64,000 nt of DNA from Acidimicrobiia bacterium (GTDB taxonomy: Bacteria > Actinomycetota > Acidimicrobiia > Spongiisociales > JAENVV01). The stretch spans positions 68,221 through 132,220 of the forward strand of contig JBFGJH010000001.1 in NCBI GenBank assembly GCA_041577335.1. Direction: 5' to 3'. Positions within the stretch are counted from its first letter, which is position 1, and each line of letters begins with the position of its first letter. Positions 1 through 64,000 of the stretch are shown here, in pieces. The notes below the pieces were generated by a model that had not been told where the DNA came from, did not search any database, and worked only from the letters and a program-made list of their open reading frames with translations. The position numbers and the translations under genes were made by a program.

Positions 1-1762
1 TCCAGTAGGAAAAGAATCGTTCGTCGCCGCTACGGACGATTCGCTCCAGTTCGGCGAACGACAGGATGGGTGAGGCGATCTCCATCAGGGCTGCTTGCTG
101 AGGCGTTTCCTCGAGGAGCGAGCCGCGTTTGCCGAGATATGTGCGCAACGACATGACGAGCTTCTCGCGAATCGGATCCATCGGTGGATTGGTGACCTGT
201 GCGAACAGTTGGTGGAAATAGTGACTCAGCCGGCGCGGCGACTCGGACAAACCCGCCAGAGGTGTGTCGTTGCCCATGGAACCGGTAGGGGTTTTTCCGC
301 TCGCCATCGGCTCGAGCACCATGCGCCGGTCCTCGGATGTGTAGCCGAAGACTCGAGAGAACCTCTCGACATCGATCCGTTCTTCGCGCACGTCGTCGAA
401 AGGATCCTGGACATACAGAGTCTCGTTGGAAATCCACTCTCGGTATGGCTTCAGAGTCGACAGCTCACCGAGGATTTCCTCCGAGAACCGCAGGCTGTCC
501 GTGGCGGGATCGAAGTGCACCGCCTCCCCAGGGCCGAGCTGGCCGGTCCGCTCGGCGAGCGCCTCTTCCTCGGGACACACCCCCGCCTCCGAGGCGACTA
601 CGAATACGTTGGGGCTGAGCGCCCAGCGAGCCGGCCGAAGCCCGTTCCGGTCCATTGCCGCCAGCAACGTCTCTCCGTCGGTGGCAGCAATCGCCGCCGG
701 CCCATCCCACGGTTCAGTCAAGAACGCGTGGTACTCGTAGAACGCTCGCAACCCGGGGTCGAGATCCGCCACGTTCTCCCACGCTTGCGGCATGAGCATT
801 TCTTTCGTGTGGGTGACCGTGCGACCCGACCGCATCAACAGCTCGAAGGCGTTGTCGAGGCTCCCTGAGTCAGATTGAGCTGTCTGGAGGAACGGAGCGA
901 GATCGATGGACCGATCCCCCCATAGCGGCGAGGCCGGGTTCACTTCGCGTGCGGCCATCCACGCCCGGTTGGACATGACCGTGTTGATCTCCCCGTTGTG
1001 GGCGAGCGTGCGGGCCGGCTGCGCGATCTCCCAAGCCGGATAGGTGTTCGTGGAATACCGCTGATGGAATATCGCGAATCGGGTCTCGAAGCTCGTGTCA
1101 CGCAGGTCCCAGTAGAAATCGGCCACGAACTCGGCGGCGAAAAGGCCCTTGTATACGAGCGTTCGCCCGGAGGCCGATGCGATGGCAAAACCGGGCAAGT
1201 CCCGTGTCTCCGCCTGACGCTCGCAGTATTTTCGGGCCAGGAACAACCGTCGCTCGAAATCCTCGGCATCCACAGCATCGGCCGGCGCCTCGACCATCAC
1301 CTGCTCGATAGTTGGCATCGACTCACGCGCCCGCTGGCCGAGTTTGGTCACATCAACCGGAACCCGGCGCCAGCCCAGCACGGTGATGTTTTCGAACTCG
1401 AGTGAACCCTCGATGAGCGAACGCGACTCGTCCTCTTGGCCAGGCGTCAAGAAAGCGACCACGACGCCGAGACGGTCTCGTTCGGGAACGGGCAAGCCTC
1501 GGTTGATCAATTCGCGCTCGAAGATCCGATAGGGAATCTCGGTCAAGAGTCCTGCGCCGTCGCCCGTTCCGTCCGCCGCGCGCGCACCCCGATGGTCTAG
1601 CCGCTCGAGACATTCGGTGGCCAGGCGGAGCAATCGATGCGACGGCGCGCCGTCCCGAGTGGCGATGAACCCAACACCACACGCGTCGCGAATCCGGTCT
1701 TGGCCGAACGGTGTCTCAATTGCAGCCCGCACATTGCGGAATCGTTCCACCCGTGCTGTCAC
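1..1762 (-). CDS. gltB: Glutamate synthase large subunit, N-terminal part (runs off the left edge; absent from the ORF track)
   Basis: Manual translation from GTG at 1762 (AGGAGG at 1768-1773) gives RDACGVGFIA, HRGA...GDGAG, VYKGL, HQRYSTNT, AHNGEINT, SDSGSLDN, EPWDGPA and DRNGLRP, the hallmarks of the GltB amidotransferase domain. Confidence 0.95.
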   Translation of the reverse strand, partial: MTARVERFRNVRAAIETPFGQDRIRDACGVGFIATRDGAPSHRLLRLATECLERLDHRGARAADGTGDGAGLLTEIPYRIFERELINRGLPVPERDRLGVVVAFLTPGQEDESRSLIEGSLEFENITVLGWRRVPVDVTKLGQRARESMPTIEQVMVEAPADAVDAEDFERRLFLARKYCERQAETRDLPGFAIASASGRTLVYKGLFAAEFVADFYWDLRDTSFETRFAIFHQRYSTNTYPAWEIAQPARTLAHNGEINTVMSNRAWMAAREVNPASPLWGDRSIDLAPFLQTAQSDSGSLDNAFELLMRSGRTVTHTKEMLMPQAWENVADLDPGLRAFYEYHAFLTEPWDGPAAIAATDGETLLAAMDRNGLRPARWALSPNVFVVASEAGVCPEEEALAERTGQLGPGEAVHFDPATDSLRFSEEILGELSTLKPYREWISNETLYVQDPFDDVREERIDVERFSRVFGYTSEDRRMVLEPMASGKTPTGSMGNDTPLAGLSESPRRLSHYFHQLFAQVTNPPMDPIREKLVMSLRTYLGKRGSLLEETPQQAALMEIASPILSFAELERIVRSGDERFFSYW

Positions 1763-1793
1763 GGCTACCTCCTCGGAACCGAGCAGTTTACTC

Positions 1794-1809
1794 GAATATG
1801 CGCATACTC
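1794..1809. promoter_or_regulatory. Near-palindrome GAATATGCGCATACTC just upstream of a candidate gltB -10 (TAAACT, minus strand 1785-1790)
   Basis: Perfect 10-bp core TATGCGCATA (1797-1806); the 16-bp element has one mismatched pair. Confidence 0.35.
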
Positions 1810-1830
1810 CGCCTTCGGTCAACCGTCGCC

Positions 1831-2289
1831 CTACGACGGAAGTGTCTCCAGGTCATCGAGATAGGCGACCTCCGCGGCCACGTCGGCTGCGGATCGCCCG
1901 TCGACCTCGACCAGAGCAAACTCGCCAATCGTTCCGCGCGGCGGAACCGAATCGGAGCCTCCGACCCAGATCACCCGTCGAGGTTGGGCCATCTCGATGG
2001 CCTCAACCCACGCAGAGAAGACGTCGTTGCGCGTGGTGGCGAACGCTCGCTCTCGATGGTCCTCGGCTGCGGCGGTCAGAAAGACGATCGAGAAGCAGTT
2101 GAGGGCAGCTCCACCAACGTGCGACCCGTCGGATACATCACCGAGGGCAACCTTCACCCCGTGCGATCGAAGATCGGAGGCTTGATCAGGCGATGAGACG
2201 AACGCGCGAATCTCCCCGGCTCGCTCAGACAAGCTCTCCATGACGAGCAGTCCAATCGGCGTGTCTGCACCAACAACCAGAACGGGCAT
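1831..2289 (-). CDS. Short NAD(P)-binding Rossmann/NmrA-like protein
   Basis: MPVLVVGADTPIG...VKVALGDVSD, an atypical SDR-like N-terminus; TATGGT sits 6 nt before the ATG at 2289 (leaderless). Confidence 0.7.
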   Translation of the reverse strand: MPVLVVGADTPIGLLVMESLSERAGEIRAFVSSPDQASDLRSHGVKVALGDVSDGSHVGGAALNCFSIVFLTAAAEDHRERAFATTRNDVFSAWVEAIEMAQPRRVIWVGGSDSVPPRGTIGEFALVEVDGRSAADVAAEVAYLDDLETLPS

Positions 2290-2327
2290 GGCACAACCAT
2301 AGAAGGGAGGGCCGGAAGGTAGGAAAC

Positions 2328-2966
2328 CTACTTGAAGGGGGTGTCGCCCTCTTCGATCTCGTTCTCGAGCAGATAGCGCTCGAAGGATTCGACGAGATCC
2401 ACGTAGGGGTCGAGGGCGGTGTTGAAAATTCGGAGCTCGAAATGCAGGTGCGGCGTGGTTCGTTCGGCATTCCCGCTGTCGCCGAGATACGCAACCACCT
2501 GACCGGCGGCGACCGGATCCCCGACTTCGAGCTCGGGCGCGAAGGCAGCTTCTGCCCCGCCGAGGCCATCGTCGGTCCCCTCGGAGTCGTTGTTGAGGTG
2601 CATGTACCACGTGGAGTAGCCGTTGCCGTGATCGATCACCATGTAGAACCCGGCCCGGGCCCCGTACGTCATGCGGGCAACTCGCCCGTCGGCGGCGGCT
2701 ACAATCGGAGTGCCCCGCTCGGCCAGGAGGTCGTTGCCTTTGTGGCTGCGGCCCTCGCTGCGGGAATGCCCAAACGAGTCCGAGAAGCGGGTTTCTTCCG
2801 ACAGCACTGGAAACACAAGCACAAAACCGTCACTCTCTGCGGTAGTGACCTCAGAGGTGGCGGTTTCGTCGAGGGCGGATTCGTTCTCGTCGGATTGGGC
2901 ACCCACAGGCAGGGCCAGCGCCAAGACAGCGGCGAGTGCCAAAGCCATGAGAACTCTTCGATTCAT
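2328..2966 (-). CDS. Secreted M23 family metallopeptidase
   Basis: Signal peptide, HKGND (HxxxD), YMHL and PHLHFE motifs; GGAG before the ATG at 2966. Confidence 0.9.
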   Translation of the reverse strand: MNRRVLMALALAAVLALALPVGAQSDENESALDETATSEVTTAESDGFVLVFPVLSEETRFSDSFGHSRSEGRSHKGNDLLAERGTPIVAAADGRVARMTYGARAGFYMVIDHGNGYSTWYMHLNNDSEGTDDGLGGAEAAFAPELEVGDPVAAGQVVAYLGDSGNAERTTPHLHFELRIFNTALDPYVDLVESFERYLLENEIEEGDTPFK

Positions 2967-3040
2967 TCTTACTCCCACACCAACTACTTGGTGCCACTTG
3001 AAAATCAAGGGTACTCCAACCGATCATACCTGCAAGGGGT

Positions 3041-3068
3041 AAATCGTCACTTAATGTGAATACCTTTA
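3041..3068 (-). promoter_or_regulatory. Sigma-28/WhiG-like promoter TAAAG-N15-GACGATTT upstream of the M23 gene
   Basis: Matches the TAAA-N15/16-GCCGATAA family consensus; the same motif precedes three SLH genes. Confidence 0.55.
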
Positions 3069-4850
3069 GTTCGAAACTGGCGGGGTTTCGGATGTCCACA
3101 CCGCAACCAGCTCGGCATACGGGCCACCCAGAGCGATCAGCTCGTCGTGAGTGCCCTCCTCGGCGATCCTGCCTCCTTCCATCACCACGATCCGATCTGC
3201 CCGTCGAGCCGTTTCGAGCCGGTGGGCGATAACGACAGCCGTCCGACCTTCCAGAAGACCACTCATCGCGACCTCTACTCGTTGCTCGGTCTCCGGGTCG
3301 AGGTTCGACGTCGCTTCGTCGAGGACAATGACAGAGGGGTCGGCAACCAGGGCCCTCCCTATTGCTACGAGCTGGCGCTCGCCAGACGACAAGCGGCTCC
3401 CGCGCTCCCCAACCTCGGTATCGAGGCCGTCGGGAAGCTCGTCGATCCAATCGGCGAGGCCGACCGAGTGAGCAACCTCTTCGAGCAGGCGGTCGGTGGC
3501 GGTCGGGTCGGCATACGCCAAGTTCTCGCGGATCGTTCCTGAGAACAGAAACCCCTCTTGGGGAACCATCACCACGGCCCTGCGGAAATCGTGACCGGCC
3601 AGATCGGCAACAGGCACCCCGTCGAGGGTCACCGTTCCGGCGTCTGGGTCGTACCAACGGGCGGCCAGCTTGGCGACCGTGCTCTTGCCGGCTCCCGTGG
3701 CGCCCACCACGGCGACCCGCTCGCCGGCCGCAACCTTGAGGTCGAATCCGTCCAATATGGGAGTATCGGCTGAGTAGCCGAATCGCACCCCGGTGAACGC
3801 CATCGTTCCGACGACATCGTCGATGGTGACCGGCGCCAGCGGCTCAGGGACGGCGGATGTTCGGTCGAGGACCGTGAACAGCTTCGCCAGGGAAGCCATT
3901 GCCGCCTGCAAGAGGTTGTAGATGTTGCTCAGTTGGATGATCGGCTCAAAGAACCAATTCAGATACAACAGGAAGGCGATGAGCACACCGAGTTGCAGCT
4001 GACCGTCGAGAACCAGCGAGCCGCCGTAGAAGAGGATGACCCCGATGCCAACCGTCCGAAGGAAGTCGACCGACGGGAAATAGACCGAGATGGCCCGCGC
4101 CGCCACCACGTTGGCTTCGTAGTACTTCTGGTTGACTCGGCCGAACTCGACGGATTTCCGCTCCTCTTGGCCATATGCCTGTACGACTCGCACCCCCGAA
4201 AGGCCTTCCTGAATGGCTCCCAGGACCTGGCCGATGTACTCCCTCACATCGCGATAGGCGACATCGACCGCCCGCCGAAACAACACCGAGAACATGATCA
4301 GAAAAGGCACCAGCCCGAGCACCGCCAGCGCCAGGCGAACATCGGTGACAAACAACGCCACCGTGACGCCCGCCACCGTCAACACCGATGTCAGCACGTT
4401 GACCGCACCTTCCTTGGCGAATTCGGTGAGCGCTTCGATGTCGGAAGTCATCCGGGCGACCAAAACGCCGGTTTTTGCTTTGGAGAAGTAGTCGAGGTCG
4501 AGGTTGATGAGATGCGAGAAAGCATCGACTCGCAACTCGCGGAGAACCCGCTCACCAACCCCCGATACCCAAAACAGCGCAAAGGCCTGCGATACATATT
4601 GGATAGCCACCACCGCCGTCAGCCACATGCCCATCTGGGCGACGACGCTCCGGCTGCCGGCCAGCATGCCTTCGTCGACCGCCCGCTGCACGAGCGGTGG
4701 AATGGCGATCCGCGCCAGCGTGGCGAGAATGGCGGCGGCCGCACCTCCCAATGCAGGAACGAGCAGATGGCGCCCATAGGGCGCAACCTTGCGCAGCAAT
4801 TCCCATGCCGAGAGGGAGCGATCGTCGCCGGAGCCGAATCGGGCGTACAT
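3066..4850 (-). CDS. ABC exporter, fused permease/ATP-binding subunit
   Basis: TM domain plus GATGAGKST, LSSGERQ and VLDEATS. Confidence 0.93.
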   Translation of the reverse strand: MYARFGSGDDRSLSAWELLRKVAPYGRHLLVPALGGAAAAILATLARIAIPPLVQRAVDEGMLAGSRSVVAQMGMWLTAVVAIQYVSQAFALFWVSGVGERVLRELRVDAFSHLINLDLDYFSKAKTGVLVARMTSDIEALTEFAKEGAVNVLTSVLTVAGVTVALFVTDVRLALAVLGLVPFLIMFSVLFRRAVDVAYRDVREYIGQVLGAIQEGLSGVRVVQAYGQEERKSVEFGRVNQKYYEANVVAARAISVYFPSVDFLRTVGIGVILFYGGSLVLDGQLQLGVLIAFLLYLNWFFEPIIQLSNIYNLLQAAMASLAKLFTVLDRTSAVPEPLAPVTIDDVVGTMAFTGVRFGYSADTPILDGFDLKVAAGERVAVVGATGAGKSTVAKLAARWYDPDAGTVTLDGVPVADLAGHDFRRAVVMVPQEGFLFSGTIRENLAYADPTATDRLLEEVAHSVGLADWIDELPDGLDTEVGERGSRLSSGERQLVAIGRALVADPSVIVLDEATSNLDPETEQRVEVAMSGLLEGRTAVVIAHRLETARRADRIVVMEGGRIAEEGTHDELIALGGPYAELVAVWTSETPPVSN

Positions 4851-6598
4851 CAGACCATCTCGGTCTCGTCGACGAGCACTTCCGCATAACGAGGAATCGT
4901 CGCCAGCAGCTGCTCATGAGGGCCTGTGGCGGCCACAACGCCTCCGTCGAGAAACACCACCTCGTCGACGAGGCGCAGCGTCGCCGGACGATGCGCAACG
5001 ACGATGGTGGTCCGGCCACGCATCACCGACCGCATTGCCTGTCTGATTTCTTCTTCGGTCACGGCGTCAACCGACGACGTTGCGTCGTCGAGGATCAGCA
5101 CCCGTGGGTCACGCAGCACGGCCCTTGCGAGAGCGATTCGCTGACGCTGTCCGCCCGACAGCGAAAAGCCTCGCTCGCCGACAACGGTGTCGTAGCCCTC
5201 CGGGAGATCCTTGATGAACTCATCCGCCTGCACGAGCCGCGCGGCGAGACGGACCTGCTCGTCGGTCGCATCGGGCGTCCCGAAGGCGATGTTGTCGCGA
5301 ATCGAGGCGGAGAAGAGGAATGGGTCCTCGAAGGCGACGGCCACCAGGCTCCTGAGATCCTCGAGGCGAAGGCACGAGACATCCACCCCGTCGATCGTGA
5401 CCGATCCCGAGGTGGGGTCATAGAAGCGCGGAACCAGGTGCGCCAGGGTCGTCTTTCCTGCGCCGGTCGCCCCCACGATGGCAACCGACCGACCCGGGGA
5501 GATCGACAGATCCACGGACCTGAGGACCGGCGGACCGTCCCCATACGAGAAGTGGACGTCGTGGAACTCCACCCGGCCGGTTCCGATGGGCACCGGCTCG
5601 GGGTGATCGGTATCAACGATCTCAGGAGCCGTATCGAGCAGGTCGATCACCCGGATGCTCGATGCCGAAGCCCGCGGCAGCTCGGCGAAGAACCAGCCGG
5701 TCAGACGCAGCGGGAAGTTGAGGATGACCGTGTATTCGAGGAAAGCTGCGACATCTCCGGGAGTCATCTCTCCCTCGATCACTCGAAACCCACCAATGAG
5801 GACGATCGCCACCGAAGCCAAAGGCGCGATCAGCTCGAACATGGGCACGAAGATCGCCCGATTTCGGATCAACATGATCGACGAGGCGAAGATCGATTCG
5901 GCTGTTTCTCGGACGCGCCCGGTCTCGCGCTCCTCAGCACCGTACGAGCGGACGACTCTGACGCCAGAAATGGCATCCTCGATCCGAGAGGAGTGGTCGG
6001 CGAGCAGTTGCTGGAGGCCAAAAGAGATATCGATCGTCCGGCGGGCGTACAGATTGGCGAGGAGCAGAAGCACCGGTATGGACGCCGAGACGATCAAACC
6101 CATGACCGGATCGAGTGAGATCATGACCACCATCACGGCCACGAACATCACCAGATTGGCAATCGTGATCGGGAGCATCGCAAAGATGAGGCGTACCTGG
6201 CTCAGATCGCTGCTCGCTCGAGACATGAGCTCACCGGCAGGTGTCTGATCGTGATACGCAAAGGCCAGTCGCTGTGAGTGGTCGAAAACTCGGTTTCGTA
6301 GCTCCGTTTCTGTGCGATAGCTCAGCAGAAACGCAAAGAACCGGCGGCCCCCAACGCCGAGCGCCTTCAGTAACCCTGCCGCCAAGAGCAGGCCAACCAA
6401 CGGAACCAGGAGGTCTTCGTTACCGCCGTCGATGGCCCGGTCGATCACGGTTCTCGAGAGCAACGGCACCGCGATGACCATTGCCATCCACAGCAATGCC
6501 GACCCAACCGACAGTATGGACACCCGTCGCTGTTGGAGAAGCATCGAGAACAGCATTCGCACCCCGCGGCGCGTGTCGGCATCGAACATTTCCGCCAT
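4850..6598 (-). CDS. ABC exporter, fused permease/ATP-binding subunit (heterodimer partner)
   Basis: TM domain plus GATGAGKTT, LSGGQRQ and ILDDATS; its stop overlaps the next start; start placed at MAEMFD. Confidence 0.93.
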   Translation of the reverse strand: MAEMFDADTRRGVRMLFSMLLQQRRVSILSVGSALLWMAMVIAVPLLSRTVIDRAIDGGNEDLLVPLVGLLLAAGLLKALGVGGRRFFAFLLSYRTETELRNRVFDHSQRLAFAYHDQTPAGELMSRASSDLSQVRLIFAMLPITIANLVMFVAVMVVMISLDPVMGLIVSASIPVLLLLANLYARRTIDISFGLQQLLADHSSRIEDAISGVRVVRSYGAEERETGRVRETAESIFASSIMLIRNRAIFVPMFELIAPLASVAIVLIGGFRVIEGEMTPGDVAAFLEYTVILNFPLRLTGWFFAELPRASASSIRVIDLLDTAPEIVDTDHPEPVPIGTGRVEFHDVHFSYGDGPPVLRSVDLSISPGRSVAIVGATGAGKTTLAHLVPRFYDPTSGSVTIDGVDVSCLRLEDLRSLVAVAFEDPFLFSASIRDNIAFGTPDATDEQVRLAARLVQADEFIKDLPEGYDTVVGERGFSLSGGQRQRIALARAVLRDPRVLILDDATSSVDAVTEEEIRQAMRSVMRGRTTIVVAHRPATLRLVDEVVFLDGGVVAATGPHEQLLATIPRYAEVLVDETEMV

Positions 6599-6611
6599 CA
6601 GGGCCTGCCCA

Positions 6612-7538
6612 CTAATCCGCCGCCAGTTCGCGTTCCATCGCCTCCAAGCCCAACGAGATCTCCTCGGATGGCGGACCTTCCCAGCCGTCTTTGCGCCGCT
6701 GGCGACGGCGCGCAAAGGACGCCGCAAATGACGCGGCGATGATGATCACGTACGCGATGAGGTAGAGCCAGAGCAACAGGATCGCAAACACACCAAACAC
6801 GGCGATTGTTCCGCCCCTCGCCCCGATTCTGTCGAGCGCCAGCCGAAACAGGAGCGAAACGCCGATCGCTCCGACCGTGGACAAGACCGACGCCAGCCAC
6901 ATTCCAGGGAGCCTGCGCGGGGGCCCGAAGCGATACAGGGCCACGAGGAACAGCAGCACGCCAATGAAGCCGAGAGGAAGCGATAGCGCTTCCCACACCT
7001 GAACGATCCAACGAGCGTCCACCAATTCGTTGAGCCAATCTGTGACGGACTCACCGGCGACAACCAGCACGGCGCTGGAAGCCAGCGCCACAACGGCTCC
7101 GAGCGTGAGGACCAGGCTGATGAGGCGAAACTTCCACCACGAGCGATCGTCGTCCATCTCCTCGATCCGAGCCAACACCCGTTGCAGTGTGGTCACCGCC
7201 CGCGTCGCCAGGAAGAGTGACACGAGCACGGAGATCGGGAAAAGGAACCCTTGCGACTCACGCACACTCATCGCCACGTCCGGCAAAAGGGACTCTGACA
7301 CGAATTCGGACACACTTGGCGGGGCGATTTGGTCGAGGACCTGTCTGGTCTGCTCAATCGCCTCGTCATCACGCCCAAAGACCGATGCGGCGGCCAGGAC
7401 GGCGGCGATGCCGGGCACAAAGGCGAAGAACAGGTTGTACGCCACCGCGGCCGCCAGGACACTGGGACCTGCGGCCGTGAATCGTTTCCAGAATCGCACA
7501 GCTGGAAACCGATCAAACGGGCTGGGAGCTTCGCTCAT
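6612..7538 (-). CDS. YihY/virulence factor BrkB family membrane protein
   Basis: AAAVAYNLFFAFVP, LYRFGP and LLLWLYL motifs; multiple TM segments. Confidence 0.85.
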   Translation of the reverse strand: MSEAPSPFDRFPAVRFWKRFTAAGPSVLAAAVAYNLFFAFVPGIAAVLAAASVFGRDDEAIEQTRQVLDQIAPPSVSEFVSESLLPDVAMSVRESQGFLFPISVLVSLFLATRAVTTLQRVLARIEEMDDDRSWWKFRLISLVLTLGAVVALASSAVLVVAGESVTDWLNELVDARWIVQVWEALSLPLGFIGVLLFLVALYRFGPPRRLPGMWLASVLSTVGAIGVSLLFRLALDRIGARGGTIAVFGVFAILLLWLYLIAYVIIIAASFAASFARRRQRRKDGWEGPPSEEISLGLEAMERELAAD

Positions 7539-7642
7539 ACGTGCAGTCAGGTTAGGTCACCGAGCGGTTCGTCACGCGCAACTCAGGCGCGCATGTGAGT
7601 CGGGGACTAACGACAACCGAGGAGCGGCCGTACGATGTGCCG

Positions 7643-8263
7643 ATGCCGACTCCACAGCGTCTGAGGATGTTTCCTCTCGGCAGCGTGCTGTTTCCTTCGA
7701 TGGTTCTGCCGTTGCATGTTTTCGAGCCGCGCTATCTGCAAATGATCTCCGAATGCGAGGACGCTGACGAACCCTTCGGAGTCGTCCTGATCGAGCGGGG
7801 TTTTGAAGTCGGAGGCGGTGATCAGCGTCACACCGTGGGGACCATGGCCCGCATCCTCGAGACTGCGGCGCTGGACGAGGGAAGGCGGGCGCTCGTAGCC
7901 GTCGGCACCAATCGATTCAGGGTCACCGAATGGCTCGAAGACGACCCGTATCCCCAAGCGCAGGTCACTGGTGTTCATCGGCCCGCCGTCGATACCCGCC
8001 TGCCGATCGATGAACTCGACCGTCTGCTGCGCAGGCTGCTGGCTGTGCTGAGCGAGGCGGGCGTTGACGTCGGCAATATCGACTACGAGCTCTCGACCGA
8101 TCCGGAGCTTGCGGTTGATCAACTCAGCACCCTGGCTCCTCTCGGCGCGTTTGACAGCCAACTCCTTCTGGAGACCGGCACGGCCGCCGAACAAGCCGAC
8201 CTGCTTGCCACCATGCTCGCCGAGGCCACAGAGATGCTCAAAGCTCAGATGGGCGGCTCCTGA
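7643..8263 (+). CDS. LON peptidase N-terminal substrate-binding domain protein
   Basis: MFPLGSVLFPSMVLPLHVFEPRY...FGVVLIERG; TACGAT 6 nt before the ATG. Confidence 0.88.
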   Translation: MPTPQRLRMFPLGSVLFPSMVLPLHVFEPRYLQMISECEDADEPFGVVLIERGFEVGGGDQRHTVGTMARILETAALDEGRRALVAVGTNRFRVTEWLEDDPYPQAQVTGVHRPAVDTRLPIDELDRLLRRLLAVLSEAGVDVGNIDYELSTDPELAVDQLSTLAPLGAFDSQLLLETGTAAEQADLLATMLAEATEMLKAQMGGS

Positions 8264-9591
8264 GCCGATCCGCCGGAGGCCACAGCCGGCACACCAACCG
8301 TGAAGATGGTGGCCGACTCGGTGGACTCAACCGCTACCGAGCCTCCGTGGCGGTCCACGATCTCCTTCACGATTGCCAGGCCCAAGCCCGTTCCGCCACG
8401 ATCCGACGACCGAGCTTCGTCGAGGCGGCTGAAGCGCTGAAACAAGTGCGAAAACTGGTCCGGCGGTATGGGGGGACCGTCATTGCCGACCACCAAGTAG
8501 GCAACTGCGTCGGCTTCGAAAGTCTCCAGCCAAACACGGCTGCGAGCGTGGCGCACGGCATTGTCGGCGAGGTTGGCGGCGACTCGAGCGAACTGGGCGG
8601 CGTCTCCAACAGCCTGAGCTGCCCCGATCCCGCCCGTGTCAACGGCGACTGCTCCACTGCGCCTGATATTGGCGGCAGCCAGCAACGCCAGATCATCGAG
8701 ATCCACCCGATCCGCACCCGGCGACACGACCCCGGCGTCTGCTCGAGCGAGCAAGAGGAGATCGTCGATGAGGCGCTGCAGGCCAACCGTCTCCTCCAGG
8801 ACGCTCGCGAGCAGAGGCGATTGGCCGGCCGAGTCGACGTCCCCCGCACCCACCTCCACTTCGGTGCGGATTCTCGTCAGTGGTGTGCGCAGCTCATGCG
8901 ACGCGTCGGCAACGAACCGTCGCTGACGGTCGATGGCGACATCGATTCTCTCCAACATCTCATTCATGGTTCTCGCCAAGCGACCGATTTCGTCGTCTGT
9001 GCTTGGTTCTGACACCCTCCTGCCTCGGTCTCCGCTGATCGTGGCGACTTCCCGGCGGATGCGTTCCACCGGCTGGAGCGTGCGGCCAACCATCCACCAC
9101 ACGAGCGCAGCCAGCGTCGCCACGACGAATGGCACCAGCACTGCCGCAGCCACGACGAGGGCTCTCGTACTGTCGCCCACATCCTCGCCACTGATGCCCA
9201 CGTGCAGAACAAGCTCCCCCGACGCGGCCGGGATTCGCCTGCTGAGCACTCGGAAGGCGTCGTCGTCGATCGGCAGCACCTGAATGGTGACTGCTTCGAT
9301 TCCCGAAGGCACCGGCGCGATCGGCGCCAGGTTCGACAACCCTTCGGTGGCCTGGCGGACCGTACCGTCGGCCGACGTGATCTGGGCGACGGTCTCAGAA
9401 GACAGCAGGCGGTCGACGTCGGGCGCGCCGTCGCCGACGAGCGCGTTCGCCTCGAGACGGAGCGCGTCATCGATACCGGCATTCAGCTGACGGCTTTGGA
9501 GAGTCACCAGCGCAGCCGCAGTGACGACCAGGACCAACGCGATCACAGCTGTAGCCAACGCCGTGATCCGAAAGCGGATCGTGGATCGCAC
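8245..9591 (-). CDS. Sensor histidine kinase (HAMP-HisKA-HATPase)
   Basis: ADASHELRTPL, NLADNAVRH and GTGLGLAIV; two TM segments; GTG at 9591 just after the regulator stop. Confidence 0.92.
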   Translation of the reverse strand: MRSTIRFRITALATAVIALVLVVTAAALVTLQSRQLNAGIDDALRLEANALVGDGAPDVDRLLSSETVAQITSADGTVRQATEGLSNLAPIAPVPSGIEAVTIQVLPIDDDAFRVLSRRIPAASGELVLHVGISGEDVGDSTRALVVAAAVLVPFVVATLAALVWWMVGRTLQPVERIRREVATISGDRGRRVSEPSTDDEIGRLARTMNEMLERIDVAIDRQRRFVADASHELRTPLTRIRTEVEVGAGDVDSAGQSPLLASVLEETVGLQRLIDDLLLLARADAGVVSPGADRVDLDDLALLAAANIRRSGAVAVDTGGIGAAQAVGDAAQFARVAANLADNAVRHARSRVWLETFEADAVAYLVVGNDGPPIPPDQFSHLFQRFSRLDEARSSDRGGTGLGLAIVKEIVDRHGGSVAVESTESATIFTVGVPAVASGGSAQEPPI

Positions 9592-9592
9592 T

Positions 9593-10270
9593 TCAGCCCC
9601 CGTCGACGGCCAGCCGGTAGCCCGCCCCGCGAACTGTCTGAATGGAGCGCCGATCGAATGGCTCGTCGATACGGGTGCGAAGGCGGCGGATGTAGACCTC
9701 GACGATGTTCGGATCGCCGTCGAAATCGTACGACCACACGCCGTCGAGAATCTCACCCTTGGAGAGGACCTGACCGGCCCGTCGCATGAGGAATTCGAGG
9801 ACGTCGAACTGGCGAGCGGTGAGCGACACCTCGTCGCTGCCACGCCATACGCGTCGCTGGCCGGGATCGATCCGCAGGTCGCCGGCAGTCAGCGGATCTG
9901 GTTCCTGTCCAGCGGCACGCCTCAGCAGGGCTCGTACTCGAGCAGTGAGCACTACGAAAGAGAACGGCTTGGTGAGGTAATCATCGGCGCCGGTGTCGAG
10001 CGCTTCGGCTTCGTCGAGATCACCGTCTTTGGCGGTGAGCATCAGGATGGGTGTCCAGTCATCGGCCTTGCGTAGATCACCACAGATCTGATAGCCATTC
10101 CGGCCCGGAAGCATGATGTCGAGGACGATCAGGTCGTAGCTTCCCTCCGTCGCCAGCCACAGACCGTCGAGGCCGTCGAAGGCGACGTCGACAGTGAAGC
10201 CTTCAGCCTCCAGTCCCCGTTTCACCCCAACGGCAATCTTGCGGTCGTCCTCTACGAGAAGCAGCTTCAT
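9593..10270 (-). CDS. OmpR-family response regulator
   Basis: LLLVEDD, LDIMLP, ADDYLTKPF and the wHTH tail IQTVRGAGY. Confidence 0.95.
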   Translation of the reverse strand: MKLLLVEDDRKIAVGVKRGLEAEGFTVDVAFDGLDGLWLATEGSYDLIVLDIMLPGRNGYQICGDLRKADDWTPILMLTAKDGDLDEAEALDTGADDYLTKPFSFVVLTARVRALLRRAAGQEPDPLTAGDLRIDPGQRRVWRGSDEVSLTARQFDVLEFLMRRAGQVLSKGEILDGVWSYDFDGDPNIVEVYIRRLRTRIDEPFDRRSIQTVRGAGYRLAVDGG

Positions 10271-10291
10271 GATGACATTCTCGTCACCTCG

Positions 10292-10349
10292 GCTGACTCC
10301 CCGCTGACAAAACTGAACGGTCGGTCAGCTGAGGTCAGGCGCCAGTCAG
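10292..10349. promoter_or_regulatory. Tandem CTGA(C)/GTCAG repeats between divergent genes; candidate OmpR-type binding sites
   Basis: CTGA at 10293, 10304 and 10313; GTCAG at 10324, 10334 and 10345 (9-11 bp period). Confidence 0.5.
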
Positions 10350-10401
10350 GCCGGGTTTCGTACGTTGACGTCATGACCGACCGACCAGAGAAAGGGTCGA
10401 T

Positions 10402-10743
10402 ATGACACGAACCAAGAAACTGATCATCGCCGGAGCCGTGGCAGCCGTAGTGGCCGTACCGGCCGTAGCGGTGTCGGCGCAGACCATCGGGGGCACCGAA
10501 GGTCCCGATGTCGCCATCACCGGCGAAGCGCTCGATCAGGCTTCGGCGGCAGCCCTTGCATATGTTGGTGAAGGGCAGGTGACCGAGACCGAGATCGAGG
10601 ACGAAGAGTCCTACTACGAGGTCGAGGTGACCCGAGCCGACGGAAGCCAAGTCGACGTGCAGCTCGATGAGAGCTTCACCGTGGTTGGATCCGAAGAAGA
10701 CGGGGCAGACGACGCTGCCGACGACGCGGTAACCGGCACCTAG
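10402..10743 (+). CDS. Secreted PepSY-domain protein
   Basis: Signal peptide; GQVTETEIEDEESYYEVEVTRADGSQVDVQLDE is a typical PepSY pattern; divergent from the two-component system. Confidence 0.85.
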   Translation: MTRTKKLIIAGAVAAVVAVPAVAVSAQTIGGTEGPDVAITGEALDQASAAALAYVGEGQVTETEIEDEESYYEVEVTRADGSQVDVQLDESFTVVGSEEDGADDAADDAVTGT

Positions 10744-10755
10744 ACACGCTGCAGA

Positions 10756-10788
10756 TCGATGGGTCGGAGCCTTCATCCGGCCCATCGA
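10756..10788. terminator. Hairpin between convergent PepSY and moeB genes (probable bidirectional terminator)
   Basis: TCGATGGGTCGGA-GCCTTCA-TCCGGCCCATCGA, a 13-bp stem with one G-U pair. Confidence 0.6.
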
Positions 10789-10794
10789 GGGCGA

Positions 10795-11901
10795 TCACGA
10801 CCGGGCGCCAACCGCCCCGCCGCACCCGACGCACTCGTCCGCCTGCGCCAGCCGCACTTCGGTGAATTCTTGACTGAGCGCGTCGTAGAGGACCAGCCTC
10901 CCTTCGAGGCTCGCTCCCATCCCCAGCAACAGCTTCAGGGTCTCTGTCGCCTGCAATGAGCCGATGACGGCTGGGAGCACGCCGAGGACGCCGGCGTCGG
11001 CGCAATTCGGCGCCAGCTCGGGCGGGGGCATATCCGGAAAGAGACATCGGTAACAGGGGCCATCGGCGCCGAACACCGTTACCTGACCTTCGAACCGGAA
11101 CACCGATCCGTGCACAAGAGGGATTCCGAGCCGGCGGGCGGCGTCACCAATGACATAGCGAGCGGCGAGGTTGTCGGTTCCGTCGACGATCACATCGTGG
11201 TTTGCCAACAGTGAGGCGGCGTTGTCTTCGGTGATCCTGACGCGATGCTCGATCACGGCGACATCGCGATTGATGGCCTCGATGGCACGCCGAGCCGATT
11301 CGGTCTTGGCCCAGCCAATCCGTTCCACCGAGTGGACGATCTGTCGCTGAAGATTCGAAATGTCGACATGGTCGTCGTCGACAACAGTCAACGAACCCAC
11401 CCCGGCGGCTGCCAGGTACAACATGACGGGCGAGCCGAGCCCTCCCGCTCCTACGACTGCCACCCGTGAATCCAGCAAGGCTTGTTGGCCACGCTCCCCG
11501 ACCTCGGCCAGCCTGGTGTGGCGCGCATAGCGGGCCGTCTGATCAGCTGTGAGCACGTCGGGCACACTCCACGGAAGGCCCGCTTCCTTCCATGCGTCAA
11601 ACCCGCCGGCCAGGTTGACGACTGCCGGATAGCCCATCTCGTGCAACGACTTGGCCGCAAGCGCTGACCGCCATCCCGAGGAGCAATACAGGCCAATACG
11701 GGTGGCGTGGTCGGGGACGAGATCTCCGATCCGACCTTCGAGCATTCCTCGCGACAGGGAAATCGCCCCACCGATCACGCCAGCGGCGGTCTCGTGTGAC
11801 TCACGAACGTCGATGATGACATCCACCAAACCCACGAACGCGGCTGGATCAGCCTCGGTGATGTCTCGCCTGGCAGCGGCGACGAGCTCCCGGTAGTCCA
11901 T
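10795..11901 (-). CDS. moeB: Rhodanese + ThiF/MoeB adenylyltransferase (sulfur-carrier activating enzyme)
   Basis: N-terminal rhodanese (IDVRE, YCSSGWRS), then RYARH, GAGGLGS, SNLQRQ, PCYRCLF and a C-terminal CxxC. Confidence 0.88.
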   Translation of the reverse strand: MDYRELVAAARRDITEADPAAFVGLVDVIIDVRESHETAAGVIGGAISLSRGMLEGRIGDLVPDHATRIGLYCSSGWRSALAAKSLHEMGYPAVVNLAGGFDAWKEAGLPWSVPDVLTADQTARYARHTRLAEVGERGQQALLDSRVAVVGAGGLGSPVMLYLAAAGVGSLTVVDDDHVDISNLQRQIVHSVERIGWAKTESARRAIEAINRDVAVIEHRVRITEDNAASLLANHDVIVDGTDNLAARYVIGDAARRLGIPLVHGSVFRFEGQVTVFGADGPCYRCLFPDMPPPELAPNCADAGVLGVLPAVIGSLQATETLKLLLGMGASLEGRLVLYDALSQEFTEVRLAQADECVGCGGAVGARS

Positions 11902-11910
11902 ATCGTCAGC

Positions 11911-12372
11911 CTAGGTGGCATCCGGACGTTGCGGCATCTGACGGACCCTGAAGCGAATCCGTTTCCGCTCGATGTCGTCGAGAGAAACCACGAAGGCATA
12001 CCCGCCGGCCTGGCGGAATGGAACATTGTTGAACGTGTAGGCCTGCACCATCCCGATCGATTCGCCGTCGGCGACCGTTGGGGGCCGGCGCACGGGGAAC
12101 TGATGACGGACCGGACCGCTGGTGAAGAGCGAATGGCCGTCTTCGTCCTGTAAGGAGATTTCCAGCCTGACTGTTTTGCCGTCGTACGTCCATGGGACCA
12201 CGATCCGCAGCCCCAGCGCCAAGGTGTGGTGTCTCGCCGGGAAAGCCCGCACGGTGAGGGTGTCCCATCCACCGCCAAGCACGAACAGCTTGCCTCCCGA
12301 TGCCTGTACGGCGTCGGCGATGAGCCCGAAGTCCACGGTTGGGGTGAGGGCTGGGTCCTCTGAGATATCCAC
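11911..12372 (-). CDS. Conserved hypothetical protein (DUF6941-like)
   Basis: ADAVQASGGKLFVLGGGWD motif; directly follows the sugar transferase stop. Confidence 0.6.
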   Translation of the reverse strand: MDISEDPALTPTVDFGLIADAVQASGGKLFVLGGGWDTLTVRAFPARHHTLALGLRIVVPWTYDGKTVRLEISLQDEDGHSLFTSGPVRHQFPVRRPPTVADGESIGMVQAYTFNNVPFRQAGGYAFVVSLDDIERKRIRFRVRQMPQRPDAT

Positions 12373-13662
12373 TCAGCGGGCCCCGAAGCCCGACAGCACC
12401 GTCCACACGGATTGCCCGAGGATTTCGAGGTCGAGCCACGGTGACATGTGTTTCACGTAGTACAAGTCATAGGTGAGCTTCTCGATGGTGTCGGCCTGGT
12501 CGTCTGCATATCCGTAGTTGACCTGTGCCCACCCGGTGACTCCCGGTCTCACGAGGTGGCGATGCGAGTAGAAGGGGATCTCCGTGTTGAAACGCTCGAC
12601 GAATTCCACCTGCTCGGGCCGGGGCCCCACCAGGCTGAGATCTCCCTTGAGGACGTTGACCAGTTGCGGGAGCTCATCGACCCGGAACCTGCGCAACATG
12701 CGACCCACCCGGGTCAGCCGATCGTCATCACGGAGCGCGAACTTCGGGCCAAACCGCTCAGCTCCGGCGACCATGGTGCGGAACTTGTAGAGCGTGAACC
12801 GTTGGCCGTTGCGACCTACCCGATCCTGTTTGAAGATCACTGGACGGCCCGAGCCAATCATCACGGCCGCGGCAATGATCGCCGCCGCCGGCACCCAGAC
12901 AACCGCCGTTGCCACCACCAGGAGGAACTCAACGAGCCTCTTGCCTCCGAGGTAGGGGGCCGTGCGGGTGACCGGCGCGGAGAGCTCCCAGCCTTCGGCC
13001 AGATGGATGATCGGCATCCGCCCGGTGTGCTGTTCATAGACGGTCGAGAACGCCGAGACGGTGTAGCCCGCCAGGTTGCACGACGAGACAAACTGGGCCA
13101 TCCGGTCTGACAGGACATCGCGAAGATCGACGGCCACGGTCATGCCGGTGGGAAGCGGATCGACTTCTCCTTCGGTGCCAGGGTCGATGACACCGTAGAG
13201 GTCGACATGAGGAGCGTTGCGGAGATCGTCGATCAGCTGCTTGTGCGAGGAGATGACCACCATCGGCTCGGTCCACGGCCGCCGGCGACGAATCGCCCGG
13301 TGCAGCAACGCACCGGCCGCCCAGATCACAGCCACCTCGGCGATGAAGGCGTTGGACCAATAAGGCTGGCGGGTTCCAATGATGCCCAAGGGCACCAGGG
13401 CCACCGTGATTCCCACGATGGCCAACGCCCGACCGTAGGTCGGCCGAGGGACCCCTGTTCGCGCCGATATCTGATAGGCGAGTGCCGACGCCACCGCGGC
13501 GCCGACGCCAAAGAGCGCCACCATCGGCCAGATCGAACGACCTTGGCTGAGTGACACCGCCCACGGCAGTCGGCCGTATTCAAGGAGCGATGCGAGTGAT
13601 AATGCGACGCCCAGCGCGACAAAGTCGGCGAGCGCCGTCGAAAGGACAAAACGCCTCCGCAT
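12373..13662 (-). CDS. Polyprenyl-phosphate glycosyl-1-phosphate transferase (priming sugar transferase)
   Basis: N-terminal TM segments; KFRTM, DELPQLVNVLKGDLSLVGPRPE, RPGVTGWAQV and YDLYY. Confidence 0.93.
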   Translation of the reverse strand: MRRRFVLSTALADFVALGVALSLASLLEYGRLPWAVSLSQGRSIWPMVALFGVGAAVASALAYQISARTGVPRPTYGRALAIVGITVALVPLGIIGTRQPYWSNAFIAEVAVIWAAGALLHRAIRRRRPWTEPMVVISSHKQLIDDLRNAPHVDLYGVIDPGTEGEVDPLPTGMTVAVDLRDVLSDRMAQFVSSCNLAGYTVSAFSTVYEQHTGRMPIIHLAEGWELSAPVTRTAPYLGGKRLVEFLLVVATAVVWVPAAAIIAAAVMIGSGRPVIFKQDRVGRNGQRFTLYKFRTMVAGAERFGPKFALRDDDRLTRVGRMLRRFRVDELPQLVNVLKGDLSLVGPRPEQVEFVERFNTEIPFYSHRHLVRPGVTGWAQVNYGYADDQADTIEKLTYDLYYVKHMSPWLDLEILGQSVWTVLSGFGAR

Positions 13663-13723
13663 AGCGGGTCAGCTTACTCCACAGCCAGGCGCATACAACG
13701 GTGCGCTATTCACCCGGCGCTCC

Positions 13724-15151
13724 TCAACCGGCCAAATCCTCGGCGAGAGCGATGAGGGTTCTCACGCCAAAGCCGGAGGCGCCTTCGGTCTGATAGTGCT
13801 CGGCTTTCCCAGGCCACGCCGGGCCGGCGATGTCGAGGTGGGCCCACGGCGTCTCACCGACGAACTCACGAAGGAACAGCGCCGCATGAATCGCTCCTCC
13901 GTATCGATGCGACGCAACATTCTTCATATCAGCCACCTCCGAATCGATGTCAGCCCGATAGTCATCGGGAAGTGGCATGCGCCACACCCGCTCGCCGGCT
14001 CGCCGTGCCGCGGCTGCAACTTGATCGGCGGCGGCATCGTCGGCCGCAAACAGCCCGGCGATCTTCGGACCGAGTGCCACCTTGCAGGCCCCGGTGAGCG
14101 TGGCGAGGTCCACCATGAGATCTGGTTCGCTCTCGGCCCCGAGGGAGAGCCCATCCGCCAATACCAAGCGACCCTCGGCGTCGGTGTTCAAGACCTCCAT
14201 CGTCTTGCCGTTTCGTGCCGATAGCACGTCGCCAGGGCGGGTCGCCGAACCGGACGGCATGTTCTCGGTGAGGGGCGTGATGGCAATCACCCGGACGCCG
14301 ATCTCGAGCCGGGCGATCGCTTCAAACGCACCGATCACAGCAGCGGCACCGGCCATGTCCGTCTTCATGTCTTTCATGTGCTCGTAGCTCTTGAGGCTCA
14401 GCCCGCCCGAGTCGAACACGATCCCTTTGCCCACCAGCACGAGCGTTTTCGAAGCGTCCGCCGGCGCCCATTCCATCCGGAGCATTCGGGCAGGGCGTTC
14501 GGAGCCGGCGTTGACACCGGCCAGCCCGCCGAAACCTGCCGCCGAGATTTGATCGCCATCCCAGGTCTGAACGATGGCCCCCACCTCGGCCGCCATCGCC
14601 ACTGCTTCTCGGGTGATCAACTCCGGCGATTTGTCGGCGGCGGGCGTGTTGACCAACGTCCGCGCCCTGACCACTGCTGCGGCCGAGATGGCGGCTCGAC
14701 CGACCTCGTCAGCTAGGTCGTCGTCGGAGACGAGATGAAGGTCGGGACGATCACCAGATTCGTCGTCCGAGGTCTTGTAGCGCGTGAATCCATAGGATCC
14801 GAGCAGGTATCCCTCGGCAACCGCGCCGGCCGCCCCCTCGACGCCCACTTGATGGAGCGTCGTGGCTACCGAGCCTGCCTTGGCGACCACACCCGCCAAG
14901 GCGCCGGCGGCTCGGCGGATGCCCTCGGCATCGACCTCGTCGCCCAATCCCACGAGGTAGCCGACTCTCGCCCCGGGTACAGCGACAACCTGTCCGTGTG
15001 CTCCCGTGAACTTGAGTTGGTCGAGATACGCTTCAAGCGACGACGGATCCTCGCTCACGAGCCCGATGCCGGGGCCCCACAGCCGGTCTGAGAAAACAGG
15101 GACGGCAACCGCTTCGGTCGGTTGATCTGGTCCATAGGTGATGTCTGGCAT
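13724..15151 (-). CDS. pepA: Leucyl aminopeptidase (M17)
   Basis: VGKGIVFDSGG, MKTDMAGAA, NTDAEGRL and WAHLDIAG. Confidence 0.95.
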   Translation of the reverse strand: MPDITYGPDQPTEAVAVPVFSDRLWGPGIGLVSEDPSSLEAYLDQLKFTGAHGQVVAVPGARVGYLVGLGDEVDAEGIRRAAGALAGVVAKAGSVATTLHQVGVEGAAGAVAEGYLLGSYGFTRYKTSDDESGDRPDLHLVSDDDLADEVGRAAISAAAVVRARTLVNTPAADKSPELITREAVAMAAEVGAIVQTWDGDQISAAGFGGLAGVNAGSERPARMLRMEWAPADASKTLVLVGKGIVFDSGGLSLKSYEHMKDMKTDMAGAAAVIGAFEAIARLEIGVRVIAITPLTENMPSGSATRPGDVLSARNGKTMEVLNTDAEGRLVLADGLSLGAESEPDLMVDLATLTGACKVALGPKIAGLFAADDAAADQVAAAARRAGERVWRMPLPDDYRADIDSEVADMKNVASHRYGGAIHAALFLREFVGETPWAHLDIAGPAWPGKAEHYQTEGASGFGVRTLIALAEDLAG

Positions 15152-15193
15152 GGTTCTCCCTGCAATTTCGGTCGGTTGCGAATTGACCCTCGA

Positions 15194-15871
15194 TCAGAAT
15201 GGCAGGCTAGCGAGCAGATTCCCCGCGTCCCCAACCAGCGAGCGGCCGGCCACGATGGCTCCCAAAGAGGTGAGCACCGCCAAATACGACAGACCGGTTG
15301 CTGCCATGACGCCTGTGTAACTCGGTTCGTTCAGGGCAAACCAGACGGCCACCATCAGCAAGACACTCATGCCGCTGAGGGCGAGGAACGCCCAAGCCAC
15401 GACTCCGGAGCCAAGGGAGACCCCGGCGATGAACAGCAACGCCGCGTCGATTGCGAGACCGAGCGCGCCGGTCGCGTCGAGAGACTTGAGCGCCCAGCGC
15501 GGCATCTGCGGGTTCACGAGGTACCAATGACCGAGCAGCATTTCATCGGTGACCCCGCCGAGGGCTACGGCACCGGCGATGGCAAGCACCCAGCCTCCCT
15601 CAGAGGCGGCCTGAGTCACGAAACCGGCGGCCGCAGCGGCATAGGCGATTGCGGCCACAACGGGCCGGCGAGCTGACAGCCCGGCAACGATCACGGCGAC
15701 GATGCCGATGACTGCGGCCGGCCCAGCTCGGAAGGTCCATGCGCCAACCAGGAGCGTGGCGCCGCTCATCGTCCAGAAGAACCCCGGACCGACGATTCGC
15801 CACCAGGCGACAGCTGCGGTGCCCGCGGCCATCCCGGCTGCCCACATCGACAGCACCAGGGCAGGAGTCAA
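15194..15871 (-). CDS. Polytopic membrane protein of unknown function (start uncertain: 15871 or 15904)
   Basis: About 7 hydrophobic segments with a conserved-looking MLLGHWYLVNP motif. Confidence 0.65.
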   Translation of the reverse strand: MTPALVLSMWAAGMAAGTAAVAWWRIVGPGFFWTMSGATLLVGAWTFRAGPAAVIGIVAVIVAGLSARRPVVAAIAYAAAAAGFVTQAASEGGWVLAIAGAVALGGVTDEMLLGHWYLVNPQMPRWALKSLDATGALGLAIDAALLFIAGVSLGSGVVAWAFLALSGMSVLLMVAVWFALNEPSYTGVMAATGLSYLAVLTSLGAIVAGRSLVGDAGNLLASLPF

Positions 15872-15931
15872 GACAAAGTCTGGATCGAGAACGATTTCCT
15901 CCACCGGCGGGCGACCCGGCATTATACGGAG

Positions 15932-16924
15932 GTGATGAGCAGCAGCTTCAACGCCGAATGGCCCCCGGTGACCATCGTCATCCCGGTTCGCAACGAGGTC
16001 GACGCGATCACCAACGCCCTTGCCGGCATCCACAGTCAGGACTATCCGGGGGATATCGAGATCGTCGTGGCCGACGGAATGAGCGACGACGGAACCCGCC
16101 AAGTCCTCGAGGGGTTCGAGAAAGTCATCGTCGTCGACAACGTCGACCGAATCACACCGGCCGGGCTCAACCGCGCCATCGAGCGGGCCTCAGGCGAAGT
16201 GATCGTGCGCTGCGACGCCCATTCGGTCTTTCCAGCCAACTATGTTCGAAGAGCGGTCGAAGTGCTCCAGGCGACCGGTGCCGACAACGTCGGGGGCGTG
16301 CAACGAGCATTCGGCGACCGGCCCATGCAGGAGGCCATCGCCGCCGCCATGTCGTCGCCCATCGGCGTCGGAGACGCAAGATTTCACTATGGGGGCGCCC
16401 CCGGTCCAGTCGACACGGTCTATCTGGGCGCTTTTCCGCGCTCCGTCTTCGAACGTGTGGGATGGTTCGACGAAACCCTGACGCGCAACCAGGATTACGA
16501 GCTGAACATCAGAATCCGCAGCGCAGGAGGCATCGTCTACTTCGACCCCGATCTCGTCGTCGACTACCGGCCGCGAGCGTCACTCGCCGCCCTTTGGCGC
16601 CAATATTTCGACTATGGGACATGGAAACGCCAGGTCGTGAGCAAGCATCCTGCTTCCTTGCGGCTGCGCCAGCTCGCTCCTCCTTTGCTCATCGTTGGCT
16701 TGGTCATGTCGGCCGGCATTGCGCTGGCTGGATGGTATGTCCCGGCGGCTGTGATCCCCGCTGCGTGGGTCACCCTCCTCGTCGCGGGGACCGTATGGTC
16801 CACTGTCAGCCAACGCAAGGCGTCCTCGCTCCTCTTCGGGTTGGCCGCCGGAACGATGCACCTCGCCTGGGGGCTCGGCTTCATGACCGGCCGGTCCGCT
16901 CAGCCCTCCAGCAAGCCTTCGTAG
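15932..16924 (+). CDS. GT2 glycosyltransferase (ExoA-like)
   Basis: IVIPVRNE, ADGMSDDGT, RCDAH and RNQDYELN; C-terminal TM segments. Confidence 0.9.
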   Translation: MMSSSFNAEWPPVTIVIPVRNEVDAITNALAGIHSQDYPGDIEIVVADGMSDDGTRQVLEGFEKVIVVDNVDRITPAGLNRAIERASGEVIVRCDAHSVFPANYVRRAVEVLQATGADNVGGVQRAFGDRPMQEAIAAAMSSPIGVGDARFHYGGAPGPVDTVYLGAFPRSVFERVGWFDETLTRNQDYELNIRIRSAGGIVYFDPDLVVDYRPRASLAALWRQYFDYGTWKRQVVSKHPASLRLRQLAPPLLIVGLVMSAGIALAGWYVPAAVIPAAWVTLLVAGTVWSTVSQRKASSLLFGLAAGTMHLAWGLGFMTGRSAQPSSKPS

Positions 16925-17955
16925 AACGAACGAACCTTCTCGGCCGGCCACCGGAGGCTGCCGAGCGAATCCGCCATGGATCCATGACCGGCAGATCCAT
17001 CACCATCCCCCACGAACGCGTTCAATGCCGCCGCCCACGCGTCCCGATCGCCCGGGGGAACGAGTACGACCGAGGGCTCGGCGCCGACGACATCTCGCGT
17101 CCCTGGTAGGTCCGATGCGATCACGGGAAGGCCCAGCGAGAGATATTCCAGGATCTTGGTGGGCAGCGAATTTCGATAGTTGGGGATGTCCATCAGCGGA
17201 GACACGGCCACAGTGGCAGTGGCGGCTCGCTCGAGAGCCTCGCGATGCGGGAGCCGTCCAAGCAACTGCAGGTCGACACGCCGTTGCTCGGCTTGCTCCT
17301 TCAGGGATGCGGCGAGGTCGTCCTCGCAGGGCCCGATCACCGTCAACTCGGTCCCTGCAGACATCACATCGAGGAGGAAGGGTATTCCGCGCTGAGCGGT
17401 GACGCTGCCCACGTAGACGACCTCATTGGGACTTCGAGAGCCGGCTCGCCGGGGAGTATGGGCGCGGTCCGGGTAGTTCGGAAAGACCGGGTGGTCGGCC
17501 GCGAAGAGCTCTCGGTAACCCGCCTCGGCCAGGGTGATATCGATCACCGGCTCAGCCGCCCGCAACATCCATCCAGCCACCCGACTCACCAGCGTTCGCA
17601 CGGGCACCCATTCTTTGGTGGCGATCTGACCCGGGATATGTTCGTGCACGTCAAAAACCACCCGCTTCTTCCGAATCATGCGAGTCACCAACGCCGCAGG
17701 AACGAGCTCGGGGTCAGTGATCAACGCCACGGCGTAGTCGGCCCTGAGGAGCGCCCACAACGCAGCGAGATTTCGGGCGAGTCTGCCGCCGGGAAGCACC
17801 CGCCACTCGAAACCGGCTCCATCGGTCGGGGCAGGAGAACGGGTCCGATAGGTGATGTCCCAATCTGGAGCCAGCGTGCGAAGCGTCTTCTCGCGAATTC
17901 GGGTGTCGTCGGCGTGATGGACCACCGAGACCACCAGGAGCCGCGGTTTCGTCAC
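16900..17955 (-). CDS. GT4 glycosyltransferase
   Basis: VFDVHE, YVGSVTAQRG and PTKILEYLSLGLPVIASD. Confidence 0.88.
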   Translation of the reverse strand: MTKPRLLVVSVVHHADDTRIREKTLRTLAPDWDITYRTRSPAPTDGAGFEWRVLPGGRLARNLAALWALLRADYAVALITDPELVPAALVTRMIRKKRVVFDVHEHIPGQIATKEWVPVRTLVSRVAGWMLRAAEPVIDITLAEAGYRELFAADHPVFPNYPDRAHTPRRAGSRSPNEVVYVGSVTAQRGIPFLLDVMSAGTELTVIGPCEDDLAASLKEQAEQRRVDLQLLGRLPHREALERAATATVAVSPLMDIPNYRNSLPTKILEYLSLGLPVIASDLPGTRDVVGAEPSVVLVPPGDRDAWAAALNAFVGDGDGSAGHGSMADSLGSLRWPAEKVRSFYEGLLEG

Positions 17956-19238
17956 AACACCTCGACGTTGGGGGCATCGATACCACGCCGAGCCAGCGCG
18001 TTTCTGGCATCGAAGACGGGCGGCCCCAGGCGCACCAGTGCCTGATAGTCGACGACATCGTGATCGGTGAGAATCACAACGAGATCGATATCCTCGAGCT
18101 CAGCCGGGATCGCCACCGTCTCGTAGGCAAGCCGCTCGGAGTCGACGAGGGGGTCGTGAACCAGGACATGGGCACCGCGCGCGGCCAGAATGTCGAGAAC
18201 CTGGATGGATGCCGACTCGCGGTCGTCGCCGATATTCGGCTTGTAGGCAACGCCCACGCCGAGTATCCGGCTGCCAAACACAGGCTTGCCGGCGCGGTTG
18301 AGCGCATCGGCCACCCGATCGGCGGTGTAGGAGGGCATTCTCGAATTGACTTGCTCGGCGGTGTCGATGAACCGTGTTGCGAAGTTGGCCTCACGCGCTC
18401 GCCAGGCGAGAAACTGCGGGTCGAGGGGAATGCAATGGCCACCGACGCCCGGGCCGGGATAGAACGCCTGGAAACCGAACGGCTTGGTGGAGGCGGCATC
18501 GACAACCTCCCAGATGTTGATATCGAGCTCGTGGCTCAGCTGCGCCATCTCATTGATCAGTCCGATATTCACAGCTCGATACGTGTTCTCGAGGAGTTTG
18601 GCCATCTCGGCCGCCTTGGCGGACGAGACCGGGAACACATCTGCCATCAGCCGGCCATAGGCGGCAGCCGCCACCTTGGTGGAGAGCGGGCTGACCCCTC
18701 CAACTACCTTGGGGATCTCCCCCGTCTTGATTCCGTCCCCTGGGGAAACACGCTCGGGGGAGAACGCCACGAACACGTCGGCGTCGAGACGCAACCCGCC
18801 GCCGGTGACCGCCGGAATCAGGATGTCGTCCGTGGTCCCCGGGTAGGTAGTCGACTCCAACACGATCAGTTGGCCCGGGCGGACGATGCTCGCCACCGTC
18901 GCCGCGGCTCCCTCGATGTACGACAGGTCGGGCTGGCGGTTCCGGCCGAGAGGCGACGGCACACAGATGAAGATGGCGTCGGCTTGGGCCAGCATCGTCG
19001 GTTCTGCTGTGAAACGAGCACCCTGGGCCAACGCCGCCCGCAAGGTCTCATCGTCCACGTCCTCGACATGTGACCGACCCTCGTTGAGCGCCGCGGCTCG
19101 CTGCGCCGAAACGTCAAAGCCAATGACGCCGAGCCCTGCCTTGGCTACGGTGATGGCGAGCGGCAACCCAACGTACCCGAGCCCAACCACTCCGGCCGTC
19201 CAGCGTTCCTGCTCGAAACGGCGAATCGCTTCATTCAT
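17952..19238 (-). CDS. Nucleotide-sugar dehydrogenase (UDP-HexNAc 6-dehydrogenase, WbpA/WecC family)
   Basis: GLGYVGLP, LESTTYPGTT, FSPER, KLLENTYR and GGHCIPLDP. Confidence 0.93.
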   Translation of the reverse strand: MNEAIRRFEQERWTAGVVGLGYVGLPLAITVAKAGLGVIGFDVSAQRAAALNEGRSHVEDVDDETLRAALAQGARFTAEPTMLAQADAIFICVPSPLGRNRQPDLSYIEGAAATVASIVRPGQLIVLESTTYPGTTDDILIPAVTGGGLRLDADVFVAFSPERVSPGDGIKTGEIPKVVGGVSPLSTKVAAAAYGRLMADVFPVSSAKAAEMAKLLENTYRAVNIGLINEMAQLSHELDINIWEVVDAASTKPFGFQAFYPGPGVGGHCIPLDPQFLAWRAREANFATRFIDTAEQVNSRMPSYTADRVADALNRAGKPVFGSRILGVGVAYKPNIGDDRESASIQVLDILAARGAHVLVHDPLVDSERLAYETVAIPAELEDIDLVVILTDHDVVDYQALVRLGPPVFDARNALARRGIDAPNVEVL

Positions 19239-19249
19239 GTGCCGAGATC

Positions 19250-21148
19250 CTACTGGGCAGCGGCGACGTCGAGTGAGCGCATGATGAACGAGGCCATCTG
19301 GGCGCGCGTCACGGTCTCGTCGGGACAGAACTGATCAAATGACGGCGGATTGCAGCCGACGGTGATGCCATGATCGGCCAAGATCCTGATTTGGGCTGCG
19401 TTGGGATCGCCACCAATGTCGGTGAAATCAGATGCGCCGAGACTCGGAAGGTCCAAAGTCGACACGATGAAGAGCGCCATCTCTGATCGGGTGATGGGTT
19501 GCCAGGGACAGAACAAGGACCCTCCGCAGCCCAGGTCCTCTGTCCCAGCCGCCATGAGCCGGTTGATGTCATCCTCGAAGACGATGTCATTGTCGTCTGT
19601 GAAGAAGTCGGCGGCGGTCGCGGGCAGGTCGAAGGCCCGGCGCAGGAACGCCGACATTTGGGCCCGGCTCACATCCTTCTTCGGACAGTAGAGGTTGTTG
19701 ACGGGGGGATTGCAGCCGACCGTGATCCCGAGGGCGGCGATCTGGTTGATCTGGGAGAAGTGGACCGACTCCGAGATGTCGTCGAATGCGGGAATGTTGG
19801 CATCGGGAAGGAACTCGATTCCCGTCACAGTCGGCGACCGGAGTCCGAGGGCCGAATACAGCGGGGGAATCTCCACGACGCTCACAGTCGTTGCCCCGTT
19901 CTTCTTTCCCGTGACCTCGATGGTCGCATTGGGGGCAGGGTTCACCAGCTCGATTGCCGTGATGGTGTCGAAGCCGAGTACGACAGCGATCTCGATCGCC
20001 GGGATCGCCTCTTCCCACGTTGCGAACGGGTTGAACACGGCGGGGTCCTGTGACCACGGATCGGGAACCGACCTGGCCCATCCCGTGTAGGAGCCGAACA
20101 CGTCCTCGCTGTTCTCTGTGACACCGCCGGTCGATGAGCTGTACCAAGCAGTGATCGGCGACCCATCTTGGGCCAGCACCGTCCCAGTGGTCGTATCGAC
20201 GGCGTCGACCCACTTGGCTCCCAAAGGTTCCGACTCGTGTGTCCAGCCGGTGTAGTTCTGATCAGCCGGGGTATCTCGGAGATGGCAGTAGCAGATGTTC
20301 TGCCAGGTCGCGGTGATGGGCTCAGCTGGATTGGCGCTGCTGTAGCGGGCGGCGGTGGTCGCGACGGCATAGGTTCGCCCGGCGATGACCTGAGCTTCCA
20401 ACGCAGAGTGATGCCAGGACAGGGGTACTTCGGCCAGCCCGCGCAGGTAGAGCTCCAACTCCACTTCGAGCGACACGTGGAACGTCCAGTCGGCAACTTG
20501 CTCCGCCCCCTGGCGGATGCGAACCCGTCCGTGCTTGTACTCGTAGTCGTCGATTTCGATGATCGCCGCCTGGCCGGTGCCGCCCCATGTCACGCTGGCC
20601 TTGCAGGACCCTTCGGCGGCCGGTGCCGGCAATGCAGACGGGCTCACCCGCTCGAACCTGCACAGTTCTTCTCCGCCCGGGCCCTCGAACTGTCCGAATT
20701 TCCAGGTCTCCCCCGGGGCGGGCTGGATGTCCTGGCGAGGGCATTGGCCTGTCCCGTCGTTCGCCTGGCAGAGGCTGATTCCGCCTGCGGCATCCGACGG
20801 GATCGAGAACTCGAACGATTCCTGGTCCTGCAGCAGACCGATCCACAGCTCGGGATCGTCCTCGCCGAGGAGGTGGGTGTCGGCGTAGAGCGACTGGCGG
20901 TCCTCCTGGTCGATCGCGGTGTAGTAGTAGTCGAGAATCTCCGTGGCCGTCTCGCCGGCAAGCGCCTGTGCCTGTGCCCCGTACTGACTCATACCCACGC
21001 CGTGGCCCCAGCCGCCACCCGAAAAGAGATAGGCGTCGCCGACCGACTGGGCAGCCGATGGCACGGCGCCAAGCCCTATCGACGTCAGCGTCAAAACGAT
21101 ACAAATAACCGAACGCCGCACAGCTCTCCTTGGGTTCCTGGCATCCAC
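19250..21148 (-). CDS. SpoIID/LytB-domain secreted protein with C-terminal SLH repeats
   Basis: GWGHGVGMSQYGA, YLRGLAEVP, ALEAQVIAGRTYA and YSSSTGG; three C-terminal SLH-like repeats (SRAQM, TRSEM, TRAQM). Confidence 0.88.
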   Translation of the reverse strand: MDARNPRRAVRRSVICIVLTLTSIGLGAVPSAAQSVGDAYLFSGGGWGHGVGMSQYGAQAQALAGETATEILDYYYTAIDQEDRQSLYADTHLLGEDDPELWIGLLQDQESFEFSIPSDAAGGISLCQANDGTGQCPRQDIQPAPGETWKFGQFEGPGGEELCRFERVSPSALPAPAAEGSCKASVTWGGTGQAAIIEIDDYEYKHGRVRIRQGAEQVADWTFHVSLEVELELYLRGLAEVPLSWHHSALEAQVIAGRTYAVATTAARYSSANPAEPITATWQNICYCHLRDTPADQNYTGWTHESEPLGAKWVDAVDTTTGTVLAQDGSPITAWYSSSTGGVTENSEDVFGSYTGWARSVPDPWSQDPAVFNPFATWEEAIPAIEIAVVLGFDTITAIELVNPAPNATIEVTGKKNGATTVSVVEIPPLYSALGLRSPTVTGIEFLPDANIPAFDDISESVHFSQINQIAALGITVGCNPPVNNLYCPKKDVSRAQMSAFLRRAFDLPATAADFFTDDNDIVFEDDINRLMAAGTEDLGCGGSLFCPWQPITRSEMALFIVSTLDLPSLGASDFTDIGGDPNAAQIRILADHGITVGCNPPSFDQFCPDETVTRAQMASFIMRSLDVAAAQ

Positions 21149-21175
21149 CGCGCCGGTTTCCGGCGACCACTCTTG

Positions 21176-21204
21176 ATATCGGCTGGTTCTAGCGCGGAGC
21201 TTGA
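21176..21204 (-). promoter_or_regulatory. Sigma-28/WhiG-like promoter TCAAG-N16-GCCGATAT
   Basis: Upstream of the SpoIID-SLH gene; matches the family consensus. Confidence 0.6.
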
Positions 21205-21256
21205 TGGACTCATACTACTTCGTCAAGAAACATCACCAAGAGTGGTCGGAAACGCC

Positions 21257-21284
21257 TAAAGAAGTGCTAAGAGTGAACCGATCA
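21257..21284 (+). promoter_or_regulatory. Sigma-28/WhiG-like promoter TAAAG-N15-ACCGATCA
   Basis: Ends 7 nt before the GTG at 21292 of the CAP-SLH gene. Confidence 0.6.
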
Positions 21285-21291
21285 TTGAACC

Positions 21292-22329
21292 GTGACTATG
21301 CGACTTGGGACTCGCATCGTTGCGGTAGCGCTGGCGCTGGCGCTGATCGGCACGCTGCTCGTTGTGCCACAGGACAGCGTCCTTGCAGCTCCCGCCGACG
21401 ACGCGGACATGCTGGAACTCATCAATGCCGCCCGACAGGACGAGGCGCTCGCCCCCCTGGTGGTGAGCGAGGAATTGCTCGCAGCGGCCGAAGCACAGAC
21501 CGACGCCCAGATGGCAGCAGGCACCATCTTTCACACCTCGGATCTCGGTTCGGTTGCCACCGGTTGGCAACTCCTCGGCGAGAACGTCGGTGTCGGGCCC
21601 AGCATGGCGATCCTCCACGATGCGTTCATGGCATCTCCCGGACATCGAGCCAACGTGCTCGGTGACTTCAACCAGGTCGCCATCTCGGCCAAGCAAGCCG
21701 AGAGTGGACAGTTCTACGTCACGCTGATCTTCATGCAGAAGCCGCTTCCGGAGCCGTCGACGAGCGGAACGCAAGACTCCGACCAGATCGTCGAACTCGT
21801 GCCCGGAGATATCGCCGACATCGTCGGCACCACGTTCGAGGGAGATATCGAGTGGCTGGCCGAGGAGGGAATCGCCATCGCCTGCGACGGAGCCGGGTCT
21901 TTGTACTGCCCGGCACAGGCCACGACCCGCGGGGCAATGGCAACGATGATGGCTCGGGCCCTCGATCTGCCGGCCTCTGCCGAAGACCATTTCGTCGACG
22001 ACAATGGGTCACCACACGAGGACGCCATCAATGCCATGGCGGCCGCGGGGATCACTCTCGGGTGCCATACCCCGAGCAGCTACTGCCCCGACCAATCGCT
22101 CACCCGGGCCCAGATGGCCAGCTTCTTCGTGAGAGCTCTCGACCTCACCGTGCCCGACGCCGACTTCTTCAGCGACGACGGGAATTCCATCCACGAACCG
22201 GCCATCAACGCTCTCGCCGAGGCGGAAATCACCTTGGGCTGCAACCCGCCACTCAACGACGAATTCTGCGGCTCCAGTGACCTCTCCCGAGGCCACATCG
22301 CAGCCTTCATCCGCCGGGCCCTCGGCTAG
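21292..22329 (+). CDS. Secreted CAP (SCP)-domain protein with SLH repeats
   Basis: LINAARQ, GENVG and FMASPGHRANVL, then three SLH repeats (TRGAM, TRAQM, SRGHI). Confidence 0.88.
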   Translation: MTMRLGTRIVAVALALALIGTLLVVPQDSVLAAPADDADMLELINAARQDEALAPLVVSEELLAAAEAQTDAQMAAGTIFHTSDLGSVATGWQLLGENVGVGPSMAILHDAFMASPGHRANVLGDFNQVAISAKQAESGQFYVTLIFMQKPLPEPSTSGTQDSDQIVELVPGDIADIVGTTFEGDIEWLAEEGIAIACDGAGSLYCPAQATTRGAMATMMARALDLPASAEDHFVDDNGSPHEDAINAMAAAGITLGCHTPSSYCPDQSLTRAQMASFFVRALDLTVPDADFFSDDGNSIHEPAINALAEAEITLGCNPPLNDEFCGSSDLSRGHIAAFIRRALG

Positions 22330-22364
22330 CTGACTGCTCCCCTGACGGGGACTATCCTGCTGCG

Positions 22365-23867
22365 GTGACCAAAGAGCTGGATCGCGTATCGCAGGCATTG
22401 CGCGACGAGCGAGTTCTGCGCCAACAAGCCGACCAACGAGCAGCGCAGGCGACCGAGAAAGCGCGGATCTGGCGCCGGAGGGCCGAGGAGCGGGCGGAAC
22501 GCATACGCGAGCTCGAGCAGGCGAATCGACCACTGTTCGGGCGCCGCCGTTCGCCGGAATCACCCGCTCCCATTCACCACGCCGAGGCGCCGGCCAAGGC
22601 TCGGCTGGCGTGGAAGTCACACCCCGGGATACGGGTGGCGACCGCAACAAAGAACGCCGACTGCGACAACCTTCTCGCCATGTTCGATACGATCGCCTTC
22701 GACGGGGAACCGCCCGCCGATGCCGACCTCGTGCTCGTCTCGCCCGAAATCGTGCGGCGCTGGACGAACGAGGAGCGAGCGTCCTTACAGGCGTGGGCGG
22801 ATTCGCCCGGCCGAGTTCCCCTGGTGACCTACGGTTCAGAGTCGCTGCCATTCTCCGCCGCGACCGTGACATTGCCGGCGGCCGCGCTGAGTTCCTTTCG
22901 ATTCTCCGGCCTCGATCTCGACCAGTCGGACGACCTCGTCCGCATCACCGAAGCCGAGCTGACCGAGCCACGGGTCATCGCCGCTGCCGCGTCGGGAGTG
23001 CCGTTCGCCGTCGGAGACGCCAACCCTTCGATCGACCATGCGTCCACAGCCGCCCGGCGGTGGGCGTATCGCTATCACCATCCCCGGATCAAGGGAGCCC
23101 AACTCCTCCACCTCGCCGGAATCGCCGCCGCAGATACGACTCCCCTGATCACTGCCGCGCTCGTCTCCAATCGCCCCGACCTGGTGCCCGACCAAATGCG
23201 GTCACTCACCGAGCAGACGCACCCACGGGTCGAAATCCTGATCGGGTTGCACGGTTGCGAGCCGAGCGCAGAGTTGCGGGCCGCCATCGATCAGTTCTCG
23301 GATCGGTGGCGCATCACGGTGATGCCCTTTCCAGCATCACTCACGTTGGGCGAGTGCCTCAACCATGTGATCGAAGCCGGTACCGGGGCGCTCATCGCCA
23401 AGATCGATGACGACGATTTCTACGGACCGGCCTACCTCGAGGATGCCGTCCATGCCTTTGACTACAGCCGATCCGACATCGTGGGCAAGGCAACCCAGTT
23501 CACATATCTTGCCGAAACCGATGAGACCGTCGTCCGGCGGGTGGGCCAGGAAGAGCGACTGATGGGGGGAACGCCCACCGGCGCTTCGATGCTGGCAACC
23601 CGGCGACTGTGGAACGAGGTTCGCTTTCCTCATCGTCCTCGCTTCGTCGATTCTGTCTTTGTGCGAGGCGCCCGTGCCTTGGGCGCAACGGTGTACGCCA
23701 CGTCTCGGTGGGAGTTCTGTTACGTGCGCCACGAGGCCGGCCACACCTGGGCAGCATCTCCGGCGTCCCTGCTGGCCAGCTCGGAGCCTGCCTTCCCGGG
23801 ATTCGACGCCCGCCGCGTAGTGGTTGCCGACCATTGTTCGGGTCTGTCGGCACCGGCGCCTACCTAA
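22365..23867 (+). CDS. Glycosyltransferase, GT-A fold, with N-terminal coiled coil
   Basis: TLGECLN and AKIDDDDFYGPAYLED; TATCCT 6 nt before the GTG. Confidence 0.75.
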   Translation: MTKELDRVSQALRDERVLRQQADQRAAQATEKARIWRRRAEERAERIRELEQANRPLFGRRRSPESPAPIHHAEAPAKARLAWKSHPGIRVATATKNADCDNLLAMFDTIAFDGEPPADADLVLVSPEIVRRWTNEERASLQAWADSPGRVPLVTYGSESLPFSAATVTLPAAALSSFRFSGLDLDQSDDLVRITEAELTEPRVIAAAASGVPFAVGDANPSIDHASTAARRWAYRYHHPRIKGAQLLHLAGIAAADTTPLITAALVSNRPDLVPDQMRSLTEQTHPRVEILIGLHGCEPSAELRAAIDQFSDRWRITVMPFPASLTLGECLNHVIEAGTGALIAKIDDDDFYGPAYLEDAVHAFDYSRSDIVGKATQFTYLAETDETVVRRVGQEERLMGGTPTGASMLATRRLWNEVRFPHRPRFVDSVFVRGARALGATVYATSRWEFCYVRHEAGHTWAASPASLLASSEPAFPGFDARRVVVADHCSGLSAPAPT

Positions 23868-23901
23868 CGGAGCACTGCAACCGCCCCGGTACACTCGCCC
23901 G

Positions 23902-25587
23902 ATGCGAATCTGCTTGCTCGGCCGGAGCGACTTGACGACCCGCTCCGAATCGTCGGTGCTCGCCCGCCGCTTGGCTCACGGTGGGCACGACGTGATCATC
24001 GTGTGTGGCGACGGGCGCAGCGGCCATGATTCGGCGACCGTAACTCCGGTGGCACGCCGGCTCCCGGCCGGCGGCGGCAGACTGGGCAGGCTCATACGCC
24101 GGGCCCAACCCCAATGGATGGTTCGCAAGTCTCTCGATTTCCGGCTGGTGGCCGCTGCACGCGCCACGGAAGCAGATCTGTTCTACCCAGCCGGCCCCAC
24201 CGACGTCGCATTGGCTCGAAGCGCCACTGGGCCAACTGCCCTGGTTGCCACCCAACCGTATTGGCAGTCGGCCTCGCGGACGGATCTGGCTTGGAGCGGG
24301 GCAGTCGCCTCACGCTGGACGTCGTCACCGGCAGGGCCGGGACTCTTGTTCCCGACGCCGCCGGACGCCATTCACCCGAGCGCCATGACGATTGGCGTGG
24401 CCTATCGGCGTACCGGGAGCAATCCCGGACGCTACCTCGAGTCCGCCCTGGTACGAGCTGGGTGCAACGTCATTGCCTTGACCGACCTCAATTGGGAAGC
24501 AGCCGAAGGAGCGGATGCCGTGATCATCGTCGAGAGCCCGCTTCCCCAGCTCGCTCAGAAAGGGGTGAACCCGGGCGTTCCGGTCATCTTCTGGGTTCAC
24601 CACGGTGAACAACACATCGAGGCGAACGTTCGGTTGGCCCGGCTCTACGAGGCCGACGCGGTGCTCATGGCTCATAGCCTTCACCTCGCCCATCGATTCT
24701 CCGTACCGGTCCACAGGTTTCCGTTTGGCATCGCGCCCGAGCTAGGCACTGAGTGGATTCCCTTCGCCGAACGAACCTACGACGCAGCCCTCATCGGCTC
24801 TGGCACCGAGTCGAAGGGAGGGCGATATCGGCGACGCGCCGACCTGGTCAGGTCCGCCCGCCGGGTCTTCGGCGACGATCGGGTCCGCGCCGGCCGCGGG
24901 CTTTCCCCAAAAGAGATTGCCGACGTCTACCGGAACAGCCGGATCGTCATCAACGACGGGGGCGACCGTCACCTCCCGATCACGATGAGAGTCATGGAAG
25001 CGATCGGATCTGGGGCCTTGCTCCTCAGCGACCCGGCACCCGGCCTCGACTCCCTCTTTGAACCGGGCGTCGAGTTCGTGGAGATCGTTGATGGCTTCGA
25101 GGACCAACTCCGCTCCATCATCAAAGACCCGGGAAGCGAACAGATCGCCCGAGCCGGGCATCAACACGGCCTCGCTCACCACACCTATGACGAGCGTGCC
25201 CGGCGGGCGATGATCATTGCCGCTTCCACAGTCCGGCGGTCCCCCGAGCCGGTGGAGCGATCGGATCTCGAGTCCGTGCTCGACCGCGACCCGGACGTCG
25301 AGACCATCGCAGGCCTCCCCGACCCGGCGCTGGTCATCGACCATGTGGTCGACGGCAGGCACCTGGCAGACATCCCTGAAGGCGGCGTGGACGCGGCGTT
25401 CGTGACGAATGCCGGCCAGCTGCCGGCAGCACGAGTGGCCGCCCGGCTCTTCGTGTATGGGCCTCCCGAAGCAGTTCCCGATGGAGAAGCCACGCCCAGC
25501 GGATTGCGGCGCCTCGATGTGCGAGCGAAGCCCAAGGAGGGGTATTCATTCGGCGGCATCTCCTACCGGCTGGCCCGGAGTGGCTGA
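23902..25587 (+). CDS. Glycosyltransferase (GT-B, CgeB/Glyco_trans_1_2-like)
   Basis: YRNSRIVIN, TMRVMEAIGSGALLL and HHTYDERA; TACACT 6 nt before the ATG at 23902. Confidence 0.75.
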   Translation: MRICLLGRSDLTTRSESSVLARRLAHGGHDVIIVCGDGRSGHDSATVTPVARRLPAGGGRLGRLIRRAQPQWMVRKSLDFRLVAAARATEADLFYPAGPTDVALARSATGPTALVATQPYWQSASRTDLAWSGAVASRWTSSPAGPGLLFPTPPDAIHPSAMTIGVAYRRTGSNPGRYLESALVRAGCNVIALTDLNWEAAEGADAVIIVESPLPQLAQKGVNPGVPVIFWVHHGEQHIEANVRLARLYEADAVLMAHSLHLAHRFSVPVHRFPFGIAPELGTEWIPFAERTYDAALIGSGTESKGGRYRRRADLVRSARRVFGDDRVRAGRGLSPKEIADVYRNSRIVINDGGDRHLPITMRVMEAIGSGALLLSDPAPGLDSLFEPGVEFVEIVDGFEDQLRSIIKDPGSEQIARAGHQHGLAHHTYDERARRAMIIAASTVRRSPEPVERSDLESVLDRDPDVETIAGLPDPALVIDHVVDGRHLADIPEGGVDAAFVTNAGQLPAARVAARLFVYGPPEAVPDGEATPSGLRRLDVRAKPKEGYSFGGISYRLARSG

Positions 25588-25605
25588 GCGTGGCGAGGTA
25601 GCACC

Positions 25606-27030
25606 GTGAAGATCTGCATGTTCGTGAAGAACTCCTTTGAGTACGACGCCCGCGTCACCAAAGAGGCGAGGAGCCTGATCGGCGCCGGCCATGACGTGAC
25701 CGTTGTGGCAATCCACGTACCCGATGTGACGGAACGCGAAGAGGTGACGAGCGACGGCATCGCGGTCGTCCGCGTGTCGCGCATGCATTTTGGCCTGGGA
25801 GCCTTGTCGAAGTTCGCCGGACGATATGCAGGCACCATCGAGCAACGTCATTCCCGGCTGACCGGCGAGCCCGTCGATGTCGCCAAAGCAGCCGAATTGA
25901 GCCAGGTCGTGCCGGCTTCCACTGCCACACCCGGCGCCAATCAGCCGGTAGCGGCACCTACCCAACCCTCCTCTCCTGCGGCGGTGGGCGCCGGCTCGCG
26001 GCTGTGGGCTTCGATGACCACTCCCCTGTTCCGGGGGCTGGCCCACATCGCCAGATTCGGCTTCCGGGCGGTTCGTGTATTGCTGGGGAAGCAAGGGAGT
26101 GCTCTGAAGACGTGGGCGATCAACCGCCGCATGATCGAGGTGGGCATCGCCTCAGGCGCCGACGTGTTCCATTCCCACGACCTCAACACGCTGTATATCG
26201 GAGCCATGTGCAAGCGCCAGACGGGTTCACGCCTCGTGTACGACTCTCACGAGCTCGCCACCGAACGGAACCGTATGACCTACTGGTGGAAGCGGTGGGC
26301 CACCTGGAACGAACGGCGCTGGATCAAGTACGCCAACGCCATCATCGTCGCCAGCCCGTCGTGGACAGGCTGGCTACGTGACAAATACGCGGGACTGCAT
26401 CAACCGATCACGGAGGTCATCAATGTTCCCCCGCTGGAGCCCGTGCATGCTCGTGACCTCCGCGGGGAGCTCGGCATCTCCCCCGACGACCGGATTCTCC
26501 TGTATCAGGGGTCCATCCAGGAGAATCGCGGCATCGAGCAAGCCATCGAAGCGACACTCAAGCTCGACCGGGCCGTCATGGTGGTCGTGGGCTACGGGTA
26601 CCACCGGCCCACCCTCGAGAAGATGGTCCGCGACCGAAACCTCACCAACCGGGTGAAGTTTTTTGGGCCGATCCCCAACCACGAACTGGTCGATTGGACC
26701 GCCGGAGCCGACATTGGCATGGCCAACATCATCAATTCGTCGGTCAGCTACTTCACCTCATTGCCCAACAAACTGTTCGAGTACATCATGGCGGGGGTCG
26801 CGGTGATCGGTTCCGACTCACCCGAGATCGGAAGGATCGTTGCGGCAACCGGCGTCGGCGAAGTTTGTGATCCAGCCGACGCAGATGCGATCGCGGCCGC
26901 AGCACGCTTGATCCTCGGGGACTTGGATCGGTACCGGTCACGCACCGCCGCAGCGGCCGCGCTCTACAACTGGTCGGTCGAAGAGAAGAAGCTCTTGGCG
27001 CTCTACGAGGAGCTGGCTGCCTCGATGTAG
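25606..27030 (+). CDS. GT4 glycosyltransferase
   Basis: YDARVTKEA, HSHDL, VYDSHE and PNKLFEYIMAG. Confidence 0.9.
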   Translation: MKICMFVKNSFEYDARVTKEARSLIGAGHDVTVVAIHVPDVTEREEVTSDGIAVVRVSRMHFGLGALSKFAGRYAGTIEQRHSRLTGEPVDVAKAAELSQVVPASTATPGANQPVAAPTQPSSPAAVGAGSRLWASMTTPLFRGLAHIARFGFRAVRVLLGKQGSALKTWAINRRMIEVGIASGADVFHSHDLNTLYIGAMCKRQTGSRLVYDSHELATERNRMTYWWKRWATWNERRWIKYANAIIVASPSWTGWLRDKYAGLHQPITEVINVPPLEPVHARDLRGELGISPDDRILLYQGSIQENRGIEQAIEATLKLDRAVMVVVGYGYHRPTLEKMVRDRNLTNRVKFFGPIPNHELVDWTAGADIGMANIINSSVSYFTSLPNKLFEYIMAGVAVIGSDSPEIGRIVAATGVGEVCDPADADAIAAAARLILGDLDRYRSRTAAAAALYNWSVEEKKLLALYEELAASM

Positions 27031-28175
27031 TCGATCGCTCGCATCATGAAACTGGCGTACTGGGCTCGAGTGAGCCCCTCGGAAGGACAGTACAACCCGG
27101 CTTCCTCGTCACAGCCCGACGTGAGCCCGACCCCGGCCAGTGCGTTGATCTCGGCCTCGAAGGCATTCCCGGCGATGTCGATGAAGGGGCCTTCTGAGCT
27201 CGGCGGATAGCCGAAGGCGTAGACGAAGAACGCAGCGAGCTCGGCCCGGGTGACCACGCTCCCCCCGCAGTAGTCGTTCTCGGCGCACCCGAAGGCAATC
27301 CCCGCCTCGGTGAGCGCATTGATGGCAGCTTCGTGCACCGAGCTGTCATCGTCGGTGTAGTAGTCGGATGCCGCCTCCGGGAGAGCCAGGTAGCGCTGCA
27401 GGAACGTGGCTAGCTGGCCGCGGGTGACCTGGTCGGCTGGGCAATAGAGGTTGTCGTCGGGGACGCAACCAACGGTCAGTCCGCGCTCAAAAAGTCGCTC
27501 GATCTCGCCTTGGTGAACAGAGTTGTCATCGTCTGAGAAGGAGCCTTCAAACACGATCGGGCCGCCGAGATCGGGCGGCGGCTCGCCTCCCTCAGCCGGA
27601 TCCCACGGCGCATCGAGCACCGTGGCCGTGAGGAGGTGGTCATAAGGGTTGACCAGCTCGTCGTTCTCGTTGCGCAGCTCAAAGTGTAGGTGTGGTGCGG
27701 TCCATTCGGCGTTGCCCGAGTCGCCGACCCAGCCGATCAGCTGGCCGGCCTCGACGTGGACGCCCGGCTCGATTCCTGGAGCGAATCCCCAGCCAAGGCC
27801 GTCATCGGTGCCTGGTGTGTCGTTGTTGAGGTGGATGTAGGTGGAAGACCATCCGTCATCGTGGACCATTTCCATGTCACAGCAGTTGCCTTCGCCGTGG
27901 AACCAGCCGGGGTAGTAGGTGCCATCCGACGCTTGCCCTCCGATGACGCCATCGGCCACGGCAACGACCGGCGTCATCTTGTCGGCCATGATGTCGGTCG
28001 CTCCGTGAATGCCGCTCGAGCGGGGGGCGGTATAGGTGTCGGAGTAGTAGTTGTCCCCGACGACGGGGAAATACATCGGGTAGGCATCATCGGCCTGAGC
28101 TCCGGCAGGGGGAGCGATGGTCAGCAGCGAGAGAACGATGGCCGCGACAAACGAAAGAGAAACATACTTGGGCAT
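27003..28175 (-). CDS. Secreted M23 peptidase with SLH repeats
   Basis: HGATD, YIHLNND and PHLHFE; C-terminal SLH repeats (TRGQL, TRAEL, TRAQY). Confidence 0.9.
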   Translation of the reverse strand: MPKYVSLSFVAAIVLSLLTIAPPAGAQADDAYPMYFPVVGDNYYSDTYTAPRSSGIHGATDIMADKMTPVVAVADGVIGGQASDGTYYPGWFHGEGNCCDMEMVHDDGWSSTYIHLNNDTPGTDDGLGWGFAPGIEPGVHVEAGQLIGWVGDSGNAEWTAPHLHFELRNENDELVNPYDHLLTATVLDAPWDPAEGGEPPPDLGGPIVFEGSFSDDDNSVHQGEIERLFERGLTVGCVPDDNLYCPADQVTRGQLATFLQRYLALPEAASDYYTDDDSSVHEAAINALTEAGIAFGCAENDYCGGSVVTRAELAAFFVYAFGYPPSSEGPFIDIAGNAFEAEINALAGVGLTSGCDEEAGLYCPSEGLTRAQYASFMMRAIDYIEAASSS

Positions 28176-28181
28176 AGGGGG

Positions 28182-28209
28182 TAATCGGCACCCTAGGCCG
28201 GATTCTTGA
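28182..28209 (-). promoter_or_regulatory. Sigma-28/WhiG-like promoter TCAAG-N15-GCCGATTA
   Basis: Ends 6 nt before the ATG at 28175 (leaderless geometry). Confidence 0.65.
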
Positions 28210-28246
28210 ACCGCCCAAATATCCCCGCGTACGGCTTTACCCCCCG

Positions 28247-29083
28247 TTAAGGCGAAGCCAGGAGTGCGTTAATCACGGCTGGGAGCGACTCTCGCCAGTG
28301 TGGCAGCCGTCCCAGACCCAGCTCGTCGAGGCGCTCCGACGCCAGCTCGGAGTTGGCAGGGCGGGGTGCTGGGCGAGGGTATTCGTCGGTCGAGCAGGGA
28401 TGGACGCGCAATGGGTCGTAACCGGCGAGGCTGACCGAGTGGCGTGCCAACTCGAACCAGGTCGTGACCCCCTGATTGGTGAGGTGCAGGATGCCGGCGG
28501 CTCCGGCGTCGATGGCTGCCAGGGTTCCGGCGGCTAGGTCGTCGGTGACCGTTGGGCAGCCCCGCTGGTCATCGACGACCCGCAGCTCTTGGGTGGCGAC
28601 CTGCTTGAGCATGGTCGCAACGAAGTTGGGGTGGGTGCCGGACACCACCCATGACGTCCGGATGACCAACGCATCAGGGTTCATGGCGAGCGCGGCACGT
28701 TCTCCGGCAAGCTTGGTTCTCCCATAGGCGCTGCGCGGGTCGGGAACGCTCGACTCCACATACGCGCCAACGGCGTCACCGGAAAACACGTAGTCCGTCG
28801 AGAAGGTCACGAACCGGGCGCTGTTGCTGCCGCACCACGCCGCCATCGCTTCCACGGCTGCCGAGTTGACCATCGCAGCGGTCTCTTCATCCGACTCGGC
28901 TGCATCTACTGCCGTGTAGGCAGCACAATTGATCAACAGATCGGGTCGGGTGGCGTCGAGGAATTTGCCGACCGCCCCCGGCTTGGCAAGATCGAGGTCG
29001 CTCCTCGTCACGAGCCTCGCTTCGGGCAACTGTTTGCCGAAGGCGGTTCCCAGTTGGCCACCCGCCCCAGTGACCAAGATCAC
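28247..29083 (-). CDS. rfbD: dTDP-4-dehydrorhamnose reductase
   Basis: TGAGGQLG, NCAAYTAVD, STDYVF, YGRTK and VDDQRGCPT. Confidence 0.95.
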   Translation of the reverse strand: MILVTGAGGQLGTAFGKQLPEARLVTRSDLDLAKPGAVGKFLDATRPDLLINCAAYTAVDAAESDEETAAMVNSAAVEAMAAWCGSNSARFVTFSTDYVFSGDAVGAYVESSVPDPRSAYGRTKLAGERAALAMNPDALVIRTSWVVSGTHPNFVATMLKQVATQELRVVDDQRGCPTVTDDLAAGTLAAIDAGAAGILHLTNQGVTTWFELARHSVSLAGYDPLRVHPCSTDEYPRPAPRPANSELASERLDELGLGRLPHWRESLPAVINALLASP

Positions 29084-29940
29084 TCGGCCAGGATTCCTTC
29101 GAGATACGATCGGTACGCGGAGCTGGGCATGCCCTGTACGACCTGGCTCAGCTTCTCATGGTCGATGAAGTGCTGCTGCAGGGCAATCTCCTCGAGGCAG
29201 GCGATCTTGATCGATTGGCGATGCTCGATCGTGGCGATGAAGTTGGCGGCCTCGAGCAAACTGTCGTGGGTCCCGCTGTCTAGCCACGCCACCCCCCGAT
29301 CGAGGACCTGGACGTGCAGTGTGCCCTCGGCCAGATACACACGATTCACGTCCGTGATCTCGAGCTCTCCCCTGGCAGACGGGTCGATGGATTTGGCGAC
29401 GTCCACGATCCGATCGTCGTAGACGTAGAGGCCCGGTACGGCGTAGCGAGACTTCGGCTTGGTTGGCTTCTCTTCGATCGAGATCGCGGTGCCCGACTCG
29501 TCGAATTCCACAACGCCATACCGCTCGGGATCACTGACCCGATAGCCGAACACATAGGCGCCGCGACCAAAATCGTCGACCACCTCGTCGAGGCCCAGGC
29601 GTCCGTAGAAGATGTTGTCACCAAGGATCAGGGTGACCGGCTTTCCTTCGATGAACTCCTCGCCGACGAGGAACGCTTGCGCAATCCCCTTGGGCTCAGG
29701 CTGCACGGCGTATCCCAACTCGATGCCCCACTGGCTCCCGTCTCCGAGAAGGTCCTGGAATCGGGGCATGTCGTGGGGCGTGGTGATCAGGAGTATCTCG
29801 CGAATGCCGGCCTGCATGAGCGTGGCCAATGGGTAGTAGATCATCGGCTTGTCGTAGACCGGCTGCAATTGCTTGGAGGCGACTCGGGTGATCGGATCGA
29901 GTCTGCTGCCGGCGCCCCCGGCGAGCACGATGCCTTTCAT
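29080..29940 (-). CDS. rfbA: Glucose-1-phosphate thymidylyltransferase
   Basis: GIVLAGGAGSRL, YDKPMIYY, SARGELEITD and WLDSGT. Confidence 0.96.
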   Translation of the reverse strand: MKGIVLAGGAGSRLDPITRVASKQLQPVYDKPMIYYPLATLMQAGIREILLITTPHDMPRFQDLLGDGSQWGIELGYAVQPEPKGIAQAFLVGEEFIEGKPVTLILGDNIFYGRLGLDEVVDDFGRGAYVFGYRVSDPERYGVVEFDESGTAISIEEKPTKPKSRYAVPGLYVYDDRIVDVAKSIDPSARGELEITDVNRVYLAEGTLHVQVLDRGVAWLDSGTHDSLLEAANFIATIEHRQSIKIACLEEIALQQHFIDHEKLSQVVQGMPSSAYRSYLEGILAE

Positions 29941-29941
29941 A

Positions 29942-30910
29942 TCAGCGGCCCGTTTTGAGGGGTTGCCACCAATCGGACCGGTTCTTGTACCACTCGATGG
30001 TGTCGGCCAGGCGGGTCTCGAGCGTGTGGGCCGGTGCCCAACCGAGCGCGCGGATCTTCGATGAATCGACGGCGTAGCGGCGGTCGTGACCCGGCCGGTC
30101 GGTCACGAACTCGATGAACGATTCGTCACGGCCAGTGGCCGCGAGGAGGCGCCGAGTCAATTCGAGGTTGGTCACCTGGGCATTGGCTCCGATGTTGTAG
30201 ATCTCTCCGAGCTCGCCCTCATCGACGAGTAGGTGGATGGCGGCGCAGTGATCTTCGACGTACAGCCAATCACGCTCGTTGAGTCCGTCGCCATAGACGG
30301 GCACCTTCTTGCCGTCGAGGAGGTTGGTCACGAATAGCGGAATCATCTTCTCGGGGAACTGATATGGCCCGTAATTGTTGGTGCACCGAGTAATGATGAC
30401 CGGGTAGTCAAACGTGATGGCGTAGGACCTCGCCAGTAGGTCCGAACCTGCCTTGGAAGCTGAGTACGGCGACGATGGCTCGAGAGGCGCATCCTCGTCC
30501 GCAAAGCCCTCGGCAATCGACCCATACACCTCGTCGGTGGACACGTGCACGAAACGGTCCACGCCGTGCCGACGGGCCGCATCGACGAGGATGCCCGTGC
30601 CAACCACGTTGGTCTCGAGGAACACCGACGGTCCATCGATTGATCGGTCGACATGACTCTCGGCGGCGAAGTGCACGACAATATCGATGCGGTCCATCAG
30701 CGAGTCCACGAGATCAGCGTTGCGGATATCGCCATGCACGAAAGTGTGGCGGTCAGAACGGTCGAGTTCCTCGACCGTGGACTCAACGCCTGCGTAGGTG
30801 AGGCTGTCAAGGTTCACGACCCTGGCCTCCGGCTCGCGCTCGAGCAACAGCCGAACAAAGTTGGATCCGATGAAGCCGGCGCCACCGGTGACGAGGTATG
30901 TGCGTGCCAT
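29942..30910 (-). CDS. rfbB: dTDP-glucose 4,6-dehydratase
   Basis: TGGAGFIGSNF, HFAAESHVDRS, STDEVYG, YSASK and RPGHDRRY. Confidence 0.96.
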   Translation of the reverse strand: MARTYLVTGGAGFIGSNFVRLLLEREPEARVVNLDSLTYAGVESTVEELDRSDRHTFVHGDIRNADLVDSLMDRIDIVVHFAAESHVDRSIDGPSVFLETNVVGTGILVDAARRHGVDRFVHVSTDEVYGSIAEGFADEDAPLEPSSPYSASKAGSDLLARSYAITFDYPVIITRCTNNYGPYQFPEKMIPLFVTNLLDGKKVPVYGDGLNERDWLYVEDHCAAIHLLVDEGELGEIYNIGANAQVTNLELTRRLLAATGRDESFIEFVTDRPGHDRRYAVDSSKIRALGWAPAHTLETRLADTIEWYKNRSDWWQPLKTGR

Positions 30911-30964
30911 GGTCCCTTCGAGATGCGCGGAGCTGATCATCGTAGAGGACCCACGCCGGAGCCT

Positions 30965-31507
30965 CTAGTCGAACAGCAGCGCTTCAGATGCAGGCGGCGC
31001 GGCCGCGTCCTTGGTTGACAAGACAACCTCAGTCAACGGCCATTCGATGGCCAGGTCTTGGTCGTCATAGCGAATCACTCGATCGCACACCCCGTCGTAG
31101 TAGGCGGACGTCTTGTATACGACGTCCGCGGACTCGCTGAGAACCACGAAGCCGTGACCAAAACCCTCAGGGATCCACAGCTGATGGTGGTTCTCGCTGG
31201 TCAGCTCGACACCCGCCCATTGCATGAATGTCTTCGAGGATCGACGCAGATCAACGGCAACATCCCACACGACGCCGTGCACGACCCGAACGAGCTTGGC
31301 CTGCGGTGAAGGGAGCTGATAGTGGATGCCGCGCAAAACACCTCGGGCCGATCGCGAGTGATTGTCTTGCACAAATCGGACATCCTGCCCGACGATGTCA
31401 CGAAATCGAGCCTGGTTCCAGGCCTCGAAAAAAAAGCCCCGGTCGTCTCCATGGACGGTGGGGCTCACCACTAGCACGGAGCCGATCAGGGTGTCGACGA
31501 TCTTCAT
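30965..31507 (-). CDS. rfbC: dTDP-4-dehydrorhamnose 3,5-epimerase
   Basis: DDRGFFFE, VQDNHSRS, LRGIHYQ and GFGHGF. Confidence 0.95.
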   Translation of the reverse strand: MKIVDTLIGSVLVVSPTVHGDDRGFFFEAWNQARFRDIVGQDVRFVQDNHSRSARGVLRGIHYQLPSPQAKLVRVVHGVVWDVAVDLRRSSKTFMQWAGVELTSENHHQLWIPEGFGHGFVVLSESADVVYKTSAYYDGVCDRVIRYDDQDLAIEWPLTEVVLSTKDAAAPPASEALLFD

Positions 31508-31615
31508 GTCCCAGCCACGGGCGATAGAGGATATCGCGGGCATGTTAGTCTCCACTGTCTCGATGCCGGGCCTCGCCTGTCAGGTTCGCTTCCGGGTCCC
31601 TCACGAAGACTGAAC

Positions 31616-32446
31616 ATGACGCTTCGAACATCCTCTCTGCCCAGTGCGGCCGCGCAATACGCCTCGAATCTCTGGAGGCGGCGCGAATTCGCCTGGTTTC
31701 TCGCTTTGGGAAACCTCAAAGCGCGCAATGCCTCAACCAGCCTCGGGTTGTTCTGGTGGGTGCTCGACCCGATCCTTTTGGGAAGCATCTACGCGCTGGT
31801 ATTCGGTGTGATATTCCAGGTAGACCGCGATACCGAAGCCTACGTCGCGTATTTGATGGCGGGGATGTTCGCCTTTCACTACACCCGCCAGGCGTTGACC
31901 GGGTCGGTGAACAGCATCGTTTCGAACACTCGACTGCTGGCGAATCTCAACTTCCCCCGCCTGGTGCTGCCTATCTCGTCCCTGATGGAATCGGCATTTG
32001 GCTTTGCCGCCTCTCTGGTTGTCTACTACGTCATCATTTTCCCGATCGACGGAGTCCGTCCGACGGCGGCGATCGTGTGGCTGATCCCGGCGTTCATCAT
32101 CCACACCTTCTTCAACCTGGGGCTTGGCTCGATCGCCGCTCGAGTGGCGGTGCCATTTCGCGATGTCAACAATCTCGTGCCGTACTTGCTGCGCTTGTGG
32201 CTCTACATGTCACCCGTTATCTATCCGGTGACGCGTCTCGAAGCCGCCCCGGAGAACCTCGTCCGAATCCTCGAGTTCAACCCCATGTTCCCAATATTGG
32301 CGATGTACCGCCACGCCCTCATGGGCGACCTTCAGCCTCTCACCGCGTCGGATGTGTGGATGTCGACAGCATGGGCAGCAGCGCTAGCTCTCGGCGGCGT
32401 GGCCACCTTCATCGCCGCCGAGGGGCGCATGTCGAGGTATGTATGA
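31616..32446 (+). CDS. wzm: Polysaccharide ABC transporter permease
   Basis: LGLFWWVLDP, FRDVNN, YMSPVIY and NPM; stop overlaps the wzt start (ATGA). Confidence 0.92.
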   Translation: MTLRTSSLPSAAAQYASNLWRRREFAWFLALGNLKARNASTSLGLFWWVLDPILLGSIYALVFGVIFQVDRDTEAYVAYLMAGMFAFHYTRQALTGSVNSIVSNTRLLANLNFPRLVLPISSLMESAFGFAASLVVYYVIIFPIDGVRPTAAIVWLIPAFIIHTFFNLGLGSIAARVAVPFRDVNNLVPYLLRLWLYMSPVIYPVTRLEAAPENLVRILEFNPMFPILAMYRHALMGDLQPLTASDVWMSTAWAAALALGGVATFIAAEGRMSRYV

Positions 32447-34218
32447 CCAATTCGCAACTGGCCATCGTTGCCCGGGGCGTCGGCGTTCGATTTCGGCCGA
32501 CGATCGACCGCAAGCCCACCCTGAGGCGCTCGATCGGCTCGCTTCGACACAAAGAACGAGAGGTCGTTGTCGCCCTGGACGACGTCGACGTAGAGGTCAG
32601 GAAAGGTGAGGCGTTCGGCGTCATCGGCAGAAACGGAGCCGGAAAATCCACCCTCCTCCGCGTTTTTGCCAAGACGCTGAAGCCAGACGAGGGAACCATC
32701 AATGTGTACGGCAAAACCTCTACGCTGCTCAGCTTGGGAGTGGGCTTCAACCCGCAGCTCTCCGGCCGTCGCAACGTGCTCCTTGGGGGCTTGGCTGCCG
32801 GTCTCACGAAAGCCGAAATCGACGCCAAATTCGACGATATCGTCGACTACGCCGAGATTCGCTCTGCCATCGACAGACCGGTGAAGACGTATTCTTCAGG
32901 GATGTTCGCCCGACTGGCATTCTCCGTCGGGATGGCACTCGACCCCAACATCCTCTTGCTCGACGAGGTTCTGGCCGTCGGCGATGAGCAGTTTCAGAAG
33001 AAGAGCAAGGCAGCGATGCGCGAGCTGCTCGACCGCGCCGGGACAATTGTGTTCGTGTCACATTCGCTCGCAGGTGTCGCCGAATTCTGCGATCGGGCGA
33101 TGTGGATGGACAGCGGCCACCCGGTCATCGTCGGCGAGGCCACAGAGGTGGTCGAGCAATACAAGCATTGGGTACGAGCGGGATCACGGAGCCAGGACCT
33201 CGACGCGATCCGAGCTGGCACACTGCCGGCCGTGGCCGCACAGATGCCGATCGCCGACACATCAACTCCCCCTGCGCCGGTACAACCGTGGGCGGGTTAT
33301 GAGCACTCCGGCTTCAGCCATCTCCTCGTGAAGGATCCGGCAGTCACCATCGAGTCGGGTCAGTTTCTCCGAACGATCGACCCGAGCGAACGGTATGAGG
33401 TCAAAGAAACCGGCGGACGTCCGCCGCAGCCTCCACTCGCGGATCCGGCGACGATCAAGGTGTTCCATGGAGTGAACAAATCGGCGAGTGGCAGCTTCAG
33501 TCTCACCATCGAGGAAGGCCTCCGGCATGCCGGAGAAGAACGGCGGATCATCAACCGGTTCTCACTCTTCAACAAATACTCACTCGACGAGCTGCTCGAC
33601 ATGCTCAACGCAGAGGGATCGACTGCCGAGTTCCTTGCCGACCACGGATCGTATGGGACGGCGAAGCGGCTCAACCGGCCGGTGACCTATTTGACCGTGA
33701 TCCGGGAGCCGGTGATCCGTGCCGTCTCGGTATACAGCTGGCTCGCCAAACACTCGCCCAAGATGATCGGAGACCGGGACTTGGTGAAATGGGGAAGCGA
33801 CGCCCACAAGACATTCGGCACGGCCATCCAATTCTTGGCACCCGATCCAAAGCACCGAAGGGAGGTAGCCAACACCCATACCGCCGCTGAGATCGTCGAC
33901 CGCGCCACCAAGGTCCTGGAGACGGAGTTCTCTCTCGTGGCGCCGTCCGACCTCCTCGACGAAGCCCTCTTTGTCACAGCACACGAGATGCAGATCCCTT
34001 CGCTGACACCTTGGAAGCGTGACGATCGCCAGCCCGATCGACCACCGCTCGCCGACCTCGATCCTGGCGCCGTCGACGCGTTATCCGAGATCCTCAGCGC
34101 AGAGATCGACTTCTATAACCTTCACCGAGCCCGCTTCCTCTCGCTGTGGGAGGGCTATCGGTTCGGCACGGAGTTCGAGCAGTACCATCAAAGAGCCCGA
34201 CAGGAGCATAGAACATGA
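32443..34218 (+). CDS. wzt: Polysaccharide ABC transporter ATPase with C-terminal sulfotransferase-fold domain
   Basis: GRNGAGKST, YSSGM and LLDEVLAVGD in the first ~245 aa; later VFHGVNKSASGS and LTVIREPVIRAVSVY, which resemble the 5'-PSB and 3'-PB motifs. Confidence 0.85.
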   Translation: MTNSQLAIVARGVGVRFRPTIDRKPTLRRSIGSLRHKEREVVVALDDVDVEVRKGEAFGVIGRNGAGKSTLLRVFAKTLKPDEGTINVYGKTSTLLSLGVGFNPQLSGRRNVLLGGLAAGLTKAEIDAKFDDIVDYAEIRSAIDRPVKTYSSGMFARLAFSVGMALDPNILLLDEVLAVGDEQFQKKSKAAMRELLDRAGTIVFVSHSLAGVAEFCDRAMWMDSGHPVIVGEATEVVEQYKHWVRAGSRSQDLDAIRAGTLPAVAAQMPIADTSTPPAPVQPWAGYEHSGFSHLLVKDPAVTIESGQFLRTIDPSERYEVKETGGRPPQPPLADPATIKVFHGVNKSASGSFSLTIEEGLRHAGEERRIINRFSLFNKYSLDELLDMLNAEGSTAEFLADHGSYGTAKRLNRPVTYLTVIREPVIRAVSVYSWLAKHSPKMIGDRDLVKWGSDAHKTFGTAIQFLAPDPKHRREVANTHTAAEIVDRATKVLETEFSLVAPSDLLDEALFVTAHEMQIPSLTPWKRDDRQPDRPPLADLDPGAVDALSEILSAEIDFYNLHRARFLSLWEGYRFGTEFEQYHQRARQEHRT

Positions 34219-34237
34219 CCGTGAGGAGACCCCGCCC

Positions 34238-34777
34238 ATGGTGATCTGGGTCACAGGAATGTCGGCCGCCGGGAAAACGACGTTGTGCCGAGCGCTGTAC
34301 GACATGATCAAACCAAGCATGGCCAATCTCGTTCTTCTCGAAGGCGAGACGTTACGCGGCGTCTTCGGCGATGACCTCGGATACGAGATTCACGACCGTG
34401 TTGAAGGAGTCCACAGGCTGCGCGGCCTTGCCGACACCCTGACAAGACAGGACATCGGAATCATCGCCGCTTCGGTGTACCTGGACGACGAGTTGTCCGA
34501 CTGGAACCGCGCCAACCTCCCTGGGTATTTCGAGGTCTTCTTGGACGCATCACTGGAGACGGTGCAGAGTCGCGACCCCAGGGGCCTCTATGCCAAGGCT
34601 GTCGCGGGGACCATGTCGAATGTGGTCGGATTTGACATTCCGCTCGGCCAGCTGAGCTCACCGGACATGATCGTCGATGTAGACCATGCCCCCCCTGCTA
34701 TCGAGACAGCTCTCAAGATTGTCGCCGAGATTCCTGAGATTGCCGGCCGCCTCGCTGAGATCCCCCGTCCGCAGTGA
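34238..34777 (+). CDS. APS-kinase-family kinase, divergent (Cj1415-like)
   Basis: IWVTGMSAAGKTT and RDPRGLY, but it lacks the (F/P)I(S/A)P and FTGI..PYE motifs; has WNRANL..YFEV and NVVGFDIP. Confidence 0.8.
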   Translation: MVIWVTGMSAAGKTTLCRALYDMIKPSMANLVLLEGETLRGVFGDDLGYEIHDRVEGVHRLRGLADTLTRQDIGIIAASVYLDDELSDWNRANLPGYFEVFLDASLETVQSRDPRGLYAKAVAGTMSNVVGFDIPLGQLSSPDMIVDVDHAPPAIETALKIVAEIPEIAGRLAEIPRPQ

Positions 34778-36309
34778 TCGTCGTCATCAACCTCGGCCTG
34801 AAAAGCGTGCGATCAATCGTCTTCTCGTATGACGGCATGGTCCAGGCTCAGGCGTCAGAGCCCATCCACACCTACGTGAGCAACGAGTCGGTCGAACAGG
34901 ATCCCCGTGAGTGGGAACGCCTCACGAAGGATGTGGTGAGGAAGACTATGACCGAGCTCGGGGATGCGGCTCAGTCGATCGAGTACGTGGCAGTCACCAC
35001 GTCGGCCTCATGCCTTGTCGCGGTCGACGGGCACGGGACGCCAACTCGCAACTCGGTGCTGGTCTCCGACACCCGCTCCACCGAGCAGGCCCGACTCCTT
35101 GCCAACACCTTCGAGTTCCGGTCGGTCCTGGCCGACACAGGCCTGAGCCCATCGCCCGACCTGATGCTGCCGAAGATGATGTGGATCAAGCGCCATGAGC
35201 CTGAGGTGCTAAAGGCGACGAAACATTTCATGAACGTTGGTGACTATCTGGTGGCTTTGCTCACCGGTCGGTACGTCACCGACCCCAACAACGCGTCGAA
35301 GTTCCACCATGCCGCTGGCATCGGCTACCCCAACAGCCTCCTCGACAGCCTCGGCCTCGACCCCAAAGGCCTCCCCGCAGTGGAGAACGCCGGGACCTCG
35401 GTCGGCAAGGTCCTCCCCGAAATCGCCACCGAACTCGGCCTTCCCACCTCAACCGAAGTCATTCTGGCGACCTACGACGCCCTCGCAGCGGTCACAGGCA
35501 CCGGCGCATTCGAAGTAGGAGAAGCAGTCGACGTTTCCGGCACCGTAACCAGTTTTCGCGTCGTCACCGATCATCATGTGCATGACCCAGAGGGTCGCGT
35601 GTATGTCAATCCGCACCTCGACGGGACGTGGTTGATCGGCGGGTCCAACAACCTCGGCGGAGGCATCGTCGAGTGGCTCAAGCAGTTGTTCTTTGCCGGT
35701 GATGATGATCCCTATGGAGCGATCGAGGCGGAGGCGGCTTCCGAGCAGCCGTGCCCCGGTGGCCTCATTTTCTTGCCGTATCTCCTCGGCGAGCGCGCAC
35801 CGAAATGGGACCCTGACTGCCGAGGCGTCTTCTTTGGGCTCAACAGGGCCCACGGCCGACCGCAGATGGTGCGCGCCGTCCTCGAGAGCATTGGATTCTC
35901 GGTGCGCGACATCGCCACCGTGTTGAAGAGCTTCATGGTCGAGCCCCATGTGGTCAATGTTTCCGGCGGGCTCGCTCGAATCGATCTCGCCAACCAGATC
36001 AAAGCCGACATCCTGGGTGTTCCGGTTCAGCGCCTTTCCAATTTCGAGACGACATCTATCGGCGCCGCCCTCATCGCCCTCAGCGCCACCAATGTGTTCA
36101 GCAGTCCTCGCGAGGGGTTCTCGAGCTTCTGCCGCATCGACAGGGTCTTCGAGCCCAATCCCGCCGTACACATGGTGTACGACGAGTATTTCGAGCTGTA
36201 CCGATCCACCTACGATGCCCTCCGTCCGGTATTCGAACAGCGCAAACGAATCATCGGCCGCCTCAGCCAGGTCGGCATCTCCGAGCTCACGATCGCCGAG
36301 AACCTGTGA
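34774..36309 (+). CDS. FGGY-family carbohydrate kinase
   Basis: EQDPREW, SDTRS, FLPYLLGERAPKWD, RGVFFGL, VSGGLA and KADILG. Confidence 0.88.
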   Translation: MIVVINLGLKSVRSIVFSYDGMVQAQASEPIHTYVSNESVEQDPREWERLTKDVVRKTMTELGDAAQSIEYVAVTTSASCLVAVDGHGTPTRNSVLVSDTRSTEQARLLANTFEFRSVLADTGLSPSPDLMLPKMMWIKRHEPEVLKATKHFMNVGDYLVALLTGRYVTDPNNASKFHHAAGIGYPNSLLDSLGLDPKGLPAVENAGTSVGKVLPEIATELGLPTSTEVILATYDALAAVTGTGAFEVGEAVDVSGTVTSFRVVTDHHVHDPEGRVYVNPHLDGTWLIGGSNNLGGGIVEWLKQLFFAGDDDPYGAIEAEAASEQPCPGGLIFLPYLLGERAPKWDPDCRGVFFGLNRAHGRPQMVRAVLESIGFSVRDIATVLKSFMVEPHVVNVSGGLARIDLANQIKADILGVPVQRLSNFETTSIGAALIALSATNVFSSPREGFSSFCRIDRVFEPNPAVHMVYDEYFELYRSTYDALRPVFEQRKRIIGRLSQVGISELTIAENL

Positions 36310-37448
36310 GCGCCGTGGGTAGTGCCTGGCGTATCGACTCACCGACCAGGATCCGCTTTGGTGTGGGAGCCCTGGACACACTTGCCGAGGAAGCCCCCCA
36401 ATTTGGCGAAAGGGCGGCGGTGATAGCCGGCAACTCTGCTCGCCAGAACGGCACTGTGGATCGATGCCTTCGCCTCGTGCCGGGTGCCATTGTCTTTCCC
36501 GATCCCATCGGCGCTGATCCGGCAGTTGCCCAAGTCGACGGTCTCACCCGTTTCGTCGCTGATCGCGAGGCGACATGTCTCGTGGCGATTGGCGGTGGCA
36601 GTGTCCTCGATGCGGCCAAAGCAGCCTCGGCGGTCGTTTCCGGGGGCGGTTCGACTGCCGACTATCTCAGCGGCGCCAAAGCTGTCCCCGCCGAGACCCT
36701 TCCGGTGATTGCCGTGCCGACGACGGCGGGCACGGGAGCCGAGCTATCCAAGGGAGCCATCATCACCTGGCCGGAGCACCGGATCAAGCATGGAATCCGT
36801 GGTGAGGGATTAGTCCCACGCGTCGCCATCGTCGATCCATCACTGGCGGCTACAGCCCCTGAGTCGGTGACTCGCTTCTCGGGATTCGACGCATTCGCCC
36901 ATGCCGTGGAGACGTTCATCTCGCATGCTGCCAATCCCCTCACCGCCATACTCTCCCAACATGCCGTCCGTAGCATTGTTTCCGCGCTCCCGCGTGCGCT
37001 CCGTGATCCGCATGACATCGAGGCGCGCACGAGCATGGCGCTGTCAGCCATGCTCATGGGATACAACCTCGCCAACGCCTCCACGTGCCTACCCCACCGG
37101 CTCCAGTATCCGCTGGGTTTCGTCACGTCTACGCCGCACGGGCTCGGGCTGGCAGCGCTCTTCCCAGGATGGGTGGCGGTGACGGCGTCCGCTGCGCCCG
37201 AGAAGTGGGCACAGGTCGTTCGATGGATGGGATTCGATGAGACCGAGGTCGATCCCGCGCTAGCCATCGGGCGGTTCCTCGCTGACGTAGACGCGACCTC
37301 CGACCTCGAAGCGCTGGGCGCCAACCGATCCGATATCGGCACGCTTGTCGGCTCAGTCCGTGGCAACCTCGCCAACGATCCCTGGTGGAACGATGGGCGA
37401 GACATCGGAGACATCTACCGGGCAGCGCTCCAAGGAGCGACCCTGTGA
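36306..37448 (+). CDS. Iron-containing alcohol dehydrogenase
   Basis: GGGSVLDAAK, PTTAGTGAE, DAFAHAVE, PHRLQY and PHGL. Confidence 0.9.
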   Translation: MSAVGSAWRIDSPTRIRFGVGALDTLAEEAPQFGERAAVIAGNSARQNGTVDRCLRLVPGAIVFPDPIGADPAVAQVDGLTRFVADREATCLVAIGGGSVLDAAKAASAVVSGGGSTADYLSGAKAVPAETLPVIAVPTTAGTGAELSKGAIITWPEHRIKHGIRGEGLVPRVAIVDPSLAATAPESVTRFSGFDAFAHAVETFISHAANPLTAILSQHAVRSIVSALPRALRDPHDIEARTSMALSAMLMGYNLANASTCLPHRLQYPLGFVTSTPHGLGLAALFPGWVAVTASAAPEKWAQVVRWMGFDETEVDPALAIGRFLADVDATSDLEALGANRSDIGTLVGSVRGNLANDPWWNDGRDIGDIYRAALQGATL

Positions 37449-38173
37449 ACGCGTTGATCCTGGCTGCCGGTCGAGGAAGAAGGATCGAAGAGCTCACGCA
37501 AGGCATGCCGAAGTGTTTTCTCGAAGTGGGCGGCAAACGCATCATCGAGCACCAGATCGACGCCTGCAGGAACGCCCGGATCGACGACATCGTGATCGTC
37601 ACCGGCTGGCGGGCGAGCGAAGTCGAGGCTGCTCTGAACTCTCACAGGGCCACCTTCATTCGCAACCCGTTCTTTGACCGCACGAATGTGCTCTCATCGG
37701 TCTGGTTTGCCGCGCCGCGGCTTCGCGAAGGCTTCTACTTCATGCACGCCGACACATTGTTCGACCCTTCGATCCTCGTCGACCTACGGGAGCACCCGGG
37801 CGACCTGGTCTTGTGCGTTGAGACCAAATCGGTGTCAGACGAAGAGATGAAGGTTCGGCTGGTCGATGGGACGATCCAAGAGATCAACAAGACCATGGAC
37901 CTCGCCGACGCCCAAGGTGAATTCACGGGTGTTCTCAAAGTCAGCCCCGCCCTCGCGCCCACGGTGGTCGACACCATCGAACACTTCATCGAAATCGAGA
38001 ATCGGGTCGAGGACTTCTTCGAGGTTGTCATCCAAGATCTGATCGACCGTGGCATCGGCGCCGAGATTCTGGACATAGGCGACCGCATATCGATTGAAAT
38101 CGACTTCCCTGAGGACTACGAGGAGGCGGTTGCCCGATTGGGTCAGTCGGCCGGATGGGGCGACCATGGCTGA
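37445..38173 (+). CDS. LicC-family (phosphocholine-type) cytidylyltransferase
   Basis: ILAAGRGRR...PKC, HADTLFD, EEMKV, GEFTG and EIDFPED; GTGA overlap with the upstream gene. Confidence 0.85.
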   Translation: MNALILAAGRGRRIEELTQGMPKCFLEVGGKRIIEHQIDACRNARIDDIVIVTGWRASEVEAALNSHRATFIRNPFFDRTNVLSSVWFAAPRLREGFYFMHADTLFDPSILVDLREHPGDLVLCVETKSVSDEEMKVRLVDGTIQEINKTMDLADAQGEFTGVLKVSPALAPTVVDTIEHFIEIENRVEDFFEVVIQDLIDRGIGAEILDIGDRISIEIDFPEDYEEAVARLGQSAGWGDHG

Positions 38174-39017
38174 GACTGCCGTTCGCCTCATCGAGCGTGC
38201 TGCGCAAGCCGGACAGCGAGCAATCCCCTGTTTTGACATCGCCGGGGGCAACCCTGACATCGCCATGGCTATCGGCGAAACCCTCACGAGACGGGGCGGA
38301 TTTGCATTGCTTTCTTCCACACCCGACTCCATCAGCTCGTATCACGGGATGGAACGATTCGCCGAGACGGTGGACTGGGTTGCACGGGAATGCGAGCACC
38401 GGGTATCGCCTCATCTCGACCACGCGCGGGCGCTCGAGCCGATCCAAGAAGCTCTGCGGTGTGGGGTTCGGTCGATCATGTTTGATGGGTCGTTTCTGCC
38501 GGTTGAAGAAAACGCAGCTGCCACGAGCTCGGTGGTTGCCGTGGCGCACGGGCATGGTGCCTCTGTCGAAGCCGAACTAGGTGTGATAGGCGGCAAGGAG
38601 GATGAAATCGTGGCAGAGGGCGGAGAGCTACCTTCACTGGAGGAGTGCCGGTCATTCGTCGAACGATGCCGGCCCGACCTTTTCGCTCCGGCAATCGGCA
38701 CCCAGCATGGTCCTGTCAAAGAGCAACCTGCCATTTCGTGGGAGCTTGTCGAAGGCCTCAAATCGCACACCCCAACCGTCGAGCTCGTGCTGCACGGTAC
38801 AACCGGCCTCGAGACGGCCAGCGTCAAGAGGGCCCTCGACGCCGGATTCTCGAAGGTGAACTACGCAACTGCGATCAGGATGGCATTCAACGCCGGTGTG
38901 CAGGCGTCGCTGAACGGAGCCTCGGTCCGTACCAAGCCTCAGACTCACCTCGCCGCAGGGCGCTCGCATGTTGCCGCTACCGTGGAAGCCATCATGGACG
39001 CGCTGGCAGAACTATGA
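38166..39017 (+). CDS. Class II fructose/tagatose-bisphosphate aldolase family protein
   Basis: HLDH, MFDGS, VEAELGVIGG, AIGTQHG, LVLHG and KVNYAT. Confidence 0.9.
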   Translation: MAETAVRLIERAAQAGQRAIPCFDIAGGNPDIAMAIGETLTRRGGFALLSSTPDSISSYHGMERFAETVDWVARECEHRVSPHLDHARALEPIQEALRCGVRSIMFDGSFLPVEENAAATSSVVAVAHGHGASVEAELGVIGGKEDEIVAEGGELPSLEECRSFVERCRPDLFAPAIGTQHGPVKEQPAISWELVEGLKSHTPTVELVLHGTTGLETASVKRALDAGFSKVNYATAIRMAFNAGVQASLNGASVRTKPQTHLAAGRSHVAATVEAIMDALAEL

Positions 39018-40768
39018 CCACCGCAGCAGATCCCACGGCACCGCTTCTCATTCTCGGCAGTCACCGCTCGGGCACGAGCGCTGTTGCCGGCATGTTCAGC
39101 GCACTCGGCCTCAGCATGGGCGAGTTGCTGCCGCCCGGGCCAGACAATCCGCGCGGCTACTACGAGACAGCCGAAATCCTCAGAGCCCACGAAGACCTCC
39201 TTCGCCAGCTCGAACATGACTGGGTGTGGCCACCTCATCGCTTCTCCGGGAATGCGGTCGACTCGACTCGGCTCGCCAACGCCATCGAGTCCATCGAAAC
39301 CGATCGACCCTGGGGCGTGAAGGATCCGCGGAGCATGTTTTTGCTCCCCGCCTGGACCAATATCGTCCCGCGCTTTCGAATGGTGGGTGTCGTCCGAGAT
39401 CCTGCCTCGATTGCGAAGTCGCTGCTCTCGCGCAACAACTTCTCCCCAGAACAAGCGCACGTCATCGTGGACAGATACGTGAGACGCCTCCACGATCTTT
39501 GGAAGTATCTCGATTTTCCGATCGTTGACTTTGACGCCGACCCAGCCACGACGGCCGAGCGTGTGCGGGCGATCGCGGCATTTCATGGGCTGGAGGGCGA
39601 CGCCCCCGGCCAGGTGTTCGAGTCGAGCCTTCGCCATCATGGGGGACACGATGGCAGCGACTTCGAGCACGTCGCCGAACTCAAAGCAGCAGCATCGGCG
39701 ACAATCGACTCTCTGGGTGATTTCTCGCGCGAGCAGGTCCACGAAGCCCTGGACCGCATCACCGAGCAGGCCGCCGGCCCCAACATCGCCATGGGGCCAG
39801 GATTGGACGTCCGCTCGCGCGAGCTTCGTGACCGGGCGGCGATTCGTCAGCCGGGCTCCTTCCAGACCCTGGTACTCCACCCTTCTCATTCAACCTCCGC
39901 AATGCCCGTGGCTGACGTCGATCCCGAAATCTCCGTTCTTGCCAAGAACGGTCCGCCCGACGGCCGCTTCGGCATTGTTGTGGGTGCGGGCGTGCTGGAG
40001 GAGACGAGCAACCTGCGAGAACTCTTGGCCGAGTTGGATTCCGTGACCTCGGTTCCTGCCACCGTGGCACTTGACGGTCTGCTCGTCACCGCCCAGCCGG
40101 TACCTGACACATCATGGTTTGAAGGTGCCGCCGTTGCCTCGCATCTGTCTGGCGAGCCCTACCACCATCACGTGGCCGAAATCTACGCCGCCGTTTCCTC
40201 CACTCAATTCATCGTCGAGAGCATCTCGCCTTTGCGGCGGGAGGGCGGCCGCAGCGTCGTGATGCTGACAAAAGGCCACGGCACGACGATGTCTGCGGAC
40301 TTTTTTGAAGGCCTCTCCGCCATCGATGGGCTGCACACGCGGATCGCACAGTTGGAAGGCGATCTGGCCCATCGCGACAACCTCATTCACGATCTGACCT
40401 TGGAGCGCGACGCAGCGGCAGCAGCGTCGACCGCCGTCGAGCGCCTCGTCCATGAGGTCAGCGTATTGGACGCCGAACGCCAGGACCTGAGCTTCAAGCT
40501 GCACCGCGCAGAAATCGAGGTACGGGCGCGGCGCTCCGCGTATGAGAACCTGCTTCGCGATGACTCCGGGTTACGCCACTGGAACCGCGATCTCGTCCAA
40601 GAGGTTGGCGCCCAAGGAAAGGCGATCGCCAAGCTCGAGAAAGACCTGGCCTCCACGAAGAAGTCTCTCGAAGCACTGCGAGCAAAGGTGGACAAGGTGA
40701 AGCGCCTCGTGCCTTCCTTCGTGCGACCCGTGGGAAGCGCAATACTGGGAAGAAGCTCCAAGCAGTGA
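39014..40768 (+). CDS. Sulfotransferase-family protein with C-terminal coiled coil
   Basis: LILGSHRSGTS, NPRGYYE, WGVKDPR and VVRDPASIAKSL; heptad-rich region at about 40310-40700. Confidence 0.8.
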   Translation: MTTAADPTAPLLILGSHRSGTSAVAGMFSALGLSMGELLPPGPDNPRGYYETAEILRAHEDLLRQLEHDWVWPPHRFSGNAVDSTRLANAIESIETDRPWGVKDPRSMFLLPAWTNIVPRFRMVGVVRDPASIAKSLLSRNNFSPEQAHVIVDRYVRRLHDLWKYLDFPIVDFDADPATTAERVRAIAAFHGLEGDAPGQVFESSLRHHGGHDGSDFEHVAELKAAASATIDSLGDFSREQVHEALDRITEQAAGPNIAMGPGLDVRSRELRDRAAIRQPGSFQTLVLHPSHSTSAMPVADVDPEISVLAKNGPPDGRFGIVVGAGVLEETSNLRELLAELDSVTSVPATVALDGLLVTAQPVPDTSWFEGAAVASHLSGEPYHHHVAEIYAAVSSTQFIVESISPLRREGGRSVVMLTKGHGTTMSADFFEGLSAIDGLHTRIAQLEGDLAHRDNLIHDLTLERDAAAAASTAVERLVHEVSVLDAERQDLSFKLHRAEIEVRARRSAYENLLRDDSGLRHWNRDLVQEVGAQGKAIAKLEKDLASTKKSLEALRAKVDKVKRLVPSFVRPVGSAILGRSSKQ

Positions 40769-42957
40769 CCAGCGCGCTGCCGGCCGTCGATGTCATCATT
40801 CCCATTTACAACGGCTATGACGTGGTCGGCAACTGCATCGAATCTGTCTTGGCCAATACCCATGGGCCGGCGAGCGAAATCGGCGTGATCCTCGCAGACG
40901 ACGCCAGTCCCGATCCGCGCATCGGACCGCTCCTCGAAGAGTTCGCCGCTCGTGATGATCGAGTTCAGGTCCACTCGCGAACGGTCAACCTCGGGTTTCC
41001 CGAGAATTGCAATGAATCGATGCGTGCCTCGAGACGGGACATCGTGATTCTCAACAGCGACACGGAGGTCCCGCCCGGCTGGCTGACCCGTTTGTGCACG
41101 AAGGCGGCCAGCTCGGCGCGGGTGGGATCCGTCACGCCGCTCACGAACAACGGCACCGTGTGCAGCGTCCCGGAGTGGCTCAAGAACAACCCGTTCGGTT
41201 CGCTCGACACGAATGCTCTCGATGAAATAGCCCAGGCGACGGCCACCGGCTTGTGGATCGAGCTGCCCACGGGAGTTGGTTTCTGCCAATACTTCACTCG
41301 GACTGCGCTTGATACCTGTGGCTATTTCGACGGCGCAGTGTTTGGCAAGGGATACGGCGAGGAGAACGATCTCTGCCTCCGTATCCGTCATGAGGGGCTT
41401 GTCAATCTGCTCGCCGACGATGTGTTTGTCTCACACATCGGAGGAGTCTCGTTCTCTGAGGCGGGGACCTCCCGCCTAGACGAGAACCTCGCCAAAATCG
41501 GGCGACTGTGGCCCGACTACCACGCGCTGATCCAGGAATTCATCGCCGATAACCCATTGGCGGGCGTTCAGGCGAGATTCGGGTTGGAAATGTTGCGCCG
41601 AACGCCGCGAAGTCCGGGCAAACCTCGCGTTCTGTACATGCTTCACAATGCCATCTGGGGCACCGTGATCGGCGGTACGGAGTTTCATGTCCAAGACCTG
41701 GTCGAGGCGCTCAGGGGCGAGATCGAGCCGATCATCCTGTCGCCTCGCCACGGAACACGACCAATTCTGCAATGGGATGACAGAGGACACGTCCGATCGT
41801 TTCCTATCGCCTATTCGTTCGACAGTGAGTGGGTCAGACAGCTTCTGAGCAGCGGCATCGACCTAGTCCACATCCACCACTGGATCGACTTTCCCGCCGA
41901 TGCCCTCTCCGAAGTGCTGGCCGTGTGCGCAGCCGTCGGCATCCCAACAGTCGTATCGCTTCATGACTACTACGCAGCCTGTCCAGGAATCCAGCTGCTG
42001 GACGCTCGAACCAAGCAACCGTGTGTTTCTCTCGAGGGAACCGATCGGTGCGATGGATGCGAAATCAAGGCGGGCCGCACCGCACGGATCGACGTCGAAG
42101 GGTGGCGCCGGGAACATCGCGCCGCGCTCGCCCAGGCGAGCTTGATCGTCTCTCCTTCGGAGGCGGCGCGCCACGTGCTTCTCCAAGGTCTCAGGGATGC
42201 GGGACCGCAACTCGACGTTCATGTCGAACCCCACGCATTGCCTACTAGTTGGCCGTCCCCGACCCCGAAGGAGCCCGCCGAGCCCTATCGGATTTCCGTC
42301 ATTGGCTACGGCGGCGCCCACAAAGGAGACCGGGTCTTGATCGACCTCATTGCGCACCTCGACGGTCTCGAGCTCGAGTGGCATTTCTACGGCCGCAAGA
42401 AGCTTCGCGACCTTCCCGACGAACCGCCCTACTTCTTCCATGGGACCTACGAACGGGATGCGCTGCACGACTGGCTGGTTGAAGACGACTTTGCCCTACT
42501 TGTCTCTACCTGGCCCGAAACCTTCTCGTACACACTCTCCGAAGCCTGGTCGGCAGGTCTTCCCGTGTTCGCGACTGCTCACGGCGCCTTACAGGAACGC
42601 GTGAGCGAGGCAGGGGCCGGCATGTTGCTCAGTGACGACCCCGCAGCGGCTGCCACCGAGATCAGAGCCGCGCTAGCGGACCCTGATCGGATTCTGGCGA
42701 TGCAGCGAGCTACCAAGTACGCTGCCCAGGCGCTGCGCACCCTCCCGGAGATGGCCACGGCCTATCTCGGGCATTACCGGGCGCTCCTCGCCGCCGCGTC
42801 ACCCGCTGCAATCGTCCCTTCGGCTCACGAGCCGGGCCTCGACGAGGTCGAAAACTTGATGGGATCCTTCCGCTCGCCGCTGCCAGCCGTCGATGTGTCC
42901 CGGGAGGAGCTGGCGACGCCAGTCGTCCATCAAGCCGGGGGGCGCCCACCGAGATGA
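40765..42957 (+). CDS. Bifunctional GT2 + GT4 glycosyltransferase
   Basis: IIPIYNG, DDASPD, LNSDTEV and GYGEENDL, then GGTEFH, SLHDYY and WPETFSYTLSEAW. Confidence 0.9.
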   Translation: MTSALPAVDVIIPIYNGYDVVGNCIESVLANTHGPASEIGVILADDASPDPRIGPLLEEFAARDDRVQVHSRTVNLGFPENCNESMRASRRDIVILNSDTEVPPGWLTRLCTKAASSARVGSVTPLTNNGTVCSVPEWLKNNPFGSLDTNALDEIAQATATGLWIELPTGVGFCQYFTRTALDTCGYFDGAVFGKGYGEENDLCLRIRHEGLVNLLADDVFVSHIGGVSFSEAGTSRLDENLAKIGRLWPDYHALIQEFIADNPLAGVQARFGLEMLRRTPRSPGKPRVLYMLHNAIWGTVIGGTEFHVQDLVEALRGEIEPIILSPRHGTRPILQWDDRGHVRSFPIAYSFDSEWVRQLLSSGIDLVHIHHWIDFPADALSEVLAVCAAVGIPTVVSLHDYYAACPGIQLLDARTKQPCVSLEGTDRCDGCEIKAGRTARIDVEGWRREHRAALAQASLIVSPSEAARHVLLQGLRDAGPQLDVHVEPHALPTSWPSPTPKEPAEPYRISVIGYGGAHKGDRVLIDLIAHLDGLELEWHFYGRKKLRDLPDEPPYFFHGTYERDALHDWLVEDDFALLVSTWPETFSYTLSEAWSAGLPVFATAHGALQERVSEAGAGMLLSDDPAAAATEIRAALADPDRILAMQRATKYAAQALRTLPEMATAYLGHYRALLAAASPAAIVPSAHEPGLDEVENLMGSFRSPLPAVDVSREELATPVVHQAGGRPPR

Positions 42958-44891
42958 TCGGTGACACGACGCGAGATCGAGCGCCCGTCGAGGCCGAATC
43001 TCATGGCAAGGACGCCGTCGGGCGCCGACGCACCGAATCGGTCGATTCCGATAGCCAAACCGTCATCACCCACTATCCGCTCCCAGCCAAACGTGGCAGC
43101 TGCCTCGATCGACACACGTGGTATTCCGTCGCCGAGCACCTGAGCCCGATACGCGGGGTCCTGGTCGAAGAACGCCTCCCAACAAGGCAAGCTGACCACC
43201 CGGGCTGAAATACCGTCGGCTGCCAGGATCTCGGCCGCCTCGAGCGATGCTGAGACCTCTGATCCCGTGGCCACGAGCACAACGTCGTCGCCGTCACGAA
43301 TCACGTAGCCGCCCTTGGCCACCTGCCCTGCTCGATCCCCACGGTCGAGCACCGCCAGCCCTTGTCGACTGTGCAGCAACGCCGTCGGACCGTCGGTTCG
43401 GTTGAGGGCCATCTCCCATGCTTCCACTGCCTCGCCGGCATCGGCTGGGCGAATCACCCACATGTTGGGCATGGCCCGCAGCGAGGCAAGCTGCTCGATT
43501 GGTTGGTGGGTGGGACCGTCTTCGCCGAGGAACACCGAATCGTGGGTGAAGACCCAAATGCTCGGAGCGCCCATCAGCGCAGCCAGCCGCAGAGCCGGGC
43601 GCATGTAGTCGCTGAACACGAAGAACGTCGCACCGTAGGGACGAAGACCACCGTGGACGGCCATGCCGTTGACGATGGTGGCCATGGCGTGCTCACGGAT
43701 GCCAAAAGCGATATCGCGGGCGGAACGATCCGTCTTGCCGAAAATGGTGTCGGCGATCTGGGTCTTGGTGGATCCCACGAGGTCGGCCGCTCCCCCGATG
43801 AACCCTGGCACCTTCTCGGCGATCTCCCCGAACAGTTTTCCGTTGACAGCCCGGGTTGCGACCTTCGAGCCGATCTCGAAGCCGGGGCCGTCGAGCGACA
43901 CCGCTTCGCCATCGAAGAAAGCCGCCCATTGAGCCTTCTGATCGGACGAGGCAGCATCCCAGCGCTCTGACCATTCTTTGTAGGCGTGGCGACCCCGATC
44001 CATGCTCTTGCTGAACATCTCCGCGACGTCGTCAGGAACAAAGAACTGCTGATCGGTCGGCCAACCCATCGCTTCCTTGGTCAGGGCGATCTCGTCGGGA
44101 CCGAGGGGAGAACCGTGCGCCGAGGCCGTGTCCTGTTTGTGGGGTGATCCGTGACCGATGTGGGTGTGGGCGACGACGAGGCTCGGCTGGTCGTAGTGCT
44201 CGAGAGCGGCCTCGGTGGCCTCGCGAATCGCTCCACGATCGTGCCCGTCGATATCGACCGTATGCCAGCCGGCGGCTCGGAAGCGGGCGCCAACATCCTC
44301 GGTGAACGCGAGATCGGTTGAGCCGTCGATGGAGATCTCGTTGTCGTCGTAGTAGTAGGTCAGCTTGCCAAGGCCGAGATGGCCGGCCAGCGATGCAGTC
44401 TCGTAGGAGATGCCCTCCATCAGATCTCCATCGGAGACGAACCCCCAGATGCGATGGCTGACAAAATCCGATCCCAGACGAGCCCTGAGGTGCTCTTCCG
44501 CCAGTGCCATTCCCACTCCGGTGCCAAACCCTTGCCCAAGCGGTCCCGTTGTCATCTCGATTCCGAGATGTGGCTCTCGCTCTGGATGGCCGGCGGTTGG
44601 CGAGCCCCACTGACGGAAGTTCTTGATGTCGTCCATCGTCAGGGGGAAGCCGGCGAGATGGAGCAGCGAGTAGAGGAGCATCGAGCCGTGGCCGTTGGAA
44701 AGAACAAAGCGATCTCGATCCGGCCATTCCGGCTGATCGGGGTTGACGGTCAAGAACTCCGTCCACAGCACGACGGCCAAATCGGCCATGCCCATCGGCA
44801 TCCCGGGGTGGCCGCTGTTGGCAGCTTGGACACCGTCCATCGCCAAGCCCTTGATGGTGTTGACAGCGCGTTGTTGGACGTCATTCGTCAT
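42930..44891 (-). CDS. tkt: Transketolase
   Basis: SGHPG, TTGPLGQG, SDGDLMEG, FGIREHAM and GEDGPTHQP. Confidence 0.97.
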   Translation of the reverse strand: MTNDVQQRAVNTIKGLAMDGVQAANSGHPGMPMGMADLAVVLWTEFLTVNPDQPEWPDRDRFVLSNGHGSMLLYSLLHLAGFPLTMDDIKNFRQWGSPTAGHPEREPHLGIEMTTGPLGQGFGTGVGMALAEEHLRARLGSDFVSHRIWGFVSDGDLMEGISYETASLAGHLGLGKLTYYYDDNEISIDGSTDLAFTEDVGARFRAAGWHTVDIDGHDRGAIREATEAALEHYDQPSLVVAHTHIGHGSPHKQDTASAHGSPLGPDEIALTKEAMGWPTDQQFFVPDDVAEMFSKSMDRGRHAYKEWSERWDAASSDQKAQWAAFFDGEAVSLDGPGFEIGSKVATRAVNGKLFGEIAEKVPGFIGGAADLVGSTKTQIADTIFGKTDRSARDIAFGIREHAMATIVNGMAVHGGLRPYGATFFVFSDYMRPALRLAALMGAPSIWVFTHDSVFLGEDGPTHQPIEQLASLRAMPNMWVIRPADAGEAVEAWEMALNRTDGPTALLHSRQGLAVLDRGDRAGQVAKGGYVIRDGDDVVLVATGSEVSASLEAAEILAADGISARVVSLPCWEAFFDQDPAYRAQVLGDGIPRVSIEAAATFGWERIVGDDGLAIGIDRFGASAPDGVLAMRFGLDGRSISRRVTDHLGGRPPA

Positions 44892-45059
44892 GGTCGGGGT
44901 CTACCTCCACGGTCAGCCGCCAGCGTAGCGATCGTCTCCTGGCTTACCCATTCATGCCGCCGGGGCTAGCCAGGGGCAGGGCGGGTCGGTACACTGCCCC
45001 GCATTCTTCACGCCATAGGGGGCTGTGGCGAATCTCTGACTGCTTGAAAGGAGTCGCGC

Positions 45060-46790
45060 TTGTCCAATCAACTCATCGAGCCGCACGGAGGCGAGCTCGT
45101 AGATCTATACGCCACGCCGGCACGCATCGAGGAGCTGAAGGCGGAATCGCGGGACTATGTGTCCTGGGACCTCCGGGGGCGCCAAATCTACGACCTCGAA
45201 CTGCTGATGTGCGGTGCGTTCTCTCCCCTGCGCGGCTTCATGACCAAGGCGGAGTATCAAGGTGTCGTCGACTCGATGAGGCTCCCCGATGGCGCCCTGT
45301 GGCCGATGCCGATAACGCTCGACGTCGACGAGGAATTAGCCGCGCAGGTCAGCGCCGGAGACAAGGTCGCCCTACGGGACGAAGAGGGCGTGATGCTGGC
45401 CGTGCTCACGGTGGCCGAGGTGTGGAAAGCAGACAAGGCTGCCGAAGCAGAGAAAGTGTTCGGAACCACCAACGAAGAGCATCCGGCGGTGGCCTACTTG
45501 ATGCGCCGTGCCGGAACGCACTACTTGGGAGGCACCGTCGAAGGTGTCGAAGCACCCCATCACTACGACTTCCGCCGCCTCCGCAACACACCTGCCGAGC
45601 TACGTGTCGAGTTCGTACGCCAGGGCTTCACCAAGGTCGTTGCTTTCCAGACACGCAACCCGATGCACCGAGCGCATGCCGAACTGACTATGCGAGCGGC
45701 CAAGGAAGTCGAGGCGAACCTGCTCATTCACCCGGTGGTCGGCATGACCAAGCCGGGCGATGTCGACCATTACACCCGCGTTCGCGCCTATCAGGCGATC
45801 ATGGACCGCTATCCGCGTGGTACTGCGATGCTGTCGCTCCTTCCCCTGGCAATGCGGATGGGTGGGCCTCGCGAGGCGGTGTGGCACGCCATCATTCGCA
45901 AGAACTACGGTGTCAGCCACTTCATCGTGGGACGCGATCATGCCGGGCCCGGTTCGGACTCGGCCGGCAACCCCTTTTACGGGCCGTACGACGCACAAGA
46001 GCTCCTCGTTCAACACGAGGGTGAGCTCGGGGTGACGATGGTTCCGTTCAAGCTCATGGTCTACGTTGAGGAACTCGACGCCTATCAGCCAATCGACGAA
46101 GTCAAAGAAGGCATGCGGACACTCTCCATTTCTGGCACCGATCTGCGCGAGCGCCTGTCCATGGGACGTGAGATCCCCGAGTGGTTCACGTTTCCCGAGG
46201 TCGCCGAAGAGCTGCGCCGGACCCACCCTCCGCGCACCAAACAAGGCTTCACGGTGTTCTTCACCGGCCTGTCTGGCTCCGGGAAGTCGACGATCGCCAA
46301 TGCCCTCCTGGTGAAACTGCTGGAGATGGGAGGGCGGCCGGTGACGCTGCTCGACGGCGACGTCGTGCGCAAGAACCTCTCGTCGGAGCTTGGGTTCTCG
46401 AAGGAACACCGCGACTTGAACATCTTGCGTATCGGTTATGTGGCATCGGAGATCACCAAGAACGGCGGTATCGCCATCTGTGCGCCGATCGCTCCCTACG
46501 CCCACACTCGCCAAACCAATCGCGAATTGATCGAGGAGGCCGGTGGCTACATCCTGGTCCATGTTGCGACGCCGCTCGAGGTCTGCGAGCAGCGCGACCG
46601 GAAAGGCCTCTACGCCAAGGCCCGGGCCGGGATCATCCCCGAGTTCACCGGGATCTCAGATCCCTATGAAGAGCCCACCGACGCCGACGTCGTCATCGAC
46701 ACGACCGAGACCACGCCCGAGTCGGCCGCCAATCAAGTGATCCTCCATCTGGAGAAACTGGGCTACTTCTCTGTCCGCCGCAATGGCTAG
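45060..46790 (+). CDS. sat: Bifunctional sulfate adenylyltransferase / APS kinase (PAPS synthase)
   Basis: QTRNPMHRAH and GRDHAG, then GLSGSGKST, LLDGDVVR and FTGISDPYE; AAGGAG before the TTG. Confidence 0.95.
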   Translation: MSNQLIEPHGGELVDLYATPARIEELKAESRDYVSWDLRGRQIYDLELLMCGAFSPLRGFMTKAEYQGVVDSMRLPDGALWPMPITLDVDEELAAQVSAGDKVALRDEEGVMLAVLTVAEVWKADKAAEAEKVFGTTNEEHPAVAYLMRRAGTHYLGGTVEGVEAPHHYDFRRLRNTPAELRVEFVRQGFTKVVAFQTRNPMHRAHAELTMRAAKEVEANLLIHPVVGMTKPGDVDHYTRVRAYQAIMDRYPRGTAMLSLLPLAMRMGGPREAVWHAIIRKNYGVSHFIVGRDHAGPGSDSAGNPFYGPYDAQELLVQHEGELGVTMVPFKLMVYVEELDAYQPIDEVKEGMRTLSISGTDLRERLSMGREIPEWFTFPEVAEELRRTHPPRTKQGFTVFFTGLSGSGKSTIANALLVKLLEMGGRPVTLLDGDVVRKNLSSELGFSKEHRDLNILRIGYVASEITKNGGIAICAPIAPYAHTRQTNRELIEEAGGYILVHVATPLEVCEQRDRKGLYAKARAGIIPEFTGISDPYEEPTDADVVIDTTETTPESAANQVILHLEKLGYFSVRRNG

Positions 46791-46833
46791 AAGCGGGGCG
46801 CATGGTTCGACCCAAGCGCGGCACTAGGTAGCG

Positions 46834-48600
46834 ATGCCATCGGAGGCGTGGCTGACGCTGGCCGTGGTCGCTGCCACGGTGGTGGTTTTGGCTCGCGATT
46901 ATCTTCCACCCTCGGGAGCGATGGTCGGCGCAATGGTGGCTGTCATGGCCTTCGGAATCGTGACGCCCGCCGAAGCCTTGAACGGCTTCAGCAACACCGC
47001 CCCGGCCACGATCGCAGGCCTCTACGTGGTCGCCAAAGCAGTCGAGAAGACCGGGTTCTTGACGCCGTTGGTTCGGCGAATGCTTGGAGAACAGGGATCG
47101 ATCCGATCGTCCCTCACCCGCCTGGTGATCCCGGCTACGGGTGCATCGGCGGTGCTCAACAACACGCCGATCGTGGCGATGCTGATTCCCCAGGTGGAAT
47201 CGTGGTCGCTCCGGCGAGGGTGGCCGGCATCTCGATTCCTCATGCCGCTGTCGTTCGCCGCCATCTTGGGCGGTTCGGTGACATTGATCGGAACCGCGAC
47301 CAACCTCGTCGTGTCCGGCTTGCTCGAGTCCGATGGGTATGACGCCATCGGGTTTTTTGAGATCTCCAAGCTGGGCTTGCCGGTGGCGCTGATCGGCGGC
47401 ATAGCCATCGTCGCTTTGGCGCCCATGTTGCTTCCCATGCGATCCAGTCCACGCGAAGATCTCGAGGAGGCCGACCTCAAATACACCATCGAATACACGA
47501 TCGATGCCAATGGTCCGCTCGATGGAAAGTCCGTGACCGAGGCCAGCCTGCGCAACCTGCACGGCGTGTATCTTGCCCAGATACTCCGGGGAAGTGAGCT
47601 TCTCAGCCCCGTGTCCCCCGAGACCCGACTACGGGGCGGAGACCGGCTTCTCTTCGTGGGGGCGCCGACCGAAGTGGTGGAGTTGACATCCATGGCCGGC
47701 CTGCGATTGTCGGAGGACACTCAGGTGGAACGTCTGGGAACTGGCCGAACTTCGTACTACGAGGTTGTCGTCGGTACGGGCGGCGGCATCGCCGGGCAGA
47801 CACTGCGCGAGCTCGAGTTTCGGAGCCGCTACCAGGCAGCCGTTCTTGCGATCCATCGAGCAGGCAGCCGCGTGGAGGGCCAGCTCGGTCGAATCCCAAT
47901 CCGGGTCGGCGACTCGCTGCTCGTTGCATCGGATTCGAGCTTCGGGCGTCGGTGGACCGACCGTCACGACTTCCTCCTGGTCTCCCCTCTCAACGTCGAG
48001 ACAACTGATCGGCGTCACGCGGCCCGCGTCGTCGGGGTGATCCTCGCCATTGTGGCGATGTCGCTCTTCCTCGACCTGGCACTCATCACAGCCGTGCTCC
48101 TCGCCGCACTCGGCATGGTCCTCGCCCAGGTTCTCAGCCCGACGGAAGCTCGTCAGGCCGTGAACCTCGACGTCATCATCGCCATCGCTGCCGCCTTTGG
48201 TTTGGCAGCCGCCATCGCCGCCTCAGGCCTCGCCGACGCCGTCGCTGCCCGCACCGTCGACCTGTTCGAGCCCTTGGGAACGGCAGGCGTGCTGCTCGGA
48301 ATCGTACTGGCGACGACCGTGCTCAAAGAACTGGTCACGACCAACGCCGCAGCGCTGTTGATGTTCCCGATCGCCATCACCAGCGCGCTCGCCGTGGGAG
48401 CGGATCCCCGGGGATACGCCATCGCTGTGGCGGTGGCTGCCTCGAAGTCTTTTCTGACGCCGATCGGATATCAGACCAACACGATGGTGTATGGTCCCGG
48501 CGGCTACCGCTACTTCGACTACATGCGCTTGGGCATTCCCCTGACCGTGATCGTGATGACGCTGATCATCGTCATCGTCCCGATTGCCTGGCCGAGCTGA
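46834..48600 (+). CDS. SLC13/DASS permease with two TrkA-C domains (probable sulfate uptake)
   Basis: LNNTPIV, TLIGTATNL and FLTPIGYQTNTMVYGPGGY; central TrkA-C repeats. Confidence 0.88.
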   Translation: MPSEAWLTLAVVAATVVVLARDYLPPSGAMVGAMVAVMAFGIVTPAEALNGFSNTAPATIAGLYVVAKAVEKTGFLTPLVRRMLGEQGSIRSSLTRLVIPATGASAVLNNTPIVAMLIPQVESWSLRRGWPASRFLMPLSFAAILGGSVTLIGTATNLVVSGLLESDGYDAIGFFEISKLGLPVALIGGIAIVALAPMLLPMRSSPREDLEEADLKYTIEYTIDANGPLDGKSVTEASLRNLHGVYLAQILRGSELLSPVSPETRLRGGDRLLFVGAPTEVVELTSMAGLRLSEDTQVERLGTGRTSYYEVVVGTGGGIAGQTLRELEFRSRYQAAVLAIHRAGSRVEGQLGRIPIRVGDSLLVASDSSFGRRWTDRHDFLLVSPLNVETTDRRHAARVVGVILAIVAMSLFLDLALITAVLLAALGMVLAQVLSPTEARQAVNLDVIIAIAAAFGLAAAIAASGLADAVAARTVDLFEPLGTAGVLLGIVLATTVLKELVTTNAAALLMFPIAITSALAVGADPRGYAIAVAVAASKSFLTPIGYQTNTMVYGPGGYRYFDYMRLGIPLTVIVMTLIIVIVPIAWPS

Positions 48601-48607
48601 GGACCAT

Positions 48608-49381
48608 ATGAACCCCATCGAGAAGATCACCGCCGGTCTGCAACATGCCGCAACAGCGCTGGAACCGTTCACACCGGGAGCGATCGAAGCCCGCCGCAAG
48701 GACGGGGGCGACCCCGTCACCGATGCCGATCTTGCCGTCAATGAAGTGCTCCGCGAGTTTCTCCCCGAGCGCGGCGACGGATGGCTGTCCGAAGAGACGG
48801 CTGACGACCATGCCAGGCTGGAGTGTGATCGGGTTTGGATCGTGGATCCCGTGGACGGGACGCGCGAGTTCGTCATGGGGCTTCCCGAATGGTGTGTGTC
48901 CATCGGCCTTGTCGAGGATGGCATCGCGGTTGCCGGAGGCATCTACAACCCGGCCGCCGGCCACCTGATCGTCGGCAGCATCGGCACAGGCGTCACGCTC
49001 AACGGGGCCGCGGTGAACAAACACTGGCCGCCCGACCTGGCCGGCCTCACCGTGCTGGCCAGCCGCAGCGAGGTCACCCGGGGCGAATGGGACCGCTTCG
49101 ATGGGGCAGACTTCTCGGTCTGTCCGATGGGCTCGGTTGCCTACAAGCTCGGACGCGTCGCGGCCGGACTCAACGGCGCGACCTGGACCCTGGTCCCGAA
49201 GAACGAGTGGGACATCGCCGCCGGGGTTGCGCTGGTTCACGCGTCAGGCGGCAGAGCGGTGACGACCGACGGCAGTCCCCGGCGATTCAACCAGCCAAAC
49301 CCGCGCCTCCCCGGCTTCGTGGCAACCGGTCCCGGCCTCGACTCCACAGTTCTCGAGTATTTGGCGATCCCGGTCGCCTGA
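48608..49381 (+). CDS. cysQ: 3'(2'),5'-bisphosphate nucleotidase (inositol monophosphatase family)
   Basis: PVTDAD, LSEE, WIVDPVDGTREF, ASRS and EWDIAAG; follows the PAPS synthase. Confidence 0.88.
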   Translation: MNPIEKITAGLQHAATALEPFTPGAIEARRKDGGDPVTDADLAVNEVLREFLPERGDGWLSEETADDHARLECDRVWIVDPVDGTREFVMGLPEWCVSIGLVEDGIAVAGGIYNPAAGHLIVGSIGTGVTLNGAAVNKHWPPDLAGLTVLASRSEVTRGEWDRFDGADFSVCPMGSVAYKLGRVAAGLNGATWTLVPKNEWDIAAGVALVHASGGRAVTTDGSPRRFNQPNPRLPGFVATGPGLDSTVLEYLAIPVA

Positions 49382-49399
49382 AAGCCGACTTCGGGCGGC

Positions 49400-50785
49400 C
49401 TAGTTCGATTTCGCCGCCGCACGTGGGGTAAAGGCCGGGAGGGTCACCACCGCATCGACTCCTCCGGTAGCTGCCGGACGCAACGCAGCCGTTCCGCCCG
49501 ACGCCTCGGCAAGCTGGCTCACGATGGCGAGCCCGAGGCCGGTGCCACTGCGGGTCGAGTCGTTGCGCCAGAACCGGTCGAATGCCCGGTGTCGTTCTTC
49601 AGGGGCCATGCCGGGCCCCGAATCCACGACGTGGATCTCATGGTGGTCGGTGCCGGCGACAATGCTCATGACGATGGGCGCCCCGGGGGGCGAGACCGCC
49701 AATGCGTTGTCCAACAAATTGTCGAGGATCTGTTCAACCGCCCCCGGTGTCGCCATCGCCCACACGGGGCCCTGTCCCGCTCCTCCGGCGATTGTCACTC
49801 CCCGCTCCTCTGCAACGGCCCCCCACAGATCGCAGCGATCCTTCACCTCGCTCGCCAGATCGACCCGCTCGGGCGGCGGGGGAGCTTCGTCCGCTCTGGC
49901 CAGGACCAACAGCTGCTCGACCAGGCGACCGAGCCGCTCCACCTCGACCAGCGCAGCCTGCACGTCACCTTGCGCCCCGTCGGTCACCTCGTCTTCGAGA
50001 TTCTCGAGACGCAAGCGGAGAGCAGTGAGCGGCGTCCGCAGCTGATGGGAGGCGTCCCCAACGAACGCTCGCTGGCGCTCGATGAGATCTCCAAGTCGGG
50101 AGGCCATCTCGTTGAACCGACGCACGAGATCACCGAGCTCGGCAGGGGCGTCGTCAGCATCGATGCTCACCGTGAGGTCGCCGGCGCCGGCCCGCACGGC
50201 CGCGTCCCGCACTGCCAGGATTGGGCGGCTGATCGACCGAGCTATCACCCAGCCCACCAACGCGATGGCAGCCATCACGACTATGGCAATGCCTGCCAGG
50301 CTCCACCAGAACCGGTTGATCCGCGCCTCGACATCGGAAGGGTCGGCGGTGATGCGCGTGGCACCATAGACCGTCCCCCCTGACGCCACCGGGACGGCCA
50401 CGTAGAGCAGGTCTCGGCCGAGAGTGTCCGATCTCCGCCGACCACTCACGATCTGGCCTTCGAGGGCCAGCGCCACTTCTTCCCGATTGGAAAAGTCTTC
50501 GTTCGGCTCACGCTCGGTGTCGACGATGGAGACACCCTCGCGGTCGGTGACCACCACCCGGGTCGAGCTACCGGCTGCGTAATCGGCGGCCGGCTGGGGG
50601 CTGTAAGGGGCGTCGTTGTCGAGGGCGTCCTCGTAGATCGTGGCGAGGACGAGTGCGTCCCGCTCCAAGCTCGTCGTGAGCTCCTGGCGTTGCTGCTCGG
50701 CGACATATATCCCGAAGGGGACTTCGAGAACGATCAGCACGAACAGCGTCACCGTGAGATAAGACAGCAGCAACCGACGGGTCAT
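49400..50785 (-). CDS. Sensor histidine kinase
   Basis: DASHQLRTPL, NLLDNA, DSGPG and GTGLGLAIV; TM and HAMP regions. Confidence 0.92.
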   Translation of the reverse strand: MTRRLLLSYLTVTLFVLIVLEVPFGIYVAEQQRQELTTSLERDALVLATIYEDALDNDAPYSPQPAADYAAGSSTRVVVTDREGVSIVDTEREPNEDFSNREEVALALEGQIVSGRRRSDTLGRDLLYVAVPVASGGTVYGATRITADPSDVEARINRFWWSLAGIAIVVMAAIALVGWVIARSISRPILAVRDAAVRAGAGDLTVSIDADDAPAELGDLVRRFNEMASRLGDLIERQRAFVGDASHQLRTPLTALRLRLENLEDEVTDGAQGDVQAALVEVERLGRLVEQLLVLARADEAPPPPERVDLASEVKDRCDLWGAVAEERGVTIAGGAGQGPVWAMATPGAVEQILDNLLDNALAVSPPGAPIVMSIVAGTDHHEIHVVDSGPGMAPEERHRAFDRFWRNDSTRSGTGLGLAIVSQLAEASGGTAALRPAATGGVDAVVTLPAFTPRAAAKSN

Positions 50786-51453
50786 GTGGGCGCTTCGTCC
50801 GATAGCCGATATCCCACGCCACGAACGGTCTCGATGAGGGCCGGGTCGCCCAGCTTCCGGCGAAGCGAAGCAATATGGACGTCCAAGGTCTTGGTGGAGC
50901 CCCACCAGTTCTCGTCCCATACGGCACGAAGAATCTGATCTCGGGTGCACACCGCGCCCCGGTCTTCTGCCAGAAACGACAGCAGGTCATACTCCTTGGG
51001 CGTGAGCGTCACGGACATATCTCGCACCGTCACTGCTCGCGTCCGGTGGTCGATCTTCACGAGCCCTTGATCGGGGGCAGCCGGCTTCACTGAGATTCGT
51101 TCGCCACCTGTCCGGCGAAGCACCGCTCGGATTCTCGCCACCAGCTCCCGGAATCCGAACGGCTTCACGACGTAGTCGTCGGCACCGAACTCGAGCAGCG
51201 CAACTCGCTCGATCTCCTCGGAGCGGGCGGTGACCACGATGATGGGGACATCCGAGCGATCACGTAGCTTGCGGCACACGACCTGACCGTCGAGGTCGGG
51301 CAAACCGAGATCAAGCAAAACGAGGTCTCCTGGATCGGCGTTGAGAGCATCAGCGCCGCTCGCCACCCAATGGACCTCAAAGCCTTGGCGCTCGAGACCC
51401 GCTACAAGAGGTTCGGCAATGGCGGGGTCATCTTCGACGAGCAGCAATCTCAT
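50782..51453 (-). CDS. OmpR-family response regulator
   Basis: LLLVEDD, LDLGLPD, ADDYVVKPF and IETVRGVGY. Confidence 0.95.
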   Translation of the reverse strand: MRLLLVEDDPAIAEPLVAGLERQGFEVHWVASGADALNADPGDLVLLDLGLPDLDGQVVCRKLRDRSDVPIIVVTARSEEIERVALLEFGADDYVVKPFGFRELVARIRAVLRRTGGERISVKPAAPDQGLVKIDHRTRAVTVRDMSVTLTPKEYDLLSFLAEDRGAVCTRDQILRAVWDENWWGSTKTLDVHIASLRRKLGDPALIETVRGVGYRLSDEAPT

Positions 51454-51490
51454 GACGTCAGGATGCCAGCATTCTCGGCAAGTAGCCGGT

Positions 51491-51509
51491 GTCTTTACCA
51501 AGTCTTTGC
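51491..51509. promoter_or_regulatory. Direct repeat GTCTTTAC-CAA-GTCTTTGC (11-bp period); candidate regulator site
   Basis: Lies between the response regulator and the divergent secreted-protein gene. Confidence 0.4.
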
Positions 51510-51578
51510 ACGAGGCTGCCCCACCACTTGCCGCTCCGCGGTTACCTTGACACCACCTGAGCAGCAAGGAGAATCCCC

Positions 51579-52199
51579 GTGAAGATCAGCAAGACCGCTT
51601 TGGCAGCCTCCGCCTCGGTGGCAGCGGTGCTCATGGCGGGAACTGCGGCTCTCGCCGCGAACCTCGGAGTCTTGGGTGCGACCGACAACGCTGCCGATCT
51701 GTCGGTAGCACCCACGATCATCGCAGCTGCTCCCGCACCAACCACCGCCCCCACCACGACTGCTCCCGCATCGGTCACCCAGACAACCGTGACTGTGCCA
51801 ACTACCACCGCGGTGAGCACGACGGCTTATCAGGTCGATGGGATAGGAGTAATCACACTCGCCCACACGGACGACACGCTCAACGTGAGCGCCATCGACG
51901 CGAACCCGGAGTGGGAGTGGATTGACGACAGCATCGAGCCAACCCAAGTGATGCTTCAGTTCACTTCGGGCGACACAGTGATTTCGTTCTTGGCTCGACT
52001 GGCGCAAGGAGAAGTAACGGTCGAGGTGTTCGACGTGACCCCCGTCCCAGCCACCAGTGGCACGACTTCGACCTCCATCGACGATGACCACGACAGCGAC
52101 GATTCCGGGGGCAGCGACAACAGCGGTAGTGGCAGCAGCAATAGCGGAAGCGGCAGCGGGGACGACGACAGCCAGGACGACCCGAGCTATGACGACTGA
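51579..52199 (+). CDS. Secreted low-complexity protein (Thr/Pro linker, Asp/Ser/Gly tail)
   Basis: AAGGAG before the GTG; signal peptide; divergent from the two-component system. Confidence 0.75.
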   Translation: MKISKTALAASASVAAVLMAGTAALAANLGVLGATDNAADLSVAPTIIAAAPAPTTAPTTTAPASVTQTTVTVPTTTAVSTTAYQVDGIGVITLAHTDDTLNVSAIDANPEWEWIDDSIEPTQVMLQFTSGDTVISFLARLAQGEVTVEVFDVTPVPATSGTTSTSIDDDHDSDDSGGSDNSGSGSSNSGSGSGDDDSQDDPSYDD

Positions 52200-52236
52200 G
52201 CCGTCGCAGGCGCCCACAAGTCGGCGAAGAAGCCCG

Positions 52237-53319
52237 CTACCCGACCGCCACCAGATCTCGCGAGGACTGGTTGAACCGCACGGCGGCGTCTTCGGTGACC
52301 GTCACGATATCTTCGATGCGCATACCGAAGCGGCCGGGCAGGTAGACGCCGGGCTCGATCGAAAAGACCATCCCCGGCTCGAGTGATGCCGTGTTGCCTT
52401 CCACCAGATATGGGTCCTCATGGACATCGAGGCCGATTCCATGACCGACCCTGTGAATGAAGTAGTCACCCCAGCCGGCGTTGGCGAGCACGCTTCGGGC
52501 GGCAAGGTCGATGTCCTCGCAGGCAACACCGGGCCGAACGGCCTCGAATGCCGCTTCTTGGGCAGAGCGCAAAGCTGCGTACGCCTCTTGTTCCTCCCTC
52601 CCGGCCTCACCGATCTGAAAGGTGCGGGTCGTGTCGGATTGGTAGCCGTCCATGGATCCTCCGAAGTCGCAGACGACTAGATCTCCCTGTTCCATGACCC
52701 GTTTGCTCGGCTCGTGGTGGGGGGAGGCGCCGTTCGGTCCCGCGGCGACGATCGCGAATTCCACGGTCTCATGGCCGGCTGCTCGCAACAGGCCAGAGAT
52801 CTCGATGGCCAGGTCTTGTTCGGTACGCCCCGCAAATGGCACGCCAGCGAGGTGGGTCATCACCGAGTCGGCGGCTCGGCCAACAGCACTCAGCTTCTCC
52901 AATTCGTCGGCATCCTTGCGCATACGGAGGCTCGACATGAGCGCCGCCGCATCGGTCCAGACGACTCCGGGCACCGCTGCTTGGAGGTGCATGAGGAACC
53001 GCGCCCACGTCTCTGAACCGACGGCGATTGAGCCGGCTCCGCCGAGTCGAGATGCCACCAGCTTCACGGGATCGTCTGTCTCGGACCATGGCACGAGTTC
53101 CATGGGGAGAAGGGTGCGGTCGACGCGAGGCGCCTCCAGCCCCGGAATGACCAACACGGCGTCCGATTGGGTGACAACCGCCATCGTGAGCCGCTCCAGT
53201 GGCATTGCCCGATAGCCGGTCAAATAAGGCAGGTCAGAGCCAACGGAAAGTAACAGCGCATCGACCTCCGCCACCACCATCGCTTGGCGCACGGATTCCA
53301 TTCGAGCCGGAAAACTCAT
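52237..53319 (-). CDS. Xaa-Pro aminopeptidase (M24B)
   Basis: YQSDTTRT, HRVGHGIGLDVHE, SIEPGVY and MRIED. Confidence 0.93.
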   Translation of the reverse strand: MSFPARMESVRQAMVVAEVDALLLSVGSDLPYLTGYRAMPLERLTMAVVTQSDAVLVIPGLEAPRVDRTLLPMELVPWSETDDPVKLVASRLGGAGSIAVGSETWARFLMHLQAAVPGVVWTDAAALMSSLRMRKDADELEKLSAVGRAADSVMTHLAGVPFAGRTEQDLAIEISGLLRAAGHETVEFAIVAAGPNGASPHHEPSKRVMEQGDLVVCDFGGSMDGYQSDTTRTFQIGEAGREEQEAYAALRSAQEAAFEAVRPGVACEDIDLAARSVLANAGWGDYFIHRVGHGIGLDVHEDPYLVEGNTASLEPGMVFSIEPGVYLPGRFGMRIEDIVTVTEDAAVRFNQSSRDLVAVG

Positions 53320-54254
53320 GCCCGAGTGATTCGAATGATGAGGTTGCCGTTGTCATCGACGGTCACCAAGCCATCGGTGGCTGTCGAGTGGGCGTCCGCT
53401 TTCATGACGACCATCATACGATGGCCGTCGGGCCAGTCGTTGGGGACGGTGTACACGGTATCGAGCATGATCGGCATGTGATGGCGTGCCCGGTCGACAT
53501 TGTCGCCGGTGGCCGGCCCAATACGCCACTGTTCGGCCCGATCACCGTCGAGGTCATAGGCCCAAAGATGGCCGGCGACGCCAACATTGGCCGGCAAGTC
53601 GTTGGTCACCCGGAAATAGCCACTCACGTCGAGGGTATCGCCCCCTGAGACCGGCACGGGTGCCTTCAGGACGACCTCGAAACCCAGACCGGCGGTACTG
53701 GTCACGGCCAGCTCGTCGACCAGTACCTCGCTGGAGTGGGCGTACAGCAGCACACAATCGTCGAGGTCGATGCCTTCGGCGGCGGTGAGCGGAACGACAC
53801 CGCACACCCGTGGTTGCGATGCCAACTCGCCGGCGATGATCGACAGCTCGTGAGCGTTGCACTCTGCTGCCCGTCGAGCCAGCTCTGCTGCGTCTTGCCC
53901 AATGGTGGCGTCGGCTTCGTAGCCCGCGCAGGCAACCGAAGCTGCGTCGGAGAATGCGGCAACGATCGATTCGTACTGAGCTGCTCCAGCGTCACCCAGC
54001 TCCTCGATCAACGAAGCCAAGTCTCCCTCGGCGGCCCGGCGGGCGGCCGCCTCGTCGCGCAGAGCACGTTCGGTGGCGGCCAAGCGCCCCTGGGCTTCCG
54101 CAAGGTCGTCCTGGAGTTGGGCCACATCATCTGACATCTGCCGCCGGTCAGAAGCGGCCCGCACGTCGGTCGGTGACGGCGCCAGGTATACCACCACCAG
54201 AATGGCCACGAGTGCGAGGCCAATGAGAACTTTGCGATCACGGGCTTTGAGCAT
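53316..54254 (-). CDS. Hypothetical membrane-anchored protein with coiled coil and C-terminal beta-rich domain
   Basis: N-terminal TM segment and heptad stretch; stop overlaps the M24 start; no family recognised. Confidence 0.6.
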   Translation of the reverse strand: MLKARDRKVLIGLALVAILVVVYLAPSPTDVRAASDRRQMSDDVAQLQDDLAEAQGRLAATERALRDEAAARRAAEGDLASLIEELGDAGAAQYESIVAAFSDAASVACAGYEADATIGQDAAELARRAAECNAHELSIIAGELASQPRVCGVVPLTAAEGIDLDDCVLLYAHSSEVLVDELAVTSTAGLGFEVVLKAPVPVSGGDTLDVSGYFRVTNDLPANVGVAGHLWAYDLDGDRAEQWRIGPATGDNVDRARHHMPIMLDTVYTVPNDWPDGHRMMVVMKADAHSTATDGLVTVDDNGNLIIRITRA

Positions 54255-54320
54255 TGTCACCTATAACGCTTTGGAAACGGAACAAGGTTCCTGACACAGC
54301 ACCAACACCGGTCGACGTGG

Positions 54321-56009
54321 CTAACGCCGGTCCCCGATCGCAACAGCGACTGGCCCGCTCGTGGTGTGGGCCAGCGAGTCCTTGGCGTGATAGCTCGATC
54401 TGACCAGGGGGCCGGACTCGACGGTACGGATGCCGACGCTCTCCCCGTACGCCTTGAACTCTGCGAATTCGTCCGGATGGACGTATCGCTTCACAGGCGC
54501 GTGGCGCGCGGTGGGGCGGAGATACTGGCCGATCGTCACGATGCTCACGCCCACCGCGTTGAGATCGGCCAGAGTGCCAAGCACCTCGTCCTTGGTCTCG
54601 CCCATACCCACGATGAGACCGGATTTGATGGCGCTGTTTGGGTTCATCCACCGGGCTCGCGCCAACAGCGCCAACGATCGGCCGTAGTTGGCGGCAGTCC
54701 GTACGTCGCGCTGCAGTCTGAGGACCGTCTCGGTGTTGTGATTCAACACCTCCGGCGTTGCGGCCATGACGGTCTCGAGGGCGACCTTGACACCCTTGAA
54801 GTCGGGGACGAGAACCTCGACGGAGCAACCAGGGCTGGCCCGCCTGATTTCCTTGATTGTGGCGGCGAAGATGTCTGCTCCGCCGAGCGCCAGGTCGTCA
54901 CGATTGACCGATGTGACGACCGCGTGGCGGAGGCCCATCTTTTGGACGGCCTCAGCGACGCGAAACGGCTCGAGCACGTCGAACTCCGTTGGCTTGCCCG
55001 TCTGCACATTGCAGAACGAGCAGGCCCGGGTACACAGGTCACCGAGAATCATGACTGTCGCGGTGCCTTGCCCCCAGCATTCGTAGATGTTGGGGCATCC
55101 GGCTTCTTCGCACACGGTGTTCAAGTCGAGCCCACGCATCAGCTTCTTGAGCTCGACATAGTCTTCGCCCATCGTCGCGGTGACCTTCATCCATTCCGGA
55201 CGCTCGGGCTCTCCCGGCAAACGACCACCGATCACGACCGGCTCTGCGCTGCGTTTCTCGGGCGAAAACGTCCCACCTGCGAGGAGCTCATCGACCACAT
55301 AGGATCGAGGGCGACCCTGGCCGCGTGCGAAGGCACTCAGCTGGATTTCGTGTCGGCGGTGACCGAATGCCGCGGCGACGGATTCGGCCACGAGCTCGGC
55401 GACGTCTTCGAGCACCACCGTGCCGCCCAACATCTCCGAAATCGAGGTGACCGGCCGGTCGGCGATGCCACACGGGTGAATCTTCTCGAAGTAGGAGAGG
55501 TCGGGGTTGACATTCAGCCCGAACCCGTGGGTCGACACGCCCCGCGATACCCGGATCCCGATGGCGGCGATCTTGCCACGCGAGGTCCAGACGCCGGTGT
55601 AACCATCCTCCGTCCAGGCTGCGATATCCAGTTCGGCAAGGGCGTTGACGAGCCCCTGCTCGATCGTCCGCACATGCGGAACGATGCGCTTGGGGTCGGT
55701 CAACCCGATGATCGGATAGCCGACGAGCTGGCCCGGCCCGTGGTAGGTGATGTCGCCACCGCGATCGACGTGATGAAGCTCGGCGCCGAGATCGGACAGC
55801 GTTCGGTCGTCGATCAGCAGGTTTGAGCCATCGCCGTTGCGTCCGACCGTGAAGACGTGGGGATGCTCCACCAGGAGCAAGTAGTCGTCAGCGGTCCGTC
55901 CTTCGACTCGGCCTTCCCAGAAGGCCCGCTGCAGATCCCAAGCTTCGTCGTAGGCCATGCGCCCCAGCCACCGGGAGCGGAGCACCGAGGCCCGATCCGG
56001 AAACTTCAA
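54321..56009 (-). CDS. lipA: Fused octanoyltransferase LipB - lipoyl synthase LipA
   Basis: LipB motifs HPHVFTVG, RGGDITYHGPGQL, KIAAIG and PCG; LipA motifs CEEAGCPNIYEC, CTRACSFC and RSSY; the TTG overlaps the dlaT stop. Confidence 0.93.
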   Translation of the reverse strand: MKFPDRASVLRSRWLGRMAYDEAWDLQRAFWEGRVEGRTADDYLLLVEHPHVFTVGRNGDGSNLLIDDRTLSDLGAELHHVDRGGDITYHGPGQLVGYPIIGLTDPKRIVPHVRTIEQGLVNALAELDIAAWTEDGYTGVWTSRGKIAAIGIRVSRGVSTHGFGLNVNPDLSYFEKIHPCGIADRPVTSISEMLGGTVVLEDVAELVAESVAAAFGHRRHEIQLSAFARGQGRPRSYVVDELLAGGTFSPEKRSAEPVVIGGRLPGEPERPEWMKVTATMGEDYVELKKLMRGLDLNTVCEEAGCPNIYECWGQGTATVMILGDLCTRACSFCNVQTGKPTEFDVLEPFRVAEAVQKMGLRHAVVTSVNRDDLALGGADIFAATIKEIRRASPGCSVEVLVPDFKGVKVALETVMAATPEVLNHNTETVLRLQRDVRTAANYGRSLALLARARWMNPNSAIKSGLIVGMGETKDEVLGTLADLNAVGVSIVTIGQYLRPTARHAPVKRYVHPDEFAEFKAYGESVGIRTVESGPLVRSSYHAKDSLAHTTSGPVAVAIGDRR

Positions 56010-57793
56010 TCGAGCTCCTGTTCCCAATCCCAGGTCTCGATGTTCTCCTTGATGCGTCGCAGGAACAGCACCGCGGTGGAGCCATCGAAGGCACGATGGT
56101 CCCAGGAGAGGCCGAGGTAGGCGATGTGACGGATAGCAATCGAGTCCTGCCCATCGGCCGAAGTCACAACCGTCGGCCGCTTCGTCACTGTGTCCGTCGA
56201 CAAGATCGCAACGTTGGGAACGTTGATGATCGGTGCAGACATGAAGGAGCCGAACGGTCCAGGGTTGGTGATCGTGAAGGTGGATCCCGAGAGATCGTCG
56301 ATCGACAGCTGGTTGGTACGACCTCGATCAGCCAAATCGCGGATACTGCGAGCGAGGCCCACCATCCTCAGGCCGTCTGCATTCCTGATCGTGGCAACGA
56401 TGAGGCCTTCCTGGTTCAGGTCGATGGCGATCCCGAGGTTGATTGCGCTGTGATAAACCGCCTGCTTCTGTTCGAGATAGAACGAGCTGTTGACGACAGG
56501 AAATTCGTTGAGAGCGTCGATGGTGGCTCTGGCGATGAAGGGCAGATACGTCAAAGAATGGCCTTCACGCGCCTTGTACTCCGTCTTGTGGGCCTGGCGC
56601 ACGCGCTCGACACGCTCGAAGTCCACCTCGACGGACGTCCACACATGGGCGGCTGTCTGCTTGGACCGGATCATGTTCTCGCCGATGCGAGAACGAATCC
56701 GATTGAGACCCTGCACAACGTCGCCGTCCATGGTCACCACACCCTCAGACGCGTCGACCGAGGCCGTCGGCCGTGCCGGTTGGGGCGTCGATGGTGCAGC
56801 CGGCGGGGCCGCCGCGACCGGTGCGGTTGGAGGCGGGGCCGGGGTGGGAGCGGGCGCCGGAGCTGAGCCGTGTGCGGCGACATAGGCCTCAACGTCTTTG
56901 CGCGTGATCCGGCCCTCGCGGCCGGTGCCCGTGACCTTCCCGAGGTCGACGCCGTGATCCTTGGCCAGTTTCCGTACGACCGGCGAAAAGAACGCGCCCT
57001 CAGGCACCGGTGCGACCGCGGCAGCCACCGGAGCAGCCGCGACCGGTGCGGGACTGGCGGCAGGGGCTTGCGGAGCAGGGCCGCCGGTGGGCTCGGCCGC
57101 GGGAGCAGGCTTTGGCGGTGCGGCTTCCGGCGGAGGAGCCGGTGCCGCGCCTGTGGCCCCGATCACAACCATCGGAGCACCCACCGCGATGGTGTCGCCT
57201 TCCGCGGCGACAATCTCCAGAACCGTTCCGGCAACCGGCGAAGGCACTTCGGTGTCGACCTTGTCGGTGGAGATCTCCACGATGACCTCGTCGACCGCCA
57301 CCGCATCGCCCACCTGCTTCGTCCAGCTGAGGATGGTACCTTCGGTAACGGTCTCTCCCAGTTGCGGCATCGTGACCGTTGTCGATTCCCCTCCGGCGGA
57401 AGCGGCCACGGGGGCCGGATCTGGCGCCTCGACTGGCTCGGGAGCCGGTTCTGACTCGGCCGGTGGAGGCTCGGGATCGACCGTGTCGGCTTCGGCTGTG
57501 TCAGCCTCGGCGGTGTCGGCTTCGACGGGGGCAGCAGCGCCACCAGATGCCTCACCGGCTTCTCCGATGATGGCCATCGCAGTGCCTACGGCGATTGTGT
57601 CGCCCTCGGCGACCAGGAGTTCGAGGACGACACCCGCGGCCGGCGAAGGCACTTCGGTGTCGACCTTGTCGGTGGAGATCTCCACCAGTACTTCGTCTTC
57701 GGCAATGGTGTCGCCCACCTGTTTCGCCCAACTGAGGATGGTCCCTTCAGTGACCGTTTCCCCGAGTTGCGGCATCGAGACCGTTGTCGCCAT
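56006..57793 (-). CDS. dlaT: 2-oxoacid dehydrogenase E2 dihydrolipoamide acyltransferase with two lipoyl domains
   Basis: Two STDKVDTEVPSP lipoyl domains, E3-binding SPVVRKLA...GTGREGRI and catalytic DHRAFDG. Confidence 0.93.
   Translation of the reverse strand: MATTVSMPQLGETVTEGTILSWAKQVGDTIAEDEVLVEISTDKVDTEVPSPAAGVVLELLVAEGDTIAVGTAMAIIGEAGEASGGAAAPVEADTAEADTAEADTVDPEPPPAESEPAPEPVEAPDPAPVAASAGGESTTVTMPQLGETVTEGTILSWTKQVGDAVAVDEVIVEISTDKVDTEVPSPVAGTVLEIVAAEGDTIAVGAPMVVIGATGAAPAPPPEAAPPKPAPAAEPTGGPAPQAPAASPAPVAAAPVAAAVAPVPEGAFFSPVVRKLAKDHGVDLGKVTGTGREGRITRKDVEAYVAAHGSAPAPAPTPAPPPTAPVAAAPPAAPSTPQPARPTASVDASEGVVTMDGDVVQGLNRIRSRIGENMIRSKQTAAHVWTSVEVDFERVERVRQAHKTEYKAREGHSLTYLPFIARATIDALNEFPVVNSSFYLEQKQAVYHSAINLGIAIDLNQEGLIVATIRNADGLRMVGLARSIRDLADRGRTNQLSIDDLSGSTFTITNPGPFGSFMSAPIINVPNVAILSTDTVTKRPTVVTSADGQDSIAIRHIAYLGLSWDHRAFDGSTAVLFLRRIKENIETWDWEQELD
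57235..57685. repeat. 46-bp identical repeat (57235-57280 and 57640-57685) from the lipoyl-domain duplication, with an EADT(A) x3 linker repeat between
   Basis: CCGGCGAAGGCACTTCGGTGTCGACCTTGTCGGTGGAGATCTCCAC occurs twice. Confidence 0.85.
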
Positions 57794-57841
57794 TTGCTAG
57801 CTGCTCCTTTTCTGGACCCGCACGCTACTTGGCTCCCATCA

Positions 57842-59212
57842 TTAGTGCAGGCTCCGGCCCGCAGAAGCCAGCAGCGTTTCGCCGATCGCCTCGGATAGCG
57901 TGGGATGGGCGTGGATGAAGGCGGCTGCCTCGGCCGGCAGCGCTTCCCACCCGACCGCATACATGAGCTCGTGAATCATCTCTCCGGCGTGAGGCCCAAC
58001 GACGGACGCCCCGATGATGGGACCGTCTTTCTGGTTGACTACTTTGACGAGACCTTGGTTCTGGCCGATGATCTGAGCCCGTCCCACGCCAATCATGGAA
58101 TGAACGTGGACATCCACATCGAGGCCGGCTTCCTTGGCTTTGGCCTCGGTCATGCCCACCTCGGCCATCTCGGGATGGGTGTATACCACCAGAGGTATGG
58201 CCCGGTAGTCCACGGGAGCCGTCTCGCCAGTTGCGATGTGGGTGATGGCCGCAATTGCTTCGGCGAAGCCAGCATGGGCCAGCTGGGGTACGCCGGCGAC
58301 GATGTCGCCAACGGCGTAGATCGTGGGCTCGGCCGTGAGCTGGGTCAAGGGGTCTACGATCACAAAGCCCCGATCGACCTCGATCTTGGATGCTTCGAGG
58401 CCGATGCCATCCGTGAGGGGTGCGCGTCCGACGGCGACCAGCACCACGTCGACCTCGACCTTTTCGTCGCCCAACGGCACCTGAACGCCTTTCTTGCCGA
58501 CCTCTGCGGCACCAACGCTTGCGCTCAGATGGAACTTCACGCCGCGCCGCTTCAATTGCTTCTCCAGTTCGGCGGCTGCTTTGGAGTCAGCACCGGGGAC
58601 GATCTGGTCCAACATCTCGAACACATGGACTTCGGACCCGAGATCGGCCAGAAGCGACGCGAACTCGCACCCGATTGCCCCTGCACCGATGATGCCGACT
58701 CGCTCGGGCCTGGCTTCCCAGTCGAGCGCATGATCAGACGACACGATTCGATCGCCGTCGAAGTCGTAACCCGGGATCGAGCGCGGGACCGATCCGGTGG
58801 CCAGAACGATATGCCGGGCCTCGAGGAGTCGCTCACCTTCGGCTGTGTCTACTGCCACCAGGTTGGGGCTGGCCAATCGGCCGAACCCGTCGACGACGTC
58901 GACCTTGCGGGCCTTGAGCAGCCCTCCCAGGCCGGATACGAGGCCGTCCACGATCTTCTGCTTCCGTTCCAAAGCCGTCGTCCAGTTGAATTCGGGCTTG
59001 CCCACCTCGACACCGAACTCGCCGGCTTTGGCGACCGTTGTGTAGACCTCGGCGGCCTGGAGCCAGGTTTTCGCCGGAATACAACCGCGGAGGAGACACG
59101 TCCCCCCAACGGTGTCCTTCTCGACGAGGGCAACGCGCAATCCGAAGTTGTGCGCATAGAGTGCGGCGGCATAGCCACCGGGGCCGCCTCCCACGATTAC
59201 GACGTCGTACAC
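57842..59212 (-). CDS. lpdA: Dihydrolipoyl dehydrogenase
   Basis: GGGPGGY, GGTCLLRGCIP, GAGAIGCE and HPTLSE. Confidence 0.96.
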   Translation of the reverse strand: MYDVVIVGGGPGGYAAALYAHNFGLRVALVEKDTVGGTCLLRGCIPAKTWLQAAEVYTTVAKAGEFGVEVGKPEFNWTTALERKQKIVDGLVSGLGGLLKARKVDVVDGFGRLASPNLVAVDTAEGERLLEARHIVLATGSVPRSIPGYDFDGDRIVSSDHALDWEARPERVGIIGAGAIGCEFASLLADLGSEVHVFEMLDQIVPGADSKAAAELEKQLKRRGVKFHLSASVGAAEVGKKGVQVPLGDEKVEVDVVLVAVGRAPLTDGIGLEASKIEVDRGFVIVDPLTQLTAEPTIYAVGDIVAGVPQLAHAGFAEAIAAITHIATGETAPVDYRAIPLVVYTHPEMAEVGMTEAKAKEAGLDVDVHVHSMIGVGRAQIIGQNQGLVKVVNQKDGPIIGASVVGPHAGEMIHELMYAVGWEALPAEAAAFIHAHPTLSEAIGETLLASAGRSLH

Positions 59213-59318
59213 GGATCCTCCGTCAGATTATTGAGTGGGTGACAGGCTAGTGCCGCAGCGGTTGGTCCGGGCAGGTCGGATTCTCCAGCGCTACGGCCGG
59301 CGGTAACCTAGCCCCATC

Positions 59319-59408
59319 ATGCAGACCCGCTACCTGCTCCTGTGGTCCATGCTCCTGCTGTTTCTCATCCTCGGAGCCTCGGCCTACAAATTCCTGTTCC
59401 AATTCTGA
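59319..59408 (+). CDS. 29-aa single-TM small protein (MQTRYLLLWSMLLLFLILGASAYKFLFQF)
   Basis: ATG to TGA with GC3-rich codons and one clean hydrophobic helix; below the ORF-track length cut-off. Confidence 0.55.
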   Translation: MQTRYLLLWSMLLLFLILGASAYKFLFQF

Positions 59409-59444
59409 GGAACAACCTTCAGCTGGCTACGGTTCAATTCGACG

Positions 59445-59747
59445 ATGCAGTTTCACGTGACAGACAACGCACTGGATCTCGCCCGCAAACGCGGCGGGGT
59501 CATGGCCGTGGATTTCATCCCACCCATCAGTTGAGGGGGCACCTTGGAGGTGTCGGTCGACACCTATCTGAAGGGGAAAAACCTGGCGGCCTACCAGACG
59601 GTCGAACAAGCCGACGTGACCATCCACATCGCCCCTGCGCTCGTTCAGTGGGCCCGGGAGGCAACCGTTGACACCGTCTCCCGGCTGGGACGGAGACGAT
59701 TCGCCGTGCGGGCCGAGCATCGCCATCAACCCACCTGAAGCCACTGA
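59445..59747 (+). CDS. Putative 100-aa selenoprotein with two Sec (UGA codons 30 and 98); CC/Se-motif or HesB-like N-terminus with an HxHxPxUxH tail
   Basis: Frame MQFHVTDNALDLARKRGGVMAVDFIPPIS-TGA-GGTLEV...HRHQPT-TGA-SH-TGA; each of the first two TGAs is followed by a GGTC-loop hairpin. Confidence 0.75.
59548..59565 (+). promoter_or_regulatory. Bacterial SECIS-like hairpin 1
   Basis: AGGTGTC-GGTC-GACACCT; 20 nt separate the TGA at 59532-59534 from the loop. Confidence 0.7.
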
Positions 59748-59750
59748 CCC

Positions 59751-59764
59751 GAGCCGGTCGGCTC
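59751..59764 (+). promoter_or_regulatory. Bacterial SECIS-like hairpin 2
   Basis: GAGCC-GGTC-GGCTC; 17 nt separate the TGA at 59736-59738 from the loop. Confidence 0.55.
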
Positions 59765-61343
59765 AGCGCACCACCAATGCCTCGCCAGGTGACAGTTCGA
59801 GGAGCGTGTTGCCGGCCAACCGGGCGGGATCACTGCTCACGAGCACCTCGGAGGCTTCCACCCCCGCGACCCTGCGCGCACCGTCGGCATAGTTCACCAT
59901 CACTGTGACCGTCTCAGCGGCCGATTGGCGCTGGAAGACAAACACATCGGGATCAGCTGAATCGACGACGGCGAGGGCACCGATCTGCAATGCCCGAGAC
60001 GTGGATCGCACTGCCAGCAGGCGCCGATACAGAGTCAGCATCGAAGCGGGGTCATCGACCTGGGAATCGACACTGCGGTTCTCCGTGTCGGGTCCCATTG
60101 GCAGCCAGGTGTTGGCCGTGGGCGAGAAGCCGCCGTGCTGGTCCCACTGCATGGGAGTTCGGGCACCATCTCGGCCCAAGCCTGGCACCCTCTTCCCCCA
60201 CGGGTCGACCGCCAACTCGGGCGGAACGTCGGCCTCGAGCATGCCGATTTCGTCGCCGTAGTACATGGTGGGTGTGCCCCTCAATGTGAGAAGGAGGACG
60301 GCAGCCCGTCTGGCCCCGGGGTCGCCGAGCCGAGACGCAACCCGCTGCTCGTCGTGGTTGCCCCAGACGTAGTTGGGCCAGCCGAACTCGGGCGTCACCG
60401 ATTCCACAGCCTCGACAGCGGCGGCGACGCCGTCTCGACTGTCCTCCGCGGCCAGCAAGGCGAAATTGAGCGGCATGCTCAAGCCGTCGCCCGACCCGTA
60501 GTAGCTCGCCCACTTCTGGGGTTCGTACTCGTGGATTTCGCCGACTGTGAGCCGATCTCCGTCGTATTCCTCCATGACTGAGCGGATCGCCCGAAACACG
60601 TCGTGGATGTCTTCGTGGCCCTTGTTGTAGATATGCAGCTGGGTCTCATACTCTCCCAAATCCTTGTACGAGCCTCGGGCGCGGGCATCAGCGGAAGGAT
60701 TCGACCGGAGAGCAGGGTCCTTCATCATGTAGTGGGCGACATCGATGCGGAACCCGTCAACGCCCCGGTCGAGCCAGAAGCGAAGCGTGTCGAGCATCGC
60801 TTCCCTGAGCTGCGGATCACGCCAGTTCAGGTCTGGCTGCTCCTTGAGGAACGAATGGAGGTAGTACTGGCCAGTCGCCGCATCGAACTCCCACGCCGGG
60901 CCGCCGAAGTTGCTCAGCCAGTTGTTGGGAAGGCCTCCGCTGGGCCCGGCATCCTTCCACACATACCAGTCGCGTTTGGGGTTGTCCCGTGAGGCTCGCG
61001 ACTCGACGAACCAGGGATGCTGGTCGGAGCTGTGGTTGGGAACCCAGTCGACGATGAGCTTCAGCCCGGCGTCGTGAAGGGCAGAGCGAAGGCGGTCGAA
61101 GTCATCCAGGGTGCCGTATTGGGGGTCAACGTTCGTGTAGTCGGAGACGTCGTACCCAAGATCCCTCTGCGGTGAGGGGTAAAACGGTGACAGCCACACG
61201 GCGTCAACCCCCAGGGTTTCCGCCAGGTAGGGCACCCGCCGGCGAATTCCCTCCAGGTCACCGATCCCGTTGCCCGTGGTGTCTTGAAAGGACCGCGGAT
61301 AGATCTGATAGATGACGGCCGACTGCCACCAGGCATTTCGCAT
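59763..61343 (-). CDS. GH13 alpha-glucosidase / oligo-1,6-glucosidase-like enzyme
   Basis: YQIYPRSF, DWVPNHSS, QPDLNW, GFRIDVA, GNHD and YYGDEIGM; TAACTT 6 nt before the ATG. Confidence 0.93.
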   Translation of the reverse strand: MRNAWWQSAVIYQIYPRSFQDTTGNGIGDLEGIRRRVPYLAETLGVDAVWLSPFYPSPQRDLGYDVSDYTNVDPQYGTLDDFDRLRSALHDAGLKLIVDWVPNHSSDQHPWFVESRASRDNPKRDWYVWKDAGPSGGLPNNWLSNFGGPAWEFDAATGQYYLHSFLKEQPDLNWRDPQLREAMLDTLRFWLDRGVDGFRIDVAHYMMKDPALRSNPSADARARGSYKDLGEYETQLHIYNKGHEDIHDVFRAIRSVMEEYDGDRLTVGEIHEYEPQKWASYYGSGDGLSMPLNFALLAAEDSRDGVAAAVEAVESVTPEFGWPNYVWGNHDEQRVASRLGDPGARRAAVLLLTLRGTPTMYYGDEIGMLEADVPPELAVDPWGKRVPGLGRDGARTPMQWDQHGGFSPTANTWLPMGPDTENRSVDSQVDDPASMLTLYRRLLAVRSTSRALQIGALAVVDSADPDVFVFQRQSAAETVTVMVNYADGARRVAGVEASEVLVSSDPARLAGNTLLELSPGEALVVR

Positions 61344-61430
61344 CAGGGCAAGTTAGTCATCGCGACGGCGACCGAAGCCAAGTCCGTCGCAGAGCTGCGG
61401 TAGGGTCGTGGCACGAAAGAGGAGCACCGT

Positions 61431-62798
61431 ATCCAACGGGTCGTTGTCGTCGCCAATCGTCTTCCCGTGTCTTGGAACGGGACCAGCTGGGAGACCAGCC
61501 CGGGGGGGCTGGTCCGCGCTCTCGGGCCCGTTCTGCGGCGAACAGAGGGATCCTGGGTCGGTTGGCCGGGCATACCCGACATGGACGTCGAGCCGTTCGA
61601 GCATGAGGGGATCGATCAGCGGCCCGTACGCCTGAGTGAGGCGGAGATCGAAGGGTTCTATTTCGGATTCTGTAACGGAACGCTCTGGCCCCTCTATCAC
61701 GATGCCGTGGTAGCACCCGAGTTTCACCGCCACACGTGGCGACCCTATGTCGAAGTCAACCGCAGCTACACCGAGGCTGCCGCCGCGGCGATGAGTCCCG
61801 GTGACATCGCCTGGATACAGGACTACCAACTTCAGCTCGTGCCCAGCATGCTGCGCGCCTCGCAACCCGACGCCACCATCGGCTTCTATCTCCACATACC
61901 CTTCCCTCCCATCGAGCTGTTCTCCCGGCTGCCGTGGCGCAAAGAGATCGTGGAAGGCCTGCTCGGAGCCGACGTCATTGCCTTTCAGACACGCCGCAGC
62001 GCCGAACACTTCGCCCGAGCCGCCCGCCGCTTCGCCGGGGCCGAGGCAATCGGAAGACGAGACCTTCGATGGAACGGCCGCGAGATCCATCTTCAGCCTG
62101 CTCCGATAGCGATCGATCCCTCCGAGTTCGAGCGGATGGCCCGCTCCCCCGAGGTTCAACAACGAGCCAAGGAGCTCAGAGCGGAACTCGGAGACCCCGA
62201 AACGCTGATCCTCGGCATCGACCGACTGGACTACACCAAAGGCATCGACCTCCGGCTCAAATCGGTGGCCGGGCTACTCGAGGGGGTACCGCGTGACGAG
62301 CGCAAGTACGCGTTCGTGCAGGTGGCAGTTCCCAGCCGAGAACAGGTTCCGGCCTACCAAGAGCTTCGCGAGCAGGTGGAACAGCTGGTCGGGAGGATCA
62401 ACGGCGATTTTGGGACTGCTGGATTCGTTCCCGTTTCGTACTTCTATCGCACCGTGCCCTTCGAGGAGCTCGTCGCCCTCTACGTGGCGGCAGACGTCAT
62501 GCTGGTCACCCCGCTGCGTGACGGCATGAACCTCGTCGCCAAGGAGTACGTGGCGTGCCGGGTCAACGGAGACGGCGTGTTGGTGTTGAGCGAATTCGCC
62601 GGAGCCGCCGAACAGTTGACCGCCGCCGTCATCGTCAATCCGCACGACGTCGATGGTGTCACCACCGTGCTGCGGCATGCGGCTTCCCTGCCCGAGGATG
62701 AGGTCAGAGCCCGGATGAGAAAACTCCAACAGGTCGTCCGGCGGAACGATGTGTTCGAATGGGCCAAGCTGTGTCTGGCCGAGCTCTCGATCCGATGA
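61431..62798 (+). CDS. otsA: Trehalose-6-phosphate synthase (probable ATC start at 61431)
   Basis: [39 protein letters not shown] and [10 protein letters not shown]. Confidence 0.92.
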
Positions 62799-62856
62799 TC
62801 GATGACTGTCTCGCCGCCGCCATTGCAGAGGTGCTGGGGACGATCGCGGCCATCGG

Positions 62857-64000
62857 TCAGTCGTTGCGAGCCTGATTCAGCAAACGGCGAACGCCAAACA
62901 GGGGAACGGCGACCCACGACGGGCGATTCTCCAGCTCCCAGCGCAGCTCTCTGAGCCCGCGAGCCAAGGCATAGGCGCCCAGGAGGAGATCGACGTGGTC
63001 GGCCTCATCAGGGACGAGGGGCGAGCCCGCCATTTCGTCGAGATACGACTCGACATATCGTGCACCGGCGAGCTCCGACCACCAGGCGGCTCGCGCCCAG
63101 GCCGGCTCTTTGCGATCGAGGCCGGCGGATCCCGCCACGTAGTCCAGGGACCGCAACATCTGGGCGACATCGCGCAGCGGCGACGCACGAAGACGGCGCT
63201 CGCCCAGAGGAAGCGTGTGATCGCCGGTGAGGTCCGTGAGCATGAAGTCGCCTTCGGTCGCGATGACGGCGTCGAGTCGAAAGTCACCATGAACCCGGAT
63301 CCTCTGGCCCGTCATGGGTTCGCGCCGGATCAGATCAAGCCGGGCCAGCATCTCGCCTTCAGCTCTCATGACGTCTTCCATGACCTCCTGGACGTCACTG
63401 CTCATTCCGCTGACGACCCGCCCCAGGTACGCCAGCTCGTATCGCACGTTCCCACGGAGGGACTGATAGAGGGACTGTTGATACAGCGTGCTGAACAGCA
63501 GTGGCCGCAATTCTGGATCTTCGCTGAGTGAGCCCAACGACTGGTGGAGCTCGGCAGTGAGTCTGCCTAGTTGACCTACGCGTTCGAGCGTTGGCGCCAA
63601 ACCCTTGACCACCCATGCAGGCGGAGCATGATCGGCAGTGGCCCATCGATTGGCGGTCGGCCACGGCGGCTCGTCTGACTTCGCGGTGGAGCTGAGCCAC
63701 TTGGAACAGAGGCGGTACAGCTCTTCGAAAGCGTCGGAGTCGCTCACCAGGGAACGCTGCAGAACTCCGAAAGTACATGCTTCACCCGACTGATACTCCG
63801 ACGAGCCGAGAACCTCGGAGAGGTTCACAAAACCAGACCTCTCAGTCAAGAAACGCCGCAGCTCTACGTCGGGGTTGATCCCCGGCTCCACCGACCGAAA
63901 TACCTTGACCGTGAGCTCCGAGCCAAAGTCAGCAAATGTCTCTCCTTCGGCGCTCTCACGGACAGAAGCGAGGGTGCCCATCTCATCGAGTGAGCCCACA
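62857..64000 (-). CDS. Maltokinase (Pep2/Mak)-like domain, probably the C-terminus of a TreS-Mak fusion; 5' part is outside the window
   Basis: [37 protein letters not shown] and [12 protein letters not shown]. Confidence 0.75.

Follow-up and report, generated by a model that had tools for sequence, protein, structure and literature searches.

A nine-gene glycan operon in an Acidimicrobiia bacterium with a probable CDP-phospho-alcohol module and an APS-kinase-like protein

Gene content and integrity of the locus

The window, the whole stretch of 64,000 nucleotides analysed here, contains an operon of nine plus-strand genes: wzm, wzt, an APS-kinase-like gene, an FGGY kinase, an iron-type alcohol dehydrogenase (Fe-ADH), a LicC/PntC-like cytidylyltransferase, a class II aldolase, a sulfotransferase-like gene and a GT2+GT4 glycosyltransferase. 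Upstream on the minus strand lie the dTDP-rhamnose genes rmlD (28247-29083; Pfam RmlD_sub_bind, 295 bits), rmlA (29080-29940; NTP_transferase, 231 bits), rmlB (29942-30940; GDP_Man_Dehyd/Epimerase, 263/226 bits) and rmlC (30965-31555; dTDP_sugar_isom, 224 bits). The operon begins with the ABC-2 permease Wzm (31616-32446; PF01061, 37.8 bits) and the ABC ATPase Wzt (32443-34218; PF00005, 73.4 bits; NF050108, 190.6 bits, under the cut-off). The C-terminal extension of Wzt, about 340 residues (33190-34218), has no sequence match in Pfam, NCBIfam or PDB and no homologue among 60 relatives, and its single-sequence AF2 model has a pLDDT of 37. The final gene encodes a two-domain glycosyltransferase, GT2 plus GT4/GT1 (40765-42957; PF00535 63.7, PF13439 48.9 and PF13692 46.5 bits).

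The sequence-only reading had placed five translationally coupled genes between wzt and the sulfotransferase and glycosyltransferase genes, and coordinates, strand, families and overlaps all agree with it. Start and stop codons overlap (ATGA/GTGA) at 7 of the 8 operon junctions. Overlaps of 4 bases occur at wzm/wzt (ATGA), kinase/FGGY (GTGA), FGGY/Fe-ADH, Fe-ADH/cytidylyltransferase, aldolase/sulfotransferase-like and sulfotransferase-like/glycosyltransferase, the cytidylyltransferase and aldolase genes overlap by 8 bases, and wzt is separated from the kinase gene by a 19-base spacer containing GGAGA. Logan contigs from the runs of a second study cover the locus with no differing letters. One of these (X2 record 3) spans 34034-36235, taking in the end of wzt, the entire kinase gene and most of the FGGY gene, another (X2 record 7) spans 37448-39158, and both kinase junctions are bridged by X4 records 9 and 10. 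The gene order is thus no artefact of chimeric assembly. The locus is best explained as a single operon of nine genes coupled in translation, serving a surface glycan that contains rhamnose and is exported by an ABC transporter, and as a mosaic of two units.

The sulfotransferase-like protein (39014-40768) consists of an N-terminal domain (PF13469, residues 10-163, 28.1 bits against a cut-off of 27) and a long C-terminal region with weak SMC-type, that is coiled-coil-type, matches at residues 428-564. A separate plus-strand operon at 45060-49381 forms a PAPS module: a Sat-CysC fusion (45060-46790; PF14306, PF01747 and PF01583, the last at 202 bits), a CitMHS/sulfate-symporter-type transporter (46834-48600; PF03600/PF00939) and a CysQ-like protein of the inositol-monophosphatase family (48584-49381; PF00459). 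It lies 10.3 kb from the APS-kinase-like gene, past a convergent transketolase gene, and its fused CysC domain retains the P-loop, DGD, KGLY and FTGISDPYE.

The APS-kinase-like protein and its relatives

The APS-kinase-like P-loop kinase of PRK05541 type (34238-34777; PF01583, 91.8 bits) passes the cut-off of NF004041/PRK05541 (131-132 bits against 127) and falls below that of the CysC equivalog TIGR00455 (94.6 bits against 138.7). As judged from these scores, it is not a canonical CysC. The motif contrast drawn earlier with the genuine APS kinase at 45060-46790 is borne out by residue comparison, LLEGE-T and NVVGFDIP in the kinase standing against LLDGD and EFTGISDPYE in the fused CysC domain. 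Its best relatives are 41-55% identical, with none above 55% in 5.8 billion clusters (among the 120 of 182 matches listed) and none above 47% among 1.84 billion representatives. On its residues the kinase is an orphan lineage, in which EGE replaces DGD and arginine replaces the lid lysine. The P-loop consensus is intact, and the W-N-R, Y-x-E and VVGxDI patterns are those kept throughout the PRK05541-type clade. EGE is found in 3 of 270 family proteins. Since it recurs in the family, being present also in P0051, and since the nearest relative of the kinase, P0361, has both EGE and the lysine-to-arginine change, the active site appears not simply to have decayed.

The kinase was compared with kinases embedded in Cj1415-18-type cassettes, which here stand in for Cj1415 itself. 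With those of complete cassettes it shares a clade (SH-aLRT 100), within which we distinguish a Cj1415-type subclade (b), represented by 75 loci, and a sister subclade (a), represented by 37. Four trees place the kinase within or at the base of subclade (a): the 171-row tree does so with an SH-aLRT of 85, and under denser sampling clade (a) including the window kinase has support of 96-98. Of 11 subclade-discriminating positions, the kinase agrees with subclade (a) at 7 and with subclade (b) at none. Grouping with subclade (b) is nevertheless not rejected by the AU test (p-AU 0.568), the constrained tree exceeding the quick free tree by 3.49 lnL. The proposal that the kinase fits the Cj1415 clade thus stands for the wider PRK05541-type clade, but the four trees favour the sister subclade. 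The pattern NR..L..YxE/NVVGxDI, taken earlier as a mark of the Cj1415 clade, is conserved across this wider clade.

The two subclades differ in genomic context. An ATP sulfurylase lies within 3 kb of the kinase in 32 of 37 subclade (a) loci as against 0 of 75 in subclade (b), and a pyruvate kinase accompanies 21 of the 37, while a LicC-like transferase is found near the kinase in 38 of 75 subclade (b) loci as against 3 of 37. Glutamine kinase and/or C26 hydrolase genes occur in 43 of the 75 subclade (b) loci. Phosphonate-type loci that unite PEP mutase, decarboxylase, Fe-ADH, transferase and kinase are found in subclade (b) (L019, L029, L109 and L146), and loci of the same make-up in subclade (a) (L092, L095 and L098). 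The latter three are among the nearest context-known neighbours of the window kinase, adjoin Fe-ADH and sulfatase-like genes, and lie on contigs without ATP sulfurylase. Fe-ADH, transferase and kinase thus recur as a group in three backgrounds. At L114, sulfotransferase, kinase and transferase genes are consecutive on an 8.6-kb contig that has no ATP sulfurylase.

The four-gene module and its occurrence without the kinase

Four further genes follow that of the kinase. The FGGY carbohydrate kinase (34774-36309; PF00370 125 and PF02782 121 bits) is xylulokinase-like, lies under every equivalog cut-off (TIGR01312, 261 bits against 380) and has 3gbt and 2itm as top PDB matches. The group III Fe-ADH (36306-37448; PF00465 132 and PF25137 118 bits) is likewise under all NCBIfam equivalog cut-offs (ErcA 196, GbsB 186 and PsrA 181 bits). 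The third protein (37445-38173; NTP_transf_3, PF12804, 65.5 bits) is probably a cytidylyltransferase: its closest solved relatives are the PntC fusion 6pd1 and LicC 1jyk, and it is 37% identical to the transferase of phosphonate locus L109. The class II (zinc) ketose-bisphosphate aldolase of the FBA/TBA family (38166-39017; PF01116, 202 bits) scores 181 bits on TIGR01859 against a cut-off of 343, and its translation contains HLDH, GTQHG and LHGTTG.

Searches of the 64-kb window with tblastn (E <= 1e-3) recovered no homologue of glutamine kinase, C26 hydrolase, PEP mutase, phosphonopyruvate decarboxylase, pyruvate kinase or sulfatase-like proteins; together with the Pfam assignments, this upholds the earlier remark that the Cj1417 and Cj1418 steps are absent while aldolase, reductase and sugar kinase genes are present. 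On the PEP-mutase equivalog, which has a cut-off of 319.55 bits, the best PF13714 match of the genome reaches 29.9. Since PEP mutase and decarboxylase are absent from the window, the substrate of the predicted cytidylyltransferase would have to be a phosphate ester rather than a phosphonate. For the transfer of a plain CDP-activated product, searches of the locus revealed neither a TagF or LicD domain nor one of the CDP-alcohol-phosphotransferase or Stealth type.

The module is also present in G1146, a 97% complete genome of the same order. Its orthologues (FGGY kinase 62%, Fe-ADH 50%, cytidylyltransferase 58% and aldolase 50% identical) lie on a single strand in the gene order of the window. 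They are split over two contigs that share an exact terminal overlap of 127 bases, the joint falling within the Fe-ADH gene, and this overlap implies that the genes are contiguous. In both genomes the module lies within glycan loci, and no APS-kinase homologue matching the window kinase at E <= 1e-5 was found anywhere in G1146. In metagenomes, the FGGY and cytidylyltransferase homologue lists have ten longest-contig sizes in common (44736, 5918, 5816, 5333, 18980, 51093, 10424, 27014, 46474 and 4528), an indirect sign of co-occurrence; none of the ten is among the 120 of 182 kinase matches listed. No second instance of the five-gene combination was found. In view of the intact kinase-free operon of G1146, the idea of a conserved five-gene cassette gives way to one of four genes plus an add-on. 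On this distribution, we regard the FGGY kinase, Fe-ADH, cytidylyltransferase and aldolase genes as a portable, self-sufficient module. They probably constitute a rare, uncharacterised pathway to a CDP-activated small phospho-alcohol, CDP-X, in which X is most plausibly a C3-C5 polyol phosphate such as glycerol, tetritol or pentitol phosphate.

Our tentative preference is for a CDP-X module joined by an accessory kinase that makes PAPS. We infer that the aldolase and FGGY kinase would supply a phosphorylated aldehyde or ketose, which the Fe-ADH would reduce to a hydroxyalkyl- or polyol-phosphate and the cytidylyltransferase would join to CMP from CTP. The orphan kinase, in its likeliest role, would 3'-phosphorylate APS and supply the resulting PAPS to the operon's own sulfotransferase-like protein, next to the genes for Sat-CysC, the sulfate transporter and the CysQ-like protein that lie 6-10 kb downstream, and the glycan would bear both sulfate and phosphodiester-linked X, the latter added by a putative X-phosphate-transferring protein. 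Against PAPS as the product, a canonical APS-kinase domain that looks competent is already present in the genome and would seem to leave a second such enzyme superfluous, and the kinase gene is coupled to the CDP-X genes rather than to the Sat operon. Pointing the same way are the LicC-like transferases near family kinases, which accompany CDP/CMP-type chemistry, the neighbours L092, L095 and L098 without ATP sulfurylase, the AU test and the lack of a recognised classical transferase for plain CDP-X.

Several of these observations would suit the cassette originally proposed, in which the kinase 3'-phosphorylates CDP-X to a PAPS-like 3'-phospho-CDP-X from which a sulfotransferase-fold or other operon protein transfers X-phosphate, G1146 being a kinase-free variant with a different transferase. 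Membership of the PRK05541-type clade, whose members repeatedly accompany LicC/PntC-like transferases, is consistent with that proposal, as are the recurrence of Fe-ADH, transferase and kinase in three backgrounds, the GTGA overlap with the first module gene, a Sat operon already served by its own APS-kinase domain, the L114 gene row, the AU result and the missing classical transferase. However, the module is present without such a kinase in G1146 and, among the kinase matches listed, on the ten size-matched metagenomic contigs, so that the CDP-X donor would not depend on 3'-phosphorylation; this makes a PAPS-like cytidine donor possible but not the likeliest reading. Both the trees and the discriminating positions point to the subclade linked with ATP sulfurylase, the window contains a complete PAPS module, and the five-gene combination is seen in the window alone. 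The suggested tie between the sulfotransferase-like protein and a CDP-X-type kinase is also weakened: homologues occur in 7 of 60 relatives (8 of 61 genomes counting that of the window), and the kinase matches in those seven are fused Sat-type domains or members of the canonical-like L082-L090 clade. The proposed cassette keeps its clade and its transferase partner, and we consider 3'-phospho-CDP-X itself possible but the less likely product.

It is unlikely that the kinase is a relic, a regulatory pseudo-enzyme or an enzyme for another nucleotide that came in by horizontal transfer on a wzt-kinase segment and has no role with PAPS or CDP-X. Such an origin would account for its departure at D35, where all 170 further sequences in the alignment have D (100%), and at D37 (92-100% D), K115 (96-100% K), G10, W136 and P139, for the length of its terminal branch (1.06, the median being 0.27), for the lack of close relatives among the matches listed and for the adjoining Wzt extension without homologues in 60 relatives. 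Yet the gene has an unbroken, translationally coupled reading frame, the P-loop is preserved, the sequence is identical in the runs of another study, and the substitutions (D to E, D to E and K to R) leave the charge as it was and are all shared with P0361. Least probable is a fuculose/rhamnulose-type catabolic trio of FGGY kinase, aldolase and Fe-ADH, paralleling FucK/RhaB, an aldolase and FucO, with the nucleotidyltransferase serving an unrelated sugar-1-phosphate and no new CDP-activated phospho-alcohol being made. The Fe-ADH does score 173 bits on lactaldehyde reductase models and the locus makes dTDP-rhamnose, but the aldolase belongs to the bisphosphate family PF01116 rather than that of FucA/RhaD, all four genes are kept together in glycan loci of both genomes, the FGGY and transferase genes co-occur by metagenomic contig size, and the solved transferase relatives PntC and LicC use phospho-alcohols or phosphonates.

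Comparison with known systems

In PAPS synthesis and glycan sulfation, which rely on ATP sulfurylase, the APS kinase CysC, the PAP phosphatase CysQ and sulfotransferases, one finds the same APS_kinase fold; the kinase subclade is mostly ATP-sulfurylase-adjacent, and Sat-CysC, transporter, CysQ-like and sulfotransferase-like genes all lie within 16 kb. Unlike a PAPS-synthesis enzyme, the window kinase is under the CysC cut-off, has EGE for DGD, VV for FT and Y at the first adenine-stacking F (residues whose roles we take from the APS-kinase literature), and stands apart from a sulfurylase that has its own kinase domain. Synthesis of O-methyl-phosphoramidate in Campylobacter jejuni, as described in passages of PMC11800397, uses the glutamine kinase Cj1418, the cytidylyltransferase Cj1416, the hydrolase Cj1417 and the kinase Cj1415 to form CDP-phosphoramidate 3'-phosphate. 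The window resembles it in combining a PRK05541-type APS-kinase-fold enzyme with a LicC-like cytidylyltransferase in one glycan operon and in the strongly supported clade shared with complete-cassette kinases; it differs in having FGGY kinase, Fe-ADH and aldolase in place of glutamine kinase and C26 hydrolase, and in the position of its kinase, within or at the base of the sister subclade when set against kinases of such cassettes.

CDP-polyol and CDP-alcohol donors are made by TagD (CDP-glycerol), TarI/TarJ (CDP-ribitol), Gtp1-3 (CDP-2-glycerol), AbpA/AbpB (CDP-arabinitol) and LicA/LicC (CDP-choline). To our knowledge, an FGGY kinase, a group III Fe-ADH and a class II bisphosphate aldolase are found as a set in none of them, and a full-text literature search (at least 3 of 4 terms) found no paper combining the enzyme families of the module. 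The CDP-threonine pathway FtaB-D, described in bioRxiv 10.64898/2026.02.12.704994, also belongs to this group. The predicted logic is the same, a reductase and a kinase yielding a small phosphorylated alcohol for CTP activation and placement on a glycan, and the LicC-like transferase family is common to them, a likeness drawn from descriptions of the pathways; the window differs in having no recognised TagF- or LicD-type transferase.

Activated phosphonates are formed by PEP mutase, phosphonopyruvate decarboxylase, an Fe-ADH phosphonoacetaldehyde reductase and a PntC/Fom1-type cytidylyltransferase, with CMP-linked 2-hydroxyethyl- or aminoethylphosphonate as the product. The window shares with such loci the company of Fe-ADH, PntC-like transferase (PntC being its best solved match) and PRK05541-type kinase, and lacks their mutase and decarboxylase. 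In ABC-transporter-dependent O-antigen systems, WbdD-type chain terminators, encoded beside wzm/wzt, join a kinase/methyltransferase catalytic domain to a long coiled-coil-like region. The window also has, as read from its sequence, a modifying-enzyme domain with a coiled-coil-like region beside wzm/wzt and a Wzt with an extra C-terminal domain, the catalytic domain here being sulfotransferase-like rather than a kinase/methyltransferase.

Organisation of the operon and its surroundings

Scans of open reading frames with Pfam and NCBIfam profiles place nine genes in one operon on the + strand (31616-42957), in a window whose G+C content is high (0.60-0.67) and whose source assembly (3.38 Mb in 128 contigs) is 90.75% complete. 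The order is wzm, wzt, an APS-kinase-like gene (34238-34777), an FGGY kinase (34774-36309), an iron-containing alcohol dehydrogenase (Fe-ADH, 36306-37448), a LicC/PntC-like nucleotidyltransferase (37445-38173), a class II aldolase (38166-39017), a sulfotransferase-like gene (39014-40768) and a GT2+GT4 gene. Four-base ATGA or GTGA overlaps join the genes at six junctions, the transferase and aldolase genes overlap by eight bases, and the sole gap, 19 bases between wzt and the kinase gene, contains GGAGA. The sequence-only reading had described the five genes from kinase to aldolase, their translational coupling and the contrast in motifs with the kinase domain of the Sat-CysC fusion, all of it correctly. 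This cassette is a portion of the longer operon, not a free-standing unit.

Upstream, on the opposite strand, lie rmlC, rmlB, rmlA and rmlD together with more glycosyltransferases. Downstream, a convergent transketolase gene is followed by a second operon with the Sat-CysC fusion (45060-46790), a CitMHS/sulfate-symporter-type transporter and a CysQ-like protein. The transketolase was considered as an accessory gene and ruled out, since the genome has no other copy. Across the wzt-kinase-FGGY and transferase-aldolase-sulfotransferase junctions, Logan contigs from another study's runs show zero differences, which rules out an assembly artefact. The stretch 33600-39400 was also found in runs X2-X5 (study P2), X6 (P3) and X7 (P4), all from studies other than the likely source and variously labelled soil, marine and sediment; contigs of X2 and X4 show 0 differences and one contig of X6 shows 8 in 823 bases. 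No RNA runs are listed among the runs carrying the window sequence. Elsewhere in the window, a 568-residue frame on the - strand (54321-56027) joins a lipoate-protein ligase A/B catalytic domain (residues 26-216) to lipoyl-synthase N-terminal and radical-SAM domains (276-488). It represents a LipB-LipA fusion or else a pair of genes merged by the ORF listing.

The sulfotransferase-like gene lies between the donor genes, which it follows directly, and the gene of the polymerising glycosyltransferase. Its product has a sulfotransferase-like domain at residues 10-163, followed by about 400 residues that end in SMC-type coiled-coil matches (428-564). WbdD-type chain terminators carry a coiled-coil ruler, and the position and coiled coil of this protein recall them. 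A homologue 34% identical lies within a 1540-residue frame of the related genome G002; PDB sequences gave no match. The preceding Wzt protein ends in a C-terminal extension of about 340 residues (33190-34218) for which Pfam, NCBIfam and PDB sequences gave no match and 60 relatives no homologue. A phmmer comparison of the sulfotransferase-like domain and this extension with 3490 ORFs from the kinase loci gave no real relatives, only one weak match in locus L003, and BLASTP found nothing between the extension and the sulfotransferase-like protein. A sulfotransferase 3'-phosphate-binding motif that had seemed visible by eye in the extension is unsupported, and a single-sequence AF2 model of it (pLDDT 37) was unusable.

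A four-gene module and its predicted product

Each of the FGGY kinase, Fe-ADH, transferase and aldolase scores under every NCBIfam equivalog cut-off, so that none of the four can be named by orthology. The FGGY kinase reaches 261 bits on the xylulokinase model XylB (TIGR01312, cut-off 380.25) and stays under the cut-off on all 12 FGGY models. The transferase matches the MobA-like NTP-transferase family (PF12804, 65.5 bits), its two best PDB matches are a PntC fusion (6pd1, E 3e-11) and LicC (1jyk, E 1.6e-9), and it is 37% identical to the transferase of the phosphonate locus L109. The aldolase covers positions 8-272 of the 277 in PF01116 (202 bits), and its translation shows HLDH, GTQHG and LHGTTG, which we take to be the zinc ligands.

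The four genes are a unit of their own. At class level the search gave one FGGY orthologue: it is 62% identical and belongs to G1146, a genome from the same order that is 97% complete. There the FGGY and Fe-ADH (50%) genes stand at the start of contig C154 and the transferase (58%) and aldolase (50%) genes at the end of contig C286. All lie on one strand in the gene order of the window; the two contig ends overlap exactly over 127 bases, and the Fe-ADH frame crosses the joint. The neighbours include GT2 genes, a Wzy_C-type protein, a UDP-GlcNAc 2-epimerase and SpoIID, which places the module again in a cell-envelope glycan locus. The kinase under study has no match in G1146 at E <= 1e-5, indicating that this genome is devoid of APS-kinase domains of any kind. 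Nor did the five-gene cassette proposed by the sequence-only reading recur: among 80 genome and 80 metagenome loci around relatives of the kinase, none has the FGGY, Fe-ADH and aldolase orthologues together beside it.

Metagenomic protein searches gave 1112 FGGY homologues at E <= 1e-40 (best 63%) and 328 transferase homologues at E <= 1e-20 (best 62%). The two homologue lists have ten identical longest-contig sizes in common, indirect evidence from which we take FGGY and transferase genes to share metagenomic contigs. The kinase homologues listed (120 of 182) show none of these ten sizes; one further size, 60244, is common to the FGGY homologue P0225 and the kinase homologue P0043. Among 401 genomes of the class, the FGGY orthologue occurs only in the window's own genome and G1146, and among 133 genomes of the family of G1146 only in G1146 itself. 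The best match outside the window's own genome is 32% identical among 401 genomes of the phylum, that genome included, and 401 Chloroflexota genomes gave 0 matches at E <= 1e-100. The module is rare and patchy, and this distribution suggests horizontal spread.

The substrate of the transferase is most likely a small phospho-alcohol, not a sugar-1-phosphate, given that its closest solved relatives are PntC and LicC and that it is 37% identical to the L109 enzyme. A phosphonate was ruled out, as neither PEP mutase nor the decarboxylase was found in the window, and 29.9 bits against a cut-off of 319.55 show that the best PF13714 match of the genome is no PEP mutase. The Fe-ADH of phosphonate loci reduces an aldehyde, and the resulting alcohol is afterwards linked to CMP. 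By analogy with these loci, the Fe-ADH here would reduce a phosphorylated aldehyde or ketose provided by the aldolase and FGGY kinase. A bisphosphate aldolase could cleave C6 or C7 bisphosphates to glyceraldehyde 3-phosphate or erythrose 4-phosphate, which on reduction would give glycerol phosphate or erythritol 4-phosphate; condensation of DHAP with small aldehydes, followed by reduction, would instead yield pentitol or tetritol phosphates. We express no preference among glycerol, erythritol, pentitol and tetritol phosphates as the group X of a predicted CDP-X. Profile scans of the loci in the window and in G1146 found no TagF, LicD, CDP-alcohol-phosphotransferase or Stealth domain. A full-text literature search found no paper with at least three of FGGY, cytidylyltransferase, class II aldolase and iron-containing alcohol dehydrogenase together, and none on CDP-erythritol, -mannitol, -xylitol or -threitol. 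As predicted, the module would be a new route to an activated phospho-alcohol for surface glycans, a description of which was not found in the literature searched.

Family, gene contexts and active site of the kinase

The kinase scores 91.8 bits on PF01583 and exceeds the cut-off of 127 on NF004041/PRK05541 (131.2 bits in the protein scan, 132.5 in the genome scan), whereas the fused CysC domain of the same genome falls below it (90.9 bits). On the canonical CysC equivalog TIGR00455, the kinase stays under the cut-off (94.6 bits against 138.7). Its closest relatives are distant: 45-55% identity at best among 182 matches in a search of 5.8 billion clusters, 41-47% for the best of 6604 matches among 1.84 billion representatives, and at most 37% in 60 related genomes drawn from its genus, family and order, of which G025 and G036, flagged as unpublished, count only towards the total. 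To our knowledge, Cj1415 is the sole characterised member of the PRK05541-type APS-kinase-like family.

Trees were built by quick IQ-TREE or FastTree searches, and neighbours in the 80 genome and 80 metagenome loci were labelled by tblastn with genes that had been Pfam-identified in sample loci. The first tree has 171 rows and takes in all 169 loci with a kinase match, three duplicates of the window's own genome being left out. In it, a PRK05541-type clade of 113 rows that includes the kinase of the window is split from canonical CysC with an SH-aLRT support of 100 and a stem length of 1.09, and smaller trees support the clade at 99-100. On sequence grounds, its membership of this clade is firm.

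Two subclades within it differ in gene context. Of 75 rows in subclade (b), homologues of the glutamine kinase and/or the C26 hydrolase lie within 8 kb in 43, which shows the phosphoramidate cassette to be widespread; a cytidylyltransferase is present in 38, a PEP mutase or decarboxylase in nine and an ATP sulfurylase in none. For loci with at least 3 kb on each side, the transferase is present in 26/39 and a glutamine kinase or hydrolase in 25/39. Judged by these contexts, subclade (b) is of the Cj1415 type, a label that rests on gene context and on the names one source gave to three matches, the Cj1415 sequence itself being absent from the tree. Subclade (a), 37 rows besides the window, has an ATP sulfurylase within 3 kb in 32 (8/8 of the loci with at least 3 kb on each side), a neighbouring pyruvate kinase in 21 and a cytidylyltransferase in three. 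The family appears functionally divided into ATP-sulfurylase-linked, phosphoramidate-linked and phosphonate-linked members.

Placement of the kinase inside the clade leans towards the sulfurylase-linked side (a). The first tree puts it there with an SH-aLRT of 85; in a second tree it is sister to the 66 other (a) rows (support 96 and 95), and FastTree agrees (91 and 91). With its best representative match, P0361, added, the two form a pair (96) nested within (a) (98), in a group (90) with the sulfurylase-linked L102 and L003, the protein P0051, and L092, L095 and L098, whose kinases adjoin Fe-ADH and sulfatase-like genes. At 11 alignment positions that discriminate (a) from (b), the kinase is (a)-like at seven, like neither at four and (b)-like at none, and it has Y81, which is 100% conserved in (a). 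The AU test nevertheless leaves a grouping of the window/P0361 pair with (b) unrejected (p-AU 0.568), the (b)-constrained tree even surpassing the quick free tree by 3.49 log-likelihood units. The sequence-only assignment to the clade of Cj1415 therefore holds for the PRK05541-type clade, apart from CysC; within it, the trees favour (a).

The ATP sulfurylase nearest to the kinase, unlike that of 32/37 (a) members, starts 10.3 kb downstream in the other operon and carries its own fused kinase domain. Glutamine kinase and C26 hydrolase (three tblastn queries each) gave no match in the 64-kb window at E <= 1e-3, in keeping with the earlier statement that the Cj1417 and Cj1418 steps are absent, and the LicC-like transferase lies 2.7 kb downstream of the kinase in the same operon.

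In the active site, position 35 is other than Asp only in the kinase of the window among the 171 aligned rows, position 37 is Glu versus Asp in 92-100% of rows, and position 115 is Arg versus the lid Lys in 96-100%. The motifs EGE-T, LGY and VVGF stand against DGD, LGF and FTGI in 57-58 canonical rows and the fused CysC domain; the roles of these residues (lid Lys, nucleotide-pocket motifs) are presumed from what is known of APS kinases. A tally over 270 family proteins gave DGD in 238, DGE in four, EGE in three and neither form in seven, with no P-loop found by pattern in 18. The two other EGE proteins are P0051 and P0361, the latter, its partner in the tree, with the same lysine-to-arginine lid change. 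We read these changes as a rare variant that probably still works, not as random decay.

Several other arrangements of APS kinases emerged from the same loci. Three genes, for a PRK05541-type kinase, an unfused ATP sulfurylase and a pyruvate kinase, recur as a row, mostly in metagenomes (L091, L093, L094, L096, L102-L108, L112, L113, L121, L123-L129, L154 and L001, with the kinase at about 10001-10500 of the 20-kb loci). An association of pyruvate kinase with the making of PAPS is unusual. The surroundings of such rows include sulfotransferases, sulfatase-family genes, NeuB genes and one TagF-like gene (L102:4052-5998). A 989-residue single frame (L016:9884-12853) unites an APS-kinase domain with glutamine-kinase-type PPDK_N and PEP-utilizer domains, as a fusion of Cj1415-like and Cj1418-like steps, and L017, L024, L025, L027 and L036 are alike by spacing. 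One related genus (G002:C12:53713-54778, G008:C138:3469-4555, G013:C12:2462-3512 and G018-G021; loci L088-L090) has a canonical-like, free-standing APS kinase, about 210 residues long, that adjoins a Sat-type frame with its own kinase domain; these kinases form a clade of their own (SH-aLRT 99) outside the PRK05541-type clade, and the gene is absent from the window's genome.

Phosphonate-type loci (L095:2008-6943, L098:27-3420, L146:190-8753, L109:6189-10504 and L019:2182-6879) combine a PEP mutase, often fused to a nucleotidyltransferase, with a decarboxylase, Fe-ADH and a PRK05541-type kinase. L095 and L146 also encode a protein of 516-524 residues with a weak cupin match, L095 and L098 a sulfatase-family protein, and no ATP sulfurylase is present on the available contigs of the five. 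Their gene content suggests that the kinase may act on a CMP-linked phosphonate, a role for which the literature search turned up no paper. Among the matches listed, phosphonate-pathway literature does not mention adenylylsulfate kinase, and that on Cj1421/Cj1422 does not mention a sulfotransferase.

Possible roles of the kinase

We tentatively favour, at somewhat less than an even chance, a mosaic in which the CDP-X module has been joined by an accessory kinase that makes PAPS. The subclade placement of the kinase speaks for this, as do the complete PAPS module inside the window and the independence of the donor module from any such kinase in G1146. The sulfotransferase-like gene of the operon points the same way, its homologues occurring in seven relatives in which the APS kinases found are only fused or canonical-like. 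Other features fit a kinase that converts the CDP-X of the module to 3'-phospho-CDP-X, a PAPS-like cytidine donor, which we regard as a real but unlikely possibility. The kinase gene overlaps the first gene of the CDP-X module, and a second APS kinase seems redundant because the canonical domain of the Sat fusion looks competent. In both subclades there are phosphonate loci that combine Fe-ADH, a PntC-like transferase and a PRK05541-type kinase, with no ATP sulfurylase on their available contigs, and L114, a locus of subclade (a), has sulfotransferase, kinase and transferase in a row, the single row of that kind among the loci. The locus is also without a classical CDP-alcohol transferase, and the AU result is compatible with a (b) placement.

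That the kinase is a relic, or serves another substrate, seems improbable to us; its uncommon site residues recur in P0361, and its gene lies within the closely overlapping part of the operon. A purely catabolic role for the trio of FGGY kinase, aldolase and Fe-ADH is less probable still, and we give it little credence; in both genomes the three genes accompany the transferase among glycan genes.

If, as in the mosaic reading, the kinase simply makes PAPS, this is an ordinary locus for a sulfated, phosphodiester-decorated glycan with one new precursor pathway. The window and G1146 present one donor module with and without the kinase, a natural pair for the question of APS versus a CDP/CMP-linked donor as substrate. 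Were 3'-phospho-CDP-X the true product, such donors would comprise two chemical classes, of which the Campylobacter phosphoramidate cofactor is the first. Taken with the phosphonate loci, that would make 3'-phosphorylated CDP/CMP donors a general means of placing phospho-alcohols, phosphonates and phosphoramidates on surface glycans.
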